Notes under the pieces: model-generated
What the model was told of the DNA's origin: nothing
Database searches by the model: none
What the model saw: the letters and a program-made list of their open reading frames with translations, nothing else
Position numbers and translations under genes: made by a program
Source of the DNA: Selenomonadaceae bacterium
Lineage (GTDB): Bacteria > Bacillota > Negativicutes > Selenomonadales > Selenomonadaceae
Length of the DNA: 64,000 nt
Direction: 5' to 3'
Assembly (NCBI GenBank): GCA_017527075.1
Contig: JAFXQM010000009.1
Location: 45,419-109,418, forward strand
Shown: piece by piece, positions 1 through 64,000 of the stretch
Layout: the number at the start of each line of letters is the position of its first letter
Position numbering within the stretch: the first letter of the stretch is position 1

Positions 1-360
1 GAAATTTTCTTTAGTCAATTCGTTGAGCAAAACTCGACAATGCGACAGCGGATTGACGCCGAAGAGTTCGCAAAATTGTCGCGCCATGAATTCGCCCCGG
101 GCGTCGGGATTCGTCGCGATAAAAATTCTTCGCGCGTTCAAAGTCTCGCGCCTGAGTTTATCGAGCAATTTTCCTTTGCCGCGCACCGTGATGTAATCGG
201 GCTGATAATTTTCGTCGACGCCGATTCGGCTCTTGGGCAAATCTCTCAAGAAGCCGTCGGTTGAAGCAACCGAGTAATTTCGTCCGATAAATTTTTTCAG
301 CGTCCGAGCTTTGCCCGCGCTCTCGACGAGTATCAGCGACTTCAAAACTTTTTCTGCCAA
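1..360 (-). CDS. topA: DNA topoisomerase I, N-terminal (Toprim) part; the gene runs off the window
   Basis: My translation of the minus strand from TTG at 360 gives MAEKVLKSLILVESAGKARTLKKFIGRNYSVASTDGFLRDLPKSRIGVDENYQPDYITVRGKGKLL. This fits the usual TopA start pattern (LVIVES..KA.T....G..Y.V.AS.GH.RDLP). It lies immediately downstream of dprA. It is absent from the ORF track because it is truncated and TTG-initiated. Confidence 0.7.
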   Translation of the reverse strand, partial: MAEKVLKSLILVESAGKARTLKKFIGRNYSVASTDGFLRDLPKSRIGVDENYQPDYITVRGKGKLLDKLRRETLNARRIFIATNPDARGEFMARQFCELFGVNPLSHCRVLLNELTKENF

Positions 361-364
361 AAGT

Positions 365-1459
365 TTAACCTCCAATCTTTCTTTTATATCGTCCCGCGTC
401 TTCGGTGACGCAGCCTTTCATTTCAAGTTCAAGCATTATGCTCGGCAATTCATACGGCGCAACCTCGTCGACCTTAATCAAAATTTCGTCGTCGGTGATG
501 AACTTGTCGAAGGGAATCGCGTCCAAAACTTTGCCCGCCACGCCCTCCAAGACGATTTGCTTTTTCGGCTCGGCGGGTTTAATTTTTTCTCCGACTTCAA
601 TGCCGTATTCGTCGAGAACATCCTGCGCGCTTTTAATCAGCGTCGCGCCGTCGCGAATCAGTTCGTTGCAGCCCTCGCTCCTCTCGGCGTAAATTTCACC
701 GGGGATTGCGAAGACGTCTCGCCCATATTCGCCGGCGTAAGTGCTCGTGATGAGCGCGCCGCTCTTCTTGCCCGCCTCCACGACGATGACCCCTCGGCAG
801 AGCCCCGCGATAATTCTGTTGCGCGTCGGGAAAGTTCCTGCGTTCGGGTGAAGTTGCGGAGGAAATTCGCTGAGGACGACGCCGCGTTCGGTCATTTGCT
901 CGAAAAAATTTTTCTTGCCGCTGCGAAACGCAAGTTCAATTCCGCAACCCAAAACTGCAACGGTTCGTCCCGTCTTGAGTGCTCCGCGGTGTGCGAAGGT
1001 ATCAATGCCGCGCGCCGCCCCGCTGACGACCGTCAAGCCCGCCGCCGCCAGTTGCTCGCCGAGTTCCAGCGCGACGCTCTGACCGTATTGAGTGTTCTCG
1101 CGTGAGCCGACGATTCCAATCCTCTGCGCCGGCGGCTCCAACTTTCCGCGATAATAAAAAAACATCGGAGGCGCGTCAATCTCTTTGAGCAGCGGCGGAT
1201 AATCTTCGTCGGAGAACGAACAGATTTTGAATTCGTGCCGCTCGCAGTATCTGACGAGTTTTTCGGGCGCGTTGGGGTGTTTGCCGCGGAAGGCAACGAA
1301 TGCGTCGAGAGCCTTGGGCAGGATGCCGGCGTGAATCAAATCGTCAATGTCCGCCGACCACGCCGCCTGGGCACTGCCGCAAAACTCCACGAGCTTTTTG
1401 ATACTCCTGTTGCCGAATCCTTCCGCGCCGCCCATCGCCGCCAAGTAATACCTTTCCAC
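365..1459 (-). CDS. dprA: DNA-processing protein DprA (Smf)
   Basis: ORF 365..1585 contains the DprA Rossmann-like core (IGIVGSRENTQYG, VVSGAARGIDTFAHRGAL, TVAVLGCGI). The 5' part of the ORF overlaps the divergent gene. GTG at 1459 is preceded by GGGAGG about 9 nt upstream, so I place the start there. Confidence 0.8.
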   Translation of the reverse strand: MERYYLAAMGGAEGFGNRSIKKLVEFCGSAQAAWSADIDDLIHAGILPKALDAFVAFRGKHPNAPEKLVRYCERHEFKICSFSDEDYPPLLKEIDAPPMFFYYRGKLEPPAQRIGIVGSRENTQYGQSVALELGEQLAAAGLTVVSGAARGIDTFAHRGALKTGRTVAVLGCGIELAFRSGKKNFFEQMTERGVVLSEFPPQLHPNAGTFPTRNRIIAGLCRGVIVVEAGKKSGALITSTYAGEYGRDVFAIPGEIYAERSEGCNELIRDGATLIKSAQDVLDEYGIEVGEKIKPAEPKKQIVLEGVAGKVLDAIPFDKFITDDEILIKVDEVAPYELPSIMLELEMKGCVTEDAGRYKRKIGG

Positions 1460-1583
1460 GACCGCTTGCCTCCCGCGCCGTATAATACCACAAAATTTTT
1501 CCCGTGCAAATTTTTCGCCGCAAGTGACAAAAAATTTTCCGCGTGATATACTTCGCCGCAACAAAAAAATTTCGGGTGAACTC

Positions 1584-2744
1584 ATGGAAAAAAAATATTT
1601 TTATTTTCAGCCGCAGTACGTGAGCAGATTTAAATGCGACGGCTCCAAGTGCGACGCTCACTGCTGCAAGGAAGAATGGAACATTGCCGTCGACGAAGAC
1701 ACGCGCAAGCAGTACGAACGGCTCGGCGCGGCGGTCACGGCGCATTTAAAATTTCATGACGACAAAGGGCAATACCTCCTCGACTTCGGCGGAGAAAAAT
1801 ATTGTCCGTTCCTCAACGAAAAAAAATTGTGCCGGCTCCAGCTCAAGCACGGCGAAAGTTTTTTGTCACGGACATGCGCGACTTATCCGCGAATCACAAA
1901 TCTTTTCGGATATTTTCTTGAGCGGTCGCTGATTCTGAGCTGCCCCGTGGTGGCGGAGATGATTCTGTTCGAGGACGCGCCGATGACTTTTGAATTCGTC
2001 GAGGTGCCTGAGGAAATTCATTCGCACGGCGGAAAAATTTTTCTTCAGCGGACGGAGTCGACGGAAGAACTTCGCGCACACATCATTGAGATTCAAGCCG
2101 CGATGATTTCAATCTTGCAGGAGCGCACGCTGACGCTTGACCAAAGATTAATCGTGCTGGGTTTTTTCGTCGACAGGCTCGGAGAAATTTTTTCGGACTT
2201 CGACGCGGACGCGCTGACAAAATTAATCGCGGCTTACGAATCGAAAAAATTTTTGGCGGAGCAAGTGCCGCGCATGCTTCGGGCTGTGACCTTCGACGCG
2301 GAAAAATTCTTCGGGCTCATGCGCAGACTGATGGACGAAGTTTTCGGCGCGGATACCATGCTCAAGAACAAAAAATTTTTGGACACGGTAATCGTCGACG
2401 CGCCGCTCATCTCCGAGAAAAAATTTTTCGTCGCCGAGCGCGCCGGCTTCTTTGAAAATTATCTCGTCAACGAACTTTTCCTGAACATTTACCCGTGGAA
2501 ATTCGAGGACGGAAACATTGCGCAAAATTTTTCCGCGTTCGTGACCGAGTACAAATTTTTCGAGCTGATAACTTTTTCCGCGGCGCGCAAAGGTTTCGGC
2601 AGCCGCAAAGATTTGATTGAGGTGACGAACTGGTTCACGACGCGCTTCGACCACACGAAAGAACTCAAGCGGAAAATTTTTACGTTGGTCAAGGACGCCG
2701 AGCCGTTTGAATTGATGAACAGTTTGCTGGAGGGGAGCGACTGA
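1584..2744 (+). CDS. Cys-rich FliB/YkgJ-like protein (flagellin lysine-N-methylase family-like)
   Basis: The N-terminus MEKKYFYFQPQYVSRFKCDGSKCDAHCCKEEWNIAVDE carries the C-x5-C-x3-CC signature as I recall it for the FliB lysine-N-methylase family. The ATG at 1584 is internal to ORF 1524..2744. Confidence 0.5.
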   Translation: MEKKYFYFQPQYVSRFKCDGSKCDAHCCKEEWNIAVDEDTRKQYERLGAAVTAHLKFHDDKGQYLLDFGGEKYCPFLNEKKLCRLQLKHGESFLSRTCATYPRITNLFGYFLERSLILSCPVVAEMILFEDAPMTFEFVEVPEEIHSHGGKIFLQRTESTEELRAHIIEIQAAMISILQERTLTLDQRLIVLGFFVDRLGEIFSDFDADALTKLIAAYESKKFLAEQVPRMLRAVTFDAEKFFGLMRRLMDEVFGADTMLKNKKFLDTVIVDAPLISEKKFFVAERAGFFENYLVNELFLNIYPWKFEDGNIAQNFSAFVTEYKFFELITFSAARKGFGSRKDLIEVTNWFTTRFDHTKELKRKIFTLVKDAEPFELMNSLLEGSD

Positions 2745-2748
2745 AATT

Positions 2749-2985
2749 ATGACGCCTGAGCTTTTGGCGCGCATGGATGAATTGGCGCGCAAGGAACGAG
2801 CGGGCGGCTTGACGCAAGAGGAACTCGCCGAGCAGAAGGAGCTTCAAAAAATTTATCTGGCGGCGGCGCGCGAGAAGGCAGCGAACAGATTTTCGGCGCG
2901 CAAAAAAAATTTCAAGCAGAAAATTTCTTCACTCGTCGGAGAGGCGGACGAGCCAATCGAATTCTTGCTGGAGGGGAGCGATTAA
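2749..2985 (+). CDS. DUF896 (UPF0291)-family small protein, copy 1 with a divergent C-terminus
   Basis: MTPELLARMDELARKERAGGLTQEELAEQKELQKIYL is paralogous to the next ORF. The last codons, LLEGSD-stop, repeat the end of the upstream gene. Confidence 0.6.
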   Translation: MTPELLARMDELARKERAGGLTQEELAEQKELQKIYLAAAREKAANRFSARKKNFKQKISSLVGEADEPIEFLLEGSD

Positions 2986-2986
2986 A

Positions 2987-3172
2987 ATGATAACGCCCGA
3001 ACTTTTGGCGCGGATAAATGAGCTGGCGCGGAAGAAACGCACGGTCGGTTTGACGCAAGAGGAACTCGCCGAGCAGAAGGAGCTTTACAAAATTTATCTG
3101 GCGGCGATACGCGGGCAAGTGACGAGCCTGCTGGAGAGCATTGAAATTGTTGACGTGGAGGTAAAGAAATGA
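2987..3172 (+). CDS. DUF896 (UPF0291)-family small protein, copy 2
   Basis: MITPELLARINELARKKRTVGLTQEELAEQKELYKIYLAAIRGQV shows the typical DUF896 helical motif. Confidence 0.7.
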   Translation: MITPELLARINELARKKRTVGLTQEELAEQKELYKIYLAAIRGQVTSLLESIEIVDVEVKK

Positions 3173-3954
3173 GCAAGGTCGGATTCATCGGCGGCGGCGC
3201 GTTGGCGGAGTCAATCGTTCGCGGCATCTGCGGAAAAGTTTTTGCGCCGAGTGAAATTTTTGTCAGCGAGATTCGTCCCGCCCGCTGCGAAGAACTTTCC
3301 GCGCGATACGGAGTGAACGCCTCGACGGACGCAAATTTTCTTGACGCGATTGACTTGCTGATTGTCGCGGTCAAACCAAAAGACGCCGAGAAAACTTTTG
3401 CCGCGCTGCAAAATAAAATTCCCGCGTCGACGATTATCACGTACACGGTCGCGGGCTTGAAGTTGGCGGCTGTCGAAAAATTTTTCCCCGAACACAAAAT
3501 CGTGCGAATCATGCCGAACGTCGCGGTTTCGGTCGGCGAGAGCATGACGGCTTACACGCTGAACAAAAACGCCGCGCAGGTCGGCGACACGATAAAAAAT
3601 TTTTGGTCGGCACTCGGTCGCGCGGTTGAGGTCGAAGAAAAATTGATGGACGCGGTTACGGGCTTGAGCGGTTCGGGTCCGGCTTACGCGTTCCTGATGA
3701 TTGACGCGCTCGGCGACGGCGGAGTTGCGGCGGGTTTGTCGCGGGCGCAGGCGATTGAACTGGCGGCGCAAACACTCCTCGGCGCGGCGAAGATGGTTTT
3801 GGATTCGGGCGAGCACCCCGACGTTTTGCGCGACAAAGTTACGAGCCCCGCCGGCACCACGATTGAAGGCGTCAGAGTTTTGGAGCGCGCGGGATTCAGG
3901 AGCGCGTTGATTGAGGCAGTCCTGGCCGCCACGGAGAAATCCAAATCGCTTTGA
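3169..3954 (+). CDS. proC: pyrroline-5-carboxylate reductase
   Basis: VGFIGGGALAESI (NADP-binding fold), IVRIMPN, and SGSGPAYAFLMIDALGDGGV...VTSPAGTTIEG are classic ProC motifs. Confidence 0.9.
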   Translation: MSKVGFIGGGALAESIVRGICGKVFAPSEIFVSEIRPARCEELSARYGVNASTDANFLDAIDLLIVAVKPKDAEKTFAALQNKIPASTIITYTVAGLKLAAVEKFFPEHKIVRIMPNVAVSVGESMTAYTLNKNAAQVGDTIKNFWSALGRAVEVEEKLMDAVTGLSGSGPAYAFLMIDALGDGGVAAGLSRAQAIELAAQTLLGAAKMVLDSGEHPDVLRDKVTSPAGTTIEGVRVLERAGFRSALIEAVLAATEKSKSL

Positions 3955-3986
3955 AAATTTCTGACTCGACTGAAGGGAGATTTTTC

Positions 3987-4352
3987 ATGAACATATTCAA
4001 AGAAATTTTTACGACGGAGGGACGGCTCAATCGCAAAAAATTTTTCATGTATTACCTCGCGGTGACGATAATGGGAGCGACGGCGACGTTTGTGACCTCG
4101 TGCATGGCGACTCTTCTCACGGGCGACCCGAACGGCTCATTGGTCAAGATGATAACGGTGACGTGGGCGGTGCTGGCGACGGCGGGTGCTTGCATGCTCA
4201 TGGCGCGCCGCCTCCACGACCTGAACAAGAACGGCGGACTCTTTTTGGTCAGTTTCATTCCCGTCGTCGGGTTAATTTTCATGGCGTATCTTTTCTTCGC
4301 TGAGGGCACGGCGGGTTGGAACGATTACGGCAAAGACCCGCTGGCGCAATAA
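3987..4352 (+). CDS. DUF805 inner-membrane protein
   Basis: The GRLNRKKFF motif is followed by TM helices and RRLHDLNKNG. ATG at 3987 follows an AAGGGAG RBS, whereas the track start at 3951 is a TTG. Confidence 0.7.
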   Translation: MNIFKEIFTTEGRLNRKKFFMYYLAVTIMGATATFVTSCMATLLTGDPNGSLVKMITVTWAVLATAGACMLMARRLHDLNKNGGLFLVSFIPVVGLIFMAYLFFAEGTAGWNDYGKDPLAQ

Positions 4353-4374
4353 AAACTTTGGAGGAAAATTTTTC

Positions 4375-4743
4375 ATGGAGCTTTTGCAAAAAATTTACAC
4401 GACTCAAGGGCGGCTCAATCGTCTGCGCTTTTGGAAGTATTACGTGACTTGGCTGCTGATTTCCACGGTGATTGCTTTTGTTCTCGGATTCTTCCTCGGA
4501 TTTTTGACGATTGACCCGAAAAGTTTTTTGGTGACGGTGCCCGTGGGCATTTGGTCGTTCGTGGCGGGCGTCGGCACAATCATGATTAACATCCGCCGCC
4601 TGCATGATTTGGACAAGAGCGGCTGGTGGTTGCTGCTTGCGTTCGTTCCCATCGTCAATTTTATTTTCATGCTGTATGTTTGGCTCATGCCGGGCACGGT
4701 CGGTTGGAACAGATACGGAGCTGACCCGCTGCAAGATTATTAA
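4375..4743 (+). CDS. DUF805 inner-membrane protein (tandem paralog)
   Basis: QGRLNRLRFWKYY ... RRLHDLDKSGWW, with a GGAGG RBS upstream. Confidence 0.75.
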   Translation: MELLQKIYTTQGRLNRLRFWKYYVTWLLISTVIAFVLGFFLGFLTIDPKSFLVTVPVGIWSFVAGVGTIMINIRRLHDLDKSGWWLLLAFVPIVNFIFMLYVWLMPGTVGWNRYGADPLQDY

Positions 4744-4866
4744 TTTCTTCGCGCGCGCCGTGAAAAATTTTAACGCTGCTGCCGTGATTGAAGGATAAAA
4801 ATTTTTCGCGGCGAAATTTCTTTGAACAAAAATTTCATTACGCGTTGCAATTTGGAGGCGGATTTA

Positions 4867-5826
4867 ATGGCGAAAGATAAAGTGCGCAAAGGAGCCGAAA
4901 CCCTCGGCGACATGAAAGGCATTTTGCTTGAGACGGGCACGAACGAATTTGAAATTGTTGAGTTCAGCATCGGCGGCGTGAATTACGGGATAAACGTCGC
5001 CAAGGTTCGCGAGGTCATTCAGCGCACGCCCGTCACCGCAATGCCTCAGGCGCACCCCTACATCGACGGGCTGTTCACCCTGCGCGGCAAGGCAATTCCG
5101 CTCGTAAATCTTCCGCGTTGCTTGAACGTGACCAACGGCGACGAAGCCAAAAACATTATCGTCACGGAGATTAACAATTACGATATCGGGTTCCTCGTGG
5201 AGAACGTCTCGCGCATTCACAGAATTTCTTGGAAGGACATGGAGCCTTCGCCCGAAGTCGGAGACCAGAGCCGCGTCGTCGGCATTGTAAAAATGCCAAA
5301 CCGAATCGTCCTGCTCTTGGACTTTGAAACGATAATCGCGGAGATTAATCCCGAAATCAACGCGAAGCTGACGACGGTGGCGGACGCGACTGCCGACGTG
5401 CGCGCGATTCGTGCCGACGCTCATGTGGTCGTGGCGGAGGATTCGCCCATGCTGCGTGACTTGCTCGTTTCCACGCTGCATGATTCGGGCTACCGTTTCG
5501 TTCGCGACTTCGGCAACGGTCAAGACGCTTGGGAATATTTGCAGGGGCTGGCCGCGAAGGACGGAGACATTTCAAATCATCTGAGCATTATCGTTTCGGA
5601 TGTCGAAATGCCCAAGATGGACGGTCACAGACTTTTGAAACTCGTGCGCCACAACGACCGCTTGCGCAACGTGCCGTTCGTGCTGTTCTCGTCGCTCATC
5701 AGTGACGAAATGCGAATCAAGGGCGAGGAGCTCGGCGCGAGTGCTCAAATTTCCAAACCGGAAATCGGTCAGCTCATCGACCTGCTCGACAAATTTATCT
5801 TCGGCAGAAGACCGACAGGCGTTTGA
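4867..5826 (+). CDS. cheV: chemotaxis coupling protein CheV (CheW domain fused to a receiver domain)
   Basis: An N-terminal CheW-like region (EFEIVEFSIGGVNYGINVAKVREV) is followed by a REC domain (VVVAEDSPMLR...IIVSDVEMPKMDG). ATG at 4867 follows GGAGG. Confidence 0.8.
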   Translation: MAKDKVRKGAETLGDMKGILLETGTNEFEIVEFSIGGVNYGINVAKVREVIQRTPVTAMPQAHPYIDGLFTLRGKAIPLVNLPRCLNVTNGDEAKNIIVTEINNYDIGFLVENVSRIHRISWKDMEPSPEVGDQSRVVGIVKMPNRIVLLLDFETIIAEINPEINAKLTTVADATADVRAIRADAHVVVAEDSPMLRDLLVSTLHDSGYRFVRDFGNGQDAWEYLQGLAAKDGDISNHLSIIVSDVEMPKMDGHRLLKLVRHNDRLRNVPFVLFSSLISDEMRIKGEELGASAQISKPEIGQLIDLLDKFIFGRRPTGV

Positions 5827-5835
5827 AAAATTTTC

Positions 5836-5866
5836 AGCCCGCGCAACTTTTGGCGGGCTTTTTGTT
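5836..5866 (+). terminator. rho-independent terminator after cheV
   Basis: The stem is GCCCGC (5837-5842) / GCGGGC (5853-5858), followed by TTTTTG. Confidence 0.6.
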
Positions 5867-5890
5867 TGTTCAGAGAGGAGAAAAAATTTT

Positions 5891-6262
5891 ATGAGAAGTA
5901 TTCAAACGGAAAAGGCACCGGCGGCAGTCGGTCCGTACAGCCAGGCGATTAAAGTCAACGGGTTGCTTTACACGTCGGGGCAAATCGCAATCGACCCGGC
6001 CGTCGGAAAAATCGTCGCCACGACAATCGAAGGGCAAGCCGAGCAGTGTTGCAAAAATTTGGCGGCGATATTGGAGGCGGCGGGTTACGACTTCAGCGAA
6101 GTTTTCAAGACGACGTGCTTCCTGGCGGACATCGCCGACTTCAAAGCATTCAACGCGGTTTACGAAAAATATTTCGTCAGCAAACCCGCGCGCAGTTGCG
6201 TGGCCGTCAAAGAGTTGCCGCTGGGTGCTCTGTGCGAAATTGAATTGATTGCGGCGAAATGA
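5891..6262 (+). CDS. ridA: RidA/YjgF-family reactive-intermediate deaminase
   Basis: MRSIQTEKAPAAVGPYSQAIKVNGLLYTSGQIAIDP ... ARSCVAVKELPLGALCEIE is the canonical RidA sequence pattern. An RBS GAGAGGAG lies upstream. Confidence 0.9.
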   Translation: MRSIQTEKAPAAVGPYSQAIKVNGLLYTSGQIAIDPAVGKIVATTIEGQAEQCCKNLAAILEAAGYDFSEVFKTTCFLADIADFKAFNAVYEKYFVSKPARSCVAVKELPLGALCEIELIAAK

Positions 6263-7089
6263 TTCGGGCGGAGGATTTGCGTTACGTTTACAAGAGCGCG
6301 GCGGGCGATAAGGTTGCACTCGACGGTTTGAACTTCACGATTGACGACGGCGAGTTCGTCGCGATAATCGGCACGAACGGTTCGGGCAAATCGACGCTCG
6401 CCAAACATTTCAACGCCCTGCTCCTTCCGACGGGCGGAAAAATTTTCGTCGACGGCTTGGACACCGCACGCGAAGAAAATCTTTGGCGCGTCCGAGAAAA
6501 TGTCGGCATGGTTTTTCAAAATCCCGACAGCGAAATTGTCGCGGCGATTGTCGAGGACGACGTTGCGTTCGGCTTGGAGAATTTGGGCATCGCGCCCGAA
6601 AAAATTCGTGAGCGCGTGGACTTGGCACTCGACGCCGTGAACATGAGCGATTATAAAAAATTCGCGCCGAGCAAACTCAGCGGCGGGCAGAAGCAACGAA
6701 TCGCAATCGCGGGCGTCATCGCCATGCAAACAAAAATTATTGTCTTCGACGAACCGACAGCCATGCTCGACCCGCAAGGGCGTCGCGAAATTTTGGAGAT
6801 GGTCAAACGGCTCCACGCGCAGGGCAAGACGATAATTTACATCACGCACTTCATGGAGGAGGCGGCCGCCGCACAGAGAATTTTTTTGATGGAAGGCGGG
6901 CGAATCATCAGAGACGGGACGCCGCGAGAAATTTTTACCGACGCAAAGGAAATGAAACGCCTCGGCTTCAACTTACCCGTCGCCACGGAACTCGCCGAAC
7001 GTTTGCGCAAAAAAAAATTCAAGCTCCCGCAAAAAATTTTGACGGCCGAAGAACTCGCCGCCGCCCTGAAAAATTTTCTGACGGCGTAA
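6259..7089 (+). CDS. ecfA: energy-coupling-factor (ECF) transporter ATPase, CbiO/EcfA family
   Basis: Walker A GTNGSGKST, signature LSGGQKQRIAIAG and Walker B IIVFDEPTAMLD are present. The start overlaps the ridA stop (ATGA). Confidence 0.85.
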   Translation: MIRAEDLRYVYKSAAGDKVALDGLNFTIDDGEFVAIIGTNGSGKSTLAKHFNALLLPTGGKIFVDGLDTAREENLWRVRENVGMVFQNPDSEIVAAIVEDDVAFGLENLGIAPEKIRERVDLALDAVNMSDYKKFAPSKLSGGQKQRIAIAGVIAMQTKIIVFDEPTAMLDPQGRREILEMVKRLHAQGKTIIYITHFMEEAAAAQRIFLMEGGRIIRDGTPREIFTDAKEMKRLGFNLPVATELAERLRKKKFKLPQKILTAEELAAALKNFLTA

Positions 7090-7117
7090 AAAAAAATGAG
7101 GCCGTTTCGTTTAGCTG

Positions 7118-7176
7118 GTAGCTGGTAGAAAAATCCTTAAAGCTAAAAGCTGACACCTGACAGCTAAATTTTTTTG
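7118..7176 (+). terminator. long imperfect hairpin built from ~7-nt units, followed by a T-run; probable ecfA terminator
   Basis: TAGCTGGTAGCTGGTAG ... CTGACACCTGACAGCTA pair with periodic mismatches and are followed by AAATTTTTTTGG. Confidence 0.45.
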
Positions 7177-7210
7177 GCACGCAAAAGAAAAGTTGATGAA
7201 CAACGCGAAA

Positions 7211-7233
7211 GGCGGAAGCTGTGAGCTTCCGCC
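7211..7233 (-). terminator. hairpin terminator downstream of tRNA-Ala and the rps operon
   Basis: GGCGGAAGC-TGTG-AGCTTCCGCC is a near-perfect stem. The minus strand continues with TTTCG. Confidence 0.5.
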
Positions 7234-7249
7234 TTGAAATTTTCTGTAT

Positions 7250-7325
7250 TGGTGGAGACGGAGGGATTCGAACCCTTGACCCCCAGATTGCGAACCTGAT
7301 GCTCTCCCAGCTGAGCTACGTCCCC
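7250..7325 (-). tRNA. tRNA-Ala (anticodon CGC), CCA encoded
   Basis: The reverse complement is GGGGACGTAGCTCAGCTGGGAGAGCATCAGGTTCGCAATCTGGGGGTCAAGGGTTCGAATCCCTCCGTCTCCACCA. It folds as a cloverleaf with anticodon loop TTCGCAA, the G3:U70 Ala identity pair and a GGTTCGAATCC T-arm. Confidence 0.9.
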
Positions 7326-7376
7326 AAAACGCGGCTATCTTAAATCATTTGCCGCGCGTTGTCAAGAAAATTTTTT

Positions 7377-7613
7377 TTAGTCAGCCGTGAACGGCAAGAG
7401 TGCAATGTTGCGCGCGCGTTTGATGGCGATTGTCACCTGACGCTGATGTTTGGCACAGTTGCCCGAAATGCGTCGCGGCAAAATTTTTCCGCGCTCGGTG
7501 GTGAAGCGGCGAAGCTTGGCCGCGTCCTTGTAATCTATCTTTTCAACTTTATCGACGCAAAACGCGCAAACCTTTCTGCGCGGGCGCCGACCTCTTTCTC
7601 TGCGCATCTTCAA
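7377..7613 (-). CDS. rpsR: 30S ribosomal protein S18
   Basis: [57 protein letters not shown]. Confidence 0.95.
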
Positions 7614-7619
7614 TCCTCC

Positions 7620-8093
7620 TCAGAAGGGTGTGTCGTCCGGGTCAACGGGCTCGCCGCCGTCGAAGTCGTCGAAAGAATTTTTCTTGGGCGGAGCAGGCTG
7701 ACGTCTCGAATAGCTGTCACTCGGCTGCTCGGAATAGCCGCCGCTCGGTTGCTCGGAATAATTTCCGCCGTCGGTGTTCACGCGCTTGGAGTCGGCGAAC
7801 TCAATGTTGTCAATCATGATGTCAACAGCATTGACTTTGACACCGTCTTTGTTCTCGTAGCTCGAAGTTTGCAAACGTCCCTCGACAAGAACACGCGAAC
7901 CTTTCATGAAGTAGCGTCCGCAAAATTCGGCGGTCTTCTCCCAAGCAATAAGGTTAAAGAAATCGACGGCGTCTTTGTCTTTGCTGTAAGGGCGACGAAC
8001 TGCAATGCCCATGCGAGTGAACGCTTTGCCCGTTTGTGTGTAACGAACTTCGGGGTCGCGAGTCAAATTGCCGGAAAGAAAAACCTTATTCAT
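7620..8093 (-). CDS. ssb: single-stranded DNA-binding protein
   Basis: MNKVFLSGNLTRDPEVRYTQTGKAFTRMGIAV is an OB fold. There is a Gly/Ser/Gln-rich linker and the acidic tip DDTPF. Confidence 0.95.
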   Translation of the reverse strand: MNKVFLSGNLTRDPEVRYTQTGKAFTRMGIAVRRPYSKDKDAVDFFNLIAWEKTAEFCGRYFMKGSRVLVEGRLQTSSYENKDGVKVNAVDIMIDNIEFADSKRVNTDGGNYSEQPSGGYSEQPSDSYSRRQPAPPKKNSFDDFDGGEPVDPDDTPF

Positions 8094-8388
8094 CTTCAGC
8101 CTCTTTCTCGTCAGAACGAACGATCATGTGCTTGAGAATCTCGTCGGTGATTTTCATGACGCGGTCAACTTCGGCGACGCACGCGGGCTCGCACGTCACG
8201 TAAAACAGCACGTAGAAGCCCTCGGCCTCTTTTTTGATTTCGTAGGCGAGACGACGTTTGCCCCAGCGGTCTTCCTTGGTAATTGTGCCGCCGTTTGCCG
8301 CGATTAGTTTCGTGAACTTGTCGATGACCGCGACAGTCGCCTCCTCCTCCATGGAACGGATGATGAAGATAACTTCGTACTTCCTCAA
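8086..8388 (-). CDS. rpsF: 30S ribosomal protein S6
   Basis: (M)RKYEVIFIIRS...WGKRRLAYEIKK. The TTG at 8388 lies 8 nt after GGGAGG, whereas the track start at 8397 is a GTG butting against the RBS. Confidence 0.9.
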   Translation of the reverse strand: MRKYEVIFIIRSMEEEATVAVIDKFTKLIAANGGTITKEDRWGKRRLAYEIKKEAEGFYVLFYVTCEPACVAEVDRVMKITDEILKHMIVRSDEKEAEDE

Positions 8389-8470
8389 CTGAAACACCTC
8401 CCTTTGGTCTTCGGCTCGCTTTCGAACGAGCAGAGAGTTTTTGACTTAACAAGCGCGGATTATATCATTG

Positions 8471-8640
8471 AAAAAATTTTTAAGCAAGCCTCGCGGGAAA
8501 ATTTTTCGTTCAAAAGATTTTCGCCGCCGCGTCGGAGCCTCAACGCCGCAAAAAATTTTTAAGCAAGCCTCGCGGAAAAAATTTTCGTTCAAAAGATTTT
8601 CGCCGCCGCGTCGGAGTTTCAACGCCGCAAAAAATTTTTC
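8471..8640. repeat. 79-bp tandem repeat, about 2.15 copies
   Basis: The 8471-8549 and 8550-8628 units are near-identical (AAAAAATTTTTAAGCAAGCCTCGCGG...CAACGCCGC). A partial third unit spans 8629-8640. Confidence 0.85.
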
Positions 8641-9243
8641 TCAAGGCGCGAGCAAAAAATAAATCGCACTCAGCGTGAAGTAAGGACCGTAAGCGAAATA
8701 ACTCTTGCGGTTCTTTTTCTTGAGCAGAATCATGAGCACGGCCGCGAGCGCACCGGCGATTGTCCCGACGAGCACCACGTTAAAAAGTTTTTCGCCGCCG
8801 AGCCAGAGCCCCAACGCCGCGATTAATTTTATGTCGCCGCCGCCGAGTGATCCTTTGGAGGCCACGGCGAACAATAAAAACACTCCGCCGAAGACTGCCG
8901 CCGCCAAAAAATTATCAAACAGCACCGAATTTTGCCACGCGTAAACCGCGCCGAAAATTGCCAGCGGAAAAGTCATCGCGTCGAAGAGCATGTACTGTTC
9001 GAAGTCGGTGAACGTCATGAGCATGAGCAAAAAAATTGCCGGCGTCAAAAATAAATCGTCCGTGAGGCTGAAGAGAATCGTCAGCGCGAAAAACAAAATC
9101 GGCTTGCGAAATTTTGCGCGCGCGGAAATTTCTGCGGGGAAGGTCAGCTCCGAGCTCCGCGAGTAAAGTTTGTCTATCCACAGCGAGCCAGCGACCGTCA
9201 ACGCGGCGGCGAGTGTTGCGCTCAAAAAAATTTTGGCGAGCAT
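8641..9243 (-). CDS. A24-family prepilin peptidase (peptidase domain only)
   Basis: Polytopic membrane protein with FTDFEQYMLFD and GGGDIKLIAALGLWLG, which carry the two catalytic Asp motifs. Confidence 0.75.
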   Translation of the reverse strand: MLAKIFLSATLAAALTVAGSLWIDKLYSRSSELTFPAEISARAKFRKPILFFALTILFSLTDDLFLTPAIFLLMLMTFTDFEQYMLFDAMTFPLAIFGAVYAWQNSVLFDNFLAAAVFGGVFLLFAVASKGSLGGGDIKLIAALGLWLGGEKLFNVVLVGTIAGALAAVLMILLKKKNRKSYFAYGPYFTLSAIYFLLAP

Positions 9244-9325
9244 TTCAATCGCTCCTCGGATTTTTCCCGATTATATCAAAAAAAATCGCCCGACAAAATT
9301 TCGGGCAGTCGTCGGAAAAATTTTT

Positions 9326-9667
9326 TCAAAGTTCGATTGGATTTCCTTGCGCGTCGAGCGGTTCGGTCAGCAGGAAGAGCGCGCTCAAGTCCACGTGAAA
9401 AATTATCGTGTACTCGTCCTCGTCGTCGTCCGCGCCGTTGAATTTGTTGCTGAAGAGCAAAGACGCCGCGTGCGAGTAATCGTTGACTTGGTCGCCGAAT
9501 GCATTTATTTTTTTGCTGCAAACAGGCTCAAGGAATTTGAAGACGGTGCCCGCCGAGAAAATTCCGTCGACGAAAACTTTTTCGGGCAGGTAGTTGTTGT
9601 CCTCCACGAAGGGTATGGCAACCTTCGCGCGCAGGAAAAGATTTTCAAAGTCCAAATTTTTAATCAT
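9326..9667 (-). CDS. hypothetical protein (113 aa, acidic patch DDDEDE)
   Basis: The ORF follows the STAS gene by 9 nt and has a GAGGTGA RBS. I recognise no family. Confidence 0.45.
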   Translation of the reverse strand: MIKNLDFENLFLRAKVAIPFVEDNNYLPEKVFVDGIFSAGTVFKFLEPVCSKKINAFGDQVNDYSHAASLLFSNKFNGADDDEDEYTIIFHVDLSALFLLTEPLDAQGNPIEL

Positions 9668-9676
9668 GCCGTCACC

Positions 9677-10006
9677 TCAGAAGCTCACGGAGAATTTTGT
9701 TTTTTTGTCGTCGGAAATCGTAAGGAAGTCGGAGAAGCCGGTCATGTCCAAAACATTGCGGACGTTGTCGCGAATATTTTTAATCCGCATTGCGCCCTTT
9801 TTGTCCATGCGCTTTTGGATTTTGAGCAAGAGCCGCAAGCCCGCCGAAGAAATATATTCCAAGTCGGTAAGGTCAATCGTCAGGTCGTCGACGTCTTTGA
9901 GGGTCGCGTTAAAGTCTCTGTCGAGTTCGAGAGCGGCAACAGCGTCGAGCCGTCCGCCGAGCGCGACGGTCATCGCCGAGCCCTCCGAAAATTTTTTTAT
10001 CTCCAT
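9677..10006 (-). CDS. STAS-domain anti-sigma-factor antagonist (SpoIIAA-like)
   Basis: MEIKKFSEGSAMTVALGGRLDAVAALELDRDF...LEYISSAGLRLLL shows the conserved phosphorylatable SSAGL motif. ATG at 10006 follows AAGGAGG. The rest of ORF 9677..10681 is an antisense shadow of the next gene. Confidence 0.8.
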   Translation of the reverse strand: MEIKKFSEGSAMTVALGGRLDAVAALELDRDFNATLKDVDDLTIDLTDLEYISSAGLRLLLKIQKRMDKKGAMRIKNIRDNVRNVLDMTGFSDFLTISDDKKTKFSVSF

Positions 10007-10111
10007 TGCAATGCCTCCTTCGCCCGAAATTATAATAAAAAGCCGCGCGGTTTGTAAAGCCTCGGCGACTGTGATAAGATTGACGAAAATTTTTTTCGGG
10101 AGGTTTTCAAG

Positions 10112-11290
10112 ATGATGAACAACTGCAAGGCGATTCAAATCAGCGAAAATATTTTTTGGGTGGGCGCGGTCGATTGGTCGCTGAGAAATTTCCACGGCTA
10201 CGAAACCTCGCGCGGCTCCTCCTACAACGCCTACCTGATTGTCGACGAAAAAATTGCGCTCATCGACACCGCGAAGATTGAATTCAAGGACGAGCTCCTC
10301 GCCCGCATTTCTTCCGTCATCGAGCCCGCGCGGATTGATGTCATCGTCTCCAGCCACGTCGAGCCCGACCACTCCGGCGCGCTCAAGGAAGTGGCAGCCC
10401 TCGCCCCGCACGCCGAAATCATCACGACGAATCCGAACGGCCTCAAGGGTCTGACGGCGCGCTACGGAAATTTGAATTATAAAGCGGTGAAGGCGGGCGA
10501 TGAAATTTCTCTCGGCAAGCGCACGCTCAAGTTCGTGCCCACGCCCATGCTCCACTGGCCCGACTCCATGGTCACTTACTGCCCCGAAGAAAAAATTCTC
10601 TTCTCCAACGACGCGTTCGGCGAGCACCTGGCGACGTCCCTGCGCTTCGACGACGAGAACGATTTGGAAATTATTTTGCACGAGGCGAAAAAATATTACG
10701 CGAACATTTTAATGCCCTTCGGCAAGCAGGCGCAGACCGCGCTCAAAGCTCTGGGCGGCTTGGAACTCAAAATGATTGCCACGGGTCACGGAGTCATCTG
10801 GCGGACACACATCGATAAAATTTTGGAATGCTACAAAAAATGGAGCGCGGGTGAAGTTGAGGAGCGGGCGGTCGTTGCCTTCGACAGCATGTGGCACTCG
10901 ACGGAAATTTTGGCGCGGACGATTACCGAGGCCTTCGCGCGCAGAGGAATTCCCGCCGCCTTTTACGACATAAAAAAAACGCCGCTCTCGGATATCGTCA
11001 CGGACATTTTCACGAGCAAATATTTGGCTGTCGGCTCTCCCACGATTAACAATCAGATGATGCCGACGGTCGCCGCGTTCCTTTGCTACCTGAAAGGTTT
11101 GCGCCCCGTCAATCACAAGGCGTTTGCGTTCGGCAGCTACGGCTGGGGCGGGCAGAGTGTCGGTTACGTGGAGGACGAACTCAAGGCGGCGGGCTTTGAA
11201 ATTATCCTCGACAAAATCCGCGTCGCCAATCTCCCGACGGCCGCACAACTCCAAGACATCACCGAAAAAATTCTCGCGCTCAATCTTTAA
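10112..11290 (+). CDS. FprA-type flavodiiron protein (metallo-beta-lactamase fold plus flavodoxin domain)
   Basis: SYNAYLIVDEKIALIDT, VSSHVEPDHSGAL (di-iron ligands), and a C-terminal flavodoxin region with AVVAFDSMWHSTE...AVGSPTINN. Confidence 0.85.
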   Translation: MMNNCKAIQISENIFWVGAVDWSLRNFHGYETSRGSSYNAYLIVDEKIALIDTAKIEFKDELLARISSVIEPARIDVIVSSHVEPDHSGALKEVAALAPHAEIITTNPNGLKGLTARYGNLNYKAVKAGDEISLGKRTLKFVPTPMLHWPDSMVTYCPEEKILFSNDAFGEHLATSLRFDDENDLEIILHEAKKYYANILMPFGKQAQTALKALGGLELKMIATGHGVIWRTHIDKILECYKKWSAGEVEERAVVAFDSMWHSTEILARTITEAFARRGIPAAFYDIKKTPLSDIVTDIFTSKYLAVGSPTINNQMMPTVAAFLCYLKGLRPVNHKAFAFGSYGWGGQSVGYVEDELKAAGFEIILDKIRVANLPTAAQLQDITEKILALNL

Positions 11291-11302
11291 GGAGAAATTT
11301 TC

Positions 11303-13036
11303 ATGGCAAAACAACTCAGTGCCGAACAAAAAACTATCAGCCAAATTTTTAGTGAACCCAGAGTCAATTTCTTGATTCCCGATTATCAACGCCCGTATTC
11401 ATGGAAACGTGAGCAGTGTGAAACGCTTTGGAATGACATAAAAGATTTTGCCTTTCCAAACGATAATTGCGATGACTTCAGTGATTCAGATACTTATTTT
11501 CTTGGAACGATTCTGACTTACGATAATAACAGCTCACAATATGAAGTTGTCGATGGTCAACAACGACTTGTGACTTTCCTGCTCATGCTTCGCGCCTTTT
11601 ACGATGCGTTTGGAAAAATGCAAGATAGCAAGGCAAAAAATATTTTGACGACTCTTGAACAATGCATTTGGAACACTGATAAATTTAGAAATCCCGACAA
11701 ATCCAGTCTCAAAATTATTTCCGAAGTTATAACGGATGGCGACAAAGATGAATTAAAAAAAATTATTACAACGGGCAAAACGACCAAGGGCAATACGAGC
11801 AATTACGCGCAGAATTATCGCGACTTTCAAAAATGGATTAAAGAGTTTATAGACCGCACGCCAGACTATTTCTCGCTGCTTCCGTTTAGAATTTTGGATA
11901 ACTGCATTCTCTTGCCGATAAAAGTTGATTCTCAAGAAACCGCGTTACAAATTTTTACGACGCTCAACGACCGCGGCATGCCCCTCTCCGACGCTGACAT
12001 TCTTAAGGCAAAGTTCTACAAGTTTTATTCTGACAACGAAGAAAAAAAAGAAGAATTTGTTCAGGATTGGAAAACATTGGAAGAACTTTGCGAAAAAATT
12101 TTTCATCCCAAAAAAGGAATTTCCCCTCTCGAAGAATTGTTCACGACGTACATGTATTATCTCAAAGCCAAAAACGGTTCCAGAACTACGAGTTTTAAAA
12201 GCCTGCGGAAGTTTTATGAACAAGATAACTACAAGTACTTGCAGAACGAAACTTTTGAAGATTTAAAATCTCTTGCCGACTTTTGGAAAGATATTTATTC
12301 TCGTAATTATAATCGCTTTTCCGAAAGAGTTCTTCGGCAACTTCATATTCTCGAATACTCCCCTTATGCGATATGGCGGCACGTTGTCTCAGCTTATTTC
12401 TTGGTGTATCGTAAAAATATGACCAGGGCAGACGATAAAGCATTTTATAATTTTCTGAAGAAATTGACGGCTTTCGTTCTGGCAAATTCTATATACAGAC
12501 CCGGGGTTGGCTCCATTCGTTTACCTATACACAATGAAATCGTCAATCTCTATGAAAAAAAGCCTTTCGAGTTCAAAGGTTTCAAATTCGAATTAGAGAT
12601 AATGAGTACAAAGCGTAAAGAGTTGGTTTTTTCAAATCAACGTCTAATTACGCGGGCAATGTTGGCTTGGTGGATTTTTCGTGATGAAGAGCAGGAACTG
12701 CCACCGATTGGTATGAAACTCGAAATCGAACACATTTACGCCAGAAGCCAAAAAGAAAACTTAAGTGATGAGAGTATTGTCGAACTTCTTGGCAATAAAA
12801 GTTTGCTGGAAAGTAACATAAACATTCAAGCTTCTGATTATCGTTTTGCTGACAAGAAAAAATATTATCTGGGTCAAAAACGAAATAAGAAGAAACAAGC
12901 GGGAACAAAGGTTTTAGAACTGCGGCACCTCGCCGAAAATTATGATGACTTCTCAGAAGAGGATATCGTCAGGCGCAACGAAAAAATTTTTGCCGCGTTC
13001 ACTAACTTCCTTCGCGAGCAAAATTTACTTCTTTAA
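11303..13036 (+). CDS. DUF262 + DUF1524 (GmrSD-like) protein, putative type IV restriction / modified-DNA nuclease
   Basis: N-terminal ParB-like DUF262 motifs (FLIPDYQRPYSW, DGQQRL) and a C-terminal His-Me finger-like LEIEHIYARSQ...LGNKSLLESNIN. The sequence is visibly more AT-rich than its neighbours. Confidence 0.75.
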   Translation: MAKQLSAEQKTISQIFSEPRVNFLIPDYQRPYSWKREQCETLWNDIKDFAFPNDNCDDFSDSDTYFLGTILTYDNNSSQYEVVDGQQRLVTFLLMLRAFYDAFGKMQDSKAKNILTTLEQCIWNTDKFRNPDKSSLKIISEVITDGDKDELKKIITTGKTTKGNTSNYAQNYRDFQKWIKEFIDRTPDYFSLLPFRILDNCILLPIKVDSQETALQIFTTLNDRGMPLSDADILKAKFYKFYSDNEEKKEEFVQDWKTLEELCEKIFHPKKGISPLEELFTTYMYYLKAKNGSRTTSFKSLRKFYEQDNYKYLQNETFEDLKSLADFWKDIYSRNYNRFSERVLRQLHILEYSPYAIWRHVVSAYFLVYRKNMTRADDKAFYNFLKKLTAFVLANSIYRPGVGSIRLPIHNEIVNLYEKKPFEFKGFKFELEIMSTKRKELVFSNQRLITRAMLAWWIFRDEEQELPPIGMKLEIEHIYARSQKENLSDESIVELLGNKSLLESNINIQASDYRFADKKKYYLGQKRNKKKQAGTKVLELRHLAENYDDFSEEDIVRRNEKIFAAFTNFLREQNLLL

Positions 13037-13536
13037 CCGCGGAAGTGCTGCACCCAGTAATGTTTATATTTCGAGTCCGCCCGATAATAATAAACGACGC
13101 CCAGGTCCGTGTACTTCGGATTTAAAATGTTATCGCGGTGAGTTTTGGAATCCATCCACGCTTGAACGACTTGCTGGGGCGAAGTCTGACCGCCCGCCAA
13201 ATTTTCTCCGAGGATGTGTCCGCGCTGAGGCATCGCCGTGAAACATTTCGTGCCGTTGGGTCTCGTGTGAGAAAATTTCGTGGGCAACTCGACGGCGCGC
13301 ACGTAAGCACTGGCTGCCAAATCTTTTGCGAACCGCAAAGGAGGTGCTCCGACCTTGGCGCGCTCTTTGTTGACCAGCCGCAACACTTCCAGCTGAAAAT
13401 TTTCGCGCTCCGCCTTTTCCATCCAACGCGAGTTCTCGTTCACGAAGACAACTTTTTGCGCCGCCGAAGCACCGGAAAAATTTATCGCGACCAAAAAAAT
13501 TATCGCGACGCTCAGGAAAAATTTTTTCATCGTCAA
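13033..13536 (-). CDS. secreted CAP/SCP (YkwD-like) domain protein
   Basis: A signal peptide MKKFFLSVAIIFLVAINFSGASA is followed by CAP motifs (GENLAGG, AWMDSKTHRDNILNPKYTDLGV). Confidence 0.75.
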   Translation of the reverse strand: MTMKKFFLSVAIIFLVAINFSGASAAQKVVFVNENSRWMEKAERENFQLEVLRLVNKERAKVGAPPLRFAKDLAASAYVRAVELPTKFSHTRPNGTKCFTAMPQRGHILGENLAGGQTSPQQVVQAWMDSKTHRDNILNPKYTDLGVVYYYRADSKYKHYWVQHFRG

Positions 13537-13709
13537 TCACCTCGTTGAAAGTTTATTCGTTGAAAGTTTATTCGTTCAACCTTAACCGTGCCTTAATCGC
13601 GCGGCGAAATTTTTTCAGATTGTTTTTCGTAAATCTTGTCGAAGGGGCGGGGCATGTGATATAATTCGCGCGACAAAGTTTCCCCCACTTTTGAGAGGAG
13701 TGTTTCCAA

Positions 13710-14669
13710 ATGAAGTTGCCCAAGGTTTTTAAAAAAGTCGTGACAGCCGTTTGCGCGTTGGCATTGGCGATTGGCGTCGCGGGCTGCGGCGGCGGCGGCG
13801 AAAAAGAACAATTCATTAACATCGCCACGGGCGGCACAGCCGGCACTTATTATCCCATCGGCGGAGCCATTGCCGAAGTCCTCAACAAGAACGGCATGAA
13901 CGCCAGCGCGCAGAGCACCGGCGCGTCCGTCGCAAACATCAACATGCTCAAAGACAAACAAGTCGAGCTTGCAATTGTTCAGAACGACATAACTTATTAC
14001 GCAGTCAACGGCGAGGAAATGTTCAAAGAGGGCGGCAAGGTTGAGAACCTCAACGGCATTGCTTCTCTTTATCCCGAAACGTGCCAATTCGTTGTCCGCG
14101 AGGATTCGGGCATCAAAGACATCACCGGCTTGAAGGGCAAACGCGTGGCTGTCGGTGCGGCAGGCTCCGGCGCAGAGGCCAACGCCCGTCAGATTCTTGA
14201 GGCTTACGGGCTCACTTACGACGACGTCGACGAACAATTCCTTTCCTTCGCCGAGGGCTCTTACGCGCTCAAGGACGGCACTGTCGACGCGGCGTTCGTC
14301 ACGGCAGGTTATCCCACCGCTTCCGTTCAGGACATCGCCTCCCAAAATAAAATTCGCCTCTTGCCCGTCGGCGACGAGCAAATCAAAAAGCTTGCCGAGA
14401 AATATCCTTTCTACACCAAGACGACTGTCCCTGCCGGCACCTACCAGGGCTTTGACCAAGAAATTCAAACCGTCAGCGTCATGGCGATTCTCGTTGCCAA
14501 CGAAAAAATCGACGCGGCTCTCGGCGAGAAACTTACCAAGGCCATCTTCGACAACCTCGACAAAATTGCTGCCGCTCACTCCGCCGGCAAGAACATAAGC
14601 AAAGCGACTGCCCTCGAAGGCTTGGACTTCATCAAGATGAACGAAGGCGCAGTCAAAGTTCTCAAGTAA
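13710..14669 (+). CDS. TAXI-family TRAP transporter solute-binding lipoprotein
   Basis: A lipobox (LAIGVAGCGGGG) and ATGGTAGTYYPIGGAIAEVL, the TAXI hallmark. No membrane component is adjacent. Confidence 0.85.
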   Translation: MKLPKVFKKVVTAVCALALAIGVAGCGGGGEKEQFINIATGGTAGTYYPIGGAIAEVLNKNGMNASAQSTGASVANINMLKDKQVELAIVQNDITYYAVNGEEMFKEGGKVENLNGIASLYPETCQFVVREDSGIKDITGLKGKRVAVGAAGSGAEANARQILEAYGLTYDDVDEQFLSFAEGSYALKDGTVDAAFVTAGYPTASVQDIASQNKIRLLPVGDEQIKKLAEKYPFYTKTTVPAGTYQGFDQEIQTVSVMAILVANEKIDAALGEKLTKAIFDNLDKIAAAHSAGKNISKATALEGLDFIKMNEGAVKVLK

Positions 14670-14696
14670 ATTCTTCTCAGCCATAAAAATAGTTTT

Positions 14697-14730
14697 CCGC
14701 CGCTCCGTTTGCGAGTGGCGATTTTTTTTG
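14697..14730 (+). terminator. terminator hairpin after the TAXI gene (copy 1 of a duplicated module)
   Basis: CGCCGCTC-CGTTTGC-GAGTGGCG is followed by ATTTTTTTT. An almost identical copy lies at 14894-14926. Confidence 0.6.
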
Positions 14731-14733
14731 TGC

Positions 14734-14882
14734 GAAAAAATTTTCAGCCGTCGAAAAAATTTTCAGCCGCCGAAAAAATCTGAGCCGCCGAAAAAATTTT
14801 CAGCCGCGGAAAAATTTCTGAGCCGTGGAAAAATTTCTGAGCCGCGGAAAAATTTCTGAGCCGCGGAAAAATTTCTGAGCTG
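14734..14882. repeat. tandem array of eight 18-19-nt units (GAAAAA(A)TTT(T)C(T)(G)AGCCGYG)
   Basis: I counted the units directly: 14734-14752, 14753-14771, 14772-14789, 14790-14808, 14809-14827, 14828-14846, 14847-14865 and 14866-14882. There are no unique spacers. Confidence 0.9.
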
Positions 14883-14893
14883 AAAAAAAATCA

Positions 14894-14926
14894 GCCGCCG
14901 CTCCGTTTGCGAGTGGCGACTTTTTT
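14894..14926. terminator. second copy of the terminator module, A-run upstream and T-run downstream (possibly bidirectional)
   Basis: AAAAAAAATCAG-CCGCCGCTCCGTTTGCGAGTGGCG-ACTTTTTT. It abuts the stop of the minus-strand gene at 14926. Confidence 0.5.
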
Positions 14927-15585
14927 CAAAAAATCTGCGCGAGTATTTTGTAACAGTTGTAATCGGCGCGGAAAGGATTGGTCAGGCTGAAGACGACGAC
15001 CGCTTTGCTCTTCAGAAAAAATTTTCCCGCGTCGCGCGCTTTAAAATTTTTTCGGACGGCAATGTCCCCGACGCTGAAGCGGAAAAATTTTTTGCCGCGA
15101 TATTCAAAGTCCGCGAAAAATTTTTTGTGGTCTTTTGCCTGTTCCACCGAGATGAAAAGATTTTCCACGGGCAAGAGCAGAAGAGATTCGCGCTCGGAAA
15201 TTTTCTCCACGTCCGCGCCGAAGATTGAGCGTTCGTCGCTGAAAAAAATTTTATCGCGCAAATCGAAGCCGCGCTCGTCGATGAGCTCCTGCAACGTCAC
15301 GCGCCCGACCTTCTGCCAAAAATATTTCTCGTTGTAAAAAAAATTTTCCGGCTGAAACGGATTGTTCACCGCTCGGTCGGAAAATTTTATTTCTACAATG
15401 TCCAACAGCTCCACGCGCGCGCCGTCGGGATATTTCAAATCGTCAAGCGGCACCGCCTCTTCCAGCTCCAACTTTTCCGAAATCGGGCGAATCCACTCGC
15501 CCGTGTCAATGTCGACGCCCGCCACGCAAAAGTTGTTGAACTTCGCGCTCGCGGCGAGAATCACCAGCTTACGAACCACAATCAT
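14926..15585 (-). CDS. hypothetical protein (219 aa) cotranscribed with the DUF488 gene
   Basis: MIVVRKLVILAASAKFNNFCVAGVDIDTGEWIRPIS... I cannot assign a family with confidence. It lies 9 nt downstream of the DUF488 gene. Confidence 0.55.
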   Translation of the reverse strand: MIVVRKLVILAASAKFNNFCVAGVDIDTGEWIRPISEKLELEEAVPLDDLKYPDGARVELLDIVEIKFSDRAVNNPFQPENFFYNEKYFWQKVGRVTLQELIDERGFDLRDKIFFSDERSIFGADVEKISERESLLLLPVENLFISVEQAKDHKKFFADFEYRGKKFFRFSVGDIAVRKNFKARDAGKFFLKSKAVVVFSLTNPFRADYNCYKILAQIF

Positions 15586-15594
15586 CGCCGCGCC

Positions 15595-16038
15595 TCACAA
15601 ATGAACAATTTCAACGTCGCCGAGGACTTCCTTAATCTTTTCGGCGACCAGCCGCCTGTGACAATTTTCGGGCGAAACTTCGGTGCACAGCAAGCAGTAA
15701 TTCTCCTCGTGCGCATAATTTTTCAAAATGTATTTGTCGATGTCGCGCGTCGCCATGAGTGCAGCAAACGCCTCCTCGTACTCTTCCCAAGTGATATATT
15801 TTTTTTTGTAACTCTCCAAAATTTTTTCCGAAGGCGCGAACTGCAAATCGTGAACGTAATCGATGCCGGAGAGGTTGCGCAAGAAAAATTCAATGTCGGG
15901 ATACTTGCTGAAGGCGAGGAGTTGCGACGTGTTATAAAGTCTGACGTCAACAATCCTCTTGACGCGGTTTCTCTCAAGGCAAGTAAAAAATTCTTCCGCC
16001 GTCATCTTCGTGAAACCGATAGTAAAAATTTTGCGCAT
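15595..16038 (-). CDS. DUF488-family protein
   Basis: IFTIGFTKMTAEEFF...VDVRLYNTSQ...YCLLCTEVSPENCHRRLVAE matches the DUF488 pattern (C..E..p..CHR). Confidence 0.8.
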   Translation of the reverse strand: MRKIFTIGFTKMTAEEFFTCLERNRVKRIVDVRLYNTSQLLAFSKYPDIEFFLRNLSGIDYVHDLQFAPSEKILESYKKKYITWEEYEEAFAALMATRDIDKYILKNYAHEENYCLLCTEVSPENCHRRLVAEKIKEVLGDVEIVHL

Positions 16039-16047
16039 AAGTTTTCC

Positions 16048-17084
<1,037 letters not shown>

Positions 17085-17088
<4 letters not shown>

Positions 17089-18242
17089 ATCAAATCCTCC
17101 TCAATGAATTTCGTTGCCAATGCGCGCGCCGCCTCGTCCTCCGCGATTAAATCTTCGAGCGTCGGATTGCTCAAAACTTTTCGGCGCGTCATGACCTCTT
17201 CAATCACTTCATAAATCTGCAAAAATTTTATCCGCCCGCGCAGGAAGGCATTGACCGCAACTTCATTCGCCGCGTTGAATGCGCAAGGCAAAGTTCCTCC
17301 GACTCTTCCCGCCTCGTATGCAAACTTCAATCCGAGAAAAGTTTCCGCGTCAGGTTTTTCAAATGTCAGCGAGTTCAGCATCCAAAAGTCGAGCGGCTTG
17401 ATTGGCGAGGGCAACCGCCGCGGATAAGTCAGCGCGTATTGAATCGGCAGGCGCATGTCGGGCGCGGCGAGCTGCGCGATAATCGAGCCGTCGCAAAACT
17501 CAACCATCGAATGAACAATGCTTTGCGGGTGGACGACGACTTGAATCTGCGAGTAGTCGACGCCGTAAAGAAATTTCGCTTCGATGACTTCGAGCCCCTT
17601 GTTGACGAGCGTCGCGCTGTCGACGGTGATTTTTTTGCCCATGTTCCACGTCGGGTGCGCGAGCACTTCGTTGACCGTGACGCTTTGCAGGTCTTCGAAA
17701 CTTTTTCCTCTGAACGGACCGCCCGACGCCGTGAGCAAAAGTTTTTTTATCGCGCGCGAGTCTTCGCCCTGCAAGCACTGAAAGAAAGCTCCGTGCTCCG
17801 AATCGACGGGCAAAATTTTCACGCTGCGAGCCTCGACAAGTTTGGTGATGAGTTCGCCCGCCACGACGAGCGTTTCCTTGTTGGCGAGCGCGATATTTTT
17901 TCCGGCGTTGATTGCTTTAATCGTCGGCTCCAAGCCCGCGAAGCCGCTCATGGAAGTCAAAACGATTTCCACGCCGTCGAAGGCCGCCGCGTCGATGAAA
18001 GCCTGCCGTCCGCCCGCGATTTCGACGCCCGAAAAATTTTTCGCGGACAATTTTTTGTAAGCCGCCTCGTCCGCCAAAACCGCCAGCTTCGGACGAAATT
18101 CCTCCACTTGCCGCGCGAAGAGTTCGACGTTGGAATTTGCCGCCAAAACTTCCACGGAAAATTCTTCGGGCAAATTCCTCACGACGTCAAGGGCTTGCGT
18201 GCCGATTGAGCCGGTCGAGCCGAGTATCGCAATTTTTTTCAT
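17085..18242 (-). CDS. dxr: 1-deoxy-D-xylulose-5-phosphate reductoisomerase
   Basis: KIAILGSTGSIGTQALDV, ALANKETLV, LPVDSEHGAFFQCL, HPTWNMGKKITVDSATLVNKGLE. Confidence 0.95.
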
Positions 18243-18286
18243 TCAGTTGTCTCCGTAAAAATAAATTCTGTCTGCACCGTGAAGTT

Positions 18287-18546
18287 GAGGCCGTCAAGGA
18301 TGACGGCCGCGCCGCGTCTGACGCCGTGATGGCGTCATCCGGCGCACACCAAGCACGGGTAACCTCAACCTCCGAATCACGAGCGACCGCCGCCCCCGCG
18401 AGGTGCCCTTTCTCTTTGCTTCTTTCTCTTTGGGCACGCAAAGAGAAAGAAGGTTCAAGAGATAAAAATTTTTCTTCAGCCAAATGAGCACGACGCCCCG
18501 CGGCAATGAGGAGGGGTTCTGCGAGTCCACTCTTGAAAAAGAGGGG
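18287..18546 (-). repeat. structured interspersed element, copy A (reverse orientation relative to copy B)
   Basis: It aligns with the copies at 38480, 47660, 55846 and 59000. It shares the blocks CCCCCGCGAGGTGCCC and GGGTAACCTC..CCGAATC, and the hairpins GGCCGTCA/TGACGGCC and CTTTCTCTTTG/CAAAGAGAAAG. Confidence 0.8.
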
Positions 18547-18555
18547 ACGAATCCC

Positions 18556-19485
18556 TTACGCTATCCCCGAAAGAATCACAAAGTAATAAAAGACGGGCGC
18601 GGTGTAAAGTATGCTGTCGAAGCGGTCGAGCGCACCGCCGTGCCCCGGCAGGAAGAAACCCGAATCTTTTATGCCCGCGAAACGTTTGAGCACGGACTCA
18701 ACCAAATCTCCGAGCGTCGCGACAATCGCCAAGATGAATCCCGCGAATGCCATTTTAATCAGCGGCAAGCCGAAAATAATCGTGCCGACGAAGACCGCCG
18801 TCAAAATCGTGCCGACAATCGAGCCGAGGAAACCTTCCACAGTTTTGCCGGGGCTTATCGACGAGGCGAGCTTGTGAGAGCCAATCGCCGAGCCGACGAA
18901 GTACGCAAAGGTGTCACTCGCCCACGTGCACGCGAACAGCACCCAAACCAGAGCGCAGCCCGCGTCGACGTTCAAGTTCAAACTCAAGTTGAGCGACGGC
19001 AGGAAGTCGAGAATTTTTCCGATGTCAAACTTGTCGAGAAGCGTCGCGTTGTTCGTGGCAATGTCTTGGACAGTCGTGACCGCTTCGCCCGGCTGAGGTT
19101 CGTCCGCCAGGAAGCGCAGGAAAATTAAATGCGCGAACGGCAACCCGATATACATTATCCCCGCCACCGACACGCAAGCATCCGTCGGGCGGGTGCTCCC
19201 GCGCAAAATAACCGTCAGCAAAAAAATCATCATCATGCTGCCGGTCAAGACCGCCAAGAGTTCTTCGACGTTTCCGAGCCACGCGCAACACAAAAACAAA
19301 ATCAGAGCCAACGCTCCGAAAATGTAAGTCGTAATGACTCCCGCGCGCCTGAACGCGGCGGAATATTCGTGCCAGGCCAAAAGCGACAAAAATATCGCGA
19401 AGCCCGCGAACGGCGCGCCGCCGGATTGAATCACGAATGCCGCAATAGCAATTCCGATAATCCCCGTGATAATTCTTAAAAGCAA
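18556..19485 (-). CDS. cdsA: phosphatidate cytidylyltransferase
   Basis: Polytopic protein ending in the signature LKRFAGIKDSGFFLPGHGGALDRFDS. Confidence 0.9.
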   Translation of the reverse strand: MLLRIITGIIGIAIAAFVIQSGGAPFAGFAIFLSLLAWHEYSAAFRRAGVITTYIFGALALILFLCCAWLGNVEELLAVLTGSMMMIFLLTVILRGSTRPTDACVSVAGIMYIGLPFAHLIFLRFLADEPQPGEAVTTVQDIATNNATLLDKFDIGKILDFLPSLNLSLNLNVDAGCALVWVLFACTWASDTFAYFVGSAIGSHKLASSISPGKTVEGFLGSIVGTILTAVFVGTIIFGLPLIKMAFAGFILAIVATLGDLVESVLKRFAGIKDSGFFLPGHGGALDRFDSILYTAPVFYYFVILSGIA

Positions 19486-19497
19486 GGCGTCACTTCC

Positions 19498-20496
19498 TCA
19501 CGCATTTTTTATTTGAACGAAAATTTTCTGTTGAGTTATCAAATCGGCGAGGAGCCACGAAATTAAAACGTCGTGTTCGCCGAGTGATTCCCCGAATTCA
19601 TTTTTTATCGCCGAGAAAATTTCCGGCGGAGACAAATTCAAACTGCTCTCAAAAACTTGCGCCGTCTTCGTGTGAACAAAAAATTCCAACACGGCGCAAC
19701 GATATTGCACGTTCCGCCGAAAGAATTCGATTCGCTCCATCAAATCGTCGAGTAATTTTGTTCCGCGAACAATCGGTTTCATCCAAAAGGTCAGCGTCTC
19801 TTGCTCGGTTCGTTCGCGGCGCAGGACAGAATTTTCCGATTGCCGCCAAACGTAAACGGGATTTGGGACGCGCACAATTCTTTCTGCGAAAAAAATCAGC
19901 GCGCAAGTCCAAACGTCGTCTTCGGCAGGCGCAAATGGCGGGAAAAAAATTTCGTGACCAAGAAGTAAATCTCGTCTGACAAATTTGCTCCACGTCGTGA
20001 GAAAAAATTTTCTCTCCACCAGTTCGTGAACTCTTTCGGCGAGATTTTCCGTCTCCAAAGTCGGTGTGCCGAGAGTTTCGCCCGCGATTTGAATTTCGTC
20101 GAGGTCGGAGCTTGCCTCAAAGTGCCTTTCAAGATAAATGACGTCGGCGGAAAAATTTTTTGCCGCGGCGTGAAGTTCCTCAAGCGCGGTCGGCGTGAGC
20201 AAGTCGTCGGCGTCCACGAAGAAAACGTATTCGCCGCGAGAAAGTTTCAAGCCTTTGTTGCGCGGGAGTGCACAGCCACCCGAATTTTTTTTCGTGGCAA
20301 AAAGTTTCAATCGTCCGCCGAATCTCGGCGCATAACGTTCGACAACCGCGCGGCTTGAATCCGTGGAGCAATCGTCGACGACGATAACTTCAAAGTCTTG
20401 CAAGCTTTGCGCGAGTAAACTTTCCAAACATTCGGCGATAAATTTTTCCGCGTTGAACATGGGAATGATAACAGAAACTGCAGGCGTGTCGGTCAT
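19498..20496 (-). CDS. family-2 glycosyltransferase (GT-A fold), paralog 1
   Basis: VSVIIPMFNAEKFIAECLESLLAQS..FEVIVVDDCSTDSS ... FVDADDLL (DxD). Confidence 0.85.
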   Translation of the reverse strand: MTDTPAVSVIIPMFNAEKFIAECLESLLAQSLQDFEVIVVDDCSTDSSRAVVERYAPRFGGRLKLFATKKNSGGCALPRNKGLKLSRGEYVFFVDADDLLTPTALEELHAAAKNFSADVIYLERHFEASSDLDEIQIAGETLGTPTLETENLAERVHELVERKFFLTTWSKFVRRDLLLGHEIFFPPFAPAEDDVWTCALIFFAERIVRVPNPVYVWRQSENSVLRRERTEQETLTFWMKPIVRGTKLLDDLMERIEFFRRNVQYRCAVLEFFVHTKTAQVFESSLNLSPPEIFSAIKNEFGESLGEHDVLISWLLADLITQQKIFVQIKNA

Positions 20497-21545
20497 GAGA
20501 TTACTCCTTGCTTCAAAAGATTTTCCGGCTCGGTGATTTGCGTTTTGCTTTCCTCGATAGTTTTCCGTTGATTGTTTACGAGAGTAAAGAGAACGGAAAC
20601 CATAACGGCATGTTCGCCAAGTTCGTGCCCGAATTCATTCTTTATCGAATTGTACATTTCGGGCGACGAAACTTCTGAACTGTTTTTATAAATCTGATTG
20701 AAATATCTTTGTGCGGAATGTTCCAAAATGGCGTAACGATATTGAGGATTCAATTTAAAAAAAGGAACTCTGTCCATGGTGCCGGCGAGCCATCTTTGAC
20801 CTTTGATAATGCTGTTGGCGTAGATATTCATCGTTTGCAGAGGAGTTCTCTTTGTTCGGAGCAACGAGTTATCCGATTTGCGATAAAGATAAACTGCAAG
20901 CGGAACGTGGACAATTTTTTTTGCAAAGAAGAGAAGACCGTGTGTCCAAATTTCATCTTCGCAAATTTTGAGGCCTTTTGGGAAAAAAATTTTATGTACG
21001 AGTAAAAAATCACGCCGCAACAATTTTCGCCAAGGAGCCCAATAAAAATTGTCTTTTAACAGCCCCTCCACGCGCCACTTCAAATTCATCTCGAAAATAC
21101 TTTCATCATTTGCCGTGGGTTTTTTCAAATGTCGGAGCGTTCGTTGTTTGCCGTCGTCGCTCATGTTGTAAAAGCCCGTGCAGTTGACAAACTCAACATC
21201 AAAATATTTCGCGGTTTTGTACATTCTTTCCAAGCCGTTCGGCAAAATCAAATCGTCGGCGTCCATGAAAAAAACGTATTCGCCGCGAGAAAGTTTCAAA
21301 CCCTTGTTGCGCGGGACTGAGCCGCTGCCCGAATTTTTTTTCGTGGCAGAAAGTTTCAATCGCCCGCCGAATTTTTTTAGATAACCCGCAACAATTTGAC
21401 GGCTTGAATCCGTGGAACAATCGTCGACGACGATAACTTCAAAGTCTTGCAAGCTTTGCGCGAGTAAACTTTCCAAACACTCGGCAATAAATTTTTCCGC
21501 GTTGAACATCGGGATGATAACGGAAACTTCGGGCGTATCGTTCAT
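20493..21545 (-). CDS. family-2 glycosyltransferase, paralog 2
   Basis: The same N-terminal GT2 motifs are present and FMDADDLI is the DxD. The stop/start overlaps ATGA with the neighbours. Confidence 0.85.
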   Translation of the reverse strand: MNDTPEVSVIIPMFNAEKFIAECLESLLAQSLQDFEVIVVDDCSTDSSRQIVAGYLKKFGGRLKLSATKKNSGSGSVPRNKGLKLSRGEYVFFMDADDLILPNGLERMYKTAKYFDVEFVNCTGFYNMSDDGKQRTLRHLKKPTANDESIFEMNLKWRVEGLLKDNFYWAPWRKLLRRDFLLVHKIFFPKGLKICEDEIWTHGLLFFAKKIVHVPLAVYLYRKSDNSLLRTKRTPLQTMNIYANSIIKGQRWLAGTMDRVPFFKLNPQYRYAILEHSAQRYFNQIYKNSSEVSSPEMYNSIKNEFGHELGEHAVMVSVLFTLVNNQRKTIEESKTQITEPENLLKQGVIS

Positions 21546-22624
21546 GAGTGTGCTCCTTTATTCAAACGACTTTCAAGCTCGGCGATATGAATTTCATCGT
21601 CTTCGATAGATTTTTTGTGCCCGTTTATGAGAGAGCAGAGAACGGGCACCATCGCATTGTATTTGCCGAAATTTTTTCCGAACTCTTGCCGCACCAGCGA
21701 GTAAACGGTTTCGTCGGTCCAATTTCTTTTCCGAACGGTCTGAAGAAGCCGTCTGAACATATCGTCCGTGAAGTCCGCCAAAATTTTGTAACGATACTCC
21801 GGATTTTTTTTAATGAACTCCGATTTGTTCATTATGTCATCAATCCATTTTATCCCGTAAAAAATCGTGTTCATCCTGTAGTTTATGTATTGCACGTTAT
21901 TTCTTTTCGTTCTGGTCAGAGATTCGTCGGACATGCGGTAGTAGTTGAATATCATCTTCGTGTGAACGATTCTTTTGGCGAGGAGCAGAAAGCCGTGTTT
22001 CCAAACGACATCTTCACAGCTGCTGACGTTTTCGGGGAAGAAAATTCCGTTCCCGATTAAAAAATCGCGGCGGAACATCCTGAGCCAGGGCACGCCGTAA
22101 AATCTGTAGTTGAACGGTTTTTCGAGTCGCCAAAGCAAATCATCGTCGACGAAGAAATCTCCCTCTCGTCCTTCAAAAATTTTTTCGTTCCTGCTGGAAG
22201 TCGCTTTTATTTTTTTTGCGTCTTCTTCCATCCTGTGAAACGCTCCGAGGCTGACAACATCGGCGTCATGTTTTTTTGCCAGCTCGTACATTTTTTCGAG
22301 TGCGTCCGCTTTAATCAAATCGTCGCTGTCCAAGAAAAAAACGTATTCGCCGCGCGAAAGGAGCAAACCTCTGTTGCGCGTGCCCGAAGCCTTTGAGTTC
22401 ACCACGTTGTCATAAAGTTTCAAGCGTCCACCAAACTTTTTGAGATAACTTTCGGCAACGCGCCGGCCGTTGTCGGTCGAGCAGTCGTTGACGAGAATCA
22501 CTTCAAAATCTTGCAACGTTTGAGCCAAAACACTTTCAAGAGTCTCGCCGAGATATTTTTCCGCGTTATACATCGGCATGACCACGGAAACCGCGCAGGC
22601 CGCCGACGGTGATTTTATTGTCAT
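21542..22624 (-). CDS. family-2 glycosyltransferase, paralog 3
   Basis: VSVVMPMYNAEKYLGETLESVLAQT...VILVNDCSTDN...FLDSDDLI. Confidence 0.85.
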   Translation of the reverse strand: MTIKSPSAACAVSVVMPMYNAEKYLGETLESVLAQTLQDFEVILVNDCSTDNGRRVAESYLKKFGGRLKLYDNVVNSKASGTRNRGLLLSRGEYVFFLDSDDLIKADALEKMYELAKKHDADVVSLGAFHRMEEDAKKIKATSSRNEKIFEGREGDFFVDDDLLWRLEKPFNYRFYGVPWLRMFRRDFLIGNGIFFPENVSSCEDVVWKHGFLLLAKRIVHTKMIFNYYRMSDESLTRTKRNNVQYINYRMNTIFYGIKWIDDIMNKSEFIKKNPEYRYKILADFTDDMFRRLLQTVRKRNWTDETVYSLVRQEFGKNFGKYNAMVPVLCSLINGHKKSIEDDEIHIAELESRLNKGAHS

Positions 22625-23718
22625 GAGGATTCTCCTTTCATTTGCTCTTCAAGTTCGCTGAGAAGCATTTTGTTTTTCTCTTCTCCTTGCAGTTGCTCTT
22701 CGAGTTCAATGAGACGCATTTTGTTTTTCTCGTCAGCCTTTTGGAAACTGTTCACCAGCGTTAAGAGGACGGAAATCAAGACATCATAATCTCCGAAATT
22801 TTTTCCGAACGTTTTCTTCACCGAGCGATAAATTTCAGTCTGCGGAGCTTTGAGGCTGACCTTGTAAAGCATTTCAAAATATTTTTGCGCGACGTGCGAC
22901 AAAATTTCGTAGCGATATTGGGGCACCGTTTTGAAGAAAAGAATTTTGTCCATCAGGCTGTCAATCCAAGTCAATCCTCGGACAATTACGTTGATGAAGA
23001 CGTTCACATTTTGCAAGGCTGTGATTTTTCTTCTGGACAATGAGTCGACGGATTTGCGATAAAAGTAAACCGCGAGCGGTGTGTGCAAAATTTTTTGTGC
23101 GCAAAAAAGAAGACCGAACGTCCAAATCCTGTCACCATAAATTTCAATTCCTTCGGGGAAAAAGATTCCGTTTCGAATTAAAAAATCACGGCGCGACAAT
23201 CTTCGCCAGGGAGCCCAATAAAAATTATCTTCCAACAATCCTTTAACGCGCCACTCCAAATTTACATCGATAATGTTTTCGAGTGTCGCCGTGGGTTTTT
23301 TCAAACGCCGAAGCTTTCTTTCTTTGCCGTCGTCACTCAAGTCATAATGACCCGTGCAGTTTACAACGTCGACATCAAAACTTTTTGCGAGCCCGTAAAG
23401 TCTCTTCAAGCCGTTCGGCAAAATCAAATCGTCGGCGTCCATGAAGAAGACGTATTCCCCGCGGGAAATTTCCAAGCCTTTGTTGCGCGTGGCAGACACG
23501 CCGAGATTTTTTTGATTATCATAAATCGTCAAACGTCCGCCGAATTTTTCAAGATAACCCTCGGCAATTTGTCGGCTGCCGTCGGTCGAAGCGTCATTGA
23601 CGAGAATCACTTCAAAGTCTTGAAAAGTTTGAACCAGAACGCTGTCGAGGCATTCGGCGATATATTTTTCCGCGTTGTACATCGGAATGATAACGGAAAT
23701 AGTGGGAGCACTCGTCAT
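22621..23718 (-). CDS. family-2 glycosyltransferase, paralog 4 (repeated coiled C-terminal tail)
   Basis: ISVIIPMYNAEKYIAECLDSVLVQT...FMDADDLI. The C-terminus carries the duplication KNKMRLIELEEQLQGEEKNKMLLSELEEQMKG. Confidence 0.85.
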   Translation of the reverse strand: MTSAPTISVIIPMYNAEKYIAECLDSVLVQTFQDFEVILVNDASTDGSRQIAEGYLEKFGGRLTIYDNQKNLGVSATRNKGLEISRGEYVFFMDADDLILPNGLKRLYGLAKSFDVDVVNCTGHYDLSDDGKERKLRRLKKPTATLENIIDVNLEWRVKGLLEDNFYWAPWRRLSRRDFLIRNGIFFPEGIEIYGDRIWTFGLLFCAQKILHTPLAVYFYRKSVDSLSRRKITALQNVNVFINVIVRGLTWIDSLMDKILFFKTVPQYRYEILSHVAQKYFEMLYKVSLKAPQTEIYRSVKKTFGKNFGDYDVLISVLLTLVNSFQKADEKNKMRLIELEEQLQGEEKNKMLLSELEEQMKGESS

Positions 23719-23730
23719 GAAAATCCCTCC

Positions 23731-24792
23731 TTATGTTGTCTTCAATTGAGCTTCAAGCTCGGTGATTCTATTCTGAGCCTGCGCGGCGAATTGATTAAAT
23801 CTTTGTTGGTTGACGGCGGAAATTCTCTGTTGCGTGTTCAAAGCCGTGCAAAGCAAGGAAATCATCTCGTTCGGGTCGCCAACTTCATCATCGAGCCCTT
23901 GCTTGATTATCTCGTAAACTTCAAACGGCTGAAGTTGAATACTTTTCTCCAAAACGGAGGCGAAATTCACTTGAATAAAATAATCCGCAAGCTCGTAAAA
24001 ATATACGGGATTTTGCCGGAAGAATTCTATCTCATCCATGATTTTCTTGAGAGAGTGCACGCCTTGAACAATTAAATCGATATAAGAAACTATCTTTCGA
24101 GCGGCTCCCATATCTTTTTTGGTAAATGAATCCTCGTGTTGACGATAAACATAAACCGCATTCGGGACGCGCAGAAATTTCTTCGCGCAAAGAATATCGT
24201 ATCTTCGTGTCCTTTCATCGGCGGGAAGTCCAATTGTTCTCAACCAAAAAATCTCGCGCGACAAGATGCAGCCAAGGTGCTCCCATAAACCTCCCGTGCA
24301 ATATTCCTTGAACGCGTTCAGCCAAATTTTCAGTTTCAAAGGTCGGCTCGTCGACGAAACTGCCTCGTTGATAACTTGTCAGCTGAATTTCTTTGAGGTC
24401 ATGATTCGCGCCGAAATATTTTTCGCAGTGGACAACGTCGGCGGCAAAATTTTTCGCAAGCGTGTAAAGCTCTTCAAGTGCGGTCGCCTTCACGAGCAAG
24501 TCGTGGCGTCCATGGAAAAAATATATTCGCCGCGTGAAAGTGCAAAGCCTTTGTTGTGAGGAAGTGCGCTGCTGCCCGAATTCTTTTTCATGCGCGAAAG
24601 TTTCAGCCGCCCGCCGAATTTCGGAATGTAACTTTCGACAATCGCATAACTTGAATCCGTCGAGCAATCATCAACGACGATGACCTCCAGGTTTTGGAGC
24701 GTCTGAGCCAAAAGGCTGTTGAGGCATTCGGCGATATATTTTTCCGCGTTGAACATGGGAATGATAATGGAAACGGCGGGAGAAATTATCAT
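23731..24792 (-). pseudogene. family-2 glycosyltransferase paralog 5, disrupted by at least two frameshifts
   Basis: The N-terminal 100 aa (24490..24792) end prematurely at ...EYIFSMDATTCS-stop, where the paralogs read MDADDL. The sequence continues in a second frame (24215..24667: LVKATALEELYTLAKNFAADVVHCEKYF) and then a third (23731..24339: ...LRVPNAVYVYRQ...). Confidence 0.8.
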
Positions 24793-24804
24793 GAAAGCTC
24801 CTCC

Positions 24805-25866
24805 TTAATTTTTATCGAAACCGACAAGTTGCTCTTGGGTTGAAACCAAATGTTTTTCCGGCTTGTGCTTGGCGAGTTTTCTTTGATATTCATTTATCAG
24901 AGTGAAGAGAACGGGAACGGCAACCGAAGCATTACAGCCGTCGGAGTTCTCCTTAAACTCCTCCCTCAGCGAATCATACATATCCCTCGGCGAAATGTGT
25001 GAATCAATATGAGTAACTATCTTGAAAAATCTTTTCGCAATGTGTTTCAATATCGGGTAACGATATTTTGGATTTTTTTCGAAGAAGGGAGCTCTGTCCA
25101 TGATTTTGTCAATCCACTCCATGGCGTGAACGAGCGCGCCCGCCCTGAAGTTTATCCGTTCCAATCGACTCATGGTTACGCTTTCAGAAACCAGAGAGCT
25201 GCGGTGAAAATAAACCGCGCGCGGCACGTGAATAATTTTTTTTGCAAAGAACAACAGGGCATGAGTCCACATCACGTCCTCGACGCGTTTGAGCTTTACG
25301 GGGAAGAAAATTTTGTTTTCAAGCAAAAACTCACGCCGCGACATTTTTCGCCAAGGAGCCCAACCGAATCTGTCGTGCAACAAAAAATTTTTTATCCGCC
25401 ACTCCATATTTGACTCAAGCAAGTATTTGCCTTTTATTTTGCCCACGGAGAATTTGCGAGTAACTTCCTTGCCGTCTTCGCTCATGGAATATGCTTCCGT
25501 GAAATTGACAACGTCGACGTTAAAGTGCTTCGCCTTACCGTACAATTCTTCCAAAGCACTTGCCAAAATCAAATCGTCGTCGTCCATGAAGAAAACATAT
25601 TCGCCCTGCGCCCGAAGCAAACCGTTGTTGCGCGTGCTGCTGATTCCCAAGTTGCTTTCGTTATCGTAAATCTTCAGCCGTCCGCCGAACTTTTCAAGAT
25701 AACTTTCGGCGATTTGTCGGCTGCCGTCGGTCGCGCAGTCATTGACGATAATCACTTCAAAATCTTGAAACGTCTGAGCCAAAACGCTGTCGAGGCATTC
25801 GGCGATATACTTTTCCGCGTTGAACATGGGAATGATGACGGAAACGGCGGGAGCATTTGCCATCAA
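24805..25866 (-). CDS. family-2 glycosyltransferase, paralog 6
   Basis: VSVIIPMFNAEKYIAECLDSVLAQT...VIIVNDCATDGS...FMDDDDLI. Confidence 0.85.
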   Translation of the reverse strand: MMANAPAVSVIIPMFNAEKYIAECLDSVLAQTFQDFEVIIVNDCATDGSRQIAESYLEKFGGRLKIYDNESNLGISSTRNNGLLRAQGEYVFFMDDDDLILASALEELYGKAKHFNVDVVNFTEAYSMSEDGKEVTRKFSVGKIKGKYLLESNMEWRIKNFLLHDRFGWAPWRKMSRREFLLENKIFFPVKLKRVEDVMWTHALLFFAKKIIHVPRAVYFHRSSLVSESVTMSRLERINFRAGALVHAMEWIDKIMDRAPFFEKNPKYRYPILKHIAKRFFKIVTHIDSHISPRDMYDSLREEFKENSDGCNASVAVPVLFTLINEYQRKLAKHKPEKHLVSTQEQLVGFDKN

Positions 25867-25875
25867 AAATTCTTC

Positions 25876-26622
25876 TTAACTGTTGAGCGCGCCGAAGCGA
25901 CGAGTCCTCTTGCCGAAGTCAACAAGCGCGTCGATAAATTCTTCGGGCGTGAATTCGGGCCAGGGCGTGTCGGTGAACCAAAACTCGGCGTAAGCTGCCT
26001 GCCATAATAAAAAATTGCTGACACGCAAATCGCCGCTCGTCCTTATCAGCAAATCGACGGGCGGCTGACCTGCAGTGTCCAGTTCGTTTTCAAAAATTTG
26101 TGTGGAAATATTTTCGGGCGACAACTCTCCCGCCGCAACCTGTCGTGCCAATTTCTGAGCGGCGCGGATAATTTCATCTTGCCCGCCGTAATCCGCCGCC
26201 ACGTTGAATTTGACGCCCGTGTTGTTTTTCATCAGCTCGACCGACTCGCGCATTAATTTTTGTAAAGCCGGCGCGAAATCTTCCGTGCGCCCCAAAAATT
26301 TTATGCGGACGTTGTTGGCGTGCATTTCCTGCTTCTCGCGCTCCAGATAATCCGAGAACAGGTGCATTAGAAAATCGACTTCGACGGGCGGGCGTTTCCA
26401 ATTTTCCGTCGAGAAGGCGTAAACAGTCAAAGCCTCCAGCTTGAGGTTGACTGCCGTCTTCAAAATATTTTTCAAAGTTTTGACGCCGGCGGTGTGTCCC
26501 GCGCTCCGCAAAAGCCCGCGACGATTTGCCCAGCGTCCGTTGCCGTCCATTATTATCGCCACGTGCCGCGGCATTTTGTCTTTATCGACTCGCGCAAGCA
26601 AGCCGCCGTCGCTCTCCCACAT
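25876..26622 (-). CDS. uppS: undecaprenyl-diphosphate synthase (cis-prenyltransferase)
   Basis: PRHVAIIMDGNGRWA, YAFSTENWKRP, DLLIRTSGDLRVSNFLLWQAAYAEF. Confidence 0.92.
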   Translation of the reverse strand: MWESDGGLLARVDKDKMPRHVAIIMDGNGRWANRRGLLRSAGHTAGVKTLKNILKTAVNLKLEALTVYAFSTENWKRPPVEVDFLMHLFSDYLEREKQEMHANNVRIKFLGRTEDFAPALQKLMRESVELMKNNTGVKFNVAADYGGQDEIIRAAQKLARQVAAGELSPENISTQIFENELDTAGQPPVDLLIRTSGDLRVSNFLLWQAAYAEFWFTDTPWPEFTPEEFIDALVDFGKRTRRFGALNS

Positions 26623-26623
26623 G

Positions 26624-27181
26624 TCAGACTTCCATAACTTCCTTTTCTTTGCCGGCTCTCGCGCCGTCGACGAGCTTAATATATTTGTCGAGGAGCTTTT
26701 GCATTTCCTCTTGAGCGTCTTTGCGGTCGTCTTCGGTTATCTGCTTGCCCTTTTCCAATTTCTTAATCGATTCGTTTGCGTCGCGGCGGATGTTGCGCAT
26801 GGCAACCTTTGCCTCCTCCGCCTTCTTGCTGACGACTTTGACGAGTTCCTTGCGGCGTTCTTGCGTCGGCTGAGGAATTGTCAAACGAATGGTCGCGCCG
26901 TCGTTGTTGGGCGTCAAGCCGAGGTCGCTCTTTTGAATGGCGCGTTCAATATCTTTCAGCGAGCTGCGGTCGTAGGGCTTAATCATAATCATGCGCGGTT
27001 CAGGGACTGTGACGTTAGCGATTTGGTTGACGGGCGTGGCCGTGCCGTAATAATCAACCATGACTTTGTCGAGAAGGCTGGGGGCGGCGCGTCCCGCACG
27101 AAGAGTGCCGTAATCTTTTTTCAAGCCGTCGAGGGTTTTGCCGAGTCTGTCCTCCGCCGATTTGATAACGTCTTTGGTCAT
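26624..27181 (-). CDS. frr: ribosome recycling factor
   Basis: LRAGRAAPSLLDKVMVDYYGTATPVNQIANVTVPEPRMIMIKPYD. Confidence 0.95.
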   Translation of the reverse strand: MTKDVIKSAEDRLGKTLDGLKKDYGTLRAGRAAPSLLDKVMVDYYGTATPVNQIANVTVPEPRMIMIKPYDRSSLKDIERAIQKSDLGLTPNNDGATIRLTIPQPTQERRKELVKVVSKKAEEAKVAMRNIRRDANESIKKLEKGKQITEDDRKDAQEEMQKLLDKYIKLVDGARAGKEKEVMEV

Positions 27182-27246
27182 TTAAAAAAGCCTCCTTTGT
27201 AAGGAATAAGGGTTTCAATTCCTCATTCCTAATTCCTCATTCCTAA

Positions 27247-27954
27247 TTAACCAACTGTTGTGCCGATTGTCTCGCCGACAGCGGCGCGGTAAATATTTTC
27301 GTGGTCGTCGATGTTGAAAACGACGAGCGGAATGTGATTGTCCATGCAAAGACTCGTCGCCGTGGCGTCCATGACGTGCAAGCCGAGATTCAGAATGTCA
27401 ATGTAACTTATCTTGTCGAATTTTTTTGCGTCGGGGAAACGGTTCGGGTCGCAGTCGTAAACGCCGTCGGCTCCGCGCTTGGCCATGAGGATGACGTCCG
27501 CCTCAACCTCCGCCGCTCTGAGGGCTGCCGTTGTGTCCGTGGAGAAGTAAGGGTTGCCGGTGCCCGCGCCGAAGATGACGACGCGCCCTTTTTCCAGGTG
27601 ACGAACTGCGCGGCGGCGAATGTAAGGTTCGGCAACTTCGCTCATCTTAATTGCCGTCTGCACACGCGTGAAAACTTTCAGCTGCTCCAAGGCGTCTTGC
27701 AGGGCGAGCGCGTTCATGACAGTGGCGAGCATGCCCATGTAATCGGCCGAGGCTCTGTCCATGCCCTTTGCCGCGCCGCTCAAGCCGCGCCAGATATTTC
27801 CGCCGCCCACGACGATGGCAACTTCAAGTCCCGCCTCGTGAACTTTTTTAATCTGCCGAGCAATGCTCTCGACCACGGGAGGATAGATGCCGAAACTTTT
27901 TTCTCCGGCAAGTGCTTCGCCGCTCAACTTTAGAACTACACGTTTATACTTCAT
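27247..27954 (-). CDS. pyrH: UMP kinase
   Basis: [52 protein letters not shown]. Confidence 0.95.
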
Positions 27955-27970
27955 AAAGTCAACCGCCCCC

Positions 27971-28046
27971 TGTTAGTTAGGAATTAGGAGTTAGGAGTTA
28001 GGAGTTGAAATTCTAACAGCTAACAACTAACAGCTTTCAGCTAATC
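27971..28046. repeat. heptamer-periodic imperfect inverted repeat (TTAGGAG units facing CTAACAG/CTAACAA units)
   Basis: GTTAGTTAGGAATTAGGAGTTAGGAGTTAGGAGTTGAAATTCTAACAGCTAACAACTAACAGC. It belongs to the same motif family as 7118, 27201, 30583, 40581 and 51143. Confidence 0.75.
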
Positions 28047-28152
28047 TGCCGCCAATTTTACTTGCTGATTCTTTTCCTGTCAATAATTCCTTGCCCCGCG
28101 TCTTGAAAAGCTGAAAAATTTATGATACACTTCGACGCGTGAAAGAAGGTGA

Positions 28153-29025
28153 TTGGCTTTGAAAAAAATCGGATTCATCGGGACGGGCATCATGGGCGCG
28201 GCAATGGCAGGTCACCTAATCGACGCGGGCTTTGAGTTGAGCGTTTACAATCGCACGAAGTCCAAGGCACAAGGTCTGCTTGAGCGCGGCGCACGTTGGT
28301 GCGAAACCGTCGGCGAGTGTGCGGCGGGGCAGGACGTCGTGATTACAATCGTCGGTTACCCCAAGGACGTCGAAGAAATTTACTTGGGCGCGGGCGGCAT
28401 CGTCGAGTCGGCAAAGGCGGGTGCTTACCTCGTCGACATGACGACTTCGTCACCGATTCTCGCCGAGAAAATTTTTGCGGCGGCCAAGAAAAAAAATCTC
28501 CACGCCGTTGACGCTCCCGTCACGGGCGGAGATGTCGGCGCGCGCAATGCCACGCTGACGATTTTGGTCGGCGGCGAAGAGGAAGCCTTCAACGCCCTGC
28601 AACCTGTCTTTGCGGCCATGGGCAAGAACGTCGTTTACGAAGGCGCGGCGGGCGCAGGTCAAAAGACGAAGGCCTGCAACCAAATCGCCATTGCCGGAAC
28701 GCTGGCGGGTGTGTGCGAGGCGTTCGCTTATGCCAAGGCGTCGGGGCTCGACGTGGAAAAAGTTTATTCGGCGATTGCAACGGGCGCGGCGGGTTCGTTC
28801 CAGATGACAGGCGTCGCGCGCAAAGGTCTGGACGGCGACTTCAACCCCGGCTTCATGCTCAAGCATTTCGGAAAAGATTTGGCGATTGGCACGGAGACTG
28901 CCACGGCTTACGGCGCGTCGCTCCCGATTTTGGCGATGGTGTTGCACGAGGTTCGCAAGCTTGAACAAGCGGGCGAAGGCGACCTGGGCACGCAAGCTCT
29001 TTTAAAATATTATGGCGTTAAGTGA
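28153..29025 (+). CDS. NAD(P)-dependent 3-hydroxyisobutyrate / 2-hydroxy-3-oxopropionate reductase-family dehydrogenase
   Basis: KIGFIGTGIMGAAMAGHL Rossmann motif, DAPVTGGDVGA, and KACNQIAIAG. The start may be the TTG at 28159. Confidence 0.8.
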   Translation: MALKKIGFIGTGIMGAAMAGHLIDAGFELSVYNRTKSKAQGLLERGARWCETVGECAAGQDVVITIVGYPKDVEEIYLGAGGIVESAKAGAYLVDMTTSSPILAEKIFAAAKKKNLHAVDAPVTGGDVGARNATLTILVGGEEEAFNALQPVFAAMGKNVVYEGAAGAGQKTKACNQIAIAGTLAGVCEAFAYAKASGLDVEKVYSAIATGAAGSFQMTGVARKGLDGDFNPGFMLKHFGKDLAIGTETATAYGASLPILAMVLHEVRKLEQAGEGDLGTQALLKYYGVK

Positions 29026-29043
29026 TTCAAGGAGGGAAAAATT

Positions 29044-29481
29044 TTGATAGACGAATGGAAAAAATTTATTCTCCGCGGAAACGTTTTGGATTTGGCCGTC
29101 GGTGTTGTCATCGGTGCGGCGTTCGGCAAAATCGTTTCCTCGTTCACGGCTGACATCCTCATGCCGCCGCTCGGACTTTTGCTCGGCAAAGTGGACTTTT
29201 CAAATTTCTACATCAATCTTTCGAGCGTCGAATACGAATCGTTCGCCGCAGCCAAGGAGGCGGGCGCGCCCATCATCGCTTACGGCGCGTTCCTCAACAC
29301 GTGCCTCGACTTCCTGATTGTTGCAACCGCGATTTTCATTTTGATTAAGCAGGTCAATCGATTCATGCCGGCACCTCCTCCTCCGCCGCCCGACCCGCGC
29401 AAGTGCCCCTTCTGCCGTGAAGTCGTTGCCGACGACGCGACCAAGTGCCCGCATTGCGCTTCCGACATCAAAGGCAAATGA
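29044..29481 (+). CDS. mscL: large-conductance mechanosensitive channel MscL with a C-terminal Pro-rich linker and CxxC...CxxC tail
   Basis: WKKFILRGNVLDLAVGVVIGAAFGKIVSSFTADILMPPLG is canonical MscL. The tail is PAPPPPPPDPRKCPFCREVVADDATKCPHCAS. Confidence 0.85.
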   Translation: MIDEWKKFILRGNVLDLAVGVVIGAAFGKIVSSFTADILMPPLGLLLGKVDFSNFYINLSSVEYESFAAAKEAGAPIIAYGAFLNTCLDFLIVATAIFILIKQVNRFMPAPPPPPPDPRKCPFCREVVADDATKCPHCASDIKGK

Positions 29482-29511
29482 GCTGTCAGCTGTTAGAATA
29501 AAAAAATTTTT

Positions 29512-29545
29512 CCCCGCCGCTCTCCGTGAGTGACGGGTAAATTTT
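29512..29545. terminator. terminator module after mscL (A-run, hairpin, T-run), copy 1
   Basis: AAAAAAATTTTT-CCCCGCCGCTCTCCGTGAGTGACGGG-TAAATTTTTTT. A second copy lies at 29756-29790. Confidence 0.55.
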
Positions 29546-29755
29546 TTTGTCCGCGCAGATTATTTTTTCTTGAACTTCGTGCCTTTGAGCGTGTCGGAAC
29601 CAAATCCGCCAAGAAGTTTTTCGTTGCCCTTGCCGCCGAGAATGGAATCGTTACCGCTTGTCGTTGAGAACGTCTCACCCGAAATGCTCGGCGTCGAAGT
29701 TTCATTGAAGCCCACGATTGAATCGCTTGTCAAAGGCTTGGCACAAAAAATTTTT

Positions 29756-29790
29756 CCCCGCCGCTCGTGATGAGTGACGGGGATTTTTTA
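29756..29790. terminator. terminator module downstream of codY, copy 2 (possibly bidirectional)
   Basis: AAAAAATTTTT-CCCCGCCGCTCGTGATGAGTGACGGGG-ATTTTTTAT. Confidence 0.55.
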
Positions 29791-29806
29791 TTTCTTGCCG
29801 CGGAAT

Positions 29807-30565
29807 TTATCTGCGGAGCTTTTGAACTTCCTCCATGAGGTATTCGTTTTTGATTTTTATGTAAGTGCCCTTCATGCCCAGAGACTTGGACTCGATGACG
29901 CCCGCCGATTCAAATTTGCGCAAGGCGTTGACGATGACGGAGCGAGTGATGCCGACGCGGTCAGCGATTTTGCTCGCGACGAGAAGACCTTCGTTGCCGT
30001 TGAGTTCGCTCAAGATGTTCACGGCAGCCTCCGCCTCCGAGTAGCTCAGCGTCGCCAGCGCAATTTGAACGGTTGCCTTCTTGCGCGCCTCAATCTCAAC
30101 CTTCTCGGTGTGGTCGCGCAAAATTTCCATGCCGACAACCGTCGCGCCGTACTCGGCCAGGAGCAAATCGTCGTCCGTAAATTTTTCGTCGTTGCGGGCG
30201 ACAATCAGCGTGGCGATTCTGCGCCCCACGCCGTAAATCGGAACGATTGTGAGGTTCTTGCCGGTCACGGGCGAGCCACCGTCTTTGTCAGCGTAACTTT
30301 TCGGATTGACTTGCGTCTCGTCGAAGCGATTGAGCCATTTGACATAAGGCGCGGGGAAATTGCCGTTGTCGATGATTTCTTCGAGCGCGAAATTTTCGTC
30401 GTCATCGTCAATCAAGGCGTGACCGTAGAACTCGCCCTTCTTGCCGGCGATGTAGACGTTTGCCTTGAGGACGTTGCTCAGGACTCGCGAAATCCCGTCG
30501 TACTCCACATTTTCGGAACGCTGGAGCAGCTTGTTAATTTTCCTCGTTTTCTCCAAAAGCGTCAT
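29807..30565 (-). CDS. codY: GTP/BCAA-sensing global regulator CodY
   Basis: MTLLEKTRKINKLLQ..., followed by a GAF-like domain and the wHTH ASKIADRVGITRSVIVNALRKFESAGVIESKSLGMKGTYIKI. Confidence 0.92.
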   Translation of the reverse strand: MTLLEKTRKINKLLQRSENVEYDGISRVLSNVLKANVYIAGKKGEFYGHALIDDDDENFALEEIIDNGNFPAPYVKWLNRFDETQVNPKSYADKDGGSPVTGKNLTIVPIYGVGRRIATLIVARNDEKFTDDDLLLAEYGATVVGMEILRDHTEKVEIEARKKATVQIALATLSYSEAEAAVNILSELNGNEGLLVASKIADRVGITRSVIVNALRKFESAGVIESKSLGMKGTYIKIKNEYLMEEVQKLRR

Positions 30566-30582
30566 ATCAAAAACTCTCCTTT

Positions 30583-30662
30583 GTTAGGAGTTAGGTGTTA
30601 GGAGGCAGGTGTTAGGTGTTTTGTCCCTAAATCCCAAATCCCAAATCCTAAATCCTGAATTT
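30583..30662. repeat. heptamer-periodic imperfect inverted repeat between apbE and codY
   Basis: GTTAGGAGTTAGGTGTTAGGAGGCAGGTGTTAGGTG ... CCCTAAATCCCAAATCCCAAATCCTAAATCCTGAA. Confidence 0.7.
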
Positions 30663-30745
30663 GGCGTTGCTCAATATCCTACGTTTATACTAGCACGAAA
30701 TTCGATAATGTCAAATTAGTTTTCAGAATTTTTTATGCAAGCCTT

Positions 30746-31663
30746 TCACGGCGCAGAAAAAATTTTCGCCGCGATTTTATTTTCCGTCAAAAATTTTTCC
30801 GTCCGCTCCTTGCCTAGGACGAAAGCGGTCGTGCTCAAGATGTCGGCGAGCGTCGCGCAATTTTTTTCTCTGCCGCCCACGATGACACTCACGGAAAAAT
30901 TTTCGGCTTCGGCGGGCGCGCAAGTCTTCGGGTCGATGATGTGATGGTAGCGGCGGCCGTCGGCGATGAAAAATTTTTCGTAATCGCCCGAAGTGCTCAG
31001 CGCACAATCCTCAAGCTCGACGACGCCGGAAATTTCTTCGGCGCGCGGATTTTTTATTCCGATTTTCTTTTTGCCCACGGCGAAGATTGTGCTCGTGCCG
31101 AAGTCAATCAAGCCGCTCGTCACTCCATGCGCAACGAAAATTTTCCGCGCCACGTCCACGCCGTAACCTTTGCCCACGCCGCCCAAATTTATTTTCACGC
31201 CGCGCCTGTCCAAGTAAGCTTCGCCGCCGCGCAGGTGCAGATGTTCGTGCCCGACGAAATTTTTCACGGCGATGAGTTCGTCGGCGGTCGGGACGCGCGG
31301 ATTTTCCGTGCCGATTCCCCACAGCTCGACGGCGGCTCCAATCGTCACGTCGAAAGCTCCGTCCGTCAGCGCGGAAAATTTCTGCGCGGCCGTCAAAATT
31401 TCGTAAACGTCGGAAGAAATTTTCACGAAGGCTCCGTTGCCCGCCGCGTCCTCGATTTTTTTCACGTCGGCGGAAATTTTTTTCTCCAGCTCGAAGAGTG
31501 CAAGGAAACTTTCGTCGAGGGCAGCGCGCGAATTTTTTCCTTCCGCCTTGAGCGTGACGACCGTGCCCATCAAAATTTCCGTGCGCTCAAAATTTTTCGG
31601 CGAGTCGCAGTCCGCGCTTAAGACCGTCACAAAAAAAATTATCACTGCGAAAAATTTTTTCAT
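30746..31663 (-). CDS. apbE: FAD:protein FMN transferase (ApbE family) lipoprotein
   Basis: Signal/lipobox FFVTVLSADC. MGTVVTL, DGAFDVTIG, INLGGVGKGYGVD and ALSTSGDYEKFF..GRRYHHIIDPKT are ApbE motifs. Confidence 0.85.
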   Translation of the reverse strand: MKKFFAVIIFFVTVLSADCDSPKNFERTEILMGTVVTLKAEGKNSRAALDESFLALFELEKKISADVKKIEDAAGNGAFVKISSDVYEILTAAQKFSALTDGAFDVTIGAAVELWGIGTENPRVPTADELIAVKNFVGHEHLHLRGGEAYLDRRGVKINLGGVGKGYGVDVARKIFVAHGVTSGLIDFGTSTIFAVGKKKIGIKNPRAEEISGVVELEDCALSTSGDYEKFFIADGRRYHHIIDPKTCAPAEAENFSVSVIVGGREKNCATLADILSTTAFVLGKERTEKFLTENKIAAKIFSAP

Positions 31664-31717
31664 GCCGAGTGATTCGCCTCCGAAGATTTTTTGCCCTGCG
31701 CTCCGATAAAATTTTTC

Positions 31718-31915
31718 TCGCCCCCGAAAAATTTTCCGTGAGCCGCGAGGATTTTTTTGTCGCCGAAAATATTTCCGTGAGCCGTGATTTCTCTCTCGCC
31801 GCCGAAAATTTTTCCGTGAGCCATGATTTTTTCCTCGCCGCCGAAAATATTTCCGTGAGCCGTGATTTCTTCCTCGCCGCCGAAAATATTTCCGTGAGCC
31901 GCGATTTTTTATTCG
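31718..31915. repeat. tandem array of five ~39-nt units upstream of the iron-uptake operon promoter
   Basis: The units are at 31718-31760, 31761-31798, 31799-31837, 31838-31876 and 31877-31915, with consensus CCGCCGAAAATATTTCCGTGAGCCGTGATTTCTTCCTCG. Confidence 0.9.
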
Positions 31916-31935
31916 ATAAAAATTTTCAAGCGATA

Positions 31936-31964
31936 TTGCCTTGCAAAATTTTCTGTGCTAAAAT
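31936..31964 (+). promoter_or_regulatory. sigma-70-like promoter for exbB
   Basis: TTGCCT (31936-31941), a 17-nt spacer, then TAAAAT (31959-31964), about 45 nt before the exbB start. Confidence 0.45.
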
Positions 31965-32009
31965 GCCGCAAGTTGAAACCAGTTATCATTGAACAGGAGA
32001 GATTTTATT

Positions 32010-32681
32010 TTGGAAGTCGTTGAACTTTTCGCCAAGGGCGGACCGGTCATGTATCTGCTGCTCATCAGCTCGATTGCCGTCGCCGCCATTGGCATTGAAC
32101 GTTTCAGATTTTATCGATACGCCGGCCACGAGAGCGAAAATTTTTTGTCCCTGCTGAAGGAAAGTTTCAAGCGGCAAAATCTCGGCGAAGTTCTTGGCTT
32201 TTGCAACCGAGAAAATTCTTGCGTCGGGCTCGTGGCGGCGGCGGGCGTCAAGGCGGCTGTCGCGGGCGAGAACGTCGAACTCGCGCTCAACACTGCTTAC
32301 GATGAGGAGGCAATGAGACTTCGCGCGCGACTGAATTATCTTTCCATGATTGTCACGCTCGCGCCGCTGCTCGGCTTGCTCGGCACAATCAGCGGCATGA
32401 TTGAGTCGTTCAATATCTTCAGCATTCAGGCGGGTCAGCCGCTTGCGATAACCGGCGGCATCGGCGAGGCATTAATCGCGACGGCGACGGGTCTTTGCGT
32501 TTCAATCTTCGCGCTCATCGTTCACACTTACTTCGCCCAAAAGCTCGACGAAAATTTAACCGCGCTCGACAAAACGGTCAACATCGTGCTCGCTTATGCA
32601 AACGCCGACGGAAAATCTGTCGCCAACGAAAATTCTGAAGCTCCGCAAGAGACGGAAAAGTCGGAAGGATTTTTATTATGA
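32010..32681 (+). CDS. exbB: MotA/TolQ/ExbB-family proton channel
   Basis: LFAKGGPVMYLLLISSIAVAAIGIERF ... LAPLLGLLGTISGMIESF ... GIGEALIATATGLCVSIFALI. TTG at 32010 lies 9 nt after GGAGAG. Confidence 0.8.
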   Translation: MEVVELFAKGGPVMYLLLISSIAVAAIGIERFRFYRYAGHESENFLSLLKESFKRQNLGEVLGFCNRENSCVGLVAAAGVKAAVAGENVELALNTAYDEEAMRLRARLNYLSMIVTLAPLLGLLGTISGMIESFNIFSIQAGQPLAITGGIGEALIATATGLCVSIFALIVHTYFAQKLDENLTALDKTVNIVLAYANADGKSVANENSEAPQETEKSEGFLL

Positions 32682-33091
32682 GCCGCCGCCGTGACTTCCG
32701 CGAGAAAACTCAGCCGCTCGTCATGATTATCCCGATGATTGACATAATGCTCTTCCTGCTCGTGTTCTTCATGATAAGCACGATTTACATGGTGCAGACC
32801 AACACCCTGCCCGTGAGCCTGCCGCAGTCGTCGACCGCCAAGCAAGAGACGCGCCCGAATGTCGTGCCGATAACCGTGCTCGAAACCGGCGACGTGCTCT
32901 TCGACAAGGACACCGTGCCCAACCAACAGCTCGCCGAAAAAGTTCACAAAGCTCTGGAGCAGGACAAGGATACAATCTTCGTGCTGCGCGGCGATAAGGC
33001 GGCTCGTTATGAAAGCGTCGTGGCTGTGCTCGACCTGCTGAAAAAATCGGGGGCGTATCGCGTGTCGATTGCCACGGAGATGAAAAAGTGA
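32678..33091 (+). CDS. exbD: biopolymer transport protein ExbD/TolR
   Basis: A single N-terminal TM helix (IIPMIDIMLFLLVFFMI) is followed by ...FVLRGDKAARYESVVAVLDLLKKSG. Confidence 0.85.
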   Translation: MSRRRDFREKTQPLVMIIPMIDIMLFLLVFFMISTIYMVQTNTLPVSLPQSSTAKQETRPNVVPITVLETGDVLFDKDTVPNQQLAEKVHKALEQDKDTIFVLRGDKAARYESVVAVLDLLKKSGAYRVSIATEMKK

Positions 33092-33807
33092 TGGGTTACT
33101 CAACTTATTGGCGGACGACAATTTTCGCGGCGATTGCTTTCCACTTCCTGACGGCGTTGGGATTTTCATACGTCTTGCCGCACCTCATGCCCGAACCGAA
33201 AATCGAAGACGTGGCGGAGTTTGAATGGGTTGACGTGGATTTGCTCCCGCCCGACGTGACAGTCATCGAAGCCGAGGCAATTCCTTCTGAAACCGTGCAA
33301 GAAACTTTGCCGACGTTCAACGCGCGAGATTTGTTCGTGCCGGACTTAAGCGTGCCCGAACCGATAATCGCCGAGGAAACTCCACCGCCGCCCGAAGTCA
33401 AACCGCTTGAGCCGCCCAAACCTCCTCCGCCGCCGCAAGTCGTAACCAACGAACAAGAGGCGCAACAAAAAGTTCAGAGCGAGGAACCGCCCAAGGAAGT
33501 CGTCGTCGTGCCGGCAAATGCAAAACAGCAGATGGGTCAGCCGCCCGTCACTATTACGGAAGTTTATCCCGAAAAAGGCAGCGGGCTCGGTTATCGCGGT
33601 TACGTTTCAATCGCCGCGACAATCGGCAAGGACGGCAAGGTCAAGGCGACAAAAGTCATGCGCACTTCGGGCAGATATTTCGTCGACGAGATTGCGCGCA
33701 AGGCCGCCATGCAGTGGACGTTCAAGCCCGCGCTCGACCAAGAGGGCAAGCCCATGGTCTGCGACAAAATTATTACCTTTGACTTCAAAAAATTTTCCGA
33801 GGCTTAA
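33088..33807 (+). CDS. tonB: energy transducer TonB
   Basis: N-terminal TM helix, a Pro-rich spacer (ETPPPPEVKPLEPPKPPPPPQ) and a C-terminal TonB domain (GYVSIAATIGKDGKV...AAMQWTFKPALDQEGKP). Confidence 0.78.
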   Translation: MMGYSTYWRTTIFAAIAFHFLTALGFSYVLPHLMPEPKIEDVAEFEWVDVDLLPPDVTVIEAEAIPSETVQETLPTFNARDLFVPDLSVPEPIIAEETPPPPEVKPLEPPKPPPPPQVVTNEQEAQQKVQSEEPPKEVVVVPANAKQQMGQPPVTITEVYPEKGSGLGYRGYVSIAATIGKDGKVKATKVMRTSGRYFVDEIARKAAMQWTFKPALDQEGKPMVCDKIITFDFKKFSEA

Positions 33808-33808
33808 G

Positions 33809-34993
33809 ATGAAAAAATTTTTACTGTTAATGATTGCGGGGCTGTTGATTTTTTCCGCGCAAGCCGAAGCGTCTCCGAAATGGAACGAACTCGCCGCGCA
33901 AATTGAATCGACCGTTCGTGAGGCCGTCGAAATTTATAAGACGGGTGACGGGCGCGCCGCCAAAGAAAAAATCAACGACGCATACTACGGCATTTACGAA
34001 AAGGAAGGACTCGAATCGACTTTGCGCGTGAGCGTTTCAAGCAAATCTGTCGGCTTGACGGAGTATCAGTTTTACAAAGTCAAGAAGGCAATGCTTGCCG
34101 GCGACCCGCTCGAAAAAGTTCAGCAGGAAGCCGATACGCTGATTCAGATGGTTTACGAGAACGTCGACGCGCTCCAAAATGCTCACGGCGTCGGCGGAGG
34201 CTGGGCGTCGTTCCTGCCCGCGTTCCTGATTCTGATTCGCGAGGGACTTGAGGCAATTTTGGTTCTCGTCGCCATAATCGCTTACCTGAAGAAGAGCGGC
34301 AACGAAAAACATTTGGACACGGTTTACAACGCGATGATTGCCGCGATAATTGTCAGCTTCGCGACGGCGTATCTTTTCGCCACGATGATTGAGTCGACGA
34401 CGGCGGGCGCGGGGCGCGAGATTTTGGAAGGCGCAACGGCTCTGTTCGCGGTCGTCGTGTTGATTGGGACGAGTGCCTGGCTCGGCGGGAAAGCCGACGC
34501 AAAAGTTTGGAAGAAATATATTCAGGGCATGGTCGACAAATCGATGACGAGCGGCAAGGCAAAAGCTCTGGCGTTGGCGGCGTTCCTTGCGGTCTATCGC
34601 GAGGGCGCGGAAGTCATTTTGTTCTATCAGGCTCTGTTCAACAATTCGTCGAGTGATGTCGAAATGATTTGGGCGGGATTCGTCGCGGGCTGTGTCGTCG
34701 TTGCGATTTTATTCTTCGCGCTGCAGAAGGGAGTCTTGCGCATTCCGCTGAAACCGTTCTTCCTGTTCACGAGCGTGCTGATGTATTTGCTGGCGATAAC
34801 GTTCGCGGGCGGCGGCATTCGTGAGTTGCAAGAAGGCGGCGTCTTCGGGCAAACCCCGCTGGAGTTCGTGCCGACAATCGACGTGCTTGGCATTTATCCG
34901 ACGGTCGAAACTTTCGGCGTGCAAGTCGCGCTGCTTGCCTTGGGCGTCGGAGCATTTCTTTACCGCAAACGTCAGGCGGCAGCAGATGAATAA
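33809..34993 (+). CDS. FTR1-family high-affinity iron permease with an N-terminal periplasmic domain
   Basis: Signal peptide MKKFLLLMIAGLLIFSAQAEA. The two RExxE motifs are REGLEAILV and REGAEVILF. ATG at 33809 is internal to the longer ORF-track frame. Confidence 0.85.
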   Translation: MKKFLLLMIAGLLIFSAQAEASPKWNELAAQIESTVREAVEIYKTGDGRAAKEKINDAYYGIYEKEGLESTLRVSVSSKSVGLTEYQFYKVKKAMLAGDPLEKVQQEADTLIQMVYENVDALQNAHGVGGGWASFLPAFLILIREGLEAILVLVAIIAYLKKSGNEKHLDTVYNAMIAAIIVSFATAYLFATMIESTTAGAGREILEGATALFAVVVLIGTSAWLGGKADAKVWKKYIQGMVDKSMTSGKAKALALAAFLAVYREGAEVILFYQALFNNSSSDVEMIWAGFVAGCVVVAILFFALQKGVLRIPLKPFFLFTSVLMYLLAITFAGGGIRELQEGGVFGQTPLEFVPTIDVLGIYPTVETFGVQVALLALGVGAFLYRKRQAAADE

Positions 34994-35050
34994 GCTGTGC
35001 GCGGAAAATTTCCGTTGACATAGAAAAAATTTTTTGAGGAGTTGTGAATC

Positions 35051-35608
35051 ATGTTTATGCCCAAAAAAGTTAAGAGCTTGCTCGCGGCGGGAGCTGCGGC
35101 GTTGAGTCTGTTCGCATTCAATCCGAACGCGCTCGCTTTCCAAGAATATCCGATTGGCGACGAGATTGAGGACACGGAGAACCATTTCAAAGTCGCGCTC
35201 GTTTACTTCCAGCCGGTGCCCATGGAGCCGCAAGGTATGATGCTCTCGCCCGACCAAGCCGACATCCACATTGAGACCGACATCCACGCCACCGAGGGCA
35301 ACGAGTGCGGCTTCGGCGTCGGCGAATGGATTCCGTACATGCGCGTCGAGTACAAGTTCACCAAACGCGGCGGCGACCCTCAAGGTCCGATTACCGGCAC
35401 CTTCATGCCCATGAGCGCGGACGACGGTCCTCATTACGGCGCGAACGTCAAAATGCACGGCGCGGGCACTTACGATTGCGAATTCCGCTTCCATGCCCCC
35501 GAAGGTTACGCCCTGCACACCGACGCCGACACAGGAGTCCCCGGCCGCTTCTGGAAGAAACCCGTCGTCATGAAGTGGACTTTCAATTACACGCCCCGCA
35601 AATGGTAA
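35051..35608 (+). CDS. periplasmic iron-transport protein of the P19 / Tp34 (FtrA-like) family
   Basis: Signal peptide, then EYPIGDEIEDTENHFKVALVYFQPVPMEP...HIETDIHATEGNECGFGVGEWIPYMRVEYKF, as in Campylobacter P19. Confidence 0.85.
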   Translation: MFMPKKVKSLLAAGAAALSLFAFNPNALAFQEYPIGDEIEDTENHFKVALVYFQPVPMEPQGMMLSPDQADIHIETDIHATEGNECGFGVGEWIPYMRVEYKFTKRGGDPQGPITGTFMPMSADDGPHYGANVKMHGAGTYDCEFRFHAPEGYALHTDADTGVPGRFWKKPVVMKWTFNYTPRKW

Positions 35609-35726
35609 AAAAAGAGAGCGTCCGAAAACGCCCGTAAAAATTTGTCCAATAAGATTATCGCACAAAAATTTTTCCCTGTCGAGATTTTCGGCGGGGTTTA
35701 TTCTGTTTAAGTGAGGTGAAAAATTT

Positions 35727-36980
35727 TTGCTCCAAACTTTCCTGCAACAATTCATCCCCGCCATGGAAGAGGGCTTGATGCTCGGCGTGCCGCTCGGAAT
35801 TTTATTCGTGCTGATTCGTCGGCTGCCGCATGAAGATTATAAAAAATCTTTCCGCTCCGCGCTCAAGTGGGGCTTCTGGCTTTCGATATTCCTCGTCGCC
35901 GTCAGGGTCGGCACACGCAACGCCGTCAGCCGCGAACTGCTGGAGGGCGCCGCGACTTTTGTCACGCTGCTCGCCGAAGCCGTCATCCTTTCCAAATTTC
36001 TCGGCGCAAACGAAAATTTCAGCAAGCCGTTAAAAATTTCAATCGCCGCCGCCGTCATGACTCTCTTCCTGTATCACGGCTTCGAGTTGTGGTTGATTCC
36101 GACGGGCTCGGTCGTCGCCGCGCTCGGTGATTATTTCACGGTCGAGTTTTTCACGAAAATTTTGGGCTTCGTCAGCGGCGCACTCTTTGCGTTCGTCAGC
36201 TCGTTCATGATTTACAAAGCCGCCGACGCTCTCAACCAAGCCAGATTAAAATTTGTGTTCGCGGTCATCTTCGCGGCGTGCATGATTCGCCAAATAATTT
36301 TCCTCGTGCAAGTGCTCATGGCTCGCGACGTGCTCAGCGGCGAAATGTGGATGGATTTAATGGCACCCGTCATCAACAACTCAAGCCTGCTGATTTTTGT
36401 CATCTTCGCGGCGATTCTCGTCTTGCCGATAACTTTATTTTCTCAACCAAGACCCGAACGCCTGCCGAGTTACAATCCCGCCGAGTACAGAAAAATTTTG
36501 GCGCAGGCGATTCACAAGAGACGCTGGGGCGCGGGCGTGATAATTTCTTTGGCGCTCATGACGACGACTTCAAGCGCGGGCTCTTACGTCGCGAACAAGC
36601 AAGCGGAAATTGTCCCTGCCGTTCCCGTCGTCGCCGAGGCCGGCTCCGTCGACGTGGATTTGGAGGTCGTCAAGGACGGACACCTGCACCGCTTCGTTTA
36701 TCGCGCGTCGACCGGCGAGATGGTTCGGTACATTGTGATTCTCAAGGGCGGCTCGGCTTACGGCGTCGGCTTGGACGCGTGCGAAATTTGTGGAGCGACA
36801 GGTTATTATGAGCGCGACGATAACCAAGTCGTTTGCAAGCTGTGCGACGTGCAGATGAACAAAGCGACGATTGGCACGCGCGGAGGCTGCAACCCGATTC
36901 CGATTGAGTACTCAATCGCCGACGGCAAGTTGAAAGTTCCGCAGGCCGAACTGGAGAAGCACGCGAAAATTTTTCAATGA
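35727..36980 (+). CDS. membrane protein with a C-terminal Cys-rich DUF2318 domain (P19-cluster Cj1660-like)
   Basis: The N-terminus is polytopic and the tail reads GLDACEICGATGYYERDDNQVVCKLCDVQMN...GGCNPIP. The start is uncertain. Confidence 0.7.
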   Translation: MLQTFLQQFIPAMEEGLMLGVPLGILFVLIRRLPHEDYKKSFRSALKWGFWLSIFLVAVRVGTRNAVSRELLEGAATFVTLLAEAVILSKFLGANENFSKPLKISIAAAVMTLFLYHGFELWLIPTGSVVAALGDYFTVEFFTKILGFVSGALFAFVSSFMIYKAADALNQARLKFVFAVIFAACMIRQIIFLVQVLMARDVLSGEMWMDLMAPVINNSSLLIFVIFAAILVLPITLFSQPRPERLPSYNPAEYRKILAQAIHKRRWGAGVIISLALMTTTSSAGSYVANKQAEIVPAVPVVAEAGSVDVDLEVVKDGHLHRFVYRASTGEMVRYIVILKGGSAYGVGLDACEICGATGYYERDDNQVVCKLCDVQMNKATIGTRGGCNPIPIEYSIADGKLKVPQAELEKHAKIFQ

Positions 36981-36989
36981 GGTGACGCC

Positions 36990-37223
36990 ATGAAGAAAAA
37001 TTTTACTCTCGACATGATTTTATTCGTGAGCGCGCTGATTTGCTTCGTCACGGGAATTTTGATGGACTTTCACGCGATACCGGGCGGCAAAGAGATGCGG
37101 CGACCGTTCAGACTTGCACACACGTACAGCGGTTACGTCATGGCGGTCGGCGTGCTGATTCATCTTGCGTGGCACGTCGAGTGGATTAAAAATTCGGCGC
37201 GGAAAATTTTTGGGAGGACTTGA
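36990..37223 (+). CDS. small two-TM membrane protein (DUF4405-like)
   Basis: The 77-aa ORF has two hydrophobic helices with conserved His residues (DFHAIPG, HLAWHVEW) and is tightly packed in the operon. Confidence 0.5.
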   Translation: MKKNFTLDMILFVSALICFVTGILMDFHAIPGGKEMRRPFRLAHTYSGYVMAVGVLIHLAWHVEWIKNSARKIFGRT

Positions 37224-37226
37224 AAA

Positions 37227-38474
37227 ATGTTTTGGCAGATGGTCAAGGGCGCGCTGATTCGTCAGCGGAATCGGTTCGCGCTCATCGCGTTGACGGTCGC
37301 GCTGGGCGTGTCATTGGCGGCGGCCATGCTCAATGTCATGTTCGACGTGGGCGACAAGGTCAATCAGGAGCTCAAAGCTTACGGCGCAAACATCACAGTC
37401 ACGCCGAAAAATTCTGCGCTGCTCAAAGACGTTTACGGGCTGGAGGCTCACGAGTACCTGAACGAATCGGATTTGGGCAAGATAAAAACAATTTTCTGGA
37501 CGAACAATATCGTGGCGTTTGCGCCGAAGCTCGAAGGAACGTTGACGCTCGACGGCGGCGACAAAATTTCTGCGGCGGGCACGTGGTTCAATCACGAGAT
37601 GACTTTGCCGACGGGCGAGACGCTCAGCACGGGCGTGGTGGAGATGAAGTCGTGGTGGAAGGTCGACGGAAATTATCCCGCCAATGATTCGGAGGCACTC
37701 GTCGGACAAAAACTCGCGGCGGAAAAAAATCTTCACGTCGGCGACACACTCAAGACCGGCGGCGGCGAATTTAAAATCAGCGGAATACTTTCGGGCGGCG
37801 GCGACGAGGACAATCAAATTCTTTTGACGCTCGGTGCCATGCAAAAAATTTTGAACGTGCCGGGGAAAATCGGGAGCATTGAAGTCAGCGCGATAACCAC
37901 GCCCGAAAATGATTTGGCGCGCAAGGCGGCGGCGAATCCCGATTTGCTCAGCCAACAAGAAAAAGAAATTTGGTACTGCACGGCTTACGTCAGCTCGATT
38001 GCGTATCAGATTGAAGAGGTCATCGCGAATTCGTCGGCGCGCCCCGTCAGACAAATCGCTGAGTCGGAAGGAAAAATTTTGGAGAAGACTCAGCTGCTTA
38101 TGCTGTTAATCACGGCGTTGAGTTTGCTGTCGACGGCGTTGGGCGTGTCGAATTTGGTCAGCGCGAACATCATGGAGCGCAGTCGGGAGCTCGGACTTTT
38201 GAAGGCAATCGGCGCGACGAATCTCGGCGTGATACTTTTGGTCTTGACGGAAATTTTTATCGCGGGAATCGGCGGCGGCGTCTTGGGTTACGCGGTGAGC
38301 TTGGGCTTGACGCAAATCATCGGGACGACGGTTTTCGGCTCGGCAATCGTGAACAACGCGGCGGTGCTTCCGATTGTCAGCGTGCTGATGGTCGCGGTGC
38401 TTTTGGTCGGGAGCTTGCCGGCGATAAGGATGCTTTTGTCTTTGCAGCCGGCTGAAGTTTTGCACGGGCGGTGA
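37227..38474 (+). CDS. ABC transporter permease, FtsX/MacB-like
   Basis: TM1, a large periplasmic domain, and the C-terminal FtsX 3-TM bundle with MERSRELGLLKAIGAT. Confidence 0.8.
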   Translation: MFWQMVKGALIRQRNRFALIALTVALGVSLAAAMLNVMFDVGDKVNQELKAYGANITVTPKNSALLKDVYGLEAHEYLNESDLGKIKTIFWTNNIVAFAPKLEGTLTLDGGDKISAAGTWFNHEMTLPTGETLSTGVVEMKSWWKVDGNYPANDSEALVGQKLAAEKNLHVGDTLKTGGGEFKISGILSGGGDEDNQILLTLGAMQKILNVPGKIGSIEVSAITTPENDLARKAAANPDLLSQQEKEIWYCTAYVSSIAYQIEEVIANSSARPVRQIAESEGKILEKTQLLMLLITALSLLSTALGVSNLVSANIMERSRELGLLKAIGATNLGVILLVLTEIFIAGIGGGVLGYAVSLGLTQIIGTTVFGSAIVNNAAVLPIVSVLMVAVLLVGSLPAIRMLLSLQPAEVLHGR

Positions 38475-38479
38475 GCGGC

Positions 38480-38750
38480 GGGCGTCCTTTCGTTGGTTAA
38501 GCAAAAGGACACAAAGTCAACTGAGGTTTTCACGGCGCGTCGTGTTCGTTGGGCTGATAAAAATTTTTTGTCTGTTGAACCTTACTTTTCTTTTGCGTGC
38601 CCAAAAGAAAAGTAAGCAAAAGAAAAGGGCACCTCGCGGGGGCGTCGGTCGTTCGTGATTTGGAGTCGCGCGCAACCCGTGTGTGATGTGCGCTGGACGC
38701 CGCTGTCCTGCGGCGTGTGCAGCGCGGCCGTCCATCCGGGACGGCCTCTG
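38480..38750 (+). repeat. structured interspersed element, copy B (reference orientation), inserted between the two permease genes
   Basis: Hairpins GTCCTTT/AAAGGAC (38484-38510), ACTTTTCTTTTG/CAAAAGAAAAGT, GCGCTG..ACGCCGC/GCGGCGT..CAGCGC and GGCCGTCC/GGACGGCC (38726-38746). Conserved block GGGCACCTCGCGGGGGCG. Confidence 0.8.
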
Positions 38751-38785
38751 ATTCGTCGGCGTGATTCTTTCTTGGGAGTGAACTC

Positions 38786-39928
38786 ATGAAGATAAAATTT
38801 TTTCTGCGAATGATTTTTTACTCGTTGCTTCGGCGGCGAATGCGAATGTTAATCGCGCTTATCGCGGTGGCGGTCGGCGCGACGATAATTTCGGGCATGG
38901 TCACGGTTTATCGCGAGGTGCCTCAACAGCTCGGCAGAGAGTTCAGAGCATACGGCGCGAACCTGCTGATAATTCCTGCGGGCGAGGCGGCGACCTTCGA
39001 CGAACAAAAAATTTCCGACGTCCGAAAAATTTTGTCGGGGCAAGAAATCATCGGCGCGGCTCCGTTTTTATATGAGCGGCTGGAGATTAACAAGCAGTAC
39101 ATTTTGACGGGCGGCACGAACTTCGACGAACTGCAAAAGGTCAGCCCGTATTGGCAGATTGAAGGCGCGTATCCTGCGGCGGGCGCGCGAGAGGTTTTAA
39201 TCGGCGCACAGCCGGCAAAAATTTTTTCGCCGTATGAACCGAGTGAAATCATCGGGCAAGAGGTGACGATAAGCGCGGGCGAGGGCACCGCCATGAAAAA
39301 ATATGTCGTGAGCGGAATCGTCTCGACGGGCGGCAAGGAAGAAGAATTCGTCTTCATGAATCTTGACGACCTGCAGCAAATCGTCGGCAAGCCGAATGAA
39401 ATTTCAATCGCGCAATTCAGTGTCGTGGCGGAGGGCGACAGCCTCGGCGCGCTCGAAGAAAAAATTTCGGCGGGCGTCGACGGCGCGCAACCTCAGCTCG
39501 TAAAACAAATCGCGAACTCGGAATTCAACGTGCTCAGCAAGTTGCAAGTGCTCGTCCTGCTCGTCACGGCGATTGTCCTGCTGTTGACTTTGATTTGCGT
39601 GACAACGACGATGATGGCGGTCGTGACGGAGCGGCGCAAGGAAATTGGTTTGAAGAAAGCGTTGGGCGCGGCGAACGAAAATATTGTCCGCGAATTTCTC
39701 GGCGAGGGCTGTCTGCTCGGCGCGTTCGGCGGGCTGTTCGGCAGCGGGCTCGGATATCTTTTCGCGGAAAGTGTCAGCGTTCAGGTCTTCGGGCGCGGAA
39801 TTTATTTTTCCGTGTCGATTGCCGTGCTGTCGGTTGTGTTGTCGATAATCGTGACGGGCGCGGCGAGTTTGATTCCCGTGCGCATTGCCACCGCCGTTGA
39901 CCCCGCCATTGTCTTGAGAGGAGAATAA
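38786..39928 (+). CDS. ABC transporter permease, FtsX/MacB-like (second subunit)
   Basis: Same architecture as the first permease, with TERRKEIGLKKALGAA. Confidence 0.8.
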   Translation: MKIKFFLRMIFYSLLRRRMRMLIALIAVAVGATIISGMVTVYREVPQQLGREFRAYGANLLIIPAGEAATFDEQKISDVRKILSGQEIIGAAPFLYERLEINKQYILTGGTNFDELQKVSPYWQIEGAYPAAGAREVLIGAQPAKIFSPYEPSEIIGQEVTISAGEGTAMKKYVVSGIVSTGGKEEEFVFMNLDDLQQIVGKPNEISIAQFSVVAEGDSLGALEEKISAGVDGAQPQLVKQIANSEFNVLSKLQVLVLLVTAIVLLLTLICVTTTMMAVVTERRKEIGLKKALGAANENIVREFLGEGCLLGAFGGLFGSGLGYLFAESVSVQVFGRGIYFSVSIAVLSVVLSIIVTGAASLIPVRIATAVDPAIVLRGE

Positions 39929-39931
39929 ATT

Positions 39932-40585
39932 TTGGCTCTGCTTGAATTGAAAGACGTTTCGATGGTTTACAACGGGAAAGTGCGCGCGCTCGACGGAATA
40001 AATTTTTCCGTGGAGAAGGGCGAGTGGGTTGCGATCATGGGTCCTTCGGGCTCCGGCAAAACCACGCTCATGAACATAATCGGCTGCATGGATAAGGCAA
40101 CGGGCGGCGAAGTAATTTTGGACGGCATCGACTTGAGTGACGTGGACGGCACTCAGCTCACCGAGATTCGCCGCGAAAAAATCGGCATGGTCTTCCAGCA
40201 ATTTCATCTCGTGCCGTACTTGACCGCCGTGGAAAATATCATGGTCGCGCAATATTATCACGGGCTGCCCGACTTAAGCGACGCGATGACCGAACTCAAA
40301 CGCGTGGGCTTGGAGGACAGGGCGAATCATTTGCCGAGCCAACTCAGCGGCGGCGAACAGCAACGCGTTTGCATTGCGCGTGCGCTGATAAATTATCCCG
40401 TGCTGATTCTCGCCGACGAACCGACCGGCAACTTGGACGAGGCCAATCAAAATCTTGTCATGAAAATTTTTCACGAGCTGCACGCCGAAGGTCACACGAT
40501 TATCACCGTCACTCACTCGCCCGACGTCGGCCGCGAAGCTCAGCGGTGTATCGTCCTCGAACACGGGAGGATTAAGGATAGTTAG
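39932..40585 (+). CDS. ABC transporter ATP-binding protein (LolD/MacB ATPase type)
   Basis: GPSGSGKTTL, LSGGEQQRVCIARAL, ILADEPTGNLD. Confidence 0.9.
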   Translation: MALLELKDVSMVYNGKVRALDGINFSVEKGEWVAIMGPSGSGKTTLMNIIGCMDKATGGEVILDGIDLSDVDGTQLTEIRREKIGMVFQQFHLVPYLTAVENIMVAQYYHGLPDLSDAMTELKRVGLEDRANHLPSQLSGGEQQRVCIARALINYPVLILADEPTGNLDEANQNLVMKIFHELHAEGHTIITVTHSPDVGREAQRCIVLEHGRIKDS

Positions 40586-40615
40586 GAGTTAGGAGTTAGG
40601 AGTTAGGAGTTAGGA
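40581..40615 (+). repeat. five tandem GTTAGGA heptamers forming the intercistronic spacer
   Basis: GTTAGGAGTTAGGAGTTAGGAGTTAGGAGTTAGGA-ATG. The first TAG is the ATPase stop codon, and the array ends at the next start codon. Confidence 0.9.
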
Positions 40616-41068
40616 ATGAGGAATTTTTTTATTGCAATTCTTGTGGCGGGGATTTTAATCAGCGGGTGCGGCGGCGAAGAAAAATCTCCCGCTCCGAAGC
40701 CCGCGCAAAACAAAATCGACTTGTCCAACGCCAAGGACGGCACGTACACGATTGAAAGCTCGCGCGACGAAAAACTCGGCAACAGCACCTTGACGCTGAC
40801 GATTAAGGACAAAAAAATTGTCGCCGCCTCTTTCACGGGTTACGATTTGTTCGGCAACGTCAAGGACGAAAATTACGGCGCGCTGACCGGCAAAGATTCC
40901 GCCGATTACAAAAAGGCGCAGGTCGCCGTCGACGCGATTAAAGTTTATCCCGCGCAGCTCGTCGAGACTCAAGACCTCGGCAAGGTCGACGCGATTTCGG
41001 GCGCGAGTATTTCTTACGGGCAATTCGTCGAGACAACCCGCCGCGCAGTCGAAGAAGCCTCCAAGTGA
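40616..41068 (+). CDS. FMN-binding domain lipoprotein
   Basis: Lipobox ILISGCGG and the FMN_bind motif DAISGASISYGQF. Confidence 0.75.
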   Translation: MRNFFIAILVAGILISGCGGEEKSPAPKPAQNKIDLSNAKDGTYTIESSRDEKLGNSTLTLTIKDKKIVAASFTGYDLFGNVKDENYGALTGKDSADYKKAQVAVDAIKVYPAQLVETQDLGKVDAISGASISYGQFVETTRRAVEEASK

Positions 41069-41388
41069 CCCGCAACGATTTAATTTTGGTCGCGGTGCTG
41101 ATAATTTTTTCGCTCGTGCCGCCGATGAATTTTGATTCGAAAAAAAAAATCGCCGTCGTGAAAGTTGGCGGCGAGATTGTTCGCGAGCTTGACCTGTCGG
41201 AGAAAAAAATTTTCACGGTCGAAGCAAGCGGCGGCAAAAATATTTTGGAAGTAAAGGGCGGGGCAGTTCGCGTGGTCGAAGCGGATTGCCCCGATAAAAT
41301 TTGCGTGCGGCGCGGCGCGATAAAAAATCTCGGCGAGACGATTGCTTGCGTGCCTCACAAAATTTTGATTGAGGTCGTCGGCGAGTAA
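41065..41388 (+). CDS. NusG domain II-containing (DUF1312) protein
   Basis: N-terminal TM helix, then ...ILEVKGGAVRVVEADCPDKICVRRGAIKNLGETIACVPHKILIEV. Confidence 0.7.
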   Translation: MTRNDLILVAVLIIFSLVPPMNFDSKKKIAVVKVGGEIVRELDLSEKKIFTVEASGGKNILEVKGGAVRVVEADCPDKICVRRGAIKNLGETIACVPHKILIEVVGE

Positions 41389-41389
41389 A

Positions 41390-43282
41390 TCAATCCAGCC
41401 GCGTCTTGGTGATTTCGTCCCAGCGGTCGCCGAAATATTCCGCGAGCCGCCATTCGATTTGCCGATGATAAGTGACGGACGTGACGGGCGCTGACGAATC
41501 TTGAAAAGCGTACCTGCCGATTTTCCTCAGCGCGGCGGGCAAGACCAAACTTTTCAGCCCGCAAAACTTGAACGCCTCGTCGCCAATCTCCGTCAGGCTT
41601 TCGGGGAAGACGACGTGCGTAATTTGCTTGCAGTTGTAAAATTTTCTGTCCTCAATGCGAGTGAGCCCTTCGCGCAAGACGAGCACACCGCCGCGAGGAT
41701 TTTTTTGTTCGGAGTCGCGATAAAGTTCCTCCAAAATGTTTTGAGCTTTTTCATCGCCGCAAGCCGCCAAAGCCTTCAACTTCAAAATCAAATCCAAATC
41801 GCCGCGCTTAACCGCATTGAACTTTTCTTGCGCGGAAATTTTTTCGCCCAAAATTTTTTCCGCGTCGTCAAAGAAATTTTTTATCGGGTCGTCGGCGGAT
41901 TCGGAAGCAAAAAATTTTTCGCCGTAAAGTTTGACGAGCTCACCGACGGCGAAAGTGTCATTGGCCGTTGTCGCCTCGAAAAGTTCAATCGCCTGCGCGC
42001 GAAGTTTTTCGGCGTCGACGTATCCGACGAGCCGCGCCAACTCGATGAACTTGCTGTCGGCAAAAATTTTTTCGTCGCCCCGCGAAGAAATGCTGCGGAA
42101 AATTTTCTCCGCCGTGGAAAGATTTTTTTGCACGCCCAGACCTTTGGCGTAAATCAATCCGACGCAAATTTTTTCGTTCACGTCGTCGGTCGCGCGCCGC
42201 AGACAAGTTTCAAAAAGTTGATTGGCTCTGCCGAGTTGCCGAAGTTTGCTCAGGCAAAGATTCGCCAGCTCAAATTGCGCGATGAAATCGTTCCGAAGTT
42301 TTTCATAAACATTTCGCGCCCTGTGATAAAAATTTTTCGCGGCGGCTTCGTCGTGGTTCGCGGCGCGGATGTCGCCCAAAGTTTTCAACGCGTCGGCATA
42401 AGCTCTGTTCTCCGTCCGCTTGACGAACATGCCGCCCTCCACCGCGTGAATTTGCGCATGGCAATTTTTGCACACGACCATCAAATTGCCGCGGCGGTTG
42501 TCGCCCTGATTGTGATTCTTGTGATGAATTTCAAGTTCGGCGGGCAAAAATTTTTTGCGGCAGACTTCGCAGGTGAAGTCGACGTTTTTTTTCAGCGAGA
42601 ATTTTTTTTGCGCGGAGAGGACGTAAATTTTTTTTACGGCGGAAACGTCCGTGAACTCGACGGGCGGGAAGTCGGATTCATTTGCCTTGGCACTCAGCAA
42701 AAACTCCGCGATGTCGAAGTCATCAACGATTCGCTGACGCATTGCGCGGTCGCCGCCCTTCCAAAGTTCTTTGCCCGCTCCGCAGTATCGCCGAAAATTT
42801 TTCCAGTTCAGCTCGCGCAAACAATGCTGACAAACTTTCAGCCGCCGATAAACATTTTGCTCGCGCGGCTCGCCGTCGACGAACAAGTTCACCAAAAAAT
42901 TTCCGCGCGTTTCATACGTCATGACGTATCGGGATTCGTAACGATTTTTCTTTTGCGAGTCGCGCAAGTGTTGGCAGAAGCACAGGTGGAAGCGGTTATA
43001 ATTTTCTGCCGCGTATCTTTGCCGTGAAAGATATTGGTCGCGGATGTAAAGGATGACGGCGTGCTCCTTGTAAGCGAAGGGGACGAGCGGCGCGAATTTT
43101 TTCCCAAGCTCTTCCAAAATTTTTTGGTCGAACTCTTTGCCCTCCGAAAAATCTTTTCGTTCGGCGGCGGTCAGGGTCGGCAGGGAAAAATTTTCCGCCG
43201 CCAATTTTATTTGGCTGTCGCTTATGCCCATCGCCGCGAAAATTTTTTGGAACGGCTCCAAAATTTTTTCAGCGTTGCTCAT
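41390..43282 (-). CDS. HNH nuclease fused to helical (Sel1-like) repeats and a C-terminal BspA-type leucine-rich repeat; ZorE-like effector candidate
   Basis: The HNH core is FTCEVCRKKFLPAELEIHHKNHNQGDNRRGNLMVVCKNCHAQIH. A Sel1-like unit reads GLIYAKGLGVQKNLSTAEKIF. The LRR_5-like end reads FPESLTEIGDEAFKFCGLKSLVLPAALRKIGRYAF. The start overlaps the upstream gene. Confidence 0.6.
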   Translation of the reverse strand: MSNAEKILEPFQKIFAAMGISDSQIKLAAENFSLPTLTAAERKDFSEGKEFDQKILEELGKKFAPLVPFAYKEHAVILYIRDQYLSRQRYAAENYNRFHLCFCQHLRDSQKKNRYESRYVMTYETRGNFLVNLFVDGEPREQNVYRRLKVCQHCLRELNWKNFRRYCGAGKELWKGGDRAMRQRIVDDFDIAEFLLSAKANESDFPPVEFTDVSAVKKIYVLSAQKKFSLKKNVDFTCEVCRKKFLPAELEIHHKNHNQGDNRRGNLMVVCKNCHAQIHAVEGGMFVKRTENRAYADALKTLGDIRAANHDEAAAKNFYHRARNVYEKLRNDFIAQFELANLCLSKLRQLGRANQLFETCLRRATDDVNEKICVGLIYAKGLGVQKNLSTAEKIFRSISSRGDEKIFADSKFIELARLVGYVDAEKLRAQAIELFEATTANDTFAVGELVKLYGEKFFASESADDPIKNFFDDAEKILGEKISAQEKFNAVKRGDLDLILKLKALAACGDEKAQNILEELYRDSEQKNPRGGVLVLREGLTRIEDRKFYNCKQITHVVFPESLTEIGDEAFKFCGLKSLVLPAALRKIGRYAFQDSSAPVTSVTYHRQIEWRLAEYFGDRWDEITKTRLD

Positions 43283-43926
43283 TGATTTTGTTCAGCTCCT
43301 TCTCCGCGTTCCGCCGAATGCTGATTTCCACACAGCGCGAGGCCGTCGCATTCCGAGTGTCCGCCTTGCTGAAGGACGCGCCGTTCGCCCTGAGTTTGTC
43401 GACGAGCCACTGCCGCTTTTCGGGCGTCTGCAAGGCGTTGAGCGTGAAGACGTTGCAAGACGTTGAAGGCTCTGTCCTGCGAAAGTTTCATGTTGTAAAA
43501 GTAAGCCTCGTTGGAATTCACGTCGCCGCTCCACTCCGGGGAGGCGTTGCCCTCGATTCGAACCTCGACAATCTCGGCGGAATATTTTTCCAAGACTTTC
43601 ATGTAACGCGGAAAAAATTCTGCGAGCACCGCTTGGAAATTCGGATTGACGGTGCTGTCGCCCGCCGCGAAAAAAACTGACGGCGACACAAAAATTATCC
43701 GCAAGTCGTCCTCCTCAATCTTCGCGCCGAGCCGCGCCATGTCTTCGGGCTTGAACTCGTCGATTAAGTCTTGGTGAATTTGATTTTTGATTTGTTCATA
43801 ACGATTGACGGTTTCTTTCATCTGAAAAAGGAAGCCCATGCACACGAACAGAAAAATCATCATCAAGCCGGTCATCATGTCGGAAATGGATTGCCAAATG
43901 CCGTCGTCGTTGCGTTTGAAAATCAT
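43279..43926 (-). CDS. MotB/ExbD-plug + OmpA-like peptidoglycan-binding protein (ZorB-like), C-terminus frameshifted
   Basis: The TM helix carries the conserved Asp (WQSISDMMTGLMMIFLFV). The OmpA-like region reads FFAAGDSTVNPNF...VRIEGNASPEW...MKLSQDRAFNV. After about 43466 the plausible continuation (..LRANGASFSKADTRNATASRCVEISIRR..) lies in another frame. Confidence 0.6.
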   Translation of the reverse strand: MIFKRNDDGIWQSISDMMTGLMMIFLFVCMGFLFQMKETVNRYEQIKNQIHQDLIDEFKPEDMARLGAKIEEDDLRIIFVSPSVFFAAGDSTVNPNFQAVLAEFFPRYMKVLEKYSAEIVEVRIEGNASPEWSGDVNSNEAYFYNMKLSQDRAFNVLQRLHAQRLADARKAAVARRQTQGERRVLQQGGHSECDGLALCGNQHSAERGEGAEQNQ

Positions 43927-45323
43927 CCTGCCCGCCGCCTTTCGAGGAGCAGCTTATCAAGCTCCACGATTCTTGAGATAAAGATTTGGTAATTGCTGAC
44001 CAGCTTTCCGCTTATTTCTGCCAAAGCCGCCGCGAGATTTTGTATCGCCTTGCCCGATTGCTCGTCGGTATTTTTCGCGACGGTCTCAAACAGCCGGTGC
44101 AATGTGCTCAAAGATTCTTTCGTCTCCTTGTCCAAGTCCGCCTTGAAGCTCGCGATTGTCTTTCGGATAACTTCCATTGACTTCGCGCTCGTGTCGTTGA
44201 AGTCTTTCAGGTAATGTTGCTTGTCGAGTGAAACGCTTTGCGCGACGGAATTTATTTTCTTGACTTCGGCGGCGAAATTTTTTGCAAGCGAATCGATGTT
44301 GCCCGGATGATTTCTCAGGACGGAAAGATTTTTATTCAAGGCGTCTTCGCTGAACCTGCCAAAATTTTCCGTGAGGGTTTGCATTTGGTTGATACTCTCT
44401 TCCGCCTGCGAAATTACTTTGGAAAGTTGAGCGGTCGCGGCGTACAGTTCTTGTTGCACGGAAATATTTGCCGCGCTCGTGTCAGAAAAAATTTGCAGAG
44501 AATTTTGGAGCGCGCCAAGAATTTCGCGGTTAAAAGTTTCGTTGATGACTTTGAGCTCGGCGGTCGTCAGCTCGACGATATTTTTGTACTCGCGCTGCCA
44601 CGTGACCACTTCGCGGACGGCGGCGTTGAGTTCCTTGAAATTTTCGCCGAATTGCGTTTGGAGTTGGACGTTGAGATTTTTGATTGACTCGTTGAGTGCC
44701 GCGATAAAATTTTCGCTGAAATTTTTCGCGACGTCCCGCATGAAGCTGTCGAAGGAATTTTTCATGGCGTCGAGGCGGGCGGCTTGGCTCTGCCCGAAGG
44801 CTTCGATACTCCCCGCGAGGGTCGCGCTCAAGTTCGATAAACTTTCGGATTGCGCGTTCATGGCGGCGGAAAGATTTTTCATGTCGGGCGCGAAAGTTTC
44901 CATTGCCGTGACGAGCCTGCCCAACTCCCGCTGAAGATTTAAATTGTCGTTGGCAGCGTTGCCGGTCTCAATCGCCGCCAAAATTTTTTCCAACGTCCCT
45001 TTGACTGAATCGCTGTCGGCGTGGTCAATATCCCGCTGATAAAATTTTATCGCGAGCCCCGCGCCCATTCCGACAATCGAAGTCACGAAGGCCAACCTCA
45101 TGCCGTCGAGAAAAGCGTTTATGCTTTCGACCATGTTGGCGGCGTTCGTGTCGAAGTTGTAAAGCCCGTAAGCAATTCCGATGAAAGTGAACAGCACGCC
45201 GACCGTCACGACGTGTTGGGCTCCGCTGTCGAGAATTTTTTTCTGCGCGTTCCGATAAGAATTAAACGCAATGCCGCCGCAAACGCCCGCGCAGACAAAA
45301 ATTAAAATCCATGATAAATTCAA
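43923..45323 (-). CDS. MotA/ExbB-like 3-TM protein with a ~370-aa coiled-coil tail (ZorA-like)
   Basis: The TM helices fall at about residues 5-22, 40-58 and 78-96 (TVGVLFTFIGIAYGL, AFVTSIVGMGAGLAIKF). The rest is a long heptad-rich, low-complexity helical tail. The TTG at 45323 is better spaced from GGGAGG than the track start at 45329. The stop overlaps the next start (ATGA). Confidence 0.55.
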   Translation of the reverse strand: MNLSWILIFVCAGVCGGIAFNSYRNAQKKILDSGAQHVVTVGVLFTFIGIAYGLYNFDTNAANMVESINAFLDGMRLAFVTSIVGMGAGLAIKFYQRDIDHADSDSVKGTLEKILAAIETGNAANDNLNLQRELGRLVTAMETFAPDMKNLSAAMNAQSESLSNLSATLAGSIEAFGQSQAARLDAMKNSFDSFMRDVAKNFSENFIAALNESIKNLNVQLQTQFGENFKELNAAVREVVTWQREYKNIVELTTAELKVINETFNREILGALQNSLQIFSDTSAANISVQQELYAATAQLSKVISQAEESINQMQTLTENFGRFSEDALNKNLSVLRNHPGNIDSLAKNFAAEVKKINSVAQSVSLDKQHYLKDFNDTSAKSMEVIRKTIASFKADLDKETKESLSTLHRLFETVAKNTDEQSGKAIQNLAAALAEISGKLVSNYQIFISRIVELDKLLLERRRAG

Positions 45324-45384
45324 AGCCAAGCCTCCCGAAAAATTTTTGCGGCGATTATATCACAGCGGCGACGAAATTTCTTGG

Positions 45385-45909
45385 ATGATTGGAAAGTTGG
45401 TGATTGATTTGCGACGGCTGACGGCGAACGCGATTTTGATTTCCGTGTCGCTGATTTTATTTTTCGTGGAGGGATTGTTGCCGCCGCTCATGCTGCCGCC
45501 CGGCGCGAAGTTCGGCTTGGCAAACGTGGTGACGTTGGTCGCGCTGTACCGGCTGACGGAGGTCGACGCGCTGATAATTTTGTCGGCGAGAATTTTTTTG
45601 GCGGGAGTGTTCGCGGGTTCGCCGACGGTGATTTTGTTCAGCGCGAGCGGCGGGCTGATGAGTTTGGCGGCGATGATTTTGCTCAAGCGCGCGGAAAAAT
45701 TTTCAGTGGTCGGAGTGAGTGCGGCGGGCGGATTCTTCCACAACCTCGGACAAATTTTCGCGGCGATGATTTTCATGGGCAGCGAGAAAATTTTTTTCTA
45801 CCTGCCGATTCTTGGAGTGTGCGGAATTTTTGTCGGCGGGCTGGTCGGTTTGCTCGCGAAGGAAATTTTCCGACGGCTCCCGCCTAATCGCGGCGACGGG
45901 ACAAATTGA
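45385..45909 (+). CDS. Gx transporter family protein (heptaprenyl diphosphate synthase component I-like membrane protein)
   Basis: LPPGAKFGLANVVTLVALY plus further TM helices. The ATG at 45385 is internal to ORF 45271..45909, and the start is uncertain. Confidence 0.65.
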   Translation: MIGKLVIDLRRLTANAILISVSLILFFVEGLLPPLMLPPGAKFGLANVVTLVALYRLTEVDALIILSARIFLAGVFAGSPTVILFSASGGLMSLAAMILLKRAEKFSVVGVSAAGGFFHNLGQIFAAMIFMGSEKIFFYLPILGVCGIFVGGLVGLLAKEIFRRLPPNRGDGTN

Positions 45910-46041
45910 AATTATGCTCTCCCAATCCTCCGCGCGGCTCTCGTCAAAAAAAATTCTGCCGTGCTCGTAAATCACTCCGCCGAACTCAGATTCACTCACG
46001 CACGCCAGGCACCGCACGCAAATTTTTTCGTCGTAAATCAT
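45703..46041 (-). CDS. small single-cluster [4Fe-4S] ferredoxin-like protein with an odd C-terminal extension
   Basis: MIYDEKICVRCLACVSESEFGG...ESIISICPVAAI has the CxxCxxC...CP pattern. The frame stays open for another ~59 codons antisense to the 3' end of the Gx gene. Confidence 0.4.
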   Translation of the reverse strand: MIYDEKICVRCLACVSESEFGGVIYEHGRIFFDESRAEDWESIISICPVAAIRREPSENFLREQTDQPADKNSAHSKNRQVEKNFLAAHENHRRENLSEVVEESARRTHSDH

Positions 46042-46074
46042 TTGCACACTCAGCTCCCGAATGAAAAGTTTCCT

Positions 46075-46104
46075 TGACAAAAACTTGAACAAAGCTTTAT
46101 CATA
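46075..46104 (+). promoter_or_regulatory. sigma-70-like promoter for the condensation-domain gene
   Basis: TTGACA (46075-46080), an 18-nt spacer, then TATCAT (46099-46104). Confidence 0.4.
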
Positions 46105-46151
46105 AGCAACAGTGGGAAAAAATTTTTTCGTCGTGTAAGGAGGCAAAGCTC

Positions 46152-47390
46152 ATGAAATATTATCCCTTGCGCCCGATGCAAAGATGGTTGGTCGACACGC
46201 ACTTCAACAAGGCAAAGTCGACGATGATGAATATCGGCGGACTGTTCAAGCTCTCCGCGTCGATTGACATGAATCACTTGGCGGACGCGATTAACTTCGT
46301 CTTGGAAAAGTATGACATCTTCCGTTGCAGATTTATCTTTCACCCCGAGACCAGCGACTTGTGCCAGATTTTCGACGGCGCGATAGAAAAAGTTTTTCTC
46401 GAACGCCTCAGCGAAAAAGAATTCAATCGGCGCATGGAAAGTTTGCGCGAGCCGTATTATCTGATTAATCACCCGCTCTATCGGATTTACCTGATGGAAA
46501 CGCCGCAAGCCAAATATCTTTACGTGGATTTCTATCACGCGATAATGGACGGCGTGGCGAGTTCGTATCTGTTCGCCAAAGCGATAGACGCTGCTTATCG
46601 CGGACGCACCAAGAGTGCGGCTCCGAGTTACGCCGAGTACGTCGAAGAAGAAGCGAAGATTCCGCCCGAAGAACTTGCCGAAGGTCACGAGTACTGGAAG
46701 AAAATGCTTGCGCCCTTCGACGAGAAAAAACATTTGCCGCCCGTGAAGGTCGAAGGCGTCGCGGCATGGACTCAGGGCAAGCTGGATTACTACTTCAAAA
46801 ATTTCACGGAAGAATTTTTCCGCACGACACGAATCAACGAGAACAATTTCTTCCTCGGCGCGTGCATGTTGACGCTGGCGAAGCTGACCGGCACCAAAGA
46901 ATCAATCATGAGCTGGATACACAACGGGCGCACGAACATGCGCGAGCGTCGGCTGATGGGTTTGATGCTTGAGCAGTATCCGTGCGCGTGGGATTTCCAC
47001 CAAGACATGACAATCGAAGAATTCCTCAACCGACTCGAAGGACAGAATCAAATCGGCATGAGATATCGCAAGAGCCTCGACCTCGTTTACAACGAAGGAC
47101 TCGAAGACGATTGCGTGAGTTTCATTTTCCAGAAGATGATGCACGACGATATCATTTTGGCCGACACGCCCGCCCAAACGATTTACCTGCCGCCGAACGA
47201 AATTTCCGCCGTGGAAAATGCTCTCGACATTGAAGTTGAAGCGGACGAGACGGGAATGTACATCGTGGCTCTCGATTACGACGCGAGCCGTTACTCCGAA
47301 GAGGAAATGATTAACTTCGCCAAGACAATGAACGAAATTTTAATCACCATGCGCGACACGAACAAAAAATTCTCCGACATCCTCGGCTGA
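46152..47390 (+). CDS. stand-alone NRPS-type condensation (C) domain protein
   Basis: 412 aa with an N-terminus YPLRPMQRWLV. The active-site motif is YHAIMDG (46533-46553), a variant of HHxxxDG that retains the second (catalytic) His. No A, T or TE domain is nearby. Confidence 0.75.
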   Translation: MKYYPLRPMQRWLVDTHFNKAKSTMMNIGGLFKLSASIDMNHLADAINFVLEKYDIFRCRFIFHPETSDLCQIFDGAIEKVFLERLSEKEFNRRMESLREPYYLINHPLYRIYLMETPQAKYLYVDFYHAIMDGVASSYLFAKAIDAAYRGRTKSAAPSYAEYVEEEAKIPPEELAEGHEYWKKMLAPFDEKKHLPPVKVEGVAAWTQGKLDYYFKNFTEEFFRTTRINENNFFLGACMLTLAKLTGTKESIMSWIHNGRTNMRERRLMGLMLEQYPCAWDFHQDMTIEEFLNRLEGQNQIGMRYRKSLDLVYNEGLEDDCVSFIFQKMMHDDIILADTPAQTIYLPPNEISAVENALDIEVEADETGMYIVALDYDASRYSEEEMINFAKTMNEILITMRDTNKKFSDILG

Positions 47391-47410
47391 AAATTTTGGA
47401 GGCGATGACG

Positions 47411-47596
47411 ATGGCAAACAAATTCGACGACAAAATTTCCAAGAACGAAACGCTCAGCGAAGAACAACTCGACGAAGTGACGGGCGGCTTGGAAAATCCG
47501 CGCATTCCGAGCTTCATGATGATTTCTCAACGCTCCGAAGCTTTTCGCTCGACCGACAACCCGAACACTTGGCTGAACGACCGAAAATATTTCTGA
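47411..47596 (+). CDS. 61-aa peptide with a double-glycine leader (bacteriocin/RiPP-precursor-like)
   Basis: MANKFDDKISKNETLSEEQLDEVTGG|LENPRIPSFMMISQRSEAFRSTDNPNTWLNDRKYF. LSEEQLDEVTGG fits the LSxxELxxIxGG consensus. GGAGG (47398-47402) lies 8 nt before the ATG at 47411. Confidence 0.55.
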   Translation: MANKFDDKISKNETLSEEQLDEVTGGLENPRIPSFMMISQRSEAFRSTDNPNTWLNDRKYF

Positions 47597-47659
47597 CGGA
47601 CGAAAAAAATTTAAGCGACGCCTCAATCAAGAGACGCCGCTTTTTGATTTCCCGTGAGC

Positions 47660-47928
47660 TGACTGCCCCCTCTTAACGTAAGAGTGGTCACGCAGAATTT
47701 TTCGTCGTTGCTGAGGCGCGTCATGTTCATTCGGGTTGAAAAATTTTTTCGTTTGTTGAATCAACTTTTCTTTTGCGTGCCCAAAAGAAAAGTTGCAAAA
47801 GAAAAGGGCACCTCGCAGGGGCGACTGCCGTTTCATGACTCGAACGTGCGAATCACCCGTGCCGGGTGTGCCCGCTGAATTCGCGTCACGCTCATTACGC
47901 GGGCGGCCGCCCGTCCATGGGCGGCTTC
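47660..47928 (+). repeat. structured interspersed element, copy C
   Basis: Hairpins CCCCCTCTT/AAGAGTGG, ACTTTTCTTTTG/CAAAAGAAAAGT, GCCCGC/GCGGGC and GCCGCCC/GGGCGGC (47905-47925). Conserved block GGGCACCTCGCAGGGGCG. Confidence 0.8.
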
Positions 47929-47949
47929 AAATTCCGCGGCTCGTCACTT

Positions 47950-48342
47950 TCATTCGGCTGATAAAAATTTTTTCGTCGCGCGAGCCTCTTCCATGCGCGC
48001 GGAAATTTCTTCCAGCGAACGCCCGCCCGAAGACTCCACCGCCGCCAGCACCGCGCCTTCGACCAGCGGGCAGTCAATCATCACGACGTTCGGCTTGTCC
48101 AAATCTTCCAAGACCATTTCCGTCGTCATGACCGCCGAGCCCATGTCCATGAGAATCATCACGCCGTCCGCCGAGTAAACTTCTTCGACAGCCGCGAAAA
48201 TTTTTTCGTAATTTGTGCCGAGTGAGCCGTCCTCCAATCCGCCCGCCGCCGCCAGTGGAGCGTCCGCCGCCATCATGCGCGCGACTTCGACGACACCTTC
48301 GGCGAGTTTTTGGCTGTGCGAGACGATTACGATTCCAACCAT
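47950..48342 (-). CDS. dhaM: dihydroxyacetone kinase phosphotransfer subunit DhaM (EIIA-mannose-like)
   Basis: MVGIVIVSHSQKLAEGVVEVARMM...ILMDMGSAVMTTEM. Confidence 0.85.
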   Translation of the reverse strand: MVGIVIVSHSQKLAEGVVEVARMMAADAPLAAAGGLEDGSLGTNYEKIFAAVEEVYSADGVMILMDMGSAVMTTEMVLEDLDKPNVVMIDCPLVEGAVLAAVESSGGRSLEEISARMEEARATKKFLSAE

Positions 48343-48343
48343 T

Positions 48344-48973
48344 TCAATCCTCCCGCAAAATTTCCAAAGCCGTCTGCAACATGAACAGCGAGGAGGTTGC
48401 GCCGGGGTCTTGGTGACCGAGGCTGCGTTCCTTCAGGTAACTGGCGCGACCTTTCGTGGCGATAATCGTCTTGGTGTATTCGACGCCCGCCGCCGCCGCT
48501 GCCACTGCGTCACTGAGCGCGTCGACCAAATTTTTTCCGCCGTCGATTCCGTCCTTGAGAGCTTTGTGAGCGGGGCACAGCGCGTCGAGCATGGTCTTCT
48601 CGCCTTCGACTGCCTTGCCGCGCATTTTTATTCCGTTGACTGCCGCCTCCAGAGCCGCCGCAAATTCTTCAGCCGTGAGTTCAAATTTTCCTTTGCAAGC
48701 GTTGCCCGCCTTCATGAACGCCGTGCCGTAAAGAGGACCCGACGCGCCGCCGACTGTGGAAACAAGCTGAGTGCCGACGCCTTTTAAAATCGCGCCGATG
48801 TCTTTGTCCGCCAGGCTCGGAAGTTTTTCTTCCACGCTTTTGAAACCGCGCGCGAGATTTATTCCGTGGTCGCCGTCGCCGATTTCGTTGTCCAGCTGAG
48901 TGAGAAAATCTTTCTCCGCCTCAATCTTTTTGGCAATGGCAAAAATTATCGCGAGAATTTTTTTCGTGTCCAT
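48344..48973 (-). CDS. dhaL: dihydroxyacetone kinase ADP-binding subunit DhaL
   Basis: LDNEIGDGDHGINLARGF...GGASGPLYGTAF. Confidence 0.9.
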   Translation of the reverse strand: MDTKKILAIIFAIAKKIEAEKDFLTQLDNEIGDGDHGINLARGFKSVEEKLPSLADKDIGAILKGVGTQLVSTVGGASGPLYGTAFMKAGNACKGKFELTAEEFAAALEAAVNGIKMRGKAVEGEKTMLDALCPAHKALKDGIDGGKNLVDALSDAVAAAAAGVEYTKTIIATKGRASYLKERSLGHQDPGATSSLFMLQTALEILRED

Positions 48974-48976
48974 GGC

Positions 48977-49969
48977 TTACCTCTTGAGCGCGGGAGTGTC
49001 GGCGGGTGCGTCGTAAAGTTTCTTGAGCTCGTCATCAAGCTTGAGCAACGTGAGCGAGAAGCCCGCCATTTCGATTGACGTCATGTAATTGCCGACCATG
49101 GTGTCATAAACTTTGACGCCCGCCGCCGCCAGATAATCCTGCACAAAGTTGTTGATGATGTAAAGTTCCATGAGCGGCGTCGCGCCCATGCCGTTGACCA
49201 TGACGACGACTTCGCTGCCCTTGAAGTCAATGTCCGCCAAAATTTTGTCGAGGAGAGCCTTGGCGATTTCGTCGGCGGAAGCAATTTTTTCGCGGTGAGT
49301 ACCGGGCTCGCCGTGAATGCCGATTCCGATTTCCACTTCGTCTTCGCGCAGCTCGAAGCCGGGCTTGCCCGCCGCGGGAACTGTGCACGGAGAAATTGCC
49401 ATGCCCATCGTCCGAACGTTGGCGATAACTTTTTCGGCAACGGCTTTGACTTCCTCAAGCGTCGCGCCTTCCTCAGCCTTCGCGCCCGCGATTTTGTGCA
49501 CGAGGATTGTGCCGGCCACGCCGCGTCGACCAGTGGTGTAAAGGCTGTCCTGCACCGCCACATCATCGTTGACGACCACATGGTCAACCTTTATGTCCTC
49601 GTCAGCCGCCATGTCGATTGCCATCTCGAAGTTGAGGACGTCGCCCGTATAATTTTTTACGATACACAGCACGCCCGCCTCAGTCGCGACAGCTTTAATG
49701 CCCTCGAAAATTTTGTCGGGCGTCGGCGAAGTGAAAACCGCTCCTGCCACCGCGCAGTCCAGCATGCCCGCGCCGACGAAGCCGCCGTGTGCAGGCTCGT
49801 GACCTGAACCGCCGCCGCTGACGAGTGCAACTTTCCCGTCGGATTTTTTCTCCGCGCGCACGACCACGTTTCCGCAGTCCAGCTTGCGAAGTTTATCGGG
49901 CGCGCTCTTGACCAGACCCAAAATCATCTGCTCCTCCACGGCCTCCACCGAGTTTATCAGCTTCTTCAT
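48977..49969 (-). CDS. dhaK: dihydroxyacetone kinase substrate-binding subunit DhaK
   Basis: MKKLINSVEAVEEQMILG...VSGGGSGHEPAHGGFVG...NYTGDVLNF. ATG at 49969 follows GGGAGGG. Confidence 0.9.
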   Translation of the reverse strand: MKKLINSVEAVEEQMILGLVKSAPDKLRKLDCGNVVVRAEKKSDGKVALVSGGGSGHEPAHGGFVGAGMLDCAVAGAVFTSPTPDKIFEGIKAVATEAGVLCIVKNYTGDVLNFEMAIDMAADEDIKVDHVVVNDDVAVQDSLYTTGRRGVAGTILVHKIAGAKAEEGATLEEVKAVAEKVIANVRTMGMAISPCTVPAAGKPGFELREDEVEIGIGIHGEPGTHREKIASADEIAKALLDKILADIDFKGSEVVVMVNGMGATPLMELYIINNFVQDYLAAAGVKVYDTMVGNYMTSIEMAGFSLTLLKLDDELKKLYDAPADTPALKR

Positions 49970-50137
49970 GTGAATCCCTCCCAAAAAAATTTCAAGCTTG
50001 GCGGAAAAAATTTATCACCAAGCTTGGAACGTGTCAAATGAAAATTTTCTTGAACCTTCAATGAAAGTATGATAGTATTCAGCGCGGCAGACAGTTCGAT
50101 GTGTCGGCTTCTTCCTCGAAGGAAGGAGGTGACGCGT

Positions 50138-50224
50138 ATGGATTTCTTCGACTGGCTGGATCACATTTCCAACGTCGGGACGTTCATCATCGCGTTGCTG
50201 ACGTTCTTCGGAAAAAATAAATAA
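50138..50224 (+). CDS. 28-aa hydrophobic peptide, holin-like / type I toxin-like
   Basis: MDFFDWLDHISNVGTFIIALLTFFGKNK has one hydrophobic helix and a Lys-rich end. GGAGG lies 7 nt upstream and is embedded in the hairpin CTTCTTCCT-CGA-AGGAAGGAG. A promoter-like TTGAAC-17-TAGTAT lies at about 50050-50078. The ORF is too short for the ORF track. Confidence 0.45.
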   Translation: MDFFDWLDHISNVGTFIIALLTFFGKNK

Positions 50225-50229
50225 GAGAA

Positions 50230-50251
50230 GAGCCGTCAGCTACGACGGCTC
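50230..50251 (-). terminator. hairpin whose T-rich tail lies on the minus strand (terminator of a convergent antisense transcript?)
   Basis: GAGCCGTC-AGCTAC-GACGGCTC. On the minus strand it is followed by TTCTCTTATTTATTTTTTCC, which overlaps the 3' end of the small ORF. The plus strand has no T-run. Confidence 0.4.
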
Positions 50252-50261
50252 CCAAACCGTT

Positions 50262-50430
50262 CTACATCTACCAACTATTAACGGGGAAGGAGTCGACGTG
50301 CAACCATCAACTGCCTGCCACTGTTTTGCAAATTCAGCCGCTCGCAAGACGGCTTCCATCGATTAACATGTAACATCCATTAATCGGGAGAGAGTCGACG
50401 CGCTACCATCAACTGCCTGCCACTTTTTGC
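50262..50430. repeat. two ~68-nt direct repeats (period ~101 nt)
   Basis: The 50262-50329 and 50364-50430 copies share ..TTAAYSGGGARRGAGTCGACGYGCWACCATCAACTGCCTGCCACTKTTTGC. Confidence 0.8.
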
Positions 50431-50487
50431 TTTCTCAAGCGAGAAAAATTTATCACACACGCGCCGATAAGTCAAGGAGTGATTCAA

Positions 50488-51147
50488 ATGATTGTTTACG
50501 CGACGCACGCCGGCGGAAAATATTTGCCGCTCAAAAAAAGTTTGGAGATTGATTCGACGACGCCGCGCGGGCTTTACATAAACCTGACCAACCGCTGCAA
50601 CTGCGATTGCGTTTTTTGCCTGCGCCAAAAAAAATCCATGGCAAAAGATTCGAGCCTGTGGCTGGAGCGCGAGCCGACCGTCGCCGAAGTCAAAGCCGAG
50701 TTGGACGCCGCGTCGTGGCAAGTCGTCAAGGAAGTTGTCTTCTGCGGCTTCGGCGAACCGACGATTCGTTTGCCCGAACTCGTCGAGCTTTTGGCTTACG
50801 TGAAAAAAATTCAGCCGCTCATGCCCACGCGCCTCAACACGAACGGCTTGGGCGAACTTTATCACGGGCGAGAGATTGCCGCGGACTTTGAAAAAATTTT
50901 GGACACGGTGTCAATCAGTTTGAACGCCGCGACCGCCGAAAAATATTTCAAACTCACGCGCGCCGCTTACGGGATAAAATCCTTCGACGCGATGTTGACC
51001 TTCGCCGAGCACATGAAAAATTTCGTGCCGCATGTCGTGCTGACCGTCGTCGACCACGTCACGCCGCCCGAAGAAATTTCTGCCTGCAAAAAAATTTGTG
51101 ACGCGCGCGGATTAACTTTGCGCGTCCGCCCGTACGAGGACAGTTAG
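50488..51147 (+). CDS. radical SAM protein (TatD-associated radical SAM family-like)
   Basis: The CNCDCVFC (CxxxCxxC) cluster motif and GFGEPT. ATG at 50488 follows AAGGAG. Confidence 0.8.
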   Translation: MIVYATHAGGKYLPLKKSLEIDSTTPRGLYINLTNRCNCDCVFCLRQKKSMAKDSSLWLEREPTVAEVKAELDAASWQVVKEVVFCGFGEPTIRLPELVELLAYVKKIQPLMPTRLNTNGLGELYHGREIAADFEKILDTVSISLNAATAEKYFKLTRAAYGIKSFDAMLTFAEHMKNFVPHVVLTVVDHVTPPEEISACKKICDARGLTLRVRPYEDS

Positions 51148-51160
51148 GAGTTAGGAATTA
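51143..51160 (+). repeat. short TTAGGAG-type heptamer spacer between the radical SAM gene and uvrA
   Basis: AGTTAGGAGTTAGGAATTA-GTG. The stop TAG is part of the repeat and the uvrA GTG start follows directly. Confidence 0.7.
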
Positions 51161-53656
51161 GTGGATTCGATAAAAATTCGCGGAGCACGCGTTCATAATT
51201 TGAAAAATATCAGCGTGGAAATTCCGCGCGACAAACTCGTCGTGATAACCGGCGTGAGCGGCAGCGGAAAAAGTTCTCTCGCCTTCGACACGATTTACGC
51301 CGAGGGTCAACGCCGTTACATGGAGTCGCTGTCGAGTTACGCGCGCCAATTTCTCGGCCTGCCCGACAAGCCCGACGTCGAACACATCGAAGGCTTGAGC
51401 CCGGCGATTGCCATCAATCAGAAGACGACCAACAACAACCCGCGCTCGACCGTCGGGACCGTCACGGAGATTTACGATTACCTGCGGCTGCTCTTCGCGC
51501 GAATCGGCAAGCCTCACTGCCCCAAGTGCGGCAAGCCCGTCAAAAGTCAGAGCGTCGACCAAATCCTTGCGCAGATTTTGAATTTGCCCGAAGGCACCCG
51601 CTTCAGTCTGCTCGCGCCCGTCGTCAGCCGGCAGAAGGGCACGCACAAAAATATTTTCGACAAACTCAGCGCGGCGGGTTTCGTGCGCGCAAAAGTCGAC
51701 GGAAAAATTTTTGACCTCGGCGAAGAAATTTCCCTCGCCAAAACAAAAAAGCATTCGATTGAACTCGTCGTCGACAGATTGATTAACCGTGAGGGAATTC
51801 GTTCGCGGCTGGCGGATTCGTTGGAGACCGCGCTCAAGTTCGGAAACGGAATTGTCTTCGTGGAGACCGACGAAAAAATTTTGACGTTCAGCGAGAAAAA
51901 TGCCTGCGTCGATTGCGGAATAAGTTTGCCCGACATCACGCCGCAACTTTTTTCCTTCAACAGCCCGAAAGGTGCTTGCCCGAAATGCAACGGGCTCGGA
52001 AAAATTTTCGACGTGCGCGAATGGTCGACAATGTACGAATGGATGCTCGCCGTTCACGATTTCAAGATGACGGACTTGCCCGAAGACGCCTGCCCCGCCT
52101 GCCACGGGCACCGCCTCAACCCCGAAGCCTTGAGCGTGACGGTCGGCGAAAAAAATATCGCGCAGGTCGTCGACATGTCCGTGGACGCGTGCAAAAAATT
52201 TTTCTCCGCGCTGGAGCTCGACGACACCGACAAAAAAATTTCCGCGCAAGTCCTCAGGGAAATTAATTCGCGGCTGAAATTTTTGTGCGACGTCGGCTTG
52301 GATTATCTCAGCCTCTCGCGCAAGTCGGCAACACTTTCCGGCGGCGAATCTCAGCGAATCAGATTGGCGACGCAAATCGGCTCGGCACTCACCGGCGTGC
52401 TTTACGTCCTCGACGAGCCGTCAATCGGTTTGCACCAGCACGACAATCAAAAACTTCTCGCCACGCTGAAAAATCTTCGCGACCTGGGCAACACGCTGAT
52501 TGTTGTCGAACACGACGAGGAAACGATTCGCGCGGCGGATGAAATTGTCGACATCGGGCGCGGCGCGGGCAAGGCGGGCGGCGAAGTCATCGCGCAAGGA
52601 ACTGCGGAAGAAATTTCGCGCGCGGAAAATTCTCTGACAGGCGATTATCTCAGCGGGCGGAAAAAAATTCTCGTGCCTTCGACGCGCCGAGACATCTCCC
52701 AAACTTTGAACTTCACCGACGCCCGCAAAAATAATTTGAAAAATATTTCCGTGAGCATTCCGCTGAAAGCTTTGACGTTGGTGACGGGCGTGAGCGGTTC
52801 GGGCAAGTCAACGCTCGTTGAGGAAATTATTTTCCCGCGGCTGAAGGAAATGGAGCTTGAGCCGCTCGGCGTGAGCAAAGTCACGATGATTGACCAGGAC
52901 CCGATTGGACGGACGCCGCGCTCGAACATTGCCACTTACACGGGCGTCGCCGACCACATCAGAAAACTTTTCGCCGAAACCAACGGAGCAAAGCTGCGCG
53001 GGTACAAGGCGGGGCGATTCAGCTTCAACGTCAAGGGCGGGCGGTGCGAGAGCTGCGGCGGCAACGGCGTCCTCAAAATCCCGATGAACTTTCTGCCCGA
53101 CGTTTACGTGACCTGCGACGTGTGCAAAGGCGCGCGCTTCAACGCCGAGACGCTGGAGGTTAAGTACAAGGGCAAAAATATTTCCGACGTGCTCAATATG
53201 CCCGTCGACGATGCTTTGAATTTTTTTGAGAACGTCCCGACGATTCGGCGCATGTTGCAAGTTCTCCACGACGTTGGCTTGGGTTACATTGAACTCGGTC
53301 AGCCCGCGAACACTTTCAGCGGCGGCGAGGCTCAGCGCGTCAAGCTGGCTTATGAATTGGCGCGACCGCTCGGCAGGGCGGCGAACATTTACATCATGGA
53401 CGAACCGACCACGGGCTTGCACTTCGACGACGTGAAAAAATTAATCGACGTGATTGAGCGGCTGGTGGAGCGCGGCGACACGGTCATCATCATCGAACAC
53501 AATCTCGACGTGATAAAGTGCGCCGATTACATCATCGACCTGGGACCCGACGGCGGCGATAAGGGCGGGCAGGTTGTGGCTTGCGGCACGCCCGAAGAAG
53601 TTGCGCGCGTCGAAAATTCTTACACCGGTCAGGCTCTGCGCAAGTTGGGACTTTGA
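51161..53656 (+). CDS. uvrA: excinuclease ABC subunit A
   Basis: [50 protein letters not shown], two ABC modules and Zn-finger Cys clusters. Confidence 0.97.
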
Positions 53657-53681
53657 TTCGCGGCTCGACGGAGAGTTATCG

Positions 53682-53710
53682 TTGACAAAAAATTTTCGCT
53701 GTGATATTCT
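53682..53710 (+). promoter_or_regulatory. sigma-70-like promoter ahead of a ~158-nt leader
   Basis: TTGACA (53682-53687), a 17-nt spacer, then TATTCT (53705-53710) preceded by TGA (extended -10-like). Confidence 0.35.
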
Positions 53711-53868
53711 GCAGACGTTTCATGCGACACATTTTGATTTTGGAATAAAATTTTTTTCGGCAAAGGAAGTTCCTGATTTTGTAAATGAAACGAGTGCTTT
53801 TACTTCCCGCCGACAGAACGGGGGCGGTCATTGACTGCCCTCGTTTCGTTTTGAGAGGAGGATTTCTC

Positions 53869-55830
53869 ATGGAACAAGTCAATGAAGTTTTCGATTTCGT
53901 CAAAGCCGTTTTGAATCTGTTCAAGGCCGTGCCGAAGCTCGAAGAAAAAAATTTTTCCGAATACACTTTGGACAATGAAAAAAATCTCGCGGAAGGTTTC
54001 TTCGTCACGGAGGAGGCGTTCAAATTTTGTCCGCCCGTCGCCGACGAAAAAATCCTCAGCTTCATCAAGGAAAAGTTCGGGCAAAATATTTTTGAACTGA
54101 ATCGCGGCTTTTACAAATCATTCGCGACCGTCGCCGCCTCCTCGCAGGAAAAAATTTTGGCGAACAAACTCCTTCATTACATGTCGACCTACGGGCTGGA
54201 AAGTTTCGGGCTCTTCGACAGGGAATTGGTTTACATTCCGAACGACGCGTTGGAGCTGCCCGAAGACGCCAAGCCGATAAAAATTTTTGTCGTCAACGCG
54301 CTCGACGACGCCGAAATAAAATCGCGCGCGGTGAAGATGATTCAATCGGGCGCGGCTCTCTCCAAAGAAACGCTCGACGACCTCGCCGCCGTGATAAAAT
54401 TCCTCGGCATTGAATTGAACTTCGACGACGTGCCCAACAAAGAATTCGCGATAAGACTCTTCAAGCTGCTGAACATTTTGCCCGACGACCCCGTGCAATT
54501 TTTGCGCTTCATGATTTACGACCTCACCGGCTCGACGCTGCTGATAAAGGACAAGGACACCATTTTTCGTCTGTGTTACTCCGACTACTCCTACGTGGAC
54601 GTTGACGAAAAATTTTCCCGATACATTTCAAAGAACGGGCTCGCAAAGTTGGCGGGCGTCTTCCACCGATTCAAACCGCTGTGGCTGGCGTTCAAGCCGC
54701 ACTCGGATTACATGCGCGCGACGATAAATAAAATGCGCAAGCTCGCCGACCGCCACCACAAACCTTTGACGCCGAAACTTTTGGAGCGACTGACCTCCGC
54801 CGAAAAAATTTCTCTCGACGAACTCAAAGCCGAACTCGCAAACGTCACGGTCTTCAAAAAAGTTTCGCTCGCCAACGCGCTGCTTTATCGAAGTGCCGCG
54901 CCCGAAAGTATCGTTTACAACATTCGCAACGGCAAAGCTTTCGCGGAAGATTTTCACGGCGGCCTGAAGTTCGACGCGCAAAAAATTCTCGACGCGATTG
55001 TCGGCTCGATTGTCGAAGACCTCAGCCCGAACGTCAGCGGCAAAAAAATTTTCATCCCCGACCGATTCACTTACGCCGTGCCCGTCAGCGAGAAAAAATT
55101 TATCGGCAACATTCCTTACGGTTCGTCTTACGCGTTCGAAAAAAATTCTGTCGTCTTGGGCGTGCACTGGTTCAATCTCGTCATCGACGGCAAGGAAGAA
55201 CGCGTCGATTTGGATTTGCATTTGAACTCGGAAAAGCGCGACCTCGGCTGGCAAAATGATTTCGACGACAAAAATTTTTTCGACAGCAGGGAACGCAAGG
55301 TAATTTTCTCCGGCGACATGACCGACGCCCCGATTGCCGGCGGCGGCGCGACCGAGGCTTTCTTCGTCGGCGAAAAACTCACGGACGAGACGCTCATGCT
55401 CAACCTTAACAATTACACTTACGGTCGTTCGGACAGAGGCGTGCCGTTCAAGTTGATTCTCGCCGACGTGGCGCAGGAAAAAATCGACAGGAAATATTTG
55501 CTCGACGCGCATGAAATTGGTTTTTGCGTGCCGAGTGAAATTTCTTCGGGCGAAATGTTTTTGGGCTTCCTCCTCAGCGACGAGAGCGGCGCGAAAAAAT
55601 TTTATTTCTTCTCGCGGAGCACGGGCGAAAGAATCGTCGCGCGGAGTGACGAGCTGACCGGCAAGGTTACTTCGGCGATGCTGACGACTTTTAAATCGTG
55701 CCTGAGCTTGAACGAACTTTTGCGGGCGGCGGGCGCGGTGCTCGACGACGTGACTGCCGACGACTGCGAAATAAATCTCGACCCCGCCGAAGTCACCAAA
55801 GACACTTTGCTCGGCCTGTTCGCCAAATAA
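53869..55830 (+). CDS. large hypothetical protein (653 aa) with a TerD-like beta-sandwich segment
   Basis: ATG at 53869 follows GAGAGGAGG. The segment VLGVHWFNLVIDGKEERVDLDLHLNS...KVIFSGDMTDAPIAGGGATEAFFV...LMLNLNNYT resembles the TerD pattern (DLDxxxxx...sGDnltG.g..dE.i.v.l). I do not recognise the N-terminal ~430 aa. Confidence 0.6.
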   Translation: MEQVNEVFDFVKAVLNLFKAVPKLEEKNFSEYTLDNEKNLAEGFFVTEEAFKFCPPVADEKILSFIKEKFGQNIFELNRGFYKSFATVAASSQEKILANKLLHYMSTYGLESFGLFDRELVYIPNDALELPEDAKPIKIFVVNALDDAEIKSRAVKMIQSGAALSKETLDDLAAVIKFLGIELNFDDVPNKEFAIRLFKLLNILPDDPVQFLRFMIYDLTGSTLLIKDKDTIFRLCYSDYSYVDVDEKFSRYISKNGLAKLAGVFHRFKPLWLAFKPHSDYMRATINKMRKLADRHHKPLTPKLLERLTSAEKISLDELKAELANVTVFKKVSLANALLYRSAAPESIVYNIRNGKAFAEDFHGGLKFDAQKILDAIVGSIVEDLSPNVSGKKIFIPDRFTYAVPVSEKKFIGNIPYGSSYAFEKNSVVLGVHWFNLVIDGKEERVDLDLHLNSEKRDLGWQNDFDDKNFFDSRERKVIFSGDMTDAPIAGGGATEAFFVGEKLTDETLMLNLNNYTYGRSDRGVPFKLILADVAQEKIDRKYLLDAHEIGFCVPSEISSGEMFLGFLLSDESGAKKFYFFSRSTGERIVARSDELTGKVTSAMLTTFKSCLSLNELLRAAGAVLDDVTADDCEINLDPAEVTKDTLLGLFAK

Positions 55831-55845
55831 ATTTTTCAATTCTTT

Positions 55846-56090
55846 GAGGCCGTCCCGGATGGACGGCCGCGCTGCACACGCCGCAGGACAGCGGCGTCCA
55901 GCGCACTCTGAGCTGCGGGTAACCTCAACCTCCGAATCGTTTATAACCAACGCCCCCGCGAGGCTCCCTTTTCTTTTGCTTCTTTTCTTTTGGGTGAGCA
56001 AAAGAAAAGAAGATTCAATGACTCAAAAAATTTTTTCAGCCAAATGAACGCGACGACGGGTTCTGCGTTTCCACTCTTGAAAAAGAGGGG
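55846..56090 (-). repeat. structured interspersed element, copy D (reverse orientation)
   Basis: The first ~70 nt are nearly identical to the reverse complement of copy B (GAGGCCGTCCCGGATGGACGGCCGCGCTGCACACGCCGCAGGACAGCGGCGTCCAGCGCAC). It ends with CCACTCTTGAAAAAGAGGGG, as copy A does. Confidence 0.8.
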
Positions 56091-56168
56091 ACGAATCGCG
56101 CATTGATATTTGTCGGGCTTGAAGTTATAATTTGCCCGTCAAATTTTTTTTGCAAAGGAGAGGGCAAA

Positions 56169-56831
56169 ATGAATCGTCCGTGCGTTGCATTCAAGTTGAA
56201 TTATTGTGACGGCGGCGCGAGTGCTCAGCGCGTCGGCTTTGACGGCATTTGCAGCGCGAAAAATATTTTTTACAACGTGCGCGAGGCGCGGCGACCGTGG
56301 TGCTCAAGTGACCGCTGTCCCTGCGAAAAATTTTTGGACGGAAGAAATTTTCAGCGCGGCGAATTCATCTGTTACGAGAGCACGTTGCTCAGAGATTGGC
56401 GCGTTGAAGTCGGAGAAAATTTTGACGGCACGCGACGGAAAATTTGTGGCGGCGAAGAAAATCATCTTTGCGTGCTGACGACGCGGGAGCCGCACGCCTC
56501 CGAGGCCGAACGATTTGCCTTCGCGCTGTTCCTCATAAAAAAAATTTTCACGGGCGACGACGACCGCACGGGTTGCGTTGAGTCCGACGAAAATTTTCGG
56601 CTGGAGTTTCGTCCTCACGAGGCCGCTCGGATGAAATTTTGGGACGTCTATCAAAATCCGAACGCGCCGCAGAAAAAATTTTGGGGCACGGGTCTGTTCA
56701 GATATTTCGACGACGCGACGGCGATTAAATTTTTGGAGCGGGCAGTCGAAGTCAAACGCGGCGCGCCCGAAGAAAATTTCGCGAAAGATTTTTTGATTCA
56801 CTATAAAAATTCAAAGGAGAGAGCTTTATGA
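56169..56831 (+). CDS. hypothetical Cys-rich protein (220 aa), translationally coupled to korD
   Basis: AAAGGAGAGGG RBS. MNRPCVAFKLNYCDGGASAQRVGFDGICS...PWCSSDRCPCEKF. The stop overlaps the korD start (ATGA). I recognise no family. Confidence 0.55.
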   Translation: MNRPCVAFKLNYCDGGASAQRVGFDGICSAKNIFYNVREARRPWCSSDRCPCEKFLDGRNFQRGEFICYESTLLRDWRVEVGENFDGTRRKICGGEENHLCVLTTREPHASEAERFAFALFLIKKIFTGDDDRTGCVESDENFRLEFRPHEAARMKFWDVYQNPNAPQKKFWGTGLFRYFDDATAIKFLERAVEVKRGAPEENFAKDFLIHYKNSKERAL

Positions 56832-57037
56832 AGTCTGAGTTTACGCTCAAGCTTGAGCGGTGCAAGGGCTGCGGGATTTGCGTGTCGTTCTGCCCGAAAA
56901 AAGTTTTGGCGTTGGACACGCTCGGCAAAGTTTACGTGGCACATCACGAGAATTGCATTGCTTGCGGGCAGTGTGAGCTGCGCTGCCCCGACTACGCAAT
57001 CTTCATGGACAAAGTAAAGAAGGAGGCGGCGAAATGA
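56828..57037 (+). CDS. korD: 2-oxoacid:ferredoxin oxidoreductase delta subunit (2x[4Fe-4S] ferredoxin)
   Basis: CKGCGICVSFCP ... CIACGQCELRCP. Confidence 0.8.
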   Translation: MKSEFTLKLERCKGCGICVSFCPKKVLALDTLGKVYVAHHENCIACGQCELRCPDYAIFMDKVKKEAAK

Positions 57038-58176
57038 GCGCGAGATTGATGCAGGGCAACGAGGCAATCGCTGAGGGCGCGCTCGCGGCGGGCGTCAGAT
57101 TTTTTGGCGGCTACCCCATCACGCCGTCGACGGAAATCGCTGAGAGCTTGGCGAAACTTTTGCCCAAGGTCGGCGGAACTTTTGTTCAGATGGAAGATGA
57201 AATCGCAAGCATGGGCGTGGTGCTCGGCGCGTCGTTGGCAGGCAGAAAAGTTTTAACTGCGTCGTCGGGTCCGGGCATAAGCTTGAAGCAAGAGTTAATC
57301 GGTTACGCGTCGGCGGCGGAAATTCCCGCGGTCATCGTCAACGTTCAGCGCGTCGGTCCTTCGACGGGTCAGCCCACCGCTCCGAGCCAAGGCGACGTCA
57401 TGCAGGCGCGCTGGGGCACGCACGGCGACCACTCGATTATCGTCTTGAGCCCGTGGAGTGTTCGCGAGGCATTCGACATTGCCGTTAAGTCCGTGAACTA
57501 CGCCGAACGCTTCCGCACGCCCGTGATTCTGCTGACGGATGAAATCGTCGGGCACCTGAGAGAAAATGTTGAGTTGCCCGCGCAGGTCGAAGTTTATCCG
57601 CGCCGCGCCCCGAAAATTTCTCGCGCCGAGGGTTACGAGCCTTACGCGCCCGACGAAGATTTGGTTCCGAACGTCGCGAACTTCGGCGAGGGCTATCACA
57701 TTCACGTCACGGGTTTGATTCACGACGACACAGGTTTTCCGAGCGGCAGCCCGTCCGTCACGCGCGCGGCGATTAAACGCATGCACGAAAAAATTTCTCG
57801 CGCGGCCGACGAGATTATCGAAGTTCATCAGGAGTTCATGGACGACGCGGAGTTTGCGGTCGTGAGTTTCGGCGGGACAGCGCGCACGGCTTACGAGGCA
57901 GTCTTGAACGCACGCAAGCGCGGGCACAAGGTCGGCTTCGTCCGTCTGGTTACAATCTTCCCGTTCGCGGAAAAAATTATCCGTGAGCTGTCGAAAAATC
58001 TGCGCGGGCTGGTCGTCGCCGAATTGAACTTCGGGCAGCTGGTCAACGAGGTCGAACGCGCCGTCGCCGGTCAATGCCCCGTCAAACTTTGCGCGAAGTA
58101 TGACATGACGATTTTTGAGCCGGAAGAGATTGAAGCGTCGATTGATGAACTCATCGCGGAGGTGAACGGGCAATGA
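57034..58176 (+). CDS. korA: 2-oxoacid:ferredoxin oxidoreductase alpha subunit
   Basis: MQGNEAIAEGALAAGVRFFGGYPITPSTEI...QMEDEIASM. Confidence 0.9.
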   Translation: MSARLMQGNEAIAEGALAAGVRFFGGYPITPSTEIAESLAKLLPKVGGTFVQMEDEIASMGVVLGASLAGRKVLTASSGPGISLKQELIGYASAAEIPAVIVNVQRVGPSTGQPTAPSQGDVMQARWGTHGDHSIIVLSPWSVREAFDIAVKSVNYAERFRTPVILLTDEIVGHLRENVELPAQVEVYPRRAPKISRAEGYEPYAPDEDLVPNVANFGEGYHIHVTGLIHDDTGFPSGSPSVTRAAIKRMHEKISRAADEIIEVHQEFMDDAEFAVVSFGGTARTAYEAVLNARKRGHKVGFVRLVTIFPFAEKIIRELSKNLRGLVVAELNFGQLVNEVERAVAGQCPVKLCAKYDMTIFEPEEIEASIDELIAEVNGQ

Positions 58177-58994
58177 TTGAGCGCAGTTACGAAAAATTTT
58201 TCAGGAAGAATCGCCTGCCGCACTTGTGGTGCCCGGGCTGCGGCAACGGAATCGTCATGAAGGCAATCGTTCAGGCGATAGAAAAAAATCCCGCGTTCAC
58301 GCAGGACAACACGGTTATCGTCAGCGGCATCGGCTGCTCGTCGCGCGCGTCGGGTTACATGGACTTCGACACGCTGCACACCGCCCACGGCAGAGCAATT
58401 CCGTTTGCCACGGGCGTGAAGCTGGCGCGCCCCGAACTCAACGTCATCGTCATCACGGGCGACGGAGACTGCACGGCGATTGGCGGCAATCATTTCATTC
58501 ACGGCTGCCGACGCAACGTCGACTTGACCGTCGTCCTCTTCAACAACAACATTTACGGCATGACGGGCGGGCAGGCCTCGCCCATGACACCGCTGGGCAA
58601 GAAGGCGACCACCGCTCCTTACGGCTCCGTCGACAGACCCTTCGACGCGTGCAAGCTGGCTGAGGCGGCAGGTGCCACTTACGTCGCGCGCTCCACGGCT
58701 TATCACGTTCAGCATCTTGTTAAGACGATTGAGGATGGCTTGAGCAACAAAGGCTTTTCGTTTATCGAAGCTCTCGTTCAATGCCCGACGGCTTACGGCA
58801 GAAGAAACAAAATGGGCGACCCCGCCAAGATGATGGCTTGGATGAGGGATAACGCCGTCATGAAAAACGCGTGGGACAAATTGCCCGACGAGAAAAAAGT
58901 TGGCGAAAAATTTCCGATTGGTCTTTTCTACCGGGCGGAGGCCGTCGACTACGACACGGCTTATCAAAAAGTTATCGACGCGGCGGGAGGCTGA
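58173..58994 (+). CDS. korB: 2-oxoacid:ferredoxin oxidoreductase beta subunit (TPP-binding)
   Basis: WCPGCGNG, SGIGCSSR, ITGDGDCTAIGGNHFIH, NNNIYGMTGGQ. Confidence 0.9.
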   Translation: MIERSYEKFFRKNRLPHLWCPGCGNGIVMKAIVQAIEKNPAFTQDNTVIVSGIGCSSRASGYMDFDTLHTAHGRAIPFATGVKLARPELNVIVITGDGDCTAIGGNHFIHGCRRNVDLTVVLFNNNIYGMTGGQASPMTPLGKKATTAPYGSVDRPFDACKLAEAAGATYVARSTAYHVQHLVKTIEDGLSNKGFSFIEALVQCPTAYGRRNKMGDPAKMMAWMRDNAVMKNAWDKLPDEKKVGEKFPIGLFYRAEAVDYDTAYQKVIDAAGG

Positions 58995-58999
58995 TGACT

Positions 59000-59213
59000 T
59001 GGGCGTCGCGTTGACCGAGGCTCGCAATTTTCTTTTGAGTTTTGCTTTACTTTCTCTTTGCTCGCACAAAGAGAAAGTAACAAAGAGAAAGTGCGCCTCG
59101 CGGGGGCGTCGGGCGTCAGTGATTTGGAGTAACGCGCAACCCGTGCTCGGTGTTGCCCGCTGAGAAAGCGTCCGGCTTTCTGCGCGGGCGAGGCCGTCGT
59201 CCATGACGGCCTC
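59000..59213 (+). repeat. structured interspersed element, copy E (5'-truncated), inserted between korB and korG
   Basis: ACTTTCTCTTTG/CAAAGAGAAAGT, GCGCCTCGCGGGGGCG, GTGATTTGGAGT, CGCGCAACCCGTG, GCCCGC..AGAAAGC/GCTTTCT..GCGGGC and GGCCGTC/GACGGCC. Confidence 0.8.
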
Positions 59214-59274
59214 AAGTGTTCGCGGCGTGGCGACCGTGTTCAAATGAATTTAAATTTCTTGAGAGGTTTTTGAT

Positions 59275-59796
59275 ATGAGGAAACAATTAAGATTGTCGGG
59301 CAGCGGCGGCCAGGGCGTCATCACGGCGGCGATTATCTTGGCGGAGGCGGCGGTGTCCGAAGGCAAGCAGGCGGTTCAATCTCAAAGTTACGGACCCGAA
59401 GCGCGCGGCGGTGCCTCCAAGTCCGAAGTCATCATCGACGACGAAAAAATTTATCACCCGCACGTCAAGACGCCCGACTTTGTGCTGGCCATGACCCAGA
59501 AGGCCGCCGATAAATATTTCCACGACCTGAATCCCGAAGGCACTTTGATTTTGGATGACGACCTTGTTCCGAACTCGCCCGACTTCAAAAATATTATCCG
59601 CGTGCCGATAACCAAACTCGCCGTCGAAAAACTCGGCAAGGCTCTGTTCGCAAACATCGTCGCGCTCGGAGTCCTCGTCAAAGTTACAAAGCTCGTCGAC
59701 TTCGAGACAATAAAAAAATCTGTCGCGACACGCGTGCCGCCGCACACCGTCGAACAGAACATGACCGCCTTGCAGTTGGGCTTTGATGCCGTATGA
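59275..59796 (+). CDS. korG: 2-oxoacid:ferredoxin oxidoreductase gamma subunit
   Basis: LRLSGSGGQGVITAAIILAEAA...QSYGPEARGGASKSEVII. Confidence 0.85.
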   Translation: MRKQLRLSGSGGQGVITAAIILAEAAVSEGKQAVQSQSYGPEARGGASKSEVIIDDEKIYHPHVKTPDFVLAMTQKAADKYFHDLNPEGTLILDDDLVPNSPDFKNIIRVPITKLAVEKLGKALFANIVALGVLVKVTKLVDFETIKKSVATRVPPHTVEQNMTALQLGFDAV

Positions 59797-60620
59797 ACAA
59801 GCAAGAACTTTTGGAAATGGGACGCGAGCTCAGCAGCGTCGGCAATTACAAAGAGGCAATAAAATTTTTCACGCAGGCTCTCGCGCTTGACCCGAAATAT
59901 GTCGAGGCGTACAACTCGCGCGGCATCGCTTACTCCTACCTCAACGATTACGAGCAGGCAATTTACAATTTCGGGCGGGCGATTGACTTTTCGCCGACCG
60001 ACGACCACGAACTTTACAACAACCGCGGGCTGTGCTTCCATGCAATAAAAAATTATGACAAGGCGTCCGACGATTTCACCTGCGCGATTGAACTCAAGCC
60101 GACGAGCGAAGAATATTACATCAACCGCGGGCTGACTTCTCTTGAACAGGAAGATTACAGGCAGGCAATGTACGATTTCAACAAGGCCGTGAAGCTCAAA
60201 CCGGATTACGCCATGCCCCATTATTATCGCGGCGACCTTTACATGACGTTGAAAGATTATGAATCGGCGATTGAAGATTTTGACGCGGCGATTGCCACGA
60301 ACAAAAATTTTTTCGAGGCACGGCGGCTGCGCGGCTTGGCGTTGTACTTCCTGCGCAGATACAAATCGGCGATTAAAGATTTCAATGCAATTCTCAAAGT
60401 AAACGTGAACGACGACACGGTATATTTTTATCGCGGGGTGTCGCATTATCGGCTGGAAAATTTTAAGCGGGCGACCGAGGATTTGACCAAAGCCGCCCGC
60501 ACACATTCGGACTTCGTGGAAGTTTTCAAGTATCGCGGCATGGCTTACGAATTTCTCGGCGAGGAGGAGAAGGCGACCGCCGATTTCCTCACCGCGACCA
60601 AGCTCGACGAAAACTCGTGA
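59793..60620 (+). CDS. tetratricopeptide-repeat protein
   Basis: There are about seven 34-aa TPR units (Y..A...F..AI.L.P....AY..RG). The start overlaps the korG stop. Confidence 0.8.
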   Translation: MNKQELLEMGRELSSVGNYKEAIKFFTQALALDPKYVEAYNSRGIAYSYLNDYEQAIYNFGRAIDFSPTDDHELYNNRGLCFHAIKNYDKASDDFTCAIELKPTSEEYYINRGLTSLEQEDYRQAMYDFNKAVKLKPDYAMPHYYRGDLYMTLKDYESAIEDFDAAIATNKNFFEARRLRGLALYFLRRYKSAIKDFNAILKVNVNDDTVYFYRGVSHYRLENFKRATEDLTKAARTHSDFVEVFKYRGMAYEFLGEEEKATADFLTATKLDENS

Positions 60621-60635
60621 CGAAAAATTTTTCCG

Positions 60636-62519
60636 TCAGATTATATTTTTCTCGTAAGAATCGTAAAGGGCTTTGAGCTCCTCAATCTTGTTGTAAATCT
60701 CAACTTGAAGAGCCGAAGCCTTTTCGTATTCTCCGGCGTTCAGCGCGTTTATCAGCCGCGTGAACAAAGATTTCTCATCGATTGAATCTTTGGCGAGAGC
60801 CGCGCGCAACAAAAAAATTTTATTCCAGTTGTAGGCGTCGAGGTCAGTGACGAACTCGGCGTCGATTTTTTTTGTCTTGCGAACAATCGCGCGCAGCTCG
60901 GGCAGAATCCGCGAAATTAATTCTGTCTTCCAGCGCAGGAGAGCTCCGTCGCGGAAAGCGTTGATGATTCGCTCGGAAAGTGCACCGCCGCTCGAAATGA
61001 TTTTGACTTTGTCGGGGAATTTTTTCAGAGCCTCCATATTTTCCCAGACGGTCGCGGGCGGCTTGCCGAAAAGTTTGTCGCGCTCGTCCTGCGTGAAGTC
61101 CTCGAACACGTCCTGCTCGCTGCGATACGCGCGATTTTTTTCCAAGTAAAATCCGTCCGCGCCCGCCGCCTTTGAAAGCTCCGCCAAAAGTTCGGGCGTC
61201 TTGTGAGTTATCGTCGCCTTCACGCCGTCGAGTATCGCCGAGTAACACGCCGCCAGCACCAAATAAATATTCGTGTAAGGATTGCAACTGCGCAGCTCGA
61301 AGCGAGTCGCCATAGGATTTTTTAAATCGCGAATCAGGCTTACGAGAATCGTTCGGTTGCGTGCGGGAATTTTCGGCGTGTGTCCGAGTGACGTGACGAT
61401 ACACACTGGCGCCTCGAAGCCGGGCTTTAATCTGTTCAGCGAATCGTTCGTCGCACTCACGAACGGATTGATGACTTCGTAATTTTTCAGCAGACCCATC
61501 AACGCCCCGTAACCGACCGCACTCATGTACTCTTCCGTCGGATTTTTCGCGGCGAAGAGGTTGTGAACTTTTCCGTCCGCCGTGACAGCCGCCAGCCCGA
61601 TATGCGTGTGCTCGCCGTTGCCCGCCAAGCCAATCATCGGTTTTGCTTTGAAGGTGACCTCCAAACCGTTCGCGCGGAAAATTTCTTTGACGACCGTCCG
61701 CACGACGATTTCATTGTCCGCCGCCTGCACCGCGTCCGCGAATCGCCAATCAATCTCCAGCTGCTCGCACACGTGCGTTAAGTGCCCCGACTCGTCAATC
61801 TGCGCTTTGAGCCCGCCGACTTCCTTGTGACCCATCTCCACCTGCAGGCCGTACTTGTCCAGCTCGATTATCGATTGCTCCAGCGCGCAACGAACTGCGC
61901 CGTGCGTCCGCTCCCAATACTGCTCCTGCATTATCTGCGACGCGCTCATCTCTTCGACCGACGCTTCCTCCAGCGGCGTCTTGACCCAAAACTCCAGCTC
62001 CGTCGCCGACGTGAAAACCAAATCGATTATCTCTTTGCCGCTCACGTCCAGCCCGTCGATATTTGGATGCGCGTGAAAAAGATTGACGAGTTCGCGCTTG
62101 ACGTTAATCAGCGTGTCGGTCAGCACGGCGCGGCTGTCGACGCGTTTGCCCTCGTGAATCAGGAAGCCGGGGATTCGCAGCGTGCCGACGGGGCGATTGG
62201 TCACGTTGTCATAATGTTCAAAGTTGTAATCGACGAACCAATTAACCGACGGGTCAACGGGCATGTCGACCTTTGCGTTGTTGAGCGTGGCGATGCCCGG
62301 CAACACGACGCTTGAGCCGTCCGTCTGCACGGCAGTGCCCGCAAAAAATTCGTCGATGTCCTTGAGGAAAATCCTCACGGGAATTTTTTCGTCGGTGTCG
62401 TTGCCCGCCAAGTCAATGCCGACCAGCGACACGAATTTTATTTCGGGGTGCTCGCGCAGTTGCCGAATGATTTCTTCCTTGGGTGTGTTCGCTTTGATTG
62501 TGTAAAGTAAGTCTGCCAT
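60636..62519 (-). CDS. glnA: glutamine synthetase, large (type III-like) form
   Basis: 627 aa: N-terminal FVSLVGIDLAGNDTDEKIP, catalytic-domain motifs (EMGHKEVGG, GLAGNGEHTHIG) and a long C-terminal extension. ATG at 62519 follows GGAGGTG. Confidence 0.8.
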   Translation of the reverse strand: MADLLYTIKANTPKEEIIRQLREHPEIKFVSLVGIDLAGNDTDEKIPVRIFLKDIDEFFAGTAVQTDGSSVVLPGIATLNNAKVDMPVDPSVNWFVDYNFEHYDNVTNRPVGTLRIPGFLIHEGKRVDSRAVLTDTLINVKRELVNLFHAHPNIDGLDVSGKEIIDLVFTSATELEFWVKTPLEEASVEEMSASQIMQEQYWERTHGAVRCALEQSIIELDKYGLQVEMGHKEVGGLKAQIDESGHLTHVCEQLEIDWRFADAVQAADNEIVVRTVVKEIFRANGLEVTFKAKPMIGLAGNGEHTHIGLAAVTADGKVHNLFAAKNPTEEYMSAVGYGALMGLLKNYEVINPFVSATNDSLNRLKPGFEAPVCIVTSLGHTPKIPARNRTILVSLIRDLKNPMATRFELRSCNPYTNIYLVLAACYSAILDGVKATITHKTPELLAELSKAAGADGFYLEKNRAYRSEQDVFEDFTQDERDKLFGKPPATVWENMEALKKFPDKVKIISSGGALSERIINAFRDGALLRWKTELISRILPELRAIVRKTKKIDAEFVTDLDAYNWNKIFLLRAALAKDSIDEKSLFTRLINALNAGEYEKASALQVEIYNKIEELKALYDSYEKNII

Positions 62520-63167
62520 AATTTCCACCTCCGTGAGTCTCGGCACACTTTATCACAAAAAAATTTTTGCGTCGATAGCGGCGCGGCAAGTACACAATAT
62601 AATTATGCATTGAAAAAGATACTGATTTATCTGAAACAAGGCTTGAGCCTTTGCCAAATCGCCAAAAGCCTGAACTTTTTGCGCTCGTGATATCAGCGCG
62701 CCCACAGATGAACAAGTCAAAAAATGGAAGAGGCGATGACTTGAAAAAGAGGGGACGCCACGCAACGAAAAAGACGGAAGCTCGCGCCTCCGTCTTGATT
62801 GCATTTTGAATTTGAACGTTGTTTCTTCATATCTCACCTCCCCTTCGCGACGTTTGGTGGACATCGCAGATTATTTGCCGCCGAGCAAACTGCGGGGACA
62901 GCACCTCGGCACTGTGGCGTTTATGTTTTACTTGGGATTAACGGGAATTATATTTCAAGATGATTAGAGGATTGTTAGAACAAGATTATTTGTCTGCCGA
63001 AAAATTCTCGTTCCTCCCGTTGCCTAACTGTAGCAGAAAACGTTGTCCTTTGCAAGACGCAAGGAAAAAATTTTTCACGGCGAAAAAAATTCTGAGCGGG
63101 TGAAGGCACGGGCGTCGGCTGAAAAATTCTGAGCAGCAAAAAATATTGTATTCAACCAAACGCGGGC

Positions 63168-63196
63168 TTGAAATTATTTGACGCGGCTAATATAAT
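63168..63196 (+). promoter_or_regulatory. near-consensus sigma-70 promoter for the malic enzyme gene
   Basis: TTGAAA (63168-63173), an exact 17-nt spacer, then TATAAT (63191-63196). Confidence 0.55.
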
Positions 63197-63242
63197 TGGC
63201 GGCGGTTGAAAAGGTAAGACAGTTTGAAAGGATGAATTTGAA

Positions 63243-64000
63243 TTGGCAAACGTCGACAAGGAAGCACTGGCTCTGCACAAGACCAATCGCGGCAAACTCG
63301 AAGTCAGGAGCAAGGTGCCGCTGAAGACGAACAAAGATTTGACGCTTGCATATACGCCGGGCGTCGCGGCTCCCTGCCTGGAGATTAAAGAGGACTTCGA
63401 TAAAATTTACGATTACACAAATCGCGGGAACTTGGTCGCGGTCGTCACGAACGGCACGGCTGTCCTCGGCTTGGGCGATATCGGCGCGGGCGCGGGGCTC
63501 CCCGTCATGGAGGGCAAGGCGATTCTCTTCAAAGGTTTCGCGGGCGTCGACGCCATTCCGATTTGCCTCAACACAAAGAGCGTCCCCGAAATTATCAAGA
63601 CGATTCAGCTCATGGCTCCGAGCTTCGGCGGCATTAACTTGGAAGACATCAAGGCACCCGAATGCTTCGACATTGAGCAGGCTTTGAAAGACTCCGTTGA
63701 CATTCCCGTCTTTCACGATGACCAACACGGCACGGCGATTGTCGTGGCGGCCGCTCTGATTAACGCGCTGAGACTCGTCGGCAAAGAGTTCAAAGATATA
63801 AAAGTCGTCGTCAACGGCGCGGGCGCGGCGGGCATGGCGATAACTTATCTGATTCAAAAGATGGGCGCGAAGAATGTCATGCTGTGCGATTCGACCGGCG
63901 CGATTTACGAGGGACGCGGCAAGGGCATGAATCCTTACAAAGACCAAATCGCTGCCGTCACGAATTTCGACAAGGAGGCGGGGCAACTCGTCGACATCAT
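63243..64000 (+). CDS. NAD(P)-dependent malic enzyme (malate dehydrogenase, decarboxylating), 5' part; runs off the window
   Basis: My translation from TTG at 63243 gives (M)[108 protein letters not shown]. It is not in the ORF track because it has a TTG start and no stop. Confidence 0.85.

Follow-up and report, generated by a model that had tools for sequence, protein, structure and literature searches.

A modular, insertion-polymorphic repeat family from a rumen Selenomonadaceae genome, with a candidate triple-helix core and ties to TwoAYGGAY

Copies in the window and the build of the element

The DNA analysed here (the window) is a 64,000-nucleotide stretch from the genome of an uncultured rumen Selenomonadaceae bacterium (Quinella-like). 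A first-pass annotation, made from the sequence alone, had reported five copies of an interspersed element, A to E, and we found all five at those coordinates and on those strands. Each copy is intergenic (5/5), and each was recovered by a covariance model built from the family, with scores of 154–210 bits (E-values 1e-45 to 1e-62; copy A, 18281–18469, 209.7 bits). The copies and their neighbours, together with a fragment of a sixth copy, are:

7171–7210, minus strand: sixth copy, a remnant of the A/T block and tract 1 with an 83% match to copy C
18285–18551, minus strand: copy A, long form with a type-1 5′ hairpin; between cdsA (18556–19485) and dxr (17085–18242) and co-oriented with both
38484–38754, plus strand: copy B, long form with a type-2 5′ hairpin (38484–38510), core at 38582–38632, HP4 at 38726–38746; between two FtsX permease genes, co-oriented
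47660–47934, plus strand: copy C, HP1 at 47664–47689, core at 47762–47811, HP4 at 47905–47926; a condensation-domain gene on one side, a convergent EIIA-man gene on the other
55840–56096, minus strand: copy D, HP1 at 56069–56092, core at 55963–56012, HP4 at 55848–55868; between two plus-strand genes and antisense to both
59000–59219, plus strand: copy E, without a 5′ hairpin, core at 59047–59096, HP4 at 59192–59211; between the beta and gamma genes of an oxoacid:ferredoxin oxidoreductase, co-oriented

The fragment lies directly 3′ of the terminator of a tRNA (7253–7325), and copy D is flanked by a stop codon (55830) on one side and a strong promoter-like site (56103–56131) on the other. The neighbours of the copies are functionally unrelated (cdsA/dxr, FtsX/FtsX, oxidoreductase beta/gamma). 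A riboswitch or leader was rejected because the copies share no common downstream gene, an integron attC site because of the housekeeping neighbours and the occurrence in both orientations, and a small-protein gene on context or sequence. At the sequence level, copies B and D share a 3′ end of 61 nt that is 100% identical. Copy C matches the orthologous contig L047 at 193/193 positions over the part present there, and the gene next to it in that strain shows 91% identity (third codon positions, 84%). Recent exchange would account for this no better than purifying selection for some function.

Read 5′ to 3′, the full unit comprises an optional 5′ hairpin, an A/T block, a core of ~50 nt, an optional central domain of ~60 nt, two GC-rich hairpins and a short tail able to carry a ribosome-binding site. 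Elements measure 140–270 nt and have five helices plus a pseudoknot. The stretch that spans the A/T block through the final hairpin measures 188–192 nt in 17 of 19 long-form copies, despite their varying sequence; conserved length together with conserved hairpin loops is typical of functional RNA. Copy A illustrates the parts:

18525–18548, minus strand: HP1, GTCC-C-CTCTT / AAGAG-T-GGAC
18419–18452, minus strand: S1, a 14-bp hairpin, CTTCTTTCTCTTTG / CAAAGAGAAAGAAG, with the 6-nt loop CGTGCC; core tracts 1 and 2
18403–18418, minus strand: tract 3 and S2b, CAAAGAGAAAG (the mirror of tract 2) and then GGGCA, which pairs with the S1 loop (pseudoknot)
18346–18406, minus strand: central domain, holding CCTCGCGGGGGCG, GATTCGGA and ACCCGTG
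18309–18345, minus strand: HP3, a two-tier hypervariable hairpin, GCGCCG..TGACGCC / GGCGTCA..CGGCGC
18289–18308, minus strand: HP4, GGCCGTCA-TCCT-TGACGGCC, followed by TCAA

The stem variants listed by the first-pass annotation were correct, with one remark on strand: for the minus-strand copies A and D the letters of the 5′ hairpin are right but were read from the plus strand, the element strand being CCCCTCTT/AAGAGTGG. In HP1, a C.T mismatch is common to all type-1 copies seen, and L048 has T.T at this place. The blocks described as unpaired turned out to be paired in part, since GGGCA is base-paired to the central hairpin's loop and CGC.GGG to CCCGYG (19/19 copies). In the central domain of copy A the latter corresponds to helix P_a (CGC.GGG with CCCGTG), the only one recovered there by RNAalifold; a further helix, P0, in which GCACC is able to pair with GGTGT, competes with S2. 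A long-range pairing of GAGGTTGAGG with CCTCAACTTC was dropped because other subtypes show no covariation.

That the hairpins are kept by compensatory change, as had been claimed, was borne out on a 22-copy alignment, in which 90.1% of cells were paired as against 75.9% in shuffles (0/500 reaching the observed value) and 45–51% with sliding partners; as this alignment was fitted to the structure and its sequences are related, all figures drawn from it lean high. Both sides were altered at 28 of 48 pairs, and the covariation score was 0.366 versus 0.141. S1 (helix 1) was 97.9% paired with both sides altered at nine of its 14 pairs, while in HP3 (helices 5 and 6) all 13 pairs were altered on both sides. 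Such compensatory change does not fit a recently amplified, decaying MITE. Part of the covariation, however, reflects exchange of whole modules among copies rather than stepwise compensation.

A pseudoknotted core with a mirror-image purine tract

What had been described as a central hairpin is part of the ~50-nt core, whose mirror-image second purine tract and downstream loop pairing the earlier description had missed. The core consists, in order, of a pyrimidine tract, a loop of 6–8 nt, a complementary purine tract, a second purine tract and a loop-pairing segment. In 37 distinct loop/tail combinations, loop and tail share a complementary run of 4.43 nt on average, whereas shuffled tails average 2.84 ± 0.14 nt and none of 5000 shuffles reaches the observed mean. 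The core is a pseudoknot, in which a hairpin loop pairs downstream with the support of covariation.

In every asymmetric core tabulated (tract classes T5CT3, T4CT3, T3CT4 and T3CT5), the second purine tract mirrors the first and never repeats it directly; likewise, of two viral-contig scans of equal specificity, that for the mirror pattern returned eight loci and that for the direct-repeat pattern none. The core conforms to the sequence rule for a triplex, namely homopurine and homopyrimidine tracts with a third strand that mirrors the purine strand, and its tracts covary three ways. Because no DNA rearrangement yields a mirror image, this regularity suggests that a triple helix has been selected for. 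Against this, few independent evolutionary events underlie the mirror rule, the tract classes numbering four.

We infer from the sequence that the third tract may lie along the hairpin as a triple helix of 9–11 steps, which would be built from U.A-U and C+.G-C triples on the opposite strand or from A.A-U and G.G-C triples on the element strand. The covarying extension of S1 leaves only 1–2 nt ahead of tract 3, so that an in-register triplex would be strained. The systems with which this core compares are the major-groove RNA triple helices of the MALAT1 and PAN ENE and of the H-type pseudoknots in telomerase RNA and the SAM-II and preQ1-II riboswitches (PMC7583470). On the opposite strand it has two U-rich strands and one A-rich strand, with the third strand parallel to the purine strand and within a pseudoknot, and its one or two C.G-C steps among U.A-U come near to MALAT1 (nine U.A-U and one C.G-C; PMC7583470). 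The connectivity differs, running from Hoogsteen strand through a short linker to the Watson-Crick pyrimidine strand, the loop and the purine strand; moreover, the core is bacterial and multicopy. According to the review cited, the bacterial RNA triple helices known so far lie in riboswitches and have about two canonical triples (PMC7583470). The core matches no Rfam family, and in a literature search of incomplete coverage (Quinella repeats, the tracts, bacterial triple helices, Ralstonia/Burkholderia MITEs) we found no prior description of it.

The same tracts could instead act in double-stranded DNA, the purine mirror repeat adopting H-DNA and the inverted repeats cruciforms. As has been proposed for BIMEs, proteins of the nucleoid, of replication or of recombination would bind or pause at these structures. 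The homopurine mirror repeat that H-DNA requires of its sequence is supplied by tracts 2 and 3, the element is found in both orientations, and every copy contains a palindrome, AAAAATTTTT, that is over-represented genome-wide. H-DNA alone, however, leaves tract 1, the covarying loop–tail pairing and the compensatory change in five hairpins unexplained, and we hold this reading to be improbable.

Relatives, TwoAYGGAY and the strand of action

The core recurs across Firmicutes, Proteobacteria, Fusobacteria and viral contigs. Intergenic cores were found in Ralstonia (134 plasmid-collection records), Burkholderia, Paraburkholderia (with some 40 places in each record), Pasteurella, Pseudoalteromonas, Aeromonas and Ilyobacter, as well as at 17 viral-contig loci. 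Inverted core pairs spaced about 390–540 nt apart were present at L062, L063 and L065, and such inverted doublets were seen in proteobacterial relatives only (Ralstonia, Pasteurella and Paraburkholderia). A scan of a genome collection with the pattern CCTCGC...GAYTYGRA returned 41 loci, only three of them true (L005, L011 and L025); about 20 of the false ones belong to a conserved Xanthobacter/Aquabacter gene and two are CRISPR repeats. The species of the window did not turn up in this collection, and neither a phage collection nor E. coli genomes yielded any match.

At the gathering threshold, Rfam detected only a tRNA in the window, and lax scans of copy B and of the interval 47.5–59.4 kb returned nothing relevant. 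The statement that the element belongs to no known RNA family holds for the copies in the window but calls for qualification in view of two relatives, L005 and L011. There, the opposite strand of the pair of 3′ hairpins gives a sub-threshold match to the RF01731 (TwoAYGGAY) core, with 35.6–36.6 bits against a curated cut-off of 43 bits. The match is confined to model positions 49–108 of 168 and does not take in the outer P1 stem; some members of TwoAYGGAY have very small P1 stems (Weinberg et al., PMC2864571). Like the element, TwoAYGGAY has two adjacent GC-rich hairpins, with AYGGAY loops on one strand; its many copies are spread over Clostridia-type bacteria of the gut and rumen and over gamma-Proteobacteria, and no function is known for it. 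Its Rfam model describes the opposite strand and consists of the two hairpins and the outer stem, leaving out the core, central domain and 5′ modules of the element.

Read on the opposite strand, the HP4 loops of the window are AAGGAU (A), CCGGAUGG (B and D) and AUGGAC (C and E), and the HP3 loops GUGAU (A), AGGACA (B and D), UGA (C) and CGGAC (E). Both loops fit AYGGAY at L005 and L011; in the window there is a single fitting loop, in C and E. TwoAYGGAY lies directly beside the triple-tract core in Pseudoalteromonas, Aeromonas, the viral contig L076 and published Psychromonas sequences. The match beside the core is at or above the cut-off in L076 and in Pseudoalteromonas, where it is full and the architecture the same, and the triple tract is held in the Psychromonas flanks of the published TwoAYGGAY alignment (PMC2864571 supplement).

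A second Rfam family, the predicted Burkholderia sRNA Bp1_Cand684_SIPHT (RF02421), has a full match of 118.8 bits in B. cepacia directly 5′ of the core, on the opposite strand. This match contains CTCGCGGGGGCG and TTGAACC, both of which are also present in the elements of the window. RF02421 differs in the order of its modules, and the window holds no significant match to it (copy B a weak one, 12 bits).

The ties to TwoAYGGAY invite a reading in which the element is a functional RNA of that class, transcribed from the opposite strand, whose GGA hairpin loops would bind, for example, CsrA, whose U.A-U triplex core would cap or stabilise the RNA 3′ end, and whose copies would be many genes or sites of that RNA. 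Beyond the hairpin match at L005/L011 and the matches beside the core, this would suit the rating of TwoAYGGAY as 'probably RNA' (Weinberg et al. 2010, PMC2864571), the CsrA-binding role proposed for it (PMC4333381), the GGA present in 5/5 HP4 loops of the window, the strong conservation of copy C and the arrangement of the opposite-strand tracts, which is the canonical parallel pyrimidine motif (classification in PMC7583470). Yet the window copies stay below RF01731 even at E ≤ 10 (no match for copies B, C, D and E), GGA is missing from two of the HP3 loops (A and C), scans of the opposite strand showed nothing promoter-like, and a site may be filled in some lineages and empty in others (see below). 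In 14 of 18 copies the opposite strand also runs antisense to the gene upstream, and G.T pairs outnumber A.C pairs on the element strand (54 versus 16 overall; 14 versus 5 in helices not derived from that strand's fold). This last signal favours the element strand, but the derivation of P0, P_a and P_c on that very strand confounds it, and the loop–tail helix gave no strand signal from G.U versus A.C. We rate an opposite-strand RNA as unlikely.

The orientation of the copies bears on the converse reading, that the element acts in cis on the element strand of operon mRNAs, as a portable intercistronic or 3′-UTR module that blocks exonucleases or is processed, with the tail giving a ribosome-binding site to the next gene. 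In a hand-checked set, used because an automatic ORF-based count on every core proved too noisy, 14 of 18 copies share the orientation of the gene upstream, the element starting 2–20 nt past its stop codon. Elements of this kind sit within the operons cdsA–dxr, FtsX–FtsX, oxidoreductase beta–gamma and, in Burkholderia, aceF–lpdA. The element strand lacks a terminator and is the richer in G.U pairs, and its fold is the more stable one in 13 of 19 copies; at cdsA|dxr a new GGAG stands 8 nt before the ATG, and the two copies in L060 (Quinella sp. 2Q5) are similar through the tail up to GGAGA before ATG. Four of the 18 copies are reversed, however (D, L005, L011b and L046), and in nine the next gene is convergent. 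The orientation bias could be mere tolerance, as the reverse orientation may be polar in an operon, and a triplex on the element strand would be of the purine motif, which is poorly supported for RNA. In our judgement a cis-acting mRNA module is rather unlikely, too.

Scans for promoters and terminators came up empty within the elements and gave only scattered matches in Proteobacteria; no intrinsic terminator (GC-rich hairpin with a U run) stands at the element ends of copies A, B and D, a T run after HP4 being seen only in L011a and L080. The candidate 'structured ncRNA' originally suggested is not supported, given the missing internal promoter and terminator and the occurrence in both orientations to neighbours.

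Insertion polymorphism and the nature of the family

The orthologous cdsA|dxr site is polymorphic for presence and absence of the element, as expected of a mobile repeat. It is filled in two lineages, with the long form in the window and in L055/L056 and a short form in Quinella sp. 2Q5, and is empty in six (L057, L058/59, L085, L086, L087 and L088), where the genes abut or overlap; in L057 and L058 we read an overlapping TGATG/TAATG stop-start. Insertion replaced the stop/start overlap by the new GGAG, and filled and empty sites share at most one base; no target-site duplication was found. In L055 the element at this site has a D/B-like interior where the window has that of A; further copies carry deletions (L045, L048, L085) or a nested insertion (L049). 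As it is clearly insertion-polymorphic and mosaic, the element behaves as mobile DNA. Its ends vary and its interior blocks are the most conserved, an uncommon pattern among transposons.

A further reading takes the element for an ordinary MITE or an IS200/IS605-type derivative whose parent transposon lies elsewhere in the genome. It could draw on the subterminal hairpins at both ends, a 3′ end made of a hairpin and then TCAA in most copies, the mismatch shared by the type-1 hairpins, the lack of a target duplication and the inverted pairs in Proteobacteria. Terminal inverted repeats are nevertheless absent, as anticipated by the first-pass annotation, an inverted-repeat scan of copies A and B having detected only internal hairpins; the two end hairpins are dissimilar and vary among copies, a resemblance to the ends of IS608 would be putative, and neither a transposase nor another partner gene was seen at any locus viewed (few flanking proteins were scanned). 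No fixed 5′ target for insertion was seen. We regard this account as very improbable.

REP/BIME and REPIN sequences of Proteobacteria and the BOX elements of pneumococci are short, multicopy, intergenic and often intra-operonic hairpin mosaics that do not code for protein. The element resembles them in occurring in both orientations, in the compensatory upkeep of its hairpins and in its lack of coding capacity, and the inverted doublets of Ralstonia, Pasteurella and Paraburkholderia resemble REPINs. It is, on the other hand, far longer and more complex than REP or REPIN and unrelated in sequence, with no GTAG-type motif visible in the alignments. On balance, we judge the chances to be even that the copies belong to a non-autonomous repeat family of modular build, a structured mobile repeat closer to REPIN/BIME elements than to a classical MITE. 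Such a family would spread or be exchanged as DNA and would persist only while one strand can fold, the fold perhaps being recognised by a trans-acting enzyme or host factor; the orientation bias would then reflect tolerance inside operons.

With more reserve, we propose that the core may be an uncatalogued cross-phylum motif, a pseudoknot with an intramolecular triplex of 9–11 steps, situated in mobile repeats that carry TwoAYGGAY, the triplex being either read by a conserved enzyme or host factor or protective of an RNA end. If true, a triplex of this length would constitute a new structural class and by far the longest natural triplex known in bacteria, and it could help to identify its recognising protein. 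TwoAYGGAY, an orphan since 2010, is now placed in a larger modular, insertion-polymorphic element, which gives a context for functional tests. For genome annotation, the elements matter as units that split operons and can give a ribosome-binding site to essential genes such as dxr.

Copies and anatomy of the element

The first-pass annotation had described five copies of an interspersed element, all of which were recovered at their coordinates and on their strands, alignable over about 190–270 nt and invariably intergenic. A covariance model of 18 family members scored these copies at 154–210 bits (E 1e-45 to 1e-62), and a sixth remnant was detected directly after a tRNA terminator.

Copies in the window
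18285–18551 (−): copy A
38484–38754 (+): copy B
47660–47934 (+): copy C
55840–56096 (−): copy D
59000–59219 (+): copy E
7171–7210 (−): remnant, directly after the terminator of the tRNA at 7253–7325

Parts of the element, 5′ to 3′ on the element strand, on which the copies were described (L numbers are comparison loci from other contigs or genomes)
HP1 (5′ hairpin), type 1: GTCC-C-CTCTT/AAGAG-T-GGAC
HP1, type 2: GTCCTTT...AAAGGAC (B and L054)
HP1, third alternative: TTAGGRG runs (L046, L052, L085)
Variable stretch: between HP1 and the A/T block
A/T block: GGCTGAAAAAATTTTTTG...TTGAAYC
S1 (central hairpin): 11–14 bp, pyrimidine tract (tract 1) and its complement (tract 2), 3′ of the A/T block
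Tract 3: second purine tract, after S1
S2b: after tract 3, before the central domain
Central domain: between S2b and HP3
HP3 (penultimate hairpin): two-tier, hypervariable, between the central domain and HP4
HP4 (terminal hairpin): GGCCGYC-RTCCNN-GRCGGCC, then TCAA and a tail

On the element strand, all type-1 copies have CCCCTCTT/AAGAGTGG, or something close to it, as HP1, and all share one pyrimidine mismatch, identically placed (C.T; T.T in L048). The stem variants first listed were correct, the 5′ hairpin of the minus-strand copies A and D having been quoted from the plus strand. Despite variable sequence, 17 of the 19 long-form copies measure 188–192 nt from A/T block to HP4; a short form without a ~60-nt CCTCGC...ACCCG domain is found at L057 and, in two copies, at L060 of Quinella 2Q5.

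The alternative 5′ module consists of heptamer runs followed by CTRTTGAAAAARTCT..GGTCATTCG (L046 ~850–900, L052 ~1100–1130, L085 1700–1735), and TTAGGAG/TTAGGGG-like heptamer runs also lie directly past gene ends in the window (27217–27246 and 40596–40625). Across the whole window there are 54 occurrences of the palindromic decamer AAAAATTTTT (1.84 expected from shuffles), in genes and spacers alike (for example at 904, 2033, 18464, 38559, 47739, and 56026), and four of the five copies (A–D) carry one in the A/T block. The window further holds three intergenic tandem arrays around AAAATTTT-type motifs:

8471–8660: 79-nt unit, 2.4 times
14732–14891: 19-nt unit, 8.6 times
31717–31907: 39-nt unit, 4.9 times

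Cumulative GC skew has its minimum at ~28000–32000, beside the 39-nt array, and long ORFs switch from mostly minus strand (13–27 kb) to mostly plus strand (28–41 kb); this may be a region of replication origin.

Base pairing and the triple-tract core

That the stems differ between copies yet stay complementary was borne out. In a 22-copy alignment, whose figures lean high because it was model-fitted to the structure and its sequences are related, 90.1% of cells were paired, versus 75.9% in column shuffles (0 of 500 as high) and 45–51% with partners slid, and both sides had changed in 28 of 48 pairs (HP3, 13 of 13; HP4, 5 of 8), while S1 was paired to 97.9%. Even allowing for this upward lean, the hairpins are secure, given the slid controls and the range of pair types. 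The shared blocks, originally called unpaired, are so only in part: CGC.GGG pairs with CCCGYG in 19 of 19 copies (G.U in 12, G-C in 7), and GGGCA pairs with the S1 loop. In an alternative helix, P0, GCACC can instead pair with a downstream GGTGT; P0 becomes GAGC/GCTC in copy D and GGAG/CTCC in L055, with an overall pairing of just 70%.

The core of the element spans ~50 nt, from the pyrimidine tract through tract 3 to S2b. The S1 loop is complementary to the segment directly past tract 3, and the two vary in step (GTGCC/GGCAC, GCGTC/GACGC, TGTCC/GGACA, GGTCC/GGACC, CGCAC/GTGCG, TCGCC/GGCGA, GTGGCC/GGCCAC, AGACCC/GGGTCT, CTCCGCCC/GGGCGGAG, and others). For this loop–tail helix, which lies outside the covariance model, the Watson–Crick run averaged 4.43 nt, versus 2.84 ± 0.14 with tails shuffled (0 of 5000; 37 distinct combinations).

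Tract 3 never repeats tract 2 in direct orientation; wherever the tracts are asymmetric, it is the mirror image of tract 2, and in the common symmetric forms (T4CT4, T3CTCT3, T3CT3), all three tracts change together.

Asymmetric tract classes (tract 1; tract 2; tract 3)
T5CT3; A3GA5; A5GA3
T4CT3; A3GA4; A4GA3
T3CT4; A4GA3; A3GA4
T3CT5; A5GA3; A3GA5

As the mirror form was built into some search patterns, we ran two scans of equal specificity on a viral collection: the mirror pattern found eight loci and the direct-repeat pattern none. A second, symmetric pattern returned mirror or symmetric cores only. Duplication yields a direct copy and inversion a reverse complement, neither a mirror, so this rule, resting on few independent tract classes, must be kept by selection.

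Mirror symmetry of homopurine tracts is the sequence rule of triple helices (classification in PMC7583470). Read on the element strand, the core would have a purine third strand antiparallel to the purine strand of the duplex; read on the opposite strand, it would have a pyrimidine third strand parallel to the purine strand, giving U.A-U and C+.G-C triples. From sequence alone, the core has 9–11 potential triples, compared with nine U.A-U and one C.G-C in MALAT1 and about two canonical triples in bacterial riboswitches (PMC7583470), with the caveat that a covarying 3–4-bp extension of S1 leaves just 1–2 nt ahead of tract 3.

Relatives, spread and neighboring RNA families

The Dxr encoded beside copy A matches a Selenomonadaceae MAG protein (NCBI name) at 100% identity and its Quinella sp. 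2Q5 counterpart at 83%. When one genome per species was scanned with a sequence pattern, true relatives turned up in just two rumen Selenomonadaceae MAGs (L005, L011, L025; L011 holds a second copy), and a JGI metagenome scan added ten loci (L045–L054); parent contigs came from ENA metagenome assemblies. When copy B was searched by BLAST against plasmid and chromid records, the core alone matched, at unannotated intergenic sites in Ralstonia, Pseudoalteromonas, and Paraburkholderia. Follow-up queries placed it in 134 Ralstonia records and in Burkholderia, Variovorax, Pasteurella, Aeromonas, and Ilyobacter (Fusobacteriota); it was also present at 17 viral or prophage contig loci and was not found in complete E. 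coli genomes. Paraburkholderia records carry it at no fewer than about 40 places each. Face-to-face pairs ~390–540 nt apart occur in Ralstonia wenshanensis, Pasteurella multocida, and Paraburkholderia, the flanks being inverted too in Ralstonia.

The initial statement that the element matches no known RNA family held for the window copies, which gave no RF01731 (TwoAYGGAY) match in Rfam scans, but needs qualifying for L005 and L011, whose HP4 and HP3 match the two-hairpin core of that family below its 43-bit cut-off (35.6–36.6 bits). Directly 3′ of the core in Pseudoalteromonas lies a full RF01731 match (51.3 bits) read from the opposite strand, with scores of 41.5 bits in Aeromonas and 43.7 bits in viral contig L076. 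Read on the opposite strand, HP4 loops in the window are AAGGAU, CCGGAU, or AUGGAC; HP3 loops are diverse. Psychromonas flanks in the published TwoAYGGAY alignment hold U-rich/U-rich/A-rich tracts; the family has no known function and was rated by its authors as "probably RNA, not cis-regulatory" (PMC2864571), while CsrA binding has been proposed (PMC4333381). Contig L076, with its core and TwoAYGGAY unit, also holds two type II hammerhead ribozymes (1351–1423 and 2238–2309; 66–70 bits).

In Burkholderia cepacia, a full RF02421 (Bp1_684) match of 118.8 bits precedes the core and holds CTCGCGGGGGCG and TTGAACC, both found in the window elements in a different order. Bp1_684 directly adjoins the triple-tract core at L066 2398–2509 (−) and L063 1116–1219 (−), in Burkholderia and Paraburkholderia; this predicted "sRNA" may thus belong to the repeat element itself. 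Rfam scans of core-bearing loci returned no family covering the core itself.

Mobility, orientation and function

The cdsA/dxr junction carries a long-form element in the window and in a 96%-identical strain (L055/56), the short form in Quinella 2Q5, and none in six other lineages (Dxr 80–88% identical), where the genes abut or overlap; the overlapping cdsA stop and dxr start were read directly in L057 and L058. The interior of the L055 element at this junction is of D/B type, not A type. Copies B and D have 61 identical nt in common, and A, L051, L053, and L054 have the same HP3. Deletion copies exist (L045, L048, L085), and at L049 (~230–335) a D-like copy has a ~97-nt structured insertion in tract 2, an element nested in an element. 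Neither terminal inverted repeats (inverted-repeat scan, copies A and B) nor a clear target duplication (filled versus empty cdsA/dxr sites) were detected.

Upstream of cdsA (19498–25866) lie six tandem paralogous genes of ~1.05–1.1 kb each (glycosyltransferase family 2 in related contigs), their number varying from one to six among related strains. A GIY-YIG/NUMOD3 (homing-endonuclease-like) gene sits between mscL and an NAD-binding dehydrogenase gene at L085 4299–5027, L087 4273–5001, and L088 972–1733, and is absent from that position in L055, L057, and L058.

Among 18 hand-checked copies, 14 have a co-oriented upstream gene, the element starting 2–20 nt past the stop codon of that gene; nine are followed by a co-oriented gene and nine by a convergent one. 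Copies A, B, and E lie within apparent operons, and inside operons the element appears to be tolerated mainly in a non-disturbing orientation. Copy D is reversed, with a stop codon on one side and a strong promoter-like site on the other; this near-consensus sigma-70-type site (56103–56131, +; TTGATA-17-TATAAT, 11 of 12) abuts its 5′ end.

A serious rival reading gives the element a function of its own as RNA, either an sRNA from the opposite strand or a cis-acting mRNA module; together, these two versions are somewhat less likely than not. Arguing for the element strand are a more stable fold in 13 of 19 copies, an excess of helix G.T over A.C (54 versus 16; 14 versus 5 in helices not derived there), co-orientation with upstream genes, and a ribosome-binding site in the tail; the two L060 copies are alike through the tail to the GGAGA ahead of the start codon. 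For the opposite strand speak the strand of the Rfam family, the canonical pyrimidine-motif triplex, and GGA in hairpin loops, and the loop–tail helix gave no strand signal. Scans found no promoter or terminator consensus inside the elements. Copy C is identical to its L047 ortholog at 193 of 193 positions, while the 21-nt flank is 86% and the neighboring gene 91% identical (84% at third codon positions), which argues for either purifying selection or recent exchange.

With roughly even confidence, we regard the element as a REPIN/BIME-like, non-autonomous, structure-dependent mobile repeat that combines the TwoAYGGAY hairpin pair with a pseudoknot of triplex type. Mobility and RNA function are compatible and not mutually exclusive, and the conserved core may itself be novel.

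Follow-up and report, generated by a model that had tools for sequence, protein, structure and literature searches.

A type II Zorya operon with a repeat-extended ZorE and a frameshifted zorB in a rumen Selenomonadaceae genome

Layout of the cassette

The window analyzed here is a stretch of 64,000 nt from contig JAFXQM010000009.1 (assembly GCA_017527075.1) of a rumen Selenomonadaceae bacterium, and all coordinates refer to it (Table 1). Its minus strand carries three open reading frames, at 43923-45329, 43279-43926 (215 aa) and 41390-43282 (630 aa), arranged as an earlier note on this DNA had described, with ATGA overlaps visible in the sequence between the first and second (43926-43923) and the second and third (43282-43279). 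These are referred to below as zorA, zorB and zorE. TTG 45323 is the likely start of zorA because a GGAGG sequence lies 7 nt 5' of it, and the same start was chosen by the gene callers on public contigs. A candidate -10 element lies further upstream; it is omitted by a consensus promoter scan because the scan requires a -35 element. A single nucleotide separates the stop codons of zorE and of the convergent NusG_II gene. In relatives the Hpre_diP_synt_I gene lies directly 3' of the NusG_II gene, and loci L012-L014 hold a contiguous FMN_bind-NusG_II-Hpre_diP_synt_I operon. An ExbB-ExbD-TonB set is present at 31989-33807, and the earlier note was right to keep the cassette pair separate from it.

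Table 1. Coordinates of the cassette features and flanking genes in the window
Feature	Position	Strand	Basis
zorA (ZorA2-like), 466 aa from TTG 45323	43923..45323	-	profile and homology searches
Promoter-like extended -10 TGaTATAAT, 5' of zorA	45354..45362	-	candidate, inferred by eye
GGAGG RBS of zorA	45331-45335	-	sequence reading
zorA-tail junction D185/A186, site of absent 53-aa segment	44766..44771	-	alignment A4
zorB (ZorB2-like) as now read, 215 aa	43279..43926	-	profile searches, alignment A3
2-nt deletion frameshifting zorB	43453..43454	-	DNA alignment with L011, L008, L010
Ancestral zorB 3' remnant, out of frame	43269..43453	-	three-frame translation
zorE nuclease core, aa 1-292	42407..43282	-	PADLOC, Pfam, BLASTP, alignment A1
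zorE Sel1-like/TPR-like helical solenoid, aa 293-525	41708..42406	-	AF2, Foldseek, phmmer
zorE BspA-type LRR (LRR_5) and C-terminal cap, aa 526-630, and stop codon	41390..41707	-	Pfam, PDB matches
NusG_II-domain gene, convergent with zorE	41065..41388	+	Pfam NusG_II 4.5e-30
Hpre_diP_synt_I (Gx-transporter-type) membrane protein gene, divergent from zorA	45385..45909	+	Pfam 4.9e-37

Assignment to type II Zorya

The PADLOC models ZorA2, ZorB2 and ZorE2 match the three genes with E-values of 2.7e-49, 4.7e-53 and 1e-34, the type I and type III Zorya models score far below these, and the top NCBIfam matches are ZorA2, ZorB2 and ZorE. The NCBIfam scores (88.9, 122 and 70) fall far under the equivalog cut-offs (700, 400 and 600, respectively) and the cassette is therefore a distant member of type II. 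ZorA and ZorB both match, by sequence homology, the type II ZorAB complex of Sulfuricurvum kujiense (PDB 8VVI), and an annotated E. coli zorA2-zorB2-zorE operon is homologous to the cassette. E. coli type II Zorya (ATCC 8739 type; plasmid NZ_CP127005; ZorA2 550, ZorB2 235 and ZorE 367 aa) has the same gene order and strand, but identity is just 24-40% and the host of the window is a diderm Firmicute (Negativicutes), not a proteobacterium. Type I Zorya (ZorABCD) has a homologous ZorAB core, and its ZorA1 and ZorB1 models match more weakly; in contrast to it, the cassette lacks ZorC and ZorD. Judged by its sequence, then, the cassette is a recognizable type II Zorya anti-phage operon, which is the architecture that the earlier note had proposed.

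A hydropathy profile of ZorA places three hydrophobic (TM) segments in roughly residues 1-95 (45039-45323), followed by a helical, Pro-poor tail of about 370 aa rich in Ala, Leu, Ser, Asn and Glu, in agreement with the MotA-like, three-TM head and long tail described before. The E. coli protein likewise has a three-TM head of about 100 aa and a long helical tail, and the S. kujiense protein shares the short head and tail layout, the window tail being about 90 aa longer. The ZorA2 model (PDLC00637) is covered from position 17 to 415 of 420, phmmer against the PDB finds 8vvi_F at 2e-21, and BLASTP finds the annotated E. coli ZorA2 at 8e-21. Type II ZorA lengths are 378 aa (8VVI), 550 aa (E. coli ZorA2) and 420-590 positions (PADLOC profiles), and a ZorA of 466 aa is not short for this type; the earlier description of it as minimal and much shorter than known ZorA had taken type I, with a ZorA1 of about 700 aa, as the standard. 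The tail does lack 53 aa that every relative in the clade conserves (alignment A4); in the nearest of them, L018, this segment is flanked by AMK...AMK.

The DUF8245 region of ZorE (PF26739, from precomputed annotation) contains H99-x-C101-x-C103 and C151-x2-C154, and the HNH domain (Pfam HNH, residues 238-279) contains C238-x2-C241, H253-H254, N266 and C271-x2-C274-H275. The Zn and HNH residues are intact and occupy invariant columns in alignment A1; the Cys/His motifs quoted by the earlier note, and the ZorB Asp, are confirmed. The ZorE2 match spans residues 69-277, and BLASTP against the annotated E. coli ZorE gives 8e-20; the E. coli protein has the same DUF8245 region and HNH, with 29% identity over 223 residues. 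AF2 confidence is low for this core, with pLDDT below 50 at residues 102-219.

The zorB lesion

ZorB has the TM helix motif SISD16MMTGLMMIF, with the conserved Asp16 at codon 43879-43881. The ZorB2 match (PDLC00641) is strong but covers only profile positions 11-179 of 238, and the Pfam OmpA score of zorB as read, 25.4 bits, is under the 27.2 cut-off. The OmpA-like domain remains in frame only to Q158. DNA alignment with L011, L008 and L010 reveals a 2-nt deletion, CAGTAC to CAAC (window TTGCA--ACGTC, relatives TTGCAGTACGTC), so that the product now consists of 158 native and 57 out-of-frame residues, and the final 61 residues of the peptidoglycan-binding domain are replaced. The earlier note had only hinted that this gene needed repair. 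The ancestral 3' end encodes ...VFTLNALQTPEKRQWLVDKLRANGASFSKADTRNATASR198CVEISIRRNAEKELNKINEQR*, and its frame stops at 43271-43269, giving a 14-nt overlap with the zorE start, as in relatives. The zorB/zorE ATGA exists only in the shifted frame and is therefore a by-product of the frameshift, so the translational coupling read from it earlier does not hold at this junction.

Repaired ZorB matches 8vvi_A at 1.2e-32; compared with the 277-aa ZorB of that complex, the window protein is truncated by the frameshift, which also sets it apart from the E. coli system. E. coli ZorB2 has an OmpA-like domain in which S143 and R215 correspond to S129 and R198 (the latter in alignment A3), and its D24 corresponds to D16, whereas His141 is Asn in the window. 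In E. coli the single substitution R215A abolishes peptidoglycan binding and defense (PMC11890865). The lesion is identical in seven metagenome contigs (L001-L007; two ENA assemblies and five Logan runs), which are clonal, with 0 mismatches over the 3.9 kb of the cassette; these and the window itself are short-read metagenome assemblies. All intact relatives retain a ZorB of 217-230 aa. On the reading frames and alignments, zorB is a pseudogene in the source genome.

The ZorE extension and related loci

ZorE is 630 aa long, compared with a family median of 284, and a 340-aa tail replaces the C-terminal region of about 100 aa in the E. coli protein. Residues 287-524 are confidently predicted by AF2 (pLDDT 80-95) as a solenoid made entirely of helical hairpins, which matches SLR proteins in Foldseek and phmmer searches, and Sel1 Pfam matches are present in ZorE homologues. 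Pfam LRR_5 is found at residues 536-597 (1.3e-14), this part matches the PDB LRR proteins 4fs7, 4gt6 and 6mlx, and the C-terminal cap, Y-H-x3-E-x2-L-x2-YFG-x-RW, is conserved. The SLR and LRR modules seen by the earlier note are thus real and atypical for ZorE. The solenoid evolves fastest of the regions, yet with a dN/dS of 0.36-0.60, and the LRR and cap (0.18-0.42) are as constrained as the nuclease core; by this measure the module is under purifying selection. It was found only in rumen Selenomonadaceae/Selenomonadales, with a repeat number that differs between relatives. In sister loci L020, L021, L022 and L023 it is a separate fourth gene, downstream and with its own RBS. The extension therefore appears functional and separable, a fused domain in the window clade, and in sister clades the product of its own downstream gene.

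Repeat-sensor/nuclease fusions are known among bacterial NLR-like defense proteins of the Avs/STAND type. The functional analogy lies in the combination of TPR/LRR-type repeats of varying number with a nuclease effector; unlike those proteins, the window ZorE has no NTPase (STAND) domain and is the nuclease of a membrane-motor system, and any ligand-binding role is putative. Other long ZorE proteins with Sel1/TPR tails (representatives P0041, P0042 and P0033) also place helical repeats after the core, but these tails have no BLASTP similarity to the window tail and no LRR, and appear to be independent accretions. Published ZorE proteins consist of DUF8245 and HNHc with variable C-termini (PMC13192584), a precedent for accretion at this end of the core, although the window extension is a non-catalytic repeat scaffold (Sel1-like and LRR_5) and not a nuclease-like pocket.

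At least eight other loci carry all three of zorA, zorB and zorE, in differing flanking contexts, and the triad is kept in L015, L016, L018 and L019. The earlier note had offered co-occurrence of the third gene with the other two in other genomes as a check, and its proposal therefore stands on this point. Decay affects half of the loci related to this one: zorE is broken in L009, L010 and L008, and in L012-L014 zorA lacks TM1-TM2 while zorE is full length. The cassette shares the host's 12-fold AAAATTTT enrichment and has the GC content of its flanks. No tRNA genes were found within 34 kb of it, no repeat pairs flank it, and no integrase-like genes are among the flanking genes scanned. The best explanation is a type II Zorya operon long resident in this rumen Selenomonadaceae genome.

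Alternative readings and the state of this copy

It might be supposed that the first two genes form a housekeeping energizer of the MotAB, ExbBD or TolQR type, with no role in defense and an unrelated HNH neighbor, because ZorAB is distantly homologous to the MotAB/ExbBD families and because MotB, TssL and YiaD models match zorB weakly (1e-3 to 1e-6). However, the Zorya II models are tens of orders of magnitude ahead of all alternatives, and Pfam MotA_ExbB misses zorA, yet finds the true ExbB at 1.6e-27. The profile check suggested earlier (PADLOC, NCBIfam and Pfam) thus places the pair in Zorya II and not in flagellar-stator or Tol/Ton families, and with the synteny of the triad it effectively refutes this idea. 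It is also very improbable that the frameshift arose in sequencing or assembly and that the system is fully intact. The assemblies are all from short reads, and MAG relatives also carry frameshifts that are possibly errors, but the same deletion recurs in contigs that were assembled separately, and its context, GCAGTACG, is not homopolymeric.

If the frameshift is real, the system could nevertheless be active, with truncated ZorB assembling with ZorA and sensing infection. This would be in keeping with the uninterrupted zorA and zorE, with the location of the TM helix, Asp16, the N127-x-S129 motif and R152 5' of the shift, and with the terminal ATGA of shifted zorB, which keeps coupling to zorE. 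The lesion is also fixed in contigs from several samples, but since these are clonal its fixation tells little about selection. We consider an active system unlikely, given that the OmpA-like fold loses its last helix and strands to the shift, and R198 with them, and that every intact relative has a full-length ZorB. There is a similarly small chance that ZorAB is dead and that ZorE with its repeats is kept as a ZorAB-independent nuclease effector, co-opted by another defense pathway or triggered directly via the repeats. Synergy with Druantia III shows ZorE acting without ZorAB (PMC13192584), and the intact catalytic and Zn residues, the selection on the repeat module and the full-length zorE of L012-L014 point the same way. 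However, the window contains no Druantia, no DruE-sized ORF and no other partner, the sole other defense gene seen being GmrSD, 28 kb away; E. coli ZorE alone at its native expression level produces no DNA targeting; and the broken zorE genes in three relatives indicate that zorE is not specifically preserved.

We regard as probable, taken as a whole, a resident type II Zorya operon with an adaptor acquired by ZorE and a copy inactivated in zorB. Published work describes ZorAB as a 5:2 motor, with peptidoglycan binding and the ZorA tail both required for defense, and ZorE as a nickase brought to the membrane by ZorAB (PMC11890865). Carried over from such type II systems to the intact relatives, this implies that ZorA and ZorB would form a 5:2 ion-driven inner-membrane motor, with the ion carried by Asp16. 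Perturbation of the envelope by phage would cause the OmpA-like domain of ZorB to anchor to peptidoglycan, and the pentameric ZorA tail would relay the signal and recruit ZorE, an HNH nickase that would damage DNA at the infection site. In the source genome, replacement of the ZorB C-terminus, including the equivalent of the essential Arg, means that the ZorAB sensor is most likely dead, and with zorB frameshifted this copy has probably ceased to function in defense. The cassette is most likely a recently inactivated system in which zorA and zorE are still open. That both persist as full-length ORFs could reflect tolerance of the lesion or a use of ZorE independent of ZorAB.

In the window lineage ZorE has gained its C-terminal Sel1-like solenoid and BspA-type LRR. 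From the domain type, the selection and the fused or split arrangement, we infer that this module is a protein-protein interaction adaptor, which would either attach ZorE to the ZorA tail or control the nuclease. Of the earlier suggestion of a new subtype or a distinct MotAB-driven system, the distinct system is not borne out: the cassette is of a known system type, to which it adds a lineage-specific ZorE variant.

A type II Zorya operon

Three adjacent, co-oriented ORFs make up the cassette, and they lie where the earlier note had placed three minus-strand genes (see the table). The TTG at the coordinate given there for the start of gene 1 has a GGAGG motif 7 nt before it and is therefore the likely start of zorA, yielding a protein of 466 aa; gene callers working on the public contigs chose the same codon. 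Both of the ATGA stop/start overlaps described there exist in the sequence, and the motifs quoted are present, with Pfam matches and invariant homologue columns for the Asp16 transmembrane helix, the HNH cysteines and histidines and LRR_5. Consensus scans for promoters and terminators returned counts at or under shuffle expectation. A 508-aa ORF that runs antisense to zorE is probably a shadow ORF that owes its length to codon bias.

Coordinates of features in the window, and the state of the cassette on related public contigs (L numbers; lengths are those of ZorA/ZorB/ZorE)
Feature	Coordinates	Strand	Remark
Gene 1 ORF	43923-45329	-	open frame; zorA 45323-43923, start at TTG 45323
Gene 2 ORF	43279-43926	-	zorB as now read; zorB frameshift
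Gene 3 ORF	41390-43282	-	zorE
GGAGG	45335-45331	-	ahead of zorA start
Extended -10-like TGaTATAAT	45362-45354	-	read from sequence; putative promoter
2-nt deletion in zorB	between 43454 and 43453	-	
Stop of ancestral zorB frame	43271-43269	-	
ZorA junction D185/A186	44766-44771	-	53-aa segment absent
508-aa ORF	41501-43027	+	antisense to zorE
(AGTTAGG)n, about 6 copies	40580-40628		heptamer tandem repeat
Hpre_diP_synt_I gene	45385-45909	+	Gx-transporter-type membrane protein
ORFs of 114 and 108 aa	45360-46146	-	as called on L001 (3236-3923)
Condensation-domain gene	46152-47390	+	stand-alone
66-aa ORF	47396-47596	+	
GmrSD-type gene	11303-13036	+	577 aa
ExbB gene	31989-32681		
ExbB-ExbD-TonB set	31989-33807		
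L015			525/223/768 aa; intact-looking
L016			639/219/888 aa; intact-looking
L018			565/219/642 aa; intact-looking
L019			574/217/832 aa; intact-looking
L020	6001-8074		split four-gene form, separate LRR ORF with own RBS; intact-looking
L021	3993-6546		as L020
L023	2661-4461		as L020
L022	2022-4270		split four-gene form, separate LRR ORF with own RBS; zorA split, LRR gene nonsense
L008	8700-9100		zorE frameshift in LRR
L009	5000-8451		zorA truncated, zorB nonsense, zorE split
L010	2362-5650		no zorA, zorE broken
L012-L014	1340-1586 (L012)		zorA without TM1-TM2

The cassette belongs to the type II Zorya family by profile, by homology to a PDB entry and by synteny. The PADLOC models matched gene 1 as ZorA2 (2.7e-49, profile positions 17-415 of 420), gene 2 as ZorB2 (4.7e-53, with profile coverage that ends at position 179 of 238) and gene 3 as ZorE2 (1e-34). 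The best NCBIfam matches were to the same three families, at 88.9 (ZorA2), 122.1 (ZorB2) and 70.4 (ZorE) bits; because these scores fall far below the equivalog cut-offs of 700, 400 and 600 bits, respectively, we regard the cassette as a distant member. ZorA is homologous to chain 8vvi_F of the Sulfuricurvum kujiense type II complex (2e-21) and frame-repaired ZorB to the ZorB of the same entry, 8VVI (1.2e-32). Each of the three also aligns with its counterpart in an operon annotated as zorA2-zorB2-zorE on an E. coli plasmid (550, 235 and 367 aa), ZorA doing so at 8e-21. Type II Zorya is built around a 5:2 ZorA:ZorB motor, which recruits the nickase ZorE; defence needs peptidoglycan binding, the ZorA tail, the ion-coupling Asp of ZorB and the HNH (PMC11890865). 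In the window the residue equivalent to this Asp, D16, aligns with D24 of E. coli and is invariant in the alignment. The ZorE core carries PF26739 (DUF8245, a precomputed match) and Pfam HNH, and its H253/H254, N266, CxxC...CxxH and HxCxC...CxxC sites are kept, being invariant or at least 90% conserved in the clade. The catalytic residues of ZorE and the ion-coupling residue of ZorB are thus intact. A sequence search of the PDB returned no ZorE chain.

Two other assignments were considered. A type I or type III Zorya would bring ZorC and ZorD or ZorF and ZorG; none of these genes adjoins the cassette, and the type I and type III PADLOC models scored tens of orders of magnitude worse than type II (on gene 1, ZorA1 at best 2.7e-10 and ZorA3 at best 7.3e-07, against 2.7e-49 for ZorA2). 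A housekeeping energiser of the MotAB, ExbBD or TolQR kind is also rejected, as gene 1 has no match to Pfam MotA_ExbB, whereas the true ExbB of the window matches at 1.6e-27 and is adjoined by ExbD and TonB_C; NCBIfam MotB reached gene 2 at only about 1e-3, far under its cut-off. The separate ExbB-ExbD-TonB set that the earlier note invoked here is thus genuine.

The same note had called this ZorA minimal and much shorter than known ones, a reading that the lengths of type II proteins do not support: 378 aa in 8VVI, 550 aa in E. coli and 420-590 positions in the PADLOC profiles. The figure of about 700 aa given there is the length of type I ZorA. Hydropathy and tail composition point to a TM head and, after it, a long helical tail in the cytoplasm. 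The published S. kujiense tail model spans residues 110-378 (PMC11890865); a head of about 100 aa with a tail of about 370 aa is what type II ZorA proteins normally have. No other full-length copy in the clade is as short as that of the window (the rest have 525-639 aa), which is without a 53-aa stretch of the tail (...KNSxxLLxETKxYQQQSLAND...) shared by all clade relatives and bounded by AMK...AMK in the nearest one. This absence may reflect another lesion, here in frame, or natural variation in tail length. ZorA tail length tends to rise with ZorE length, although not monotonically, among the six pairs available, a number too small to establish a relation.

The zorB lesion and the state of related cassettes

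The reading frame of zorB is lost after ...AFNVLQ158 and continues as nonsense in the present frame, while the ancestral OmpA C-terminus, ...VFTLNALQTPEKRQWLVDKLRANGASFSKA...ASRCVEISIRR..., is encoded in the +1 frame. In a DNA alignment three relatives (L011, the closest, with a ZorE 78% identical to that of the window, L008 and L010) have TTGCAGTACGTC where the window has TTGCA--ACGTC, and the lesion is a 2-nt deletion. An origin as a 10-bp near-tandem duplication (CAACGTCTTG followed by CAACGTCTTC) was considered and rejected, since the same alignment places the missing 2 nt in CAG-TAC; because the deletion is a plain one, the 9-bp repeat at this place is coincidental. The ancestral frame overlaps zorE by 14 nt, compared with 11-20 nt in the relatives, so that the second ATGA "coupling" exists only as a consequence of the lesion. 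Seven contigs that were assembled separately (ENA, Logan) share exactly this deletion, with 0 mismatches over the cassette, and its context is not a homopolymer. We take the deletion to be real, in a single clonal strain.

Alignment of ZorB with E. coli ZorB2 equates D16 with D24, N127/S129 with H141/S143 and R198 with R215. In the E. coli protein R215A, H141A, S143A and R230A each abolish defence as well as the binding of peptidoglycan (PMC11890865). The shift precedes both R198, which is found only in the abandoned frame, and the last strands of the OmpA-like fold, so that the window ZorB as predicted is without a complete peptidoglycan-binding domain, including the essential C-terminal Arg; a complete domain with this Arg is present in seven relatives (L008, L010, L012, L015, L016, L018 and L019). 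Because of what lies beyond the shift the canonical sensor is most likely dead in this copy, and we infer that the window Zorya is most likely inactive.

Whether homologues of gene 3 co-occur with genes 1 and 2 was a check proposed in the earlier note, and the triad is indeed kept together in many loci with differing flanks. Of the 12 distinct loci about half, that of the window included, are damaged, and the gene affected differs among them. The pattern suggests frequent erosion of Zorya II copies, with the qualification that assembly errors could account for some of the MAG lesions.

Genomic setting and residency

The cassette is flanked by genes for NusG_II and Hpre_diP_synt_I. In L012-L014 the FMN_bind-NusG_II-Hpre_diP_synt_I operon is uninterrupted, follows ExbB-ExbD-TonB and has the cassette directly downstream; in these loci and in L009 the cassette is placed past the end of the intact operon. 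The relatives' cassettes share the FMN_bind-NusG_II-Gx locus with that of the window, on the opposite side of the Gx gene. Comparison of window 41065-45909 with L012 3293-6398 makes the difference in placement plain, in that the window copy splits NusG_II from Hpre_diP_synt_I, so that 3.9 kb of antisense Zorya DNA precedes the latter gene; the convergent stop codons are 1 nt apart.

A recent horizontal insertion or mobile island was rejected. No tRNA gene lies within 34 kb of the cassette, the flanking genes that were scanned include nothing integrase-like, and no pair of repeats brackets the cassette. Both GC content and the palindromic octamer AAAATTTT match the host. This octamer occurs 155 times in the window, where dinucleotide-preserving shuffles give an expectation of 12.4 ± 3.4, with 16 copies in the cassette (examples at 41638-45048), and across the whole window its copies are evenly distributed among coding regions of either strand. 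The cassette is a long-resident element and not a fresh island. The octamer enrichment is itself a genome-wide oligonucleotide signature. Druantia III was likewise considered as a partner system and dismissed, as the window has no large helicase ORF.

Several other features were noted in and near the window. A second defence gene encodes a GmrSD-type type IV restriction enzyme (Pfam GmrSD_N, 3.1e-39, and GmrSD_C) and sits within a low-GC patch (GC 0.41-0.44 at 11-14 kb); a GmrSD_N/HNH gene directly adjoins zorE in L011. Beside the cassette, the callers used for the public contigs chose two minus-strand ORFs opposite the Hpre_diP_synt_I gene (Pfam 4.9e-37), which are likely a mis-annotation. 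Further on, a 66-aa ORF with a double-glycine leader-like motif (MEAMTMANKFDDKISKNETLSEEQLDEVTGG followed by LENPRIP...) lies directly downstream of a stand-alone Condensation-domain protein (Pfam 5.3e-39), and the two may form a bacteriocin or RiPP precursor locus. On the other side, the gap between the ABC ATPase and FMN_bind genes is filled by a heptamer tandem repeat, every unit of which contains an AGGAG-like RBS motif.

The repeat module of ZorE

With the ZorE core (residues 1-292) as query, an exhaustive search found 303 representative clusters at E < 1e-10; this search was needed to reveal the family, as a word-indexed one gave only 14 proteins. Median length is 284 aa among the matches listed, and 8 of 141 reach at least 450 aa. 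BLASTP homologues of residues 293-630 occur only in a small clade of ZorE clusters (P0002-P0024), and the three clade members in a species-level genome collection are all rumen Selenomonadaceae/Selenomonadales MAGs. Other long ZorE proteins have unrelated Sel1/TPR tails, so that the C-terminus is a recurrent site of repeat accretion. A nuclease-like C-terminal extension on ZorE, unlike that of the window, is described in a 2026 preprint (PMC13192584); in the open-access literature we found no link between Zorya and LRR or Sel1 modules. Because standard annotation says only "leucine-rich repeat protein", as does the NCBI record of this ZorE ("leucine-rich repeat protein [Selenomonadaceae bacterium]"), the clade is at present invisible in annotated genomes.

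The AF2 model of the tail (pLDDT 80-95) consists of a helical solenoid (287-524), then LRR strands and then a helix-strand cap. The nuclease core was poorly modelled, too poorly to be searched, and Foldseek of the model against the PDB returned only generic LRR and SLR proteins (E >= 1.4e-3). For comparisons with L011, L018 and L012, respectively, dN/dS was 0.37, 0.21 and 0.21 in the core, 0.43, 0.36 and 0.60 in the Sel1-like region (293-525), and 0.42, 0.25 and 0.18 in the LRR and cap (526-630). The repeat module is under purifying selection and is not junk. The number of LRR repeats in relatives varies from about 2-3 up to about 8.

In three different 90%-identity clusters (L020/L021, L023 and L022) the module is split from the nuclease. 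At these loci zorE ends at the same alignment position, ...EEFED, and a new ORF with its own GAGGTGAT or GGGGTGAT site begins 12-20 nt further on, which supplies what is left of the helical region together with the LRR_5 repeats and conserved cap. The ZorE nickase occurs by itself, with an LRR gene of its own behind it in sister clades, or fused to the module in this clade. This Rosetta-stone pattern of fused and split forms indicates that the module is a separable partner of the nuclease. It would be an adaptor or regulator, docking on the ZorA tail or gating the HNH. A bolder proposal, to which we give rather little credence, is that the Sel1-like/LRR module, fused or split, is a fourth functional component of a rumen-Selenomonadaceae Zorya II subtype, which as adaptor or receptor would either link the nickase with the ZorA tail or bind directly to a phage protein.

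The locus would be found by PADLOC-type tools and as a Zorya II system alone it adds little. What it offers is a view of the decay of a defence system in a lineage of gut anaerobes, where HMM-based defence censuses would count such copies as functional, and an interaction module on ZorE as a concrete object for tests of ZorA-tail docking or phage-protein binding. If the module does prove to be such a component, it would provide a handle on how ZorAB recruits and activates ZorE, and it would represent NLR-like ligand recognition grafted onto a membrane-motor defence system.

Follow-up and report, generated by a model that had tools for sequence, protein, structure and literature searches.

Peptide natural products arise by two great routes, the NRPS and the RiPP pathways, and to our knowledge documented cross-talk between them is rare. 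VibH is a free-standing condensation (C) domain that uses an amine acceptor not bound to a carrier. The free-standing C domains of fabclavine and zeamine biosynthesis accept non-carrier-bound amines (PMC8842026), and the RiPP acylations known so far use GNATs (PMC13647313, PMC8842026). In the literature that we searched there was no precedent for a C domain that matures a ribosomal peptide or that is paired with a double-glycine precursor. Here we describe a C enzyme paired with a double-glycine-leader peptide in a 64-kb stretch of DNA (the window) from an uncultured rumen Selenomonadaceae (Quinella-like) bacterium. Bacteria of the Quinella group are uncultured, abundant in the rumen and associated with low methane. 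Positions 46074-47642 of the window are a self-contained operon that encodes an orphan C enzyme and a dedicated ribosomal peptide, and we conclude that the pairing of enzyme and peptide is real and was not previously described. That the C domain modifies the peptide in a RiPP-like way is plausible from the sequence, if short of an even chance.

Structure of the operon and its products

The two-gene operon (~46074-47642) runs from a promoter through the C gene and the peptide gene to a hairpin, and the C and peptide unit is kept in sister contigs. The sigma-70-like promoter upstream of the C gene (TTGACA-18 nt-TATCAT, 46074-46103, + strand) agrees with the consensus at 11 of 12 positions, and in sister contigs conservation starts at its -35 box, including a case with unrelated DNA farther upstream (L089). 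Direct reading of the sequence places a ribosome binding site, AAGGAGG (46137-46143, + strand), 8 nt 5′ of the C-gene ATG at 46152. The peptide ORF has its own site, GGAGG (47398-47402, + strand), 8 nt 5′ of the ATG at 47411; every sister contig keeps this site, followed by ATG or TTG as start codon. Downstream, a GC-rich hairpin followed by a T-run (47613-47642, no strand assigned) is a probable (bidirectional) terminator closing the unit. A terminator scan found 12 pairs on the - strand; on the + strand the fold has -14 kcal/mol, a UUUUU tail and a z of -1.1, so the fold is modest there. An equivalent hairpin, 90-93% identical, lies 3′ of the genes of other peptide subfamilies (L015, L026, L066, L092-94), and Rfam gave no match within 45000-49000. 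The C gene and the peptide gene are co-transcribed: rumen metatranscriptome contigs cover the 3′ end of the C gene together with the entire peptide gene, with zero depth over the flank at 45600-46069.

The first gene (46152-47390, + strand, stop codon at 47388-47390) encodes a stand-alone NRPS condensation-domain protein of 412 aa, whose residues 3-400 match positions 4-433 of the 456-position Pfam profile PF00668 (E 5.3e-39; 134.6 bits vs a cutoff of 30.6). Its active-site motif YHAIMDG (Y128-G134, 46533-46553, + strand) is a variant of HHxxxDG with Tyr in place of the first His and with the catalytic second His, Asp and Gly retained. The string D-F-Y-H-A-I/V-M-D-G is present in 77 of 82 distinct family members, the remaining 5 retain H-x3-D-G, and alignment A2 shows invariant D133 and G134 and at least 90% conservation of H129. 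An MSA-based AF2 model (pLDDT 88.7, pTM 0.85) has the two-lobe, V-shaped pseudo-dimer fold. Foldseek matched it to the C domains of Txo2, SrfA-C, TycC6 and PvdL (E 1e-24, TM 0.77-0.84) and also to SgcC5, CmnI and RzmA-Cs, a search by fold that does not discriminate C-domain subtypes. With the profile match, the fold and the His-Asp-Gly residues all intact, the stand-alone C domain with YHAIMDG proposed in the original prediction is upheld, and every coordinate given there proved correct on re-reading of the sequence. PADLOC returned no defence-system match for the C protein or the peptide.

The best PDB matches by sequence were elongation C domains, namely BacC (after an E domain; 1.9e-40), PvdL, TycC6, TycB1 and LgrA. 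The starter C domain RzmA-Cs was a weaker sequence match than these, and VibH did not come up at the thresholds applied. The C sequence is nearest ordinary elongation C domains (BacC, PvdL, TycC) and not known starter or free-standing ones, an observation that speaks against an acylating role.

The second gene begins with an ATG exactly 20 nt after the C-gene stop and encodes a peptide of 61 aa (47411-47596, + strand). Its leader region of 26 aa, MANKFDDKISKNETLSEEQLDEVTGG (47411-47488, + strand), ends in a double glycine (...LSEEQLDEVTGG, 47453-47488, + strand), and the core region of 35 aa, LENPRIPSF...TDNPNTWLNDRKYF, takes up 47489-47596 with the stop (+ strand). The 61-codon ORF at this distance from the C gene and its Cys-free core had been predicted and were confirmed. 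The leader had further been said to fit the consensus LSxxELxxIxGG; the pattern itself is matched, but the curated HMM scores are sub-cutoff (TIGR01847, 14.0 vs a cutoff of 15.7 bits; NF038167, 16.9 vs 32), and all 7 family members tested match GG-leader models weakly and below cutoff. The GG-leader pattern is rare: when 78 loci and the window (~1 Mb) were scanned for it in six frames with a regular expression, 6 of the 8 matches were these peptides.

The leader is under purifying selection and the core is fast-evolving. Conservation of the short ORF had been a proviso of the original prediction, and it is intact, with its SD kept and a leader dN/dS of 0.2-0.3; this is similar to the C-gene omega (0.1-0.27), and the core has a dN/dS of 0.4-1.5. 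In relatives whose C protein is 92-99% identical the leader is nearly invariant. All sister contigs examined carry the peptide ORF without a frameshift or stop, at C-gene dS values from the window of up to 0.26, and in these contigs the core varies in its middle but not at either end. Across alignment A1 the leader is invariant at E13, L15, L20 and GG (4 columns besides Met1) and the core is unalignable. The peptide family thus has the conserved leader and hypervariable core of a RiPP precursor.

The window core is hydrophilic (GRAVY about -1.0), and cores across the family have GRAVY values of -0.5 to -1.3 and charges of -0.6 to +2.9. Traits of class II bacteriocins are absent: the core is not hydrophobic, and the adjacent genes do not include one for a small membrane protein. 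Cores this hydrophilic do not suit bacteriocins that act on membranes unmodified, an observation in favor of acylation. Two further readings of the peptide were rejected: a mini carrier protein with a GGxS Ppant site, as there is no conserved Ser after the GG, and a pearlin-like scaffold peptide, as the C-terminal residues are not conserved across the family.

The surroundings of the operon were predicted to hold no A, T or TE domain, lanthipeptide enzyme, radical-SAM maturase or C39 ABC exporter. The 64-kb window indeed has no A, T or TE domain, lanthipeptide enzyme or C39 exporter, but it does carry a small radical-SAM gene (50479-51147). This gene is a member of a TatD-associated family without a SPASM domain and stands in a separate unit past dhaKLM; as a member of this TatD-linked family it was rejected as a maturase. 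The window has 5 ORFs of 500 aa or more, and a PCAT is not among them. It is also free of carrier proteins, donor-forming enzymes, GG proteases and exporters, and tblastn of the window gave no MATE, A-T-C or MFS homologue. Neither C39 nor PCAT occurs within +/-3-8 kb of any related locus examined. The ferredoxin-like ORF at 45703-46041, which had been tied to the unit, was dropped from it: its Fer4 matches are sub-threshold (E 0.0018), it lies antisense over 207 nt of the 3′ end of a real gene on the + strand (Hpre_diP_synt_I, E 4.9e-37), and sister contigs that retain C and peptide have it in disrupted form or not at all.

Distribution of the enzyme clade and the peptide family

We found 450 C homologues, the best 120 of which are 66-99% identical to the window protein; every named source among these 120 is rumen Selenomonadaceae. 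About 80% of the homologues in the Quinella clade have no adjacent peptide, and none of the C genes in the Selenomonas/Succiniclasticum clade has one. Peptide-less C genes are still intact and under purifying selection, the peptide-bearing ones are not monophyletic within the clade, and a search for diagnostic residues found no C residue that separates the two kinds of locus. Because most relatives have no peptide, the C enzyme evidently also has a peptide-independent function, and for that reason the peptide is best seen as an accessory, lineage-specific acceptor and not as the sole substrate of the enzyme. Distant homologues are STAS-C fusions beside an A-T-C NRPS and a MATE exporter, and these loci are flanked by a PP2C phosphatase and a MATE-HATPase_c_2 fusion. 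The Quinella-clade C proteins have no STAS domain, and the peptides are confined to the branch of the C tree without an A-T-C NRPS partner. Ancestrally, the C clade belongs to a small NRPS locus made up of STAS-C, A-T-C and a MATE exporter.

A profile search of 5.8 billion proteins recovered ~20 peptide clusters, all of 61-64 aa, and we found five diverged peptide subfamilies with a common architecture. Every cluster with a readable context has a C gene of this C clade upstream, directly or across an MFS gene; the loci concerned are the window clade, L015, L016, L018, L025, L026, L066, L092-94 and L096-99, with the MFS gene between C and peptide in L016 and L018. In most loci C and peptide are 5-22 nt apart, and the SD falls within the 3′ end of C. 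Scanning metagenomes with the B-type subfamily alignment gave 2 loci only, and in L026 the peptide has a nonsense codon and C is intact. The co-occurrence that the original prediction called for therefore runs in one direction, from peptide to enzyme at all evaluable loci, but from enzyme to peptide in only ~20% of the clade. C homologs without linked peptides, which had been named as grounds for abandoning the pairing, are largely what was found on the enzyme side; the peptide family itself occurs only beside the C clade.

Closely related genomes share a single orthologous slot upstream of potABCD that accounts for most peptide loci, with potA 93-94% and the C genes 65-70% identical. Because the slot is mostly the same and vertically inherited, the peptide loci are not independent events and come down to about two. 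Elsewhere the slot between C and potA holds an MFS gene, a VanX-like M15 peptidase gene or nothing. The pair of the window clade is at another chromosomal site, beside dhaKLM and without potABCD or MATE, and the peptide was kept with C despite the changed site.

Possible functions of the pairing

Since the peptide family is found only beside the enzyme, the enzyme may modify the ribosomal peptide. We tentatively regard acylation of an accessory ribosomal peptide by an orphan C enzyme as the best explanation of the locus, judging from gene content and conservation. The C enzyme would have lost the A-T-C, STAS and MATE partners present in its distant relatives, and from this loss we infer that the thioester donor may be drawn from primary metabolism, as an acyl-ACP or acyl-CoA of the kind used by starter and free-standing C domains. 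The leader-bound peptide would receive the donor group from the enzyme on an amine or hydroxyl, giving an acylated (lipo)peptide in which a very hydrophilic core becomes amphiphilic, and the leader would then be cut off at the GG and the product exported via an unlinked transporter. We hold more loosely to the wider proposal that an NRPS C domain was recruited as a RiPP maturase after A-T-C loss and (amino)acylates a leader-guided peptide, which would make a new class of ribosomal lipopeptide.

The peptide could instead be a hitch-hiker, an unmodified bacteriocin- or pheromone-like double-glycine peptide that is served by a PCAT elsewhere and borrows the C promoter, while C acts on an unrelated small-molecule or envelope substrate; we consider this rather unlikely. 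Its leader resembles the GG leaders of bacteriocin and NHLP/Nif11 precursors (P0141) and peptides for competition or signalling typically have rapidly evolving cores, but the GRAVY range of the cores and their near-neutral to modest positive charge are unlike those of class II bacteriocins. Conservation of C without the peptide, the largely single orthologous position of the peptide loci and the varied content of the slot between C and potA would all suit a passenger gene. Against this, the family never occurs away from the C clade in the 5.8 billion proteins, nor beside a PCAT, immunity gene or sensor kinase, there is no PCAT within the 64 kb, and on relocation of the locus the peptide stayed with C and not with potABCD.

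The STAS-C, PP2C and MATE-HATPase_c_2 context of the distant relatives suggests that the clade was ancestrally controlled by protein-protein switching, and the STAS domain has been lost in the Quinella-clade proteins. Both points would fit a peptide that is a binding or regulatory partner of C or of its exporter (a replacement for STAS or the partner switch, a scaffold or an inhibitor) and is not covalently modified. The conserved acidic leader could serve as the binding module, but the hypervariable C-terminal two-thirds is unexpected in a regulator, most STAS-less C genes are also without a peptide and such an arrangement has no precedent, and we judge it improbable.

It is quite improbable that C is a polyamine or small-amine acyltransferase in the manner of VibH, fabclavine and zeamine, with the peptide irrelevant to its chemistry. 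Some free-standing C domains do accept polyamines (PMC8842026), and in ~30 loci C adjoins potABCD: a PotA-like ATPase gene (TOBE_2) follows C by 96-150 nt, two permease genes and SBP_bac_1 come next, and a MATE gene precedes C. This arrangement resembles conserved synteny next to a variable island, however, because PotA is far more conserved than C at these loci. A terminator hairpin also separates the peptide from potA, and C occurs at several sites without potABCD (the window, which has no such transporter, L002, L011, L014, L017, L019 and L023). The identities of PotA and C and the intervening terminator led us to down-weight potABCD as a functional partner.

Although the small ORF has no Pfam or curated-family match above threshold, there is very little chance that it is a random ORF in the 3′ UTR of the C gene and not a gene, given its conserved SD and start codon, its integrity in all sister contigs examined, the protein-level purifying selection on its leader and the one architecture of five diverged subfamilies.

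If acylation of the peptide by the C enzyme is true, use of a genetically encoded peptide by a C domain would represent a new biosynthetic logic and a natural case of a ribosomal substrate replacing a thiotemplated one, and the two genes would be a compact tool for turning DNA-encoded sequences into lipopeptides. Should the peptide not be the substrate, the analysis still newly defines a rumen-specific clade of stand-alone C proteins, an ancestral mini-NRPS/MATE locus regulated by partner switching, and a new family of double-glycine-leader peptides in the Quinella group, all previously unannotated and all transcribed in vivo.

Comparison with described systems

The window C protein is like VibH (vibriobactin), the FclL/Zmn-type C domains (fabclavine/zeamine) and SgcC5 in being a single domain of ~410-450 aa with a CAT-like two-lobe fold and HxxxDG, and in standing without a surrounding module. 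It differs from them in that its sequence is nearer to in-line elongation C domains, and in that their clusters supply a carrier-bound donor, whereas the window operon consists of the enzyme and a ribosomal peptide only; the neighboring A-T donor supply typical for NRPS C domains is absent from the window.

Among acylated RiPPs, the selidamides (KspN/KspA), goadvionin (GdvG), the lipolanthines and the lipoavitides resemble the window pair in having a leader that ends in Gly-Gly, a variable core and a neighboring enzyme of acyl transfer, which is a predicted role in the window (PMC13647313, PMC8842026). Those pairs use GNAT-fold enzymes and leaders of NHLP/Nif11 size; in the present case an NRPS C domain takes the place of the GNAT, leaders are short (23-27 aa) and the modification is hypothetical. 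The LSxxELxxIxGG leader is shared with class II bacteriocins, microcins and competence/Blp pheromones, with weak and in all cases sub-cutoff scores against the TIGR01847, CTB-family bacteriocin, class IIb bacteriocin, NHLP and Nif11 models. Unlike those systems, which have PCAT (C39-ABC) exporters, the window pair has no PCAT, immunity, accessory or two-component genes nearby, and its cores are strongly hydrophilic.

The mini-NRPS loci of the Selenomonadales, which are uncharacterised, have the order dCache-HAMP-PP2C / STAS-C / A-T-C / MATE-HATPase_c_2 / STAS. Their C proteins fall in one C clade with the window protein (43-51% identity) and have the motif DFYHAIMDG in common with it, and a MATE-type neighbor is found both in these loci and in many Quinella loci. 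In contrast to the mini-NRPS loci, the window protein is without a STAS domain, and the window locus is without A-T-C, MATE or partner-switch genes and has the peptide instead.

Condensation enzyme and peptide in one transcribed unit

The stand-alone NRPS condensation-domain gene, hereafter C (46152-47390, + strand), encodes a 412-aa protein and has an AAGGAGG site in front. The Pfam Condensation match spans the full protein (E 5.3e-39), and the YHAIMDG motif is encoded at 46533-46553 (+), within a DFYHAIMDG stretch that is conserved family-wide, even in members at 43-51% identity. An MSA-based AF2 model (pLDDT 88.7) aligned with the solved C domains of Txo2, SrfA-C, TycC6, TycB, PvdL and LgrA, and also RzmA-Cs, CmnI and SgcC5, at TM 0.77-0.84. 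The nearest solved sequences by profile are elongation C domains (BacC, 1.9e-40; PvdL; TycC). Profile, motif and fold were each tested and all agree with the original assignment: C belongs to the NRPS C-domain family but stands without its usual carrier-protein context. HMMER, run exhaustively over 1.84 billion representatives, returned no more than about 15 clusters of relatives that stand alone (410-550 aa), followed by ordinary megasynthetase C domains at 21-28% identity. The best 120 homologues are 66-99% identical, and all come from rumen or ruminant-gut metagenomes and Selenomonadaceae/Quinella MAGs.

The C stop codon (47388-47390) is followed after 20 nt by the ATG (47411) of a 61-codon ORF (47411-47596, +), with GGAGG 8 nt before the ATG and the product MANKFDDKISKNETLSEEQLDEVTGG / LENPRIPSFMMISQRSEAFRSTDNPNTWLNDRKYF. 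The C ORF, its motif, the gap and the small ORF lie exactly where they were originally placed. A TTGACA-18-TATCAT promoter (46074-46103) has its -35 box at the start of the DNA conserved among sister contigs, and a hairpin (47613-47642) marks the downstream limit; the same hairpin recurs at 90-93% nucleotide identity behind the peptide genes of other subfamilies. Where the C protein is 92-100% identical, contigs preserve the order C, 61-aa ORF, hairpin, convergent dhaMLK, and their DNA upstream of the promoter differs, carrying a Zorya island, a TonB/ExbBD locus or other sequence. Rumen metatranscriptome assemblies (4 runs) cover 46141-47619, with zero depth over 45600-46069, and single contigs bridge the C 3′ end and the entire peptide ORF. 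Because of this bridging, the bounds at promoter and hairpin, and the zero depth upstream, we conclude that C and the peptide form a transcribed bicistronic operon, the contigs being strandless and DNA carry-over possible.

Peptide family and its distribution

A profile search of 5.8 billion proteins found only about 20 peptide clusters, each 61-64 aa and all rumen-derived, which split into five core types; the ELSDEELERVAGG end also occurred in one unrelated Nif11-leader peptide. When about 1 Mb of related DNA was scanned by regex in all six frames, the GG-leader pattern matched just 8 times and 6 of the matches were these peptides; chance therefore does not account for the motif immediately behind the C gene. 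An alignment of seven peptides from the loci showed, besides Met1, four invariant leader columns (E13, L15, L20 and GG), and the cores could not be aligned. Within subfamilies, dN/dS was 0.2-0.3 for the leader, comparable to the C gene (0.1-0.27), and 0.4-1.5 for the core. Cores lack Cys, are strongly hydrophilic (GRAVY -0.5 to -1.3) and carry a near-neutral to moderately positive charge. All members match GG-leader models, weakly and below cutoff. The peptide resembles double-glycine leader peptides and is at most a candidate member of them, with HMM scores under the cutoff and no PCAT (C39-peptidase ABC exporter) in the window. One relative (L026, 7248-7436) has a single in-frame TAG in the leader (DER*LDNVVGG, Q in relatives) beside an intact C gene, the result of recent pseudogenisation or of an assembly error.

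The co-occurrence of peptide and enzyme differs with the side from which it is viewed. Wherever the context of a peptide locus could be read, a C gene of this clade lay upstream, as the immediate neighbour at 5-75 nt in the window clade (the C genes beside dhaKLM), L015, L025, L026, L066, L092-94 and L096-99. An MFS gene intervenes in L016 and L018, and L100 stops inside that MFS gene. On the C tree, peptide-bearing genes are scattered among many peptide-less ones, which are still intact, and no residue was found that separates the two. The link from peptide to C is absolute; that from C to peptide is weak. PotA beside these loci is 93-94% identical and the C genes only 65-70%; most peptide loci are therefore one orthologous, fast-evolving slot in close genomes rather than independent associations. 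The only clearly independent observation of the pairing is the window clade: here C lies at another site, and it is C, not potABCD (a PotA-like ATPase, permeases and binding protein), that the peptide accompanies, whether by moving or by staying put. Operon structure, too, places the peptide with C and not with the transporter genes, through the tight spacing, the Shine-Dalgarno sequence in the C 3′ end and the shared terminator before potA.

Neighbourhoods of C and of the operon

Neighbourhood clustering covered 78 genome loci. In Succiniclasticum and Selenomonas ruminantium the order is dCache-HAMP-PP2C, STAS-C (a STAS domain fused to C, 529-549 aa), an adenylation-thiolation-condensation (A-T-C) synthetase (1210 aa), MATE with a HATPase_c_2-like domain, and STAS. 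Such partner-switch mini-NRPS loci (L041, L043, L048, L060, L062, L073 and others, from Succiniclasticum ruminis DSM 9236 and Selenomonas ruminantium ATCC 12561) have a SpoIIE-type dCache-HAMP-PP2C phosphatase, a free STAS protein, a synthetase whose N-terminus resembles a remnant C-lobe, and a MATE exporter fused to an anti-sigma-kinase-like HATPase_c_2 domain, which implies that a biosynthetic enzyme is under phospho-switch control or is tethered to its exporter. Other loci carry one to three C genes in tandem with DUF6056, GT2 and MATE genes. Tandem copies occur in L034 (2197-6247, three copies), L037, L012 and L030, and the flanking DUF6056 (GT-C-like), GT2 (GtrB-like) and MATE genes of L034 hint at an envelope-glycan modification role for some members.

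Both the STAS domain and A-T-C have been lost in the Quinella-like branch, where C is 64% or more identical to the query. The usual order in this branch is MATE, C, a variable slot, potABCD and MPG, where the slot is empty or holds a GG peptide, MFS plus peptide, MFS alone or a VanX-like M15 dipeptidase; the last, in L009/L010 (7252-7974), is a secreted D-Ala-D-Ala dipeptidase (Peptidase_M15). Upstream of C lie an IS605 TnpB-like ORF in L025 (4965-5828) and a frameshifted Fic-like ORF in L098 (330-909). The varied cargo is consistent with a recombination hot spot around C, which is also found at several further chromosomal sites with unrelated neighbours. The 64-kb window has no MATE, MFS, A-T-C or potABCD of the clade's type.

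A ferredoxin-like ORF (45703-46041), originally described as sharing the promoter region, was rejected as part of the system: its Fer4 matches are sub-threshold, it overlaps a + strand gene, and sister contigs that retain C and the peptide carry a deletion of it or lack it. Public calls place hypothetical ORFs of 108 and 114 aa (45360-45686 and 45703-46047, -) antisense to that gene (45271-45909, +), whose Hpre_diP_synt_I match (E 4.9e-37) marks it as the real one. The window also carries a complete type II Zorya anti-phage system (41390-45329, -; PADLOC E 1e-34 to 5e-53) of ZorA2 (43923-45329, -), ZorB2 (43279-43926, -) and the HNH nuclease ZorE2 with a C-terminal BspA-type LRR extension (41390-43282, -). 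Among sister contigs it is present, divergent or absent, and it therefore forms a variable island directly upstream of the operon. A GmrSD-type restriction endonuclease (11303-13036, +; GmrSD_N E 3e-39, plus GmrSD_C) is a second defence gene, and a 681-aa ORF downstream of uvrA (53785-55830, +) matched nothing in Pfam or NCBIfam.

The intergenic segment 47762-47949, flanked by the peptide terminator and the dhaM stop, reached a rumen metatranscriptome contig depth of up to 1410, versus about 6-50 for the C gene, with many contigs diverging to either side. A strong fold is predicted for its minus strand (-87 kcal/mol, z -4.0). The segment is present once in the window, had no Rfam match at E<0.1, and is a candidate for an abundant small RNA or 3′UTR element not yet described. 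The 15-mer AAAATTTTTTCGTCG, counted together with its one-mismatch variants, appears 25 times in the window versus 0.8 expected (e.g. 42063, 46119, 47964, 51868), in genic and intergenic DNA and also shortly before the C gene RBS; the over-representation of this word is genome-wide and unexplained.

Readings of the pairing and known systems

What the evidence supports best is that C and the peptide form a genuine, expressed operon, with the peptide dependent on the company of the C gene. We tentatively rank first a RiPP-like mechanism, in which C would take an acyl or aminoacyl group from a thioester of primary metabolism and place it on the peptide while this is bound by its leader; the peptide would then be processed at GG and exported in trans. 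This explains the exclusive linkage of peptide to C, the selection pattern of leader and core, the hydrophilic cores, which would gain function by lipidation, and the presence of peptides only where the A-T-C partner is lost. The original observation is confirmed and its interpretation partly supported; the evidence that C acts on the peptide is circumstantial and comes from few independent events. The main rival, somewhat less likely, is a secreted GG-leader peptide that hitch-hikes in a cargo slot; it accounts for the conservation of C in the absence of a peptide and for the other cargo found in the slot. A regulatory or scaffold role, with the peptide acting non-covalently, is doubtful. Known free-standing C domains use small-amine acceptors such as polyamines (PMC8842026); that C is a polyamine-acylating enzyme to which the peptide is irrelevant is improbable. 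With no frameshift or stop in the peptide ORF of any sister contig, a non-coding small ORF is very improbable.

No paper in the literature searched joins a C domain to a ribosomal precursor, and the pairing of C with the peptide is undescribed. The known RiPP lipidations all use GNAT enzymes (PMC13647313, PMC8842026), whereas the enzyme here is an NRPS C domain.
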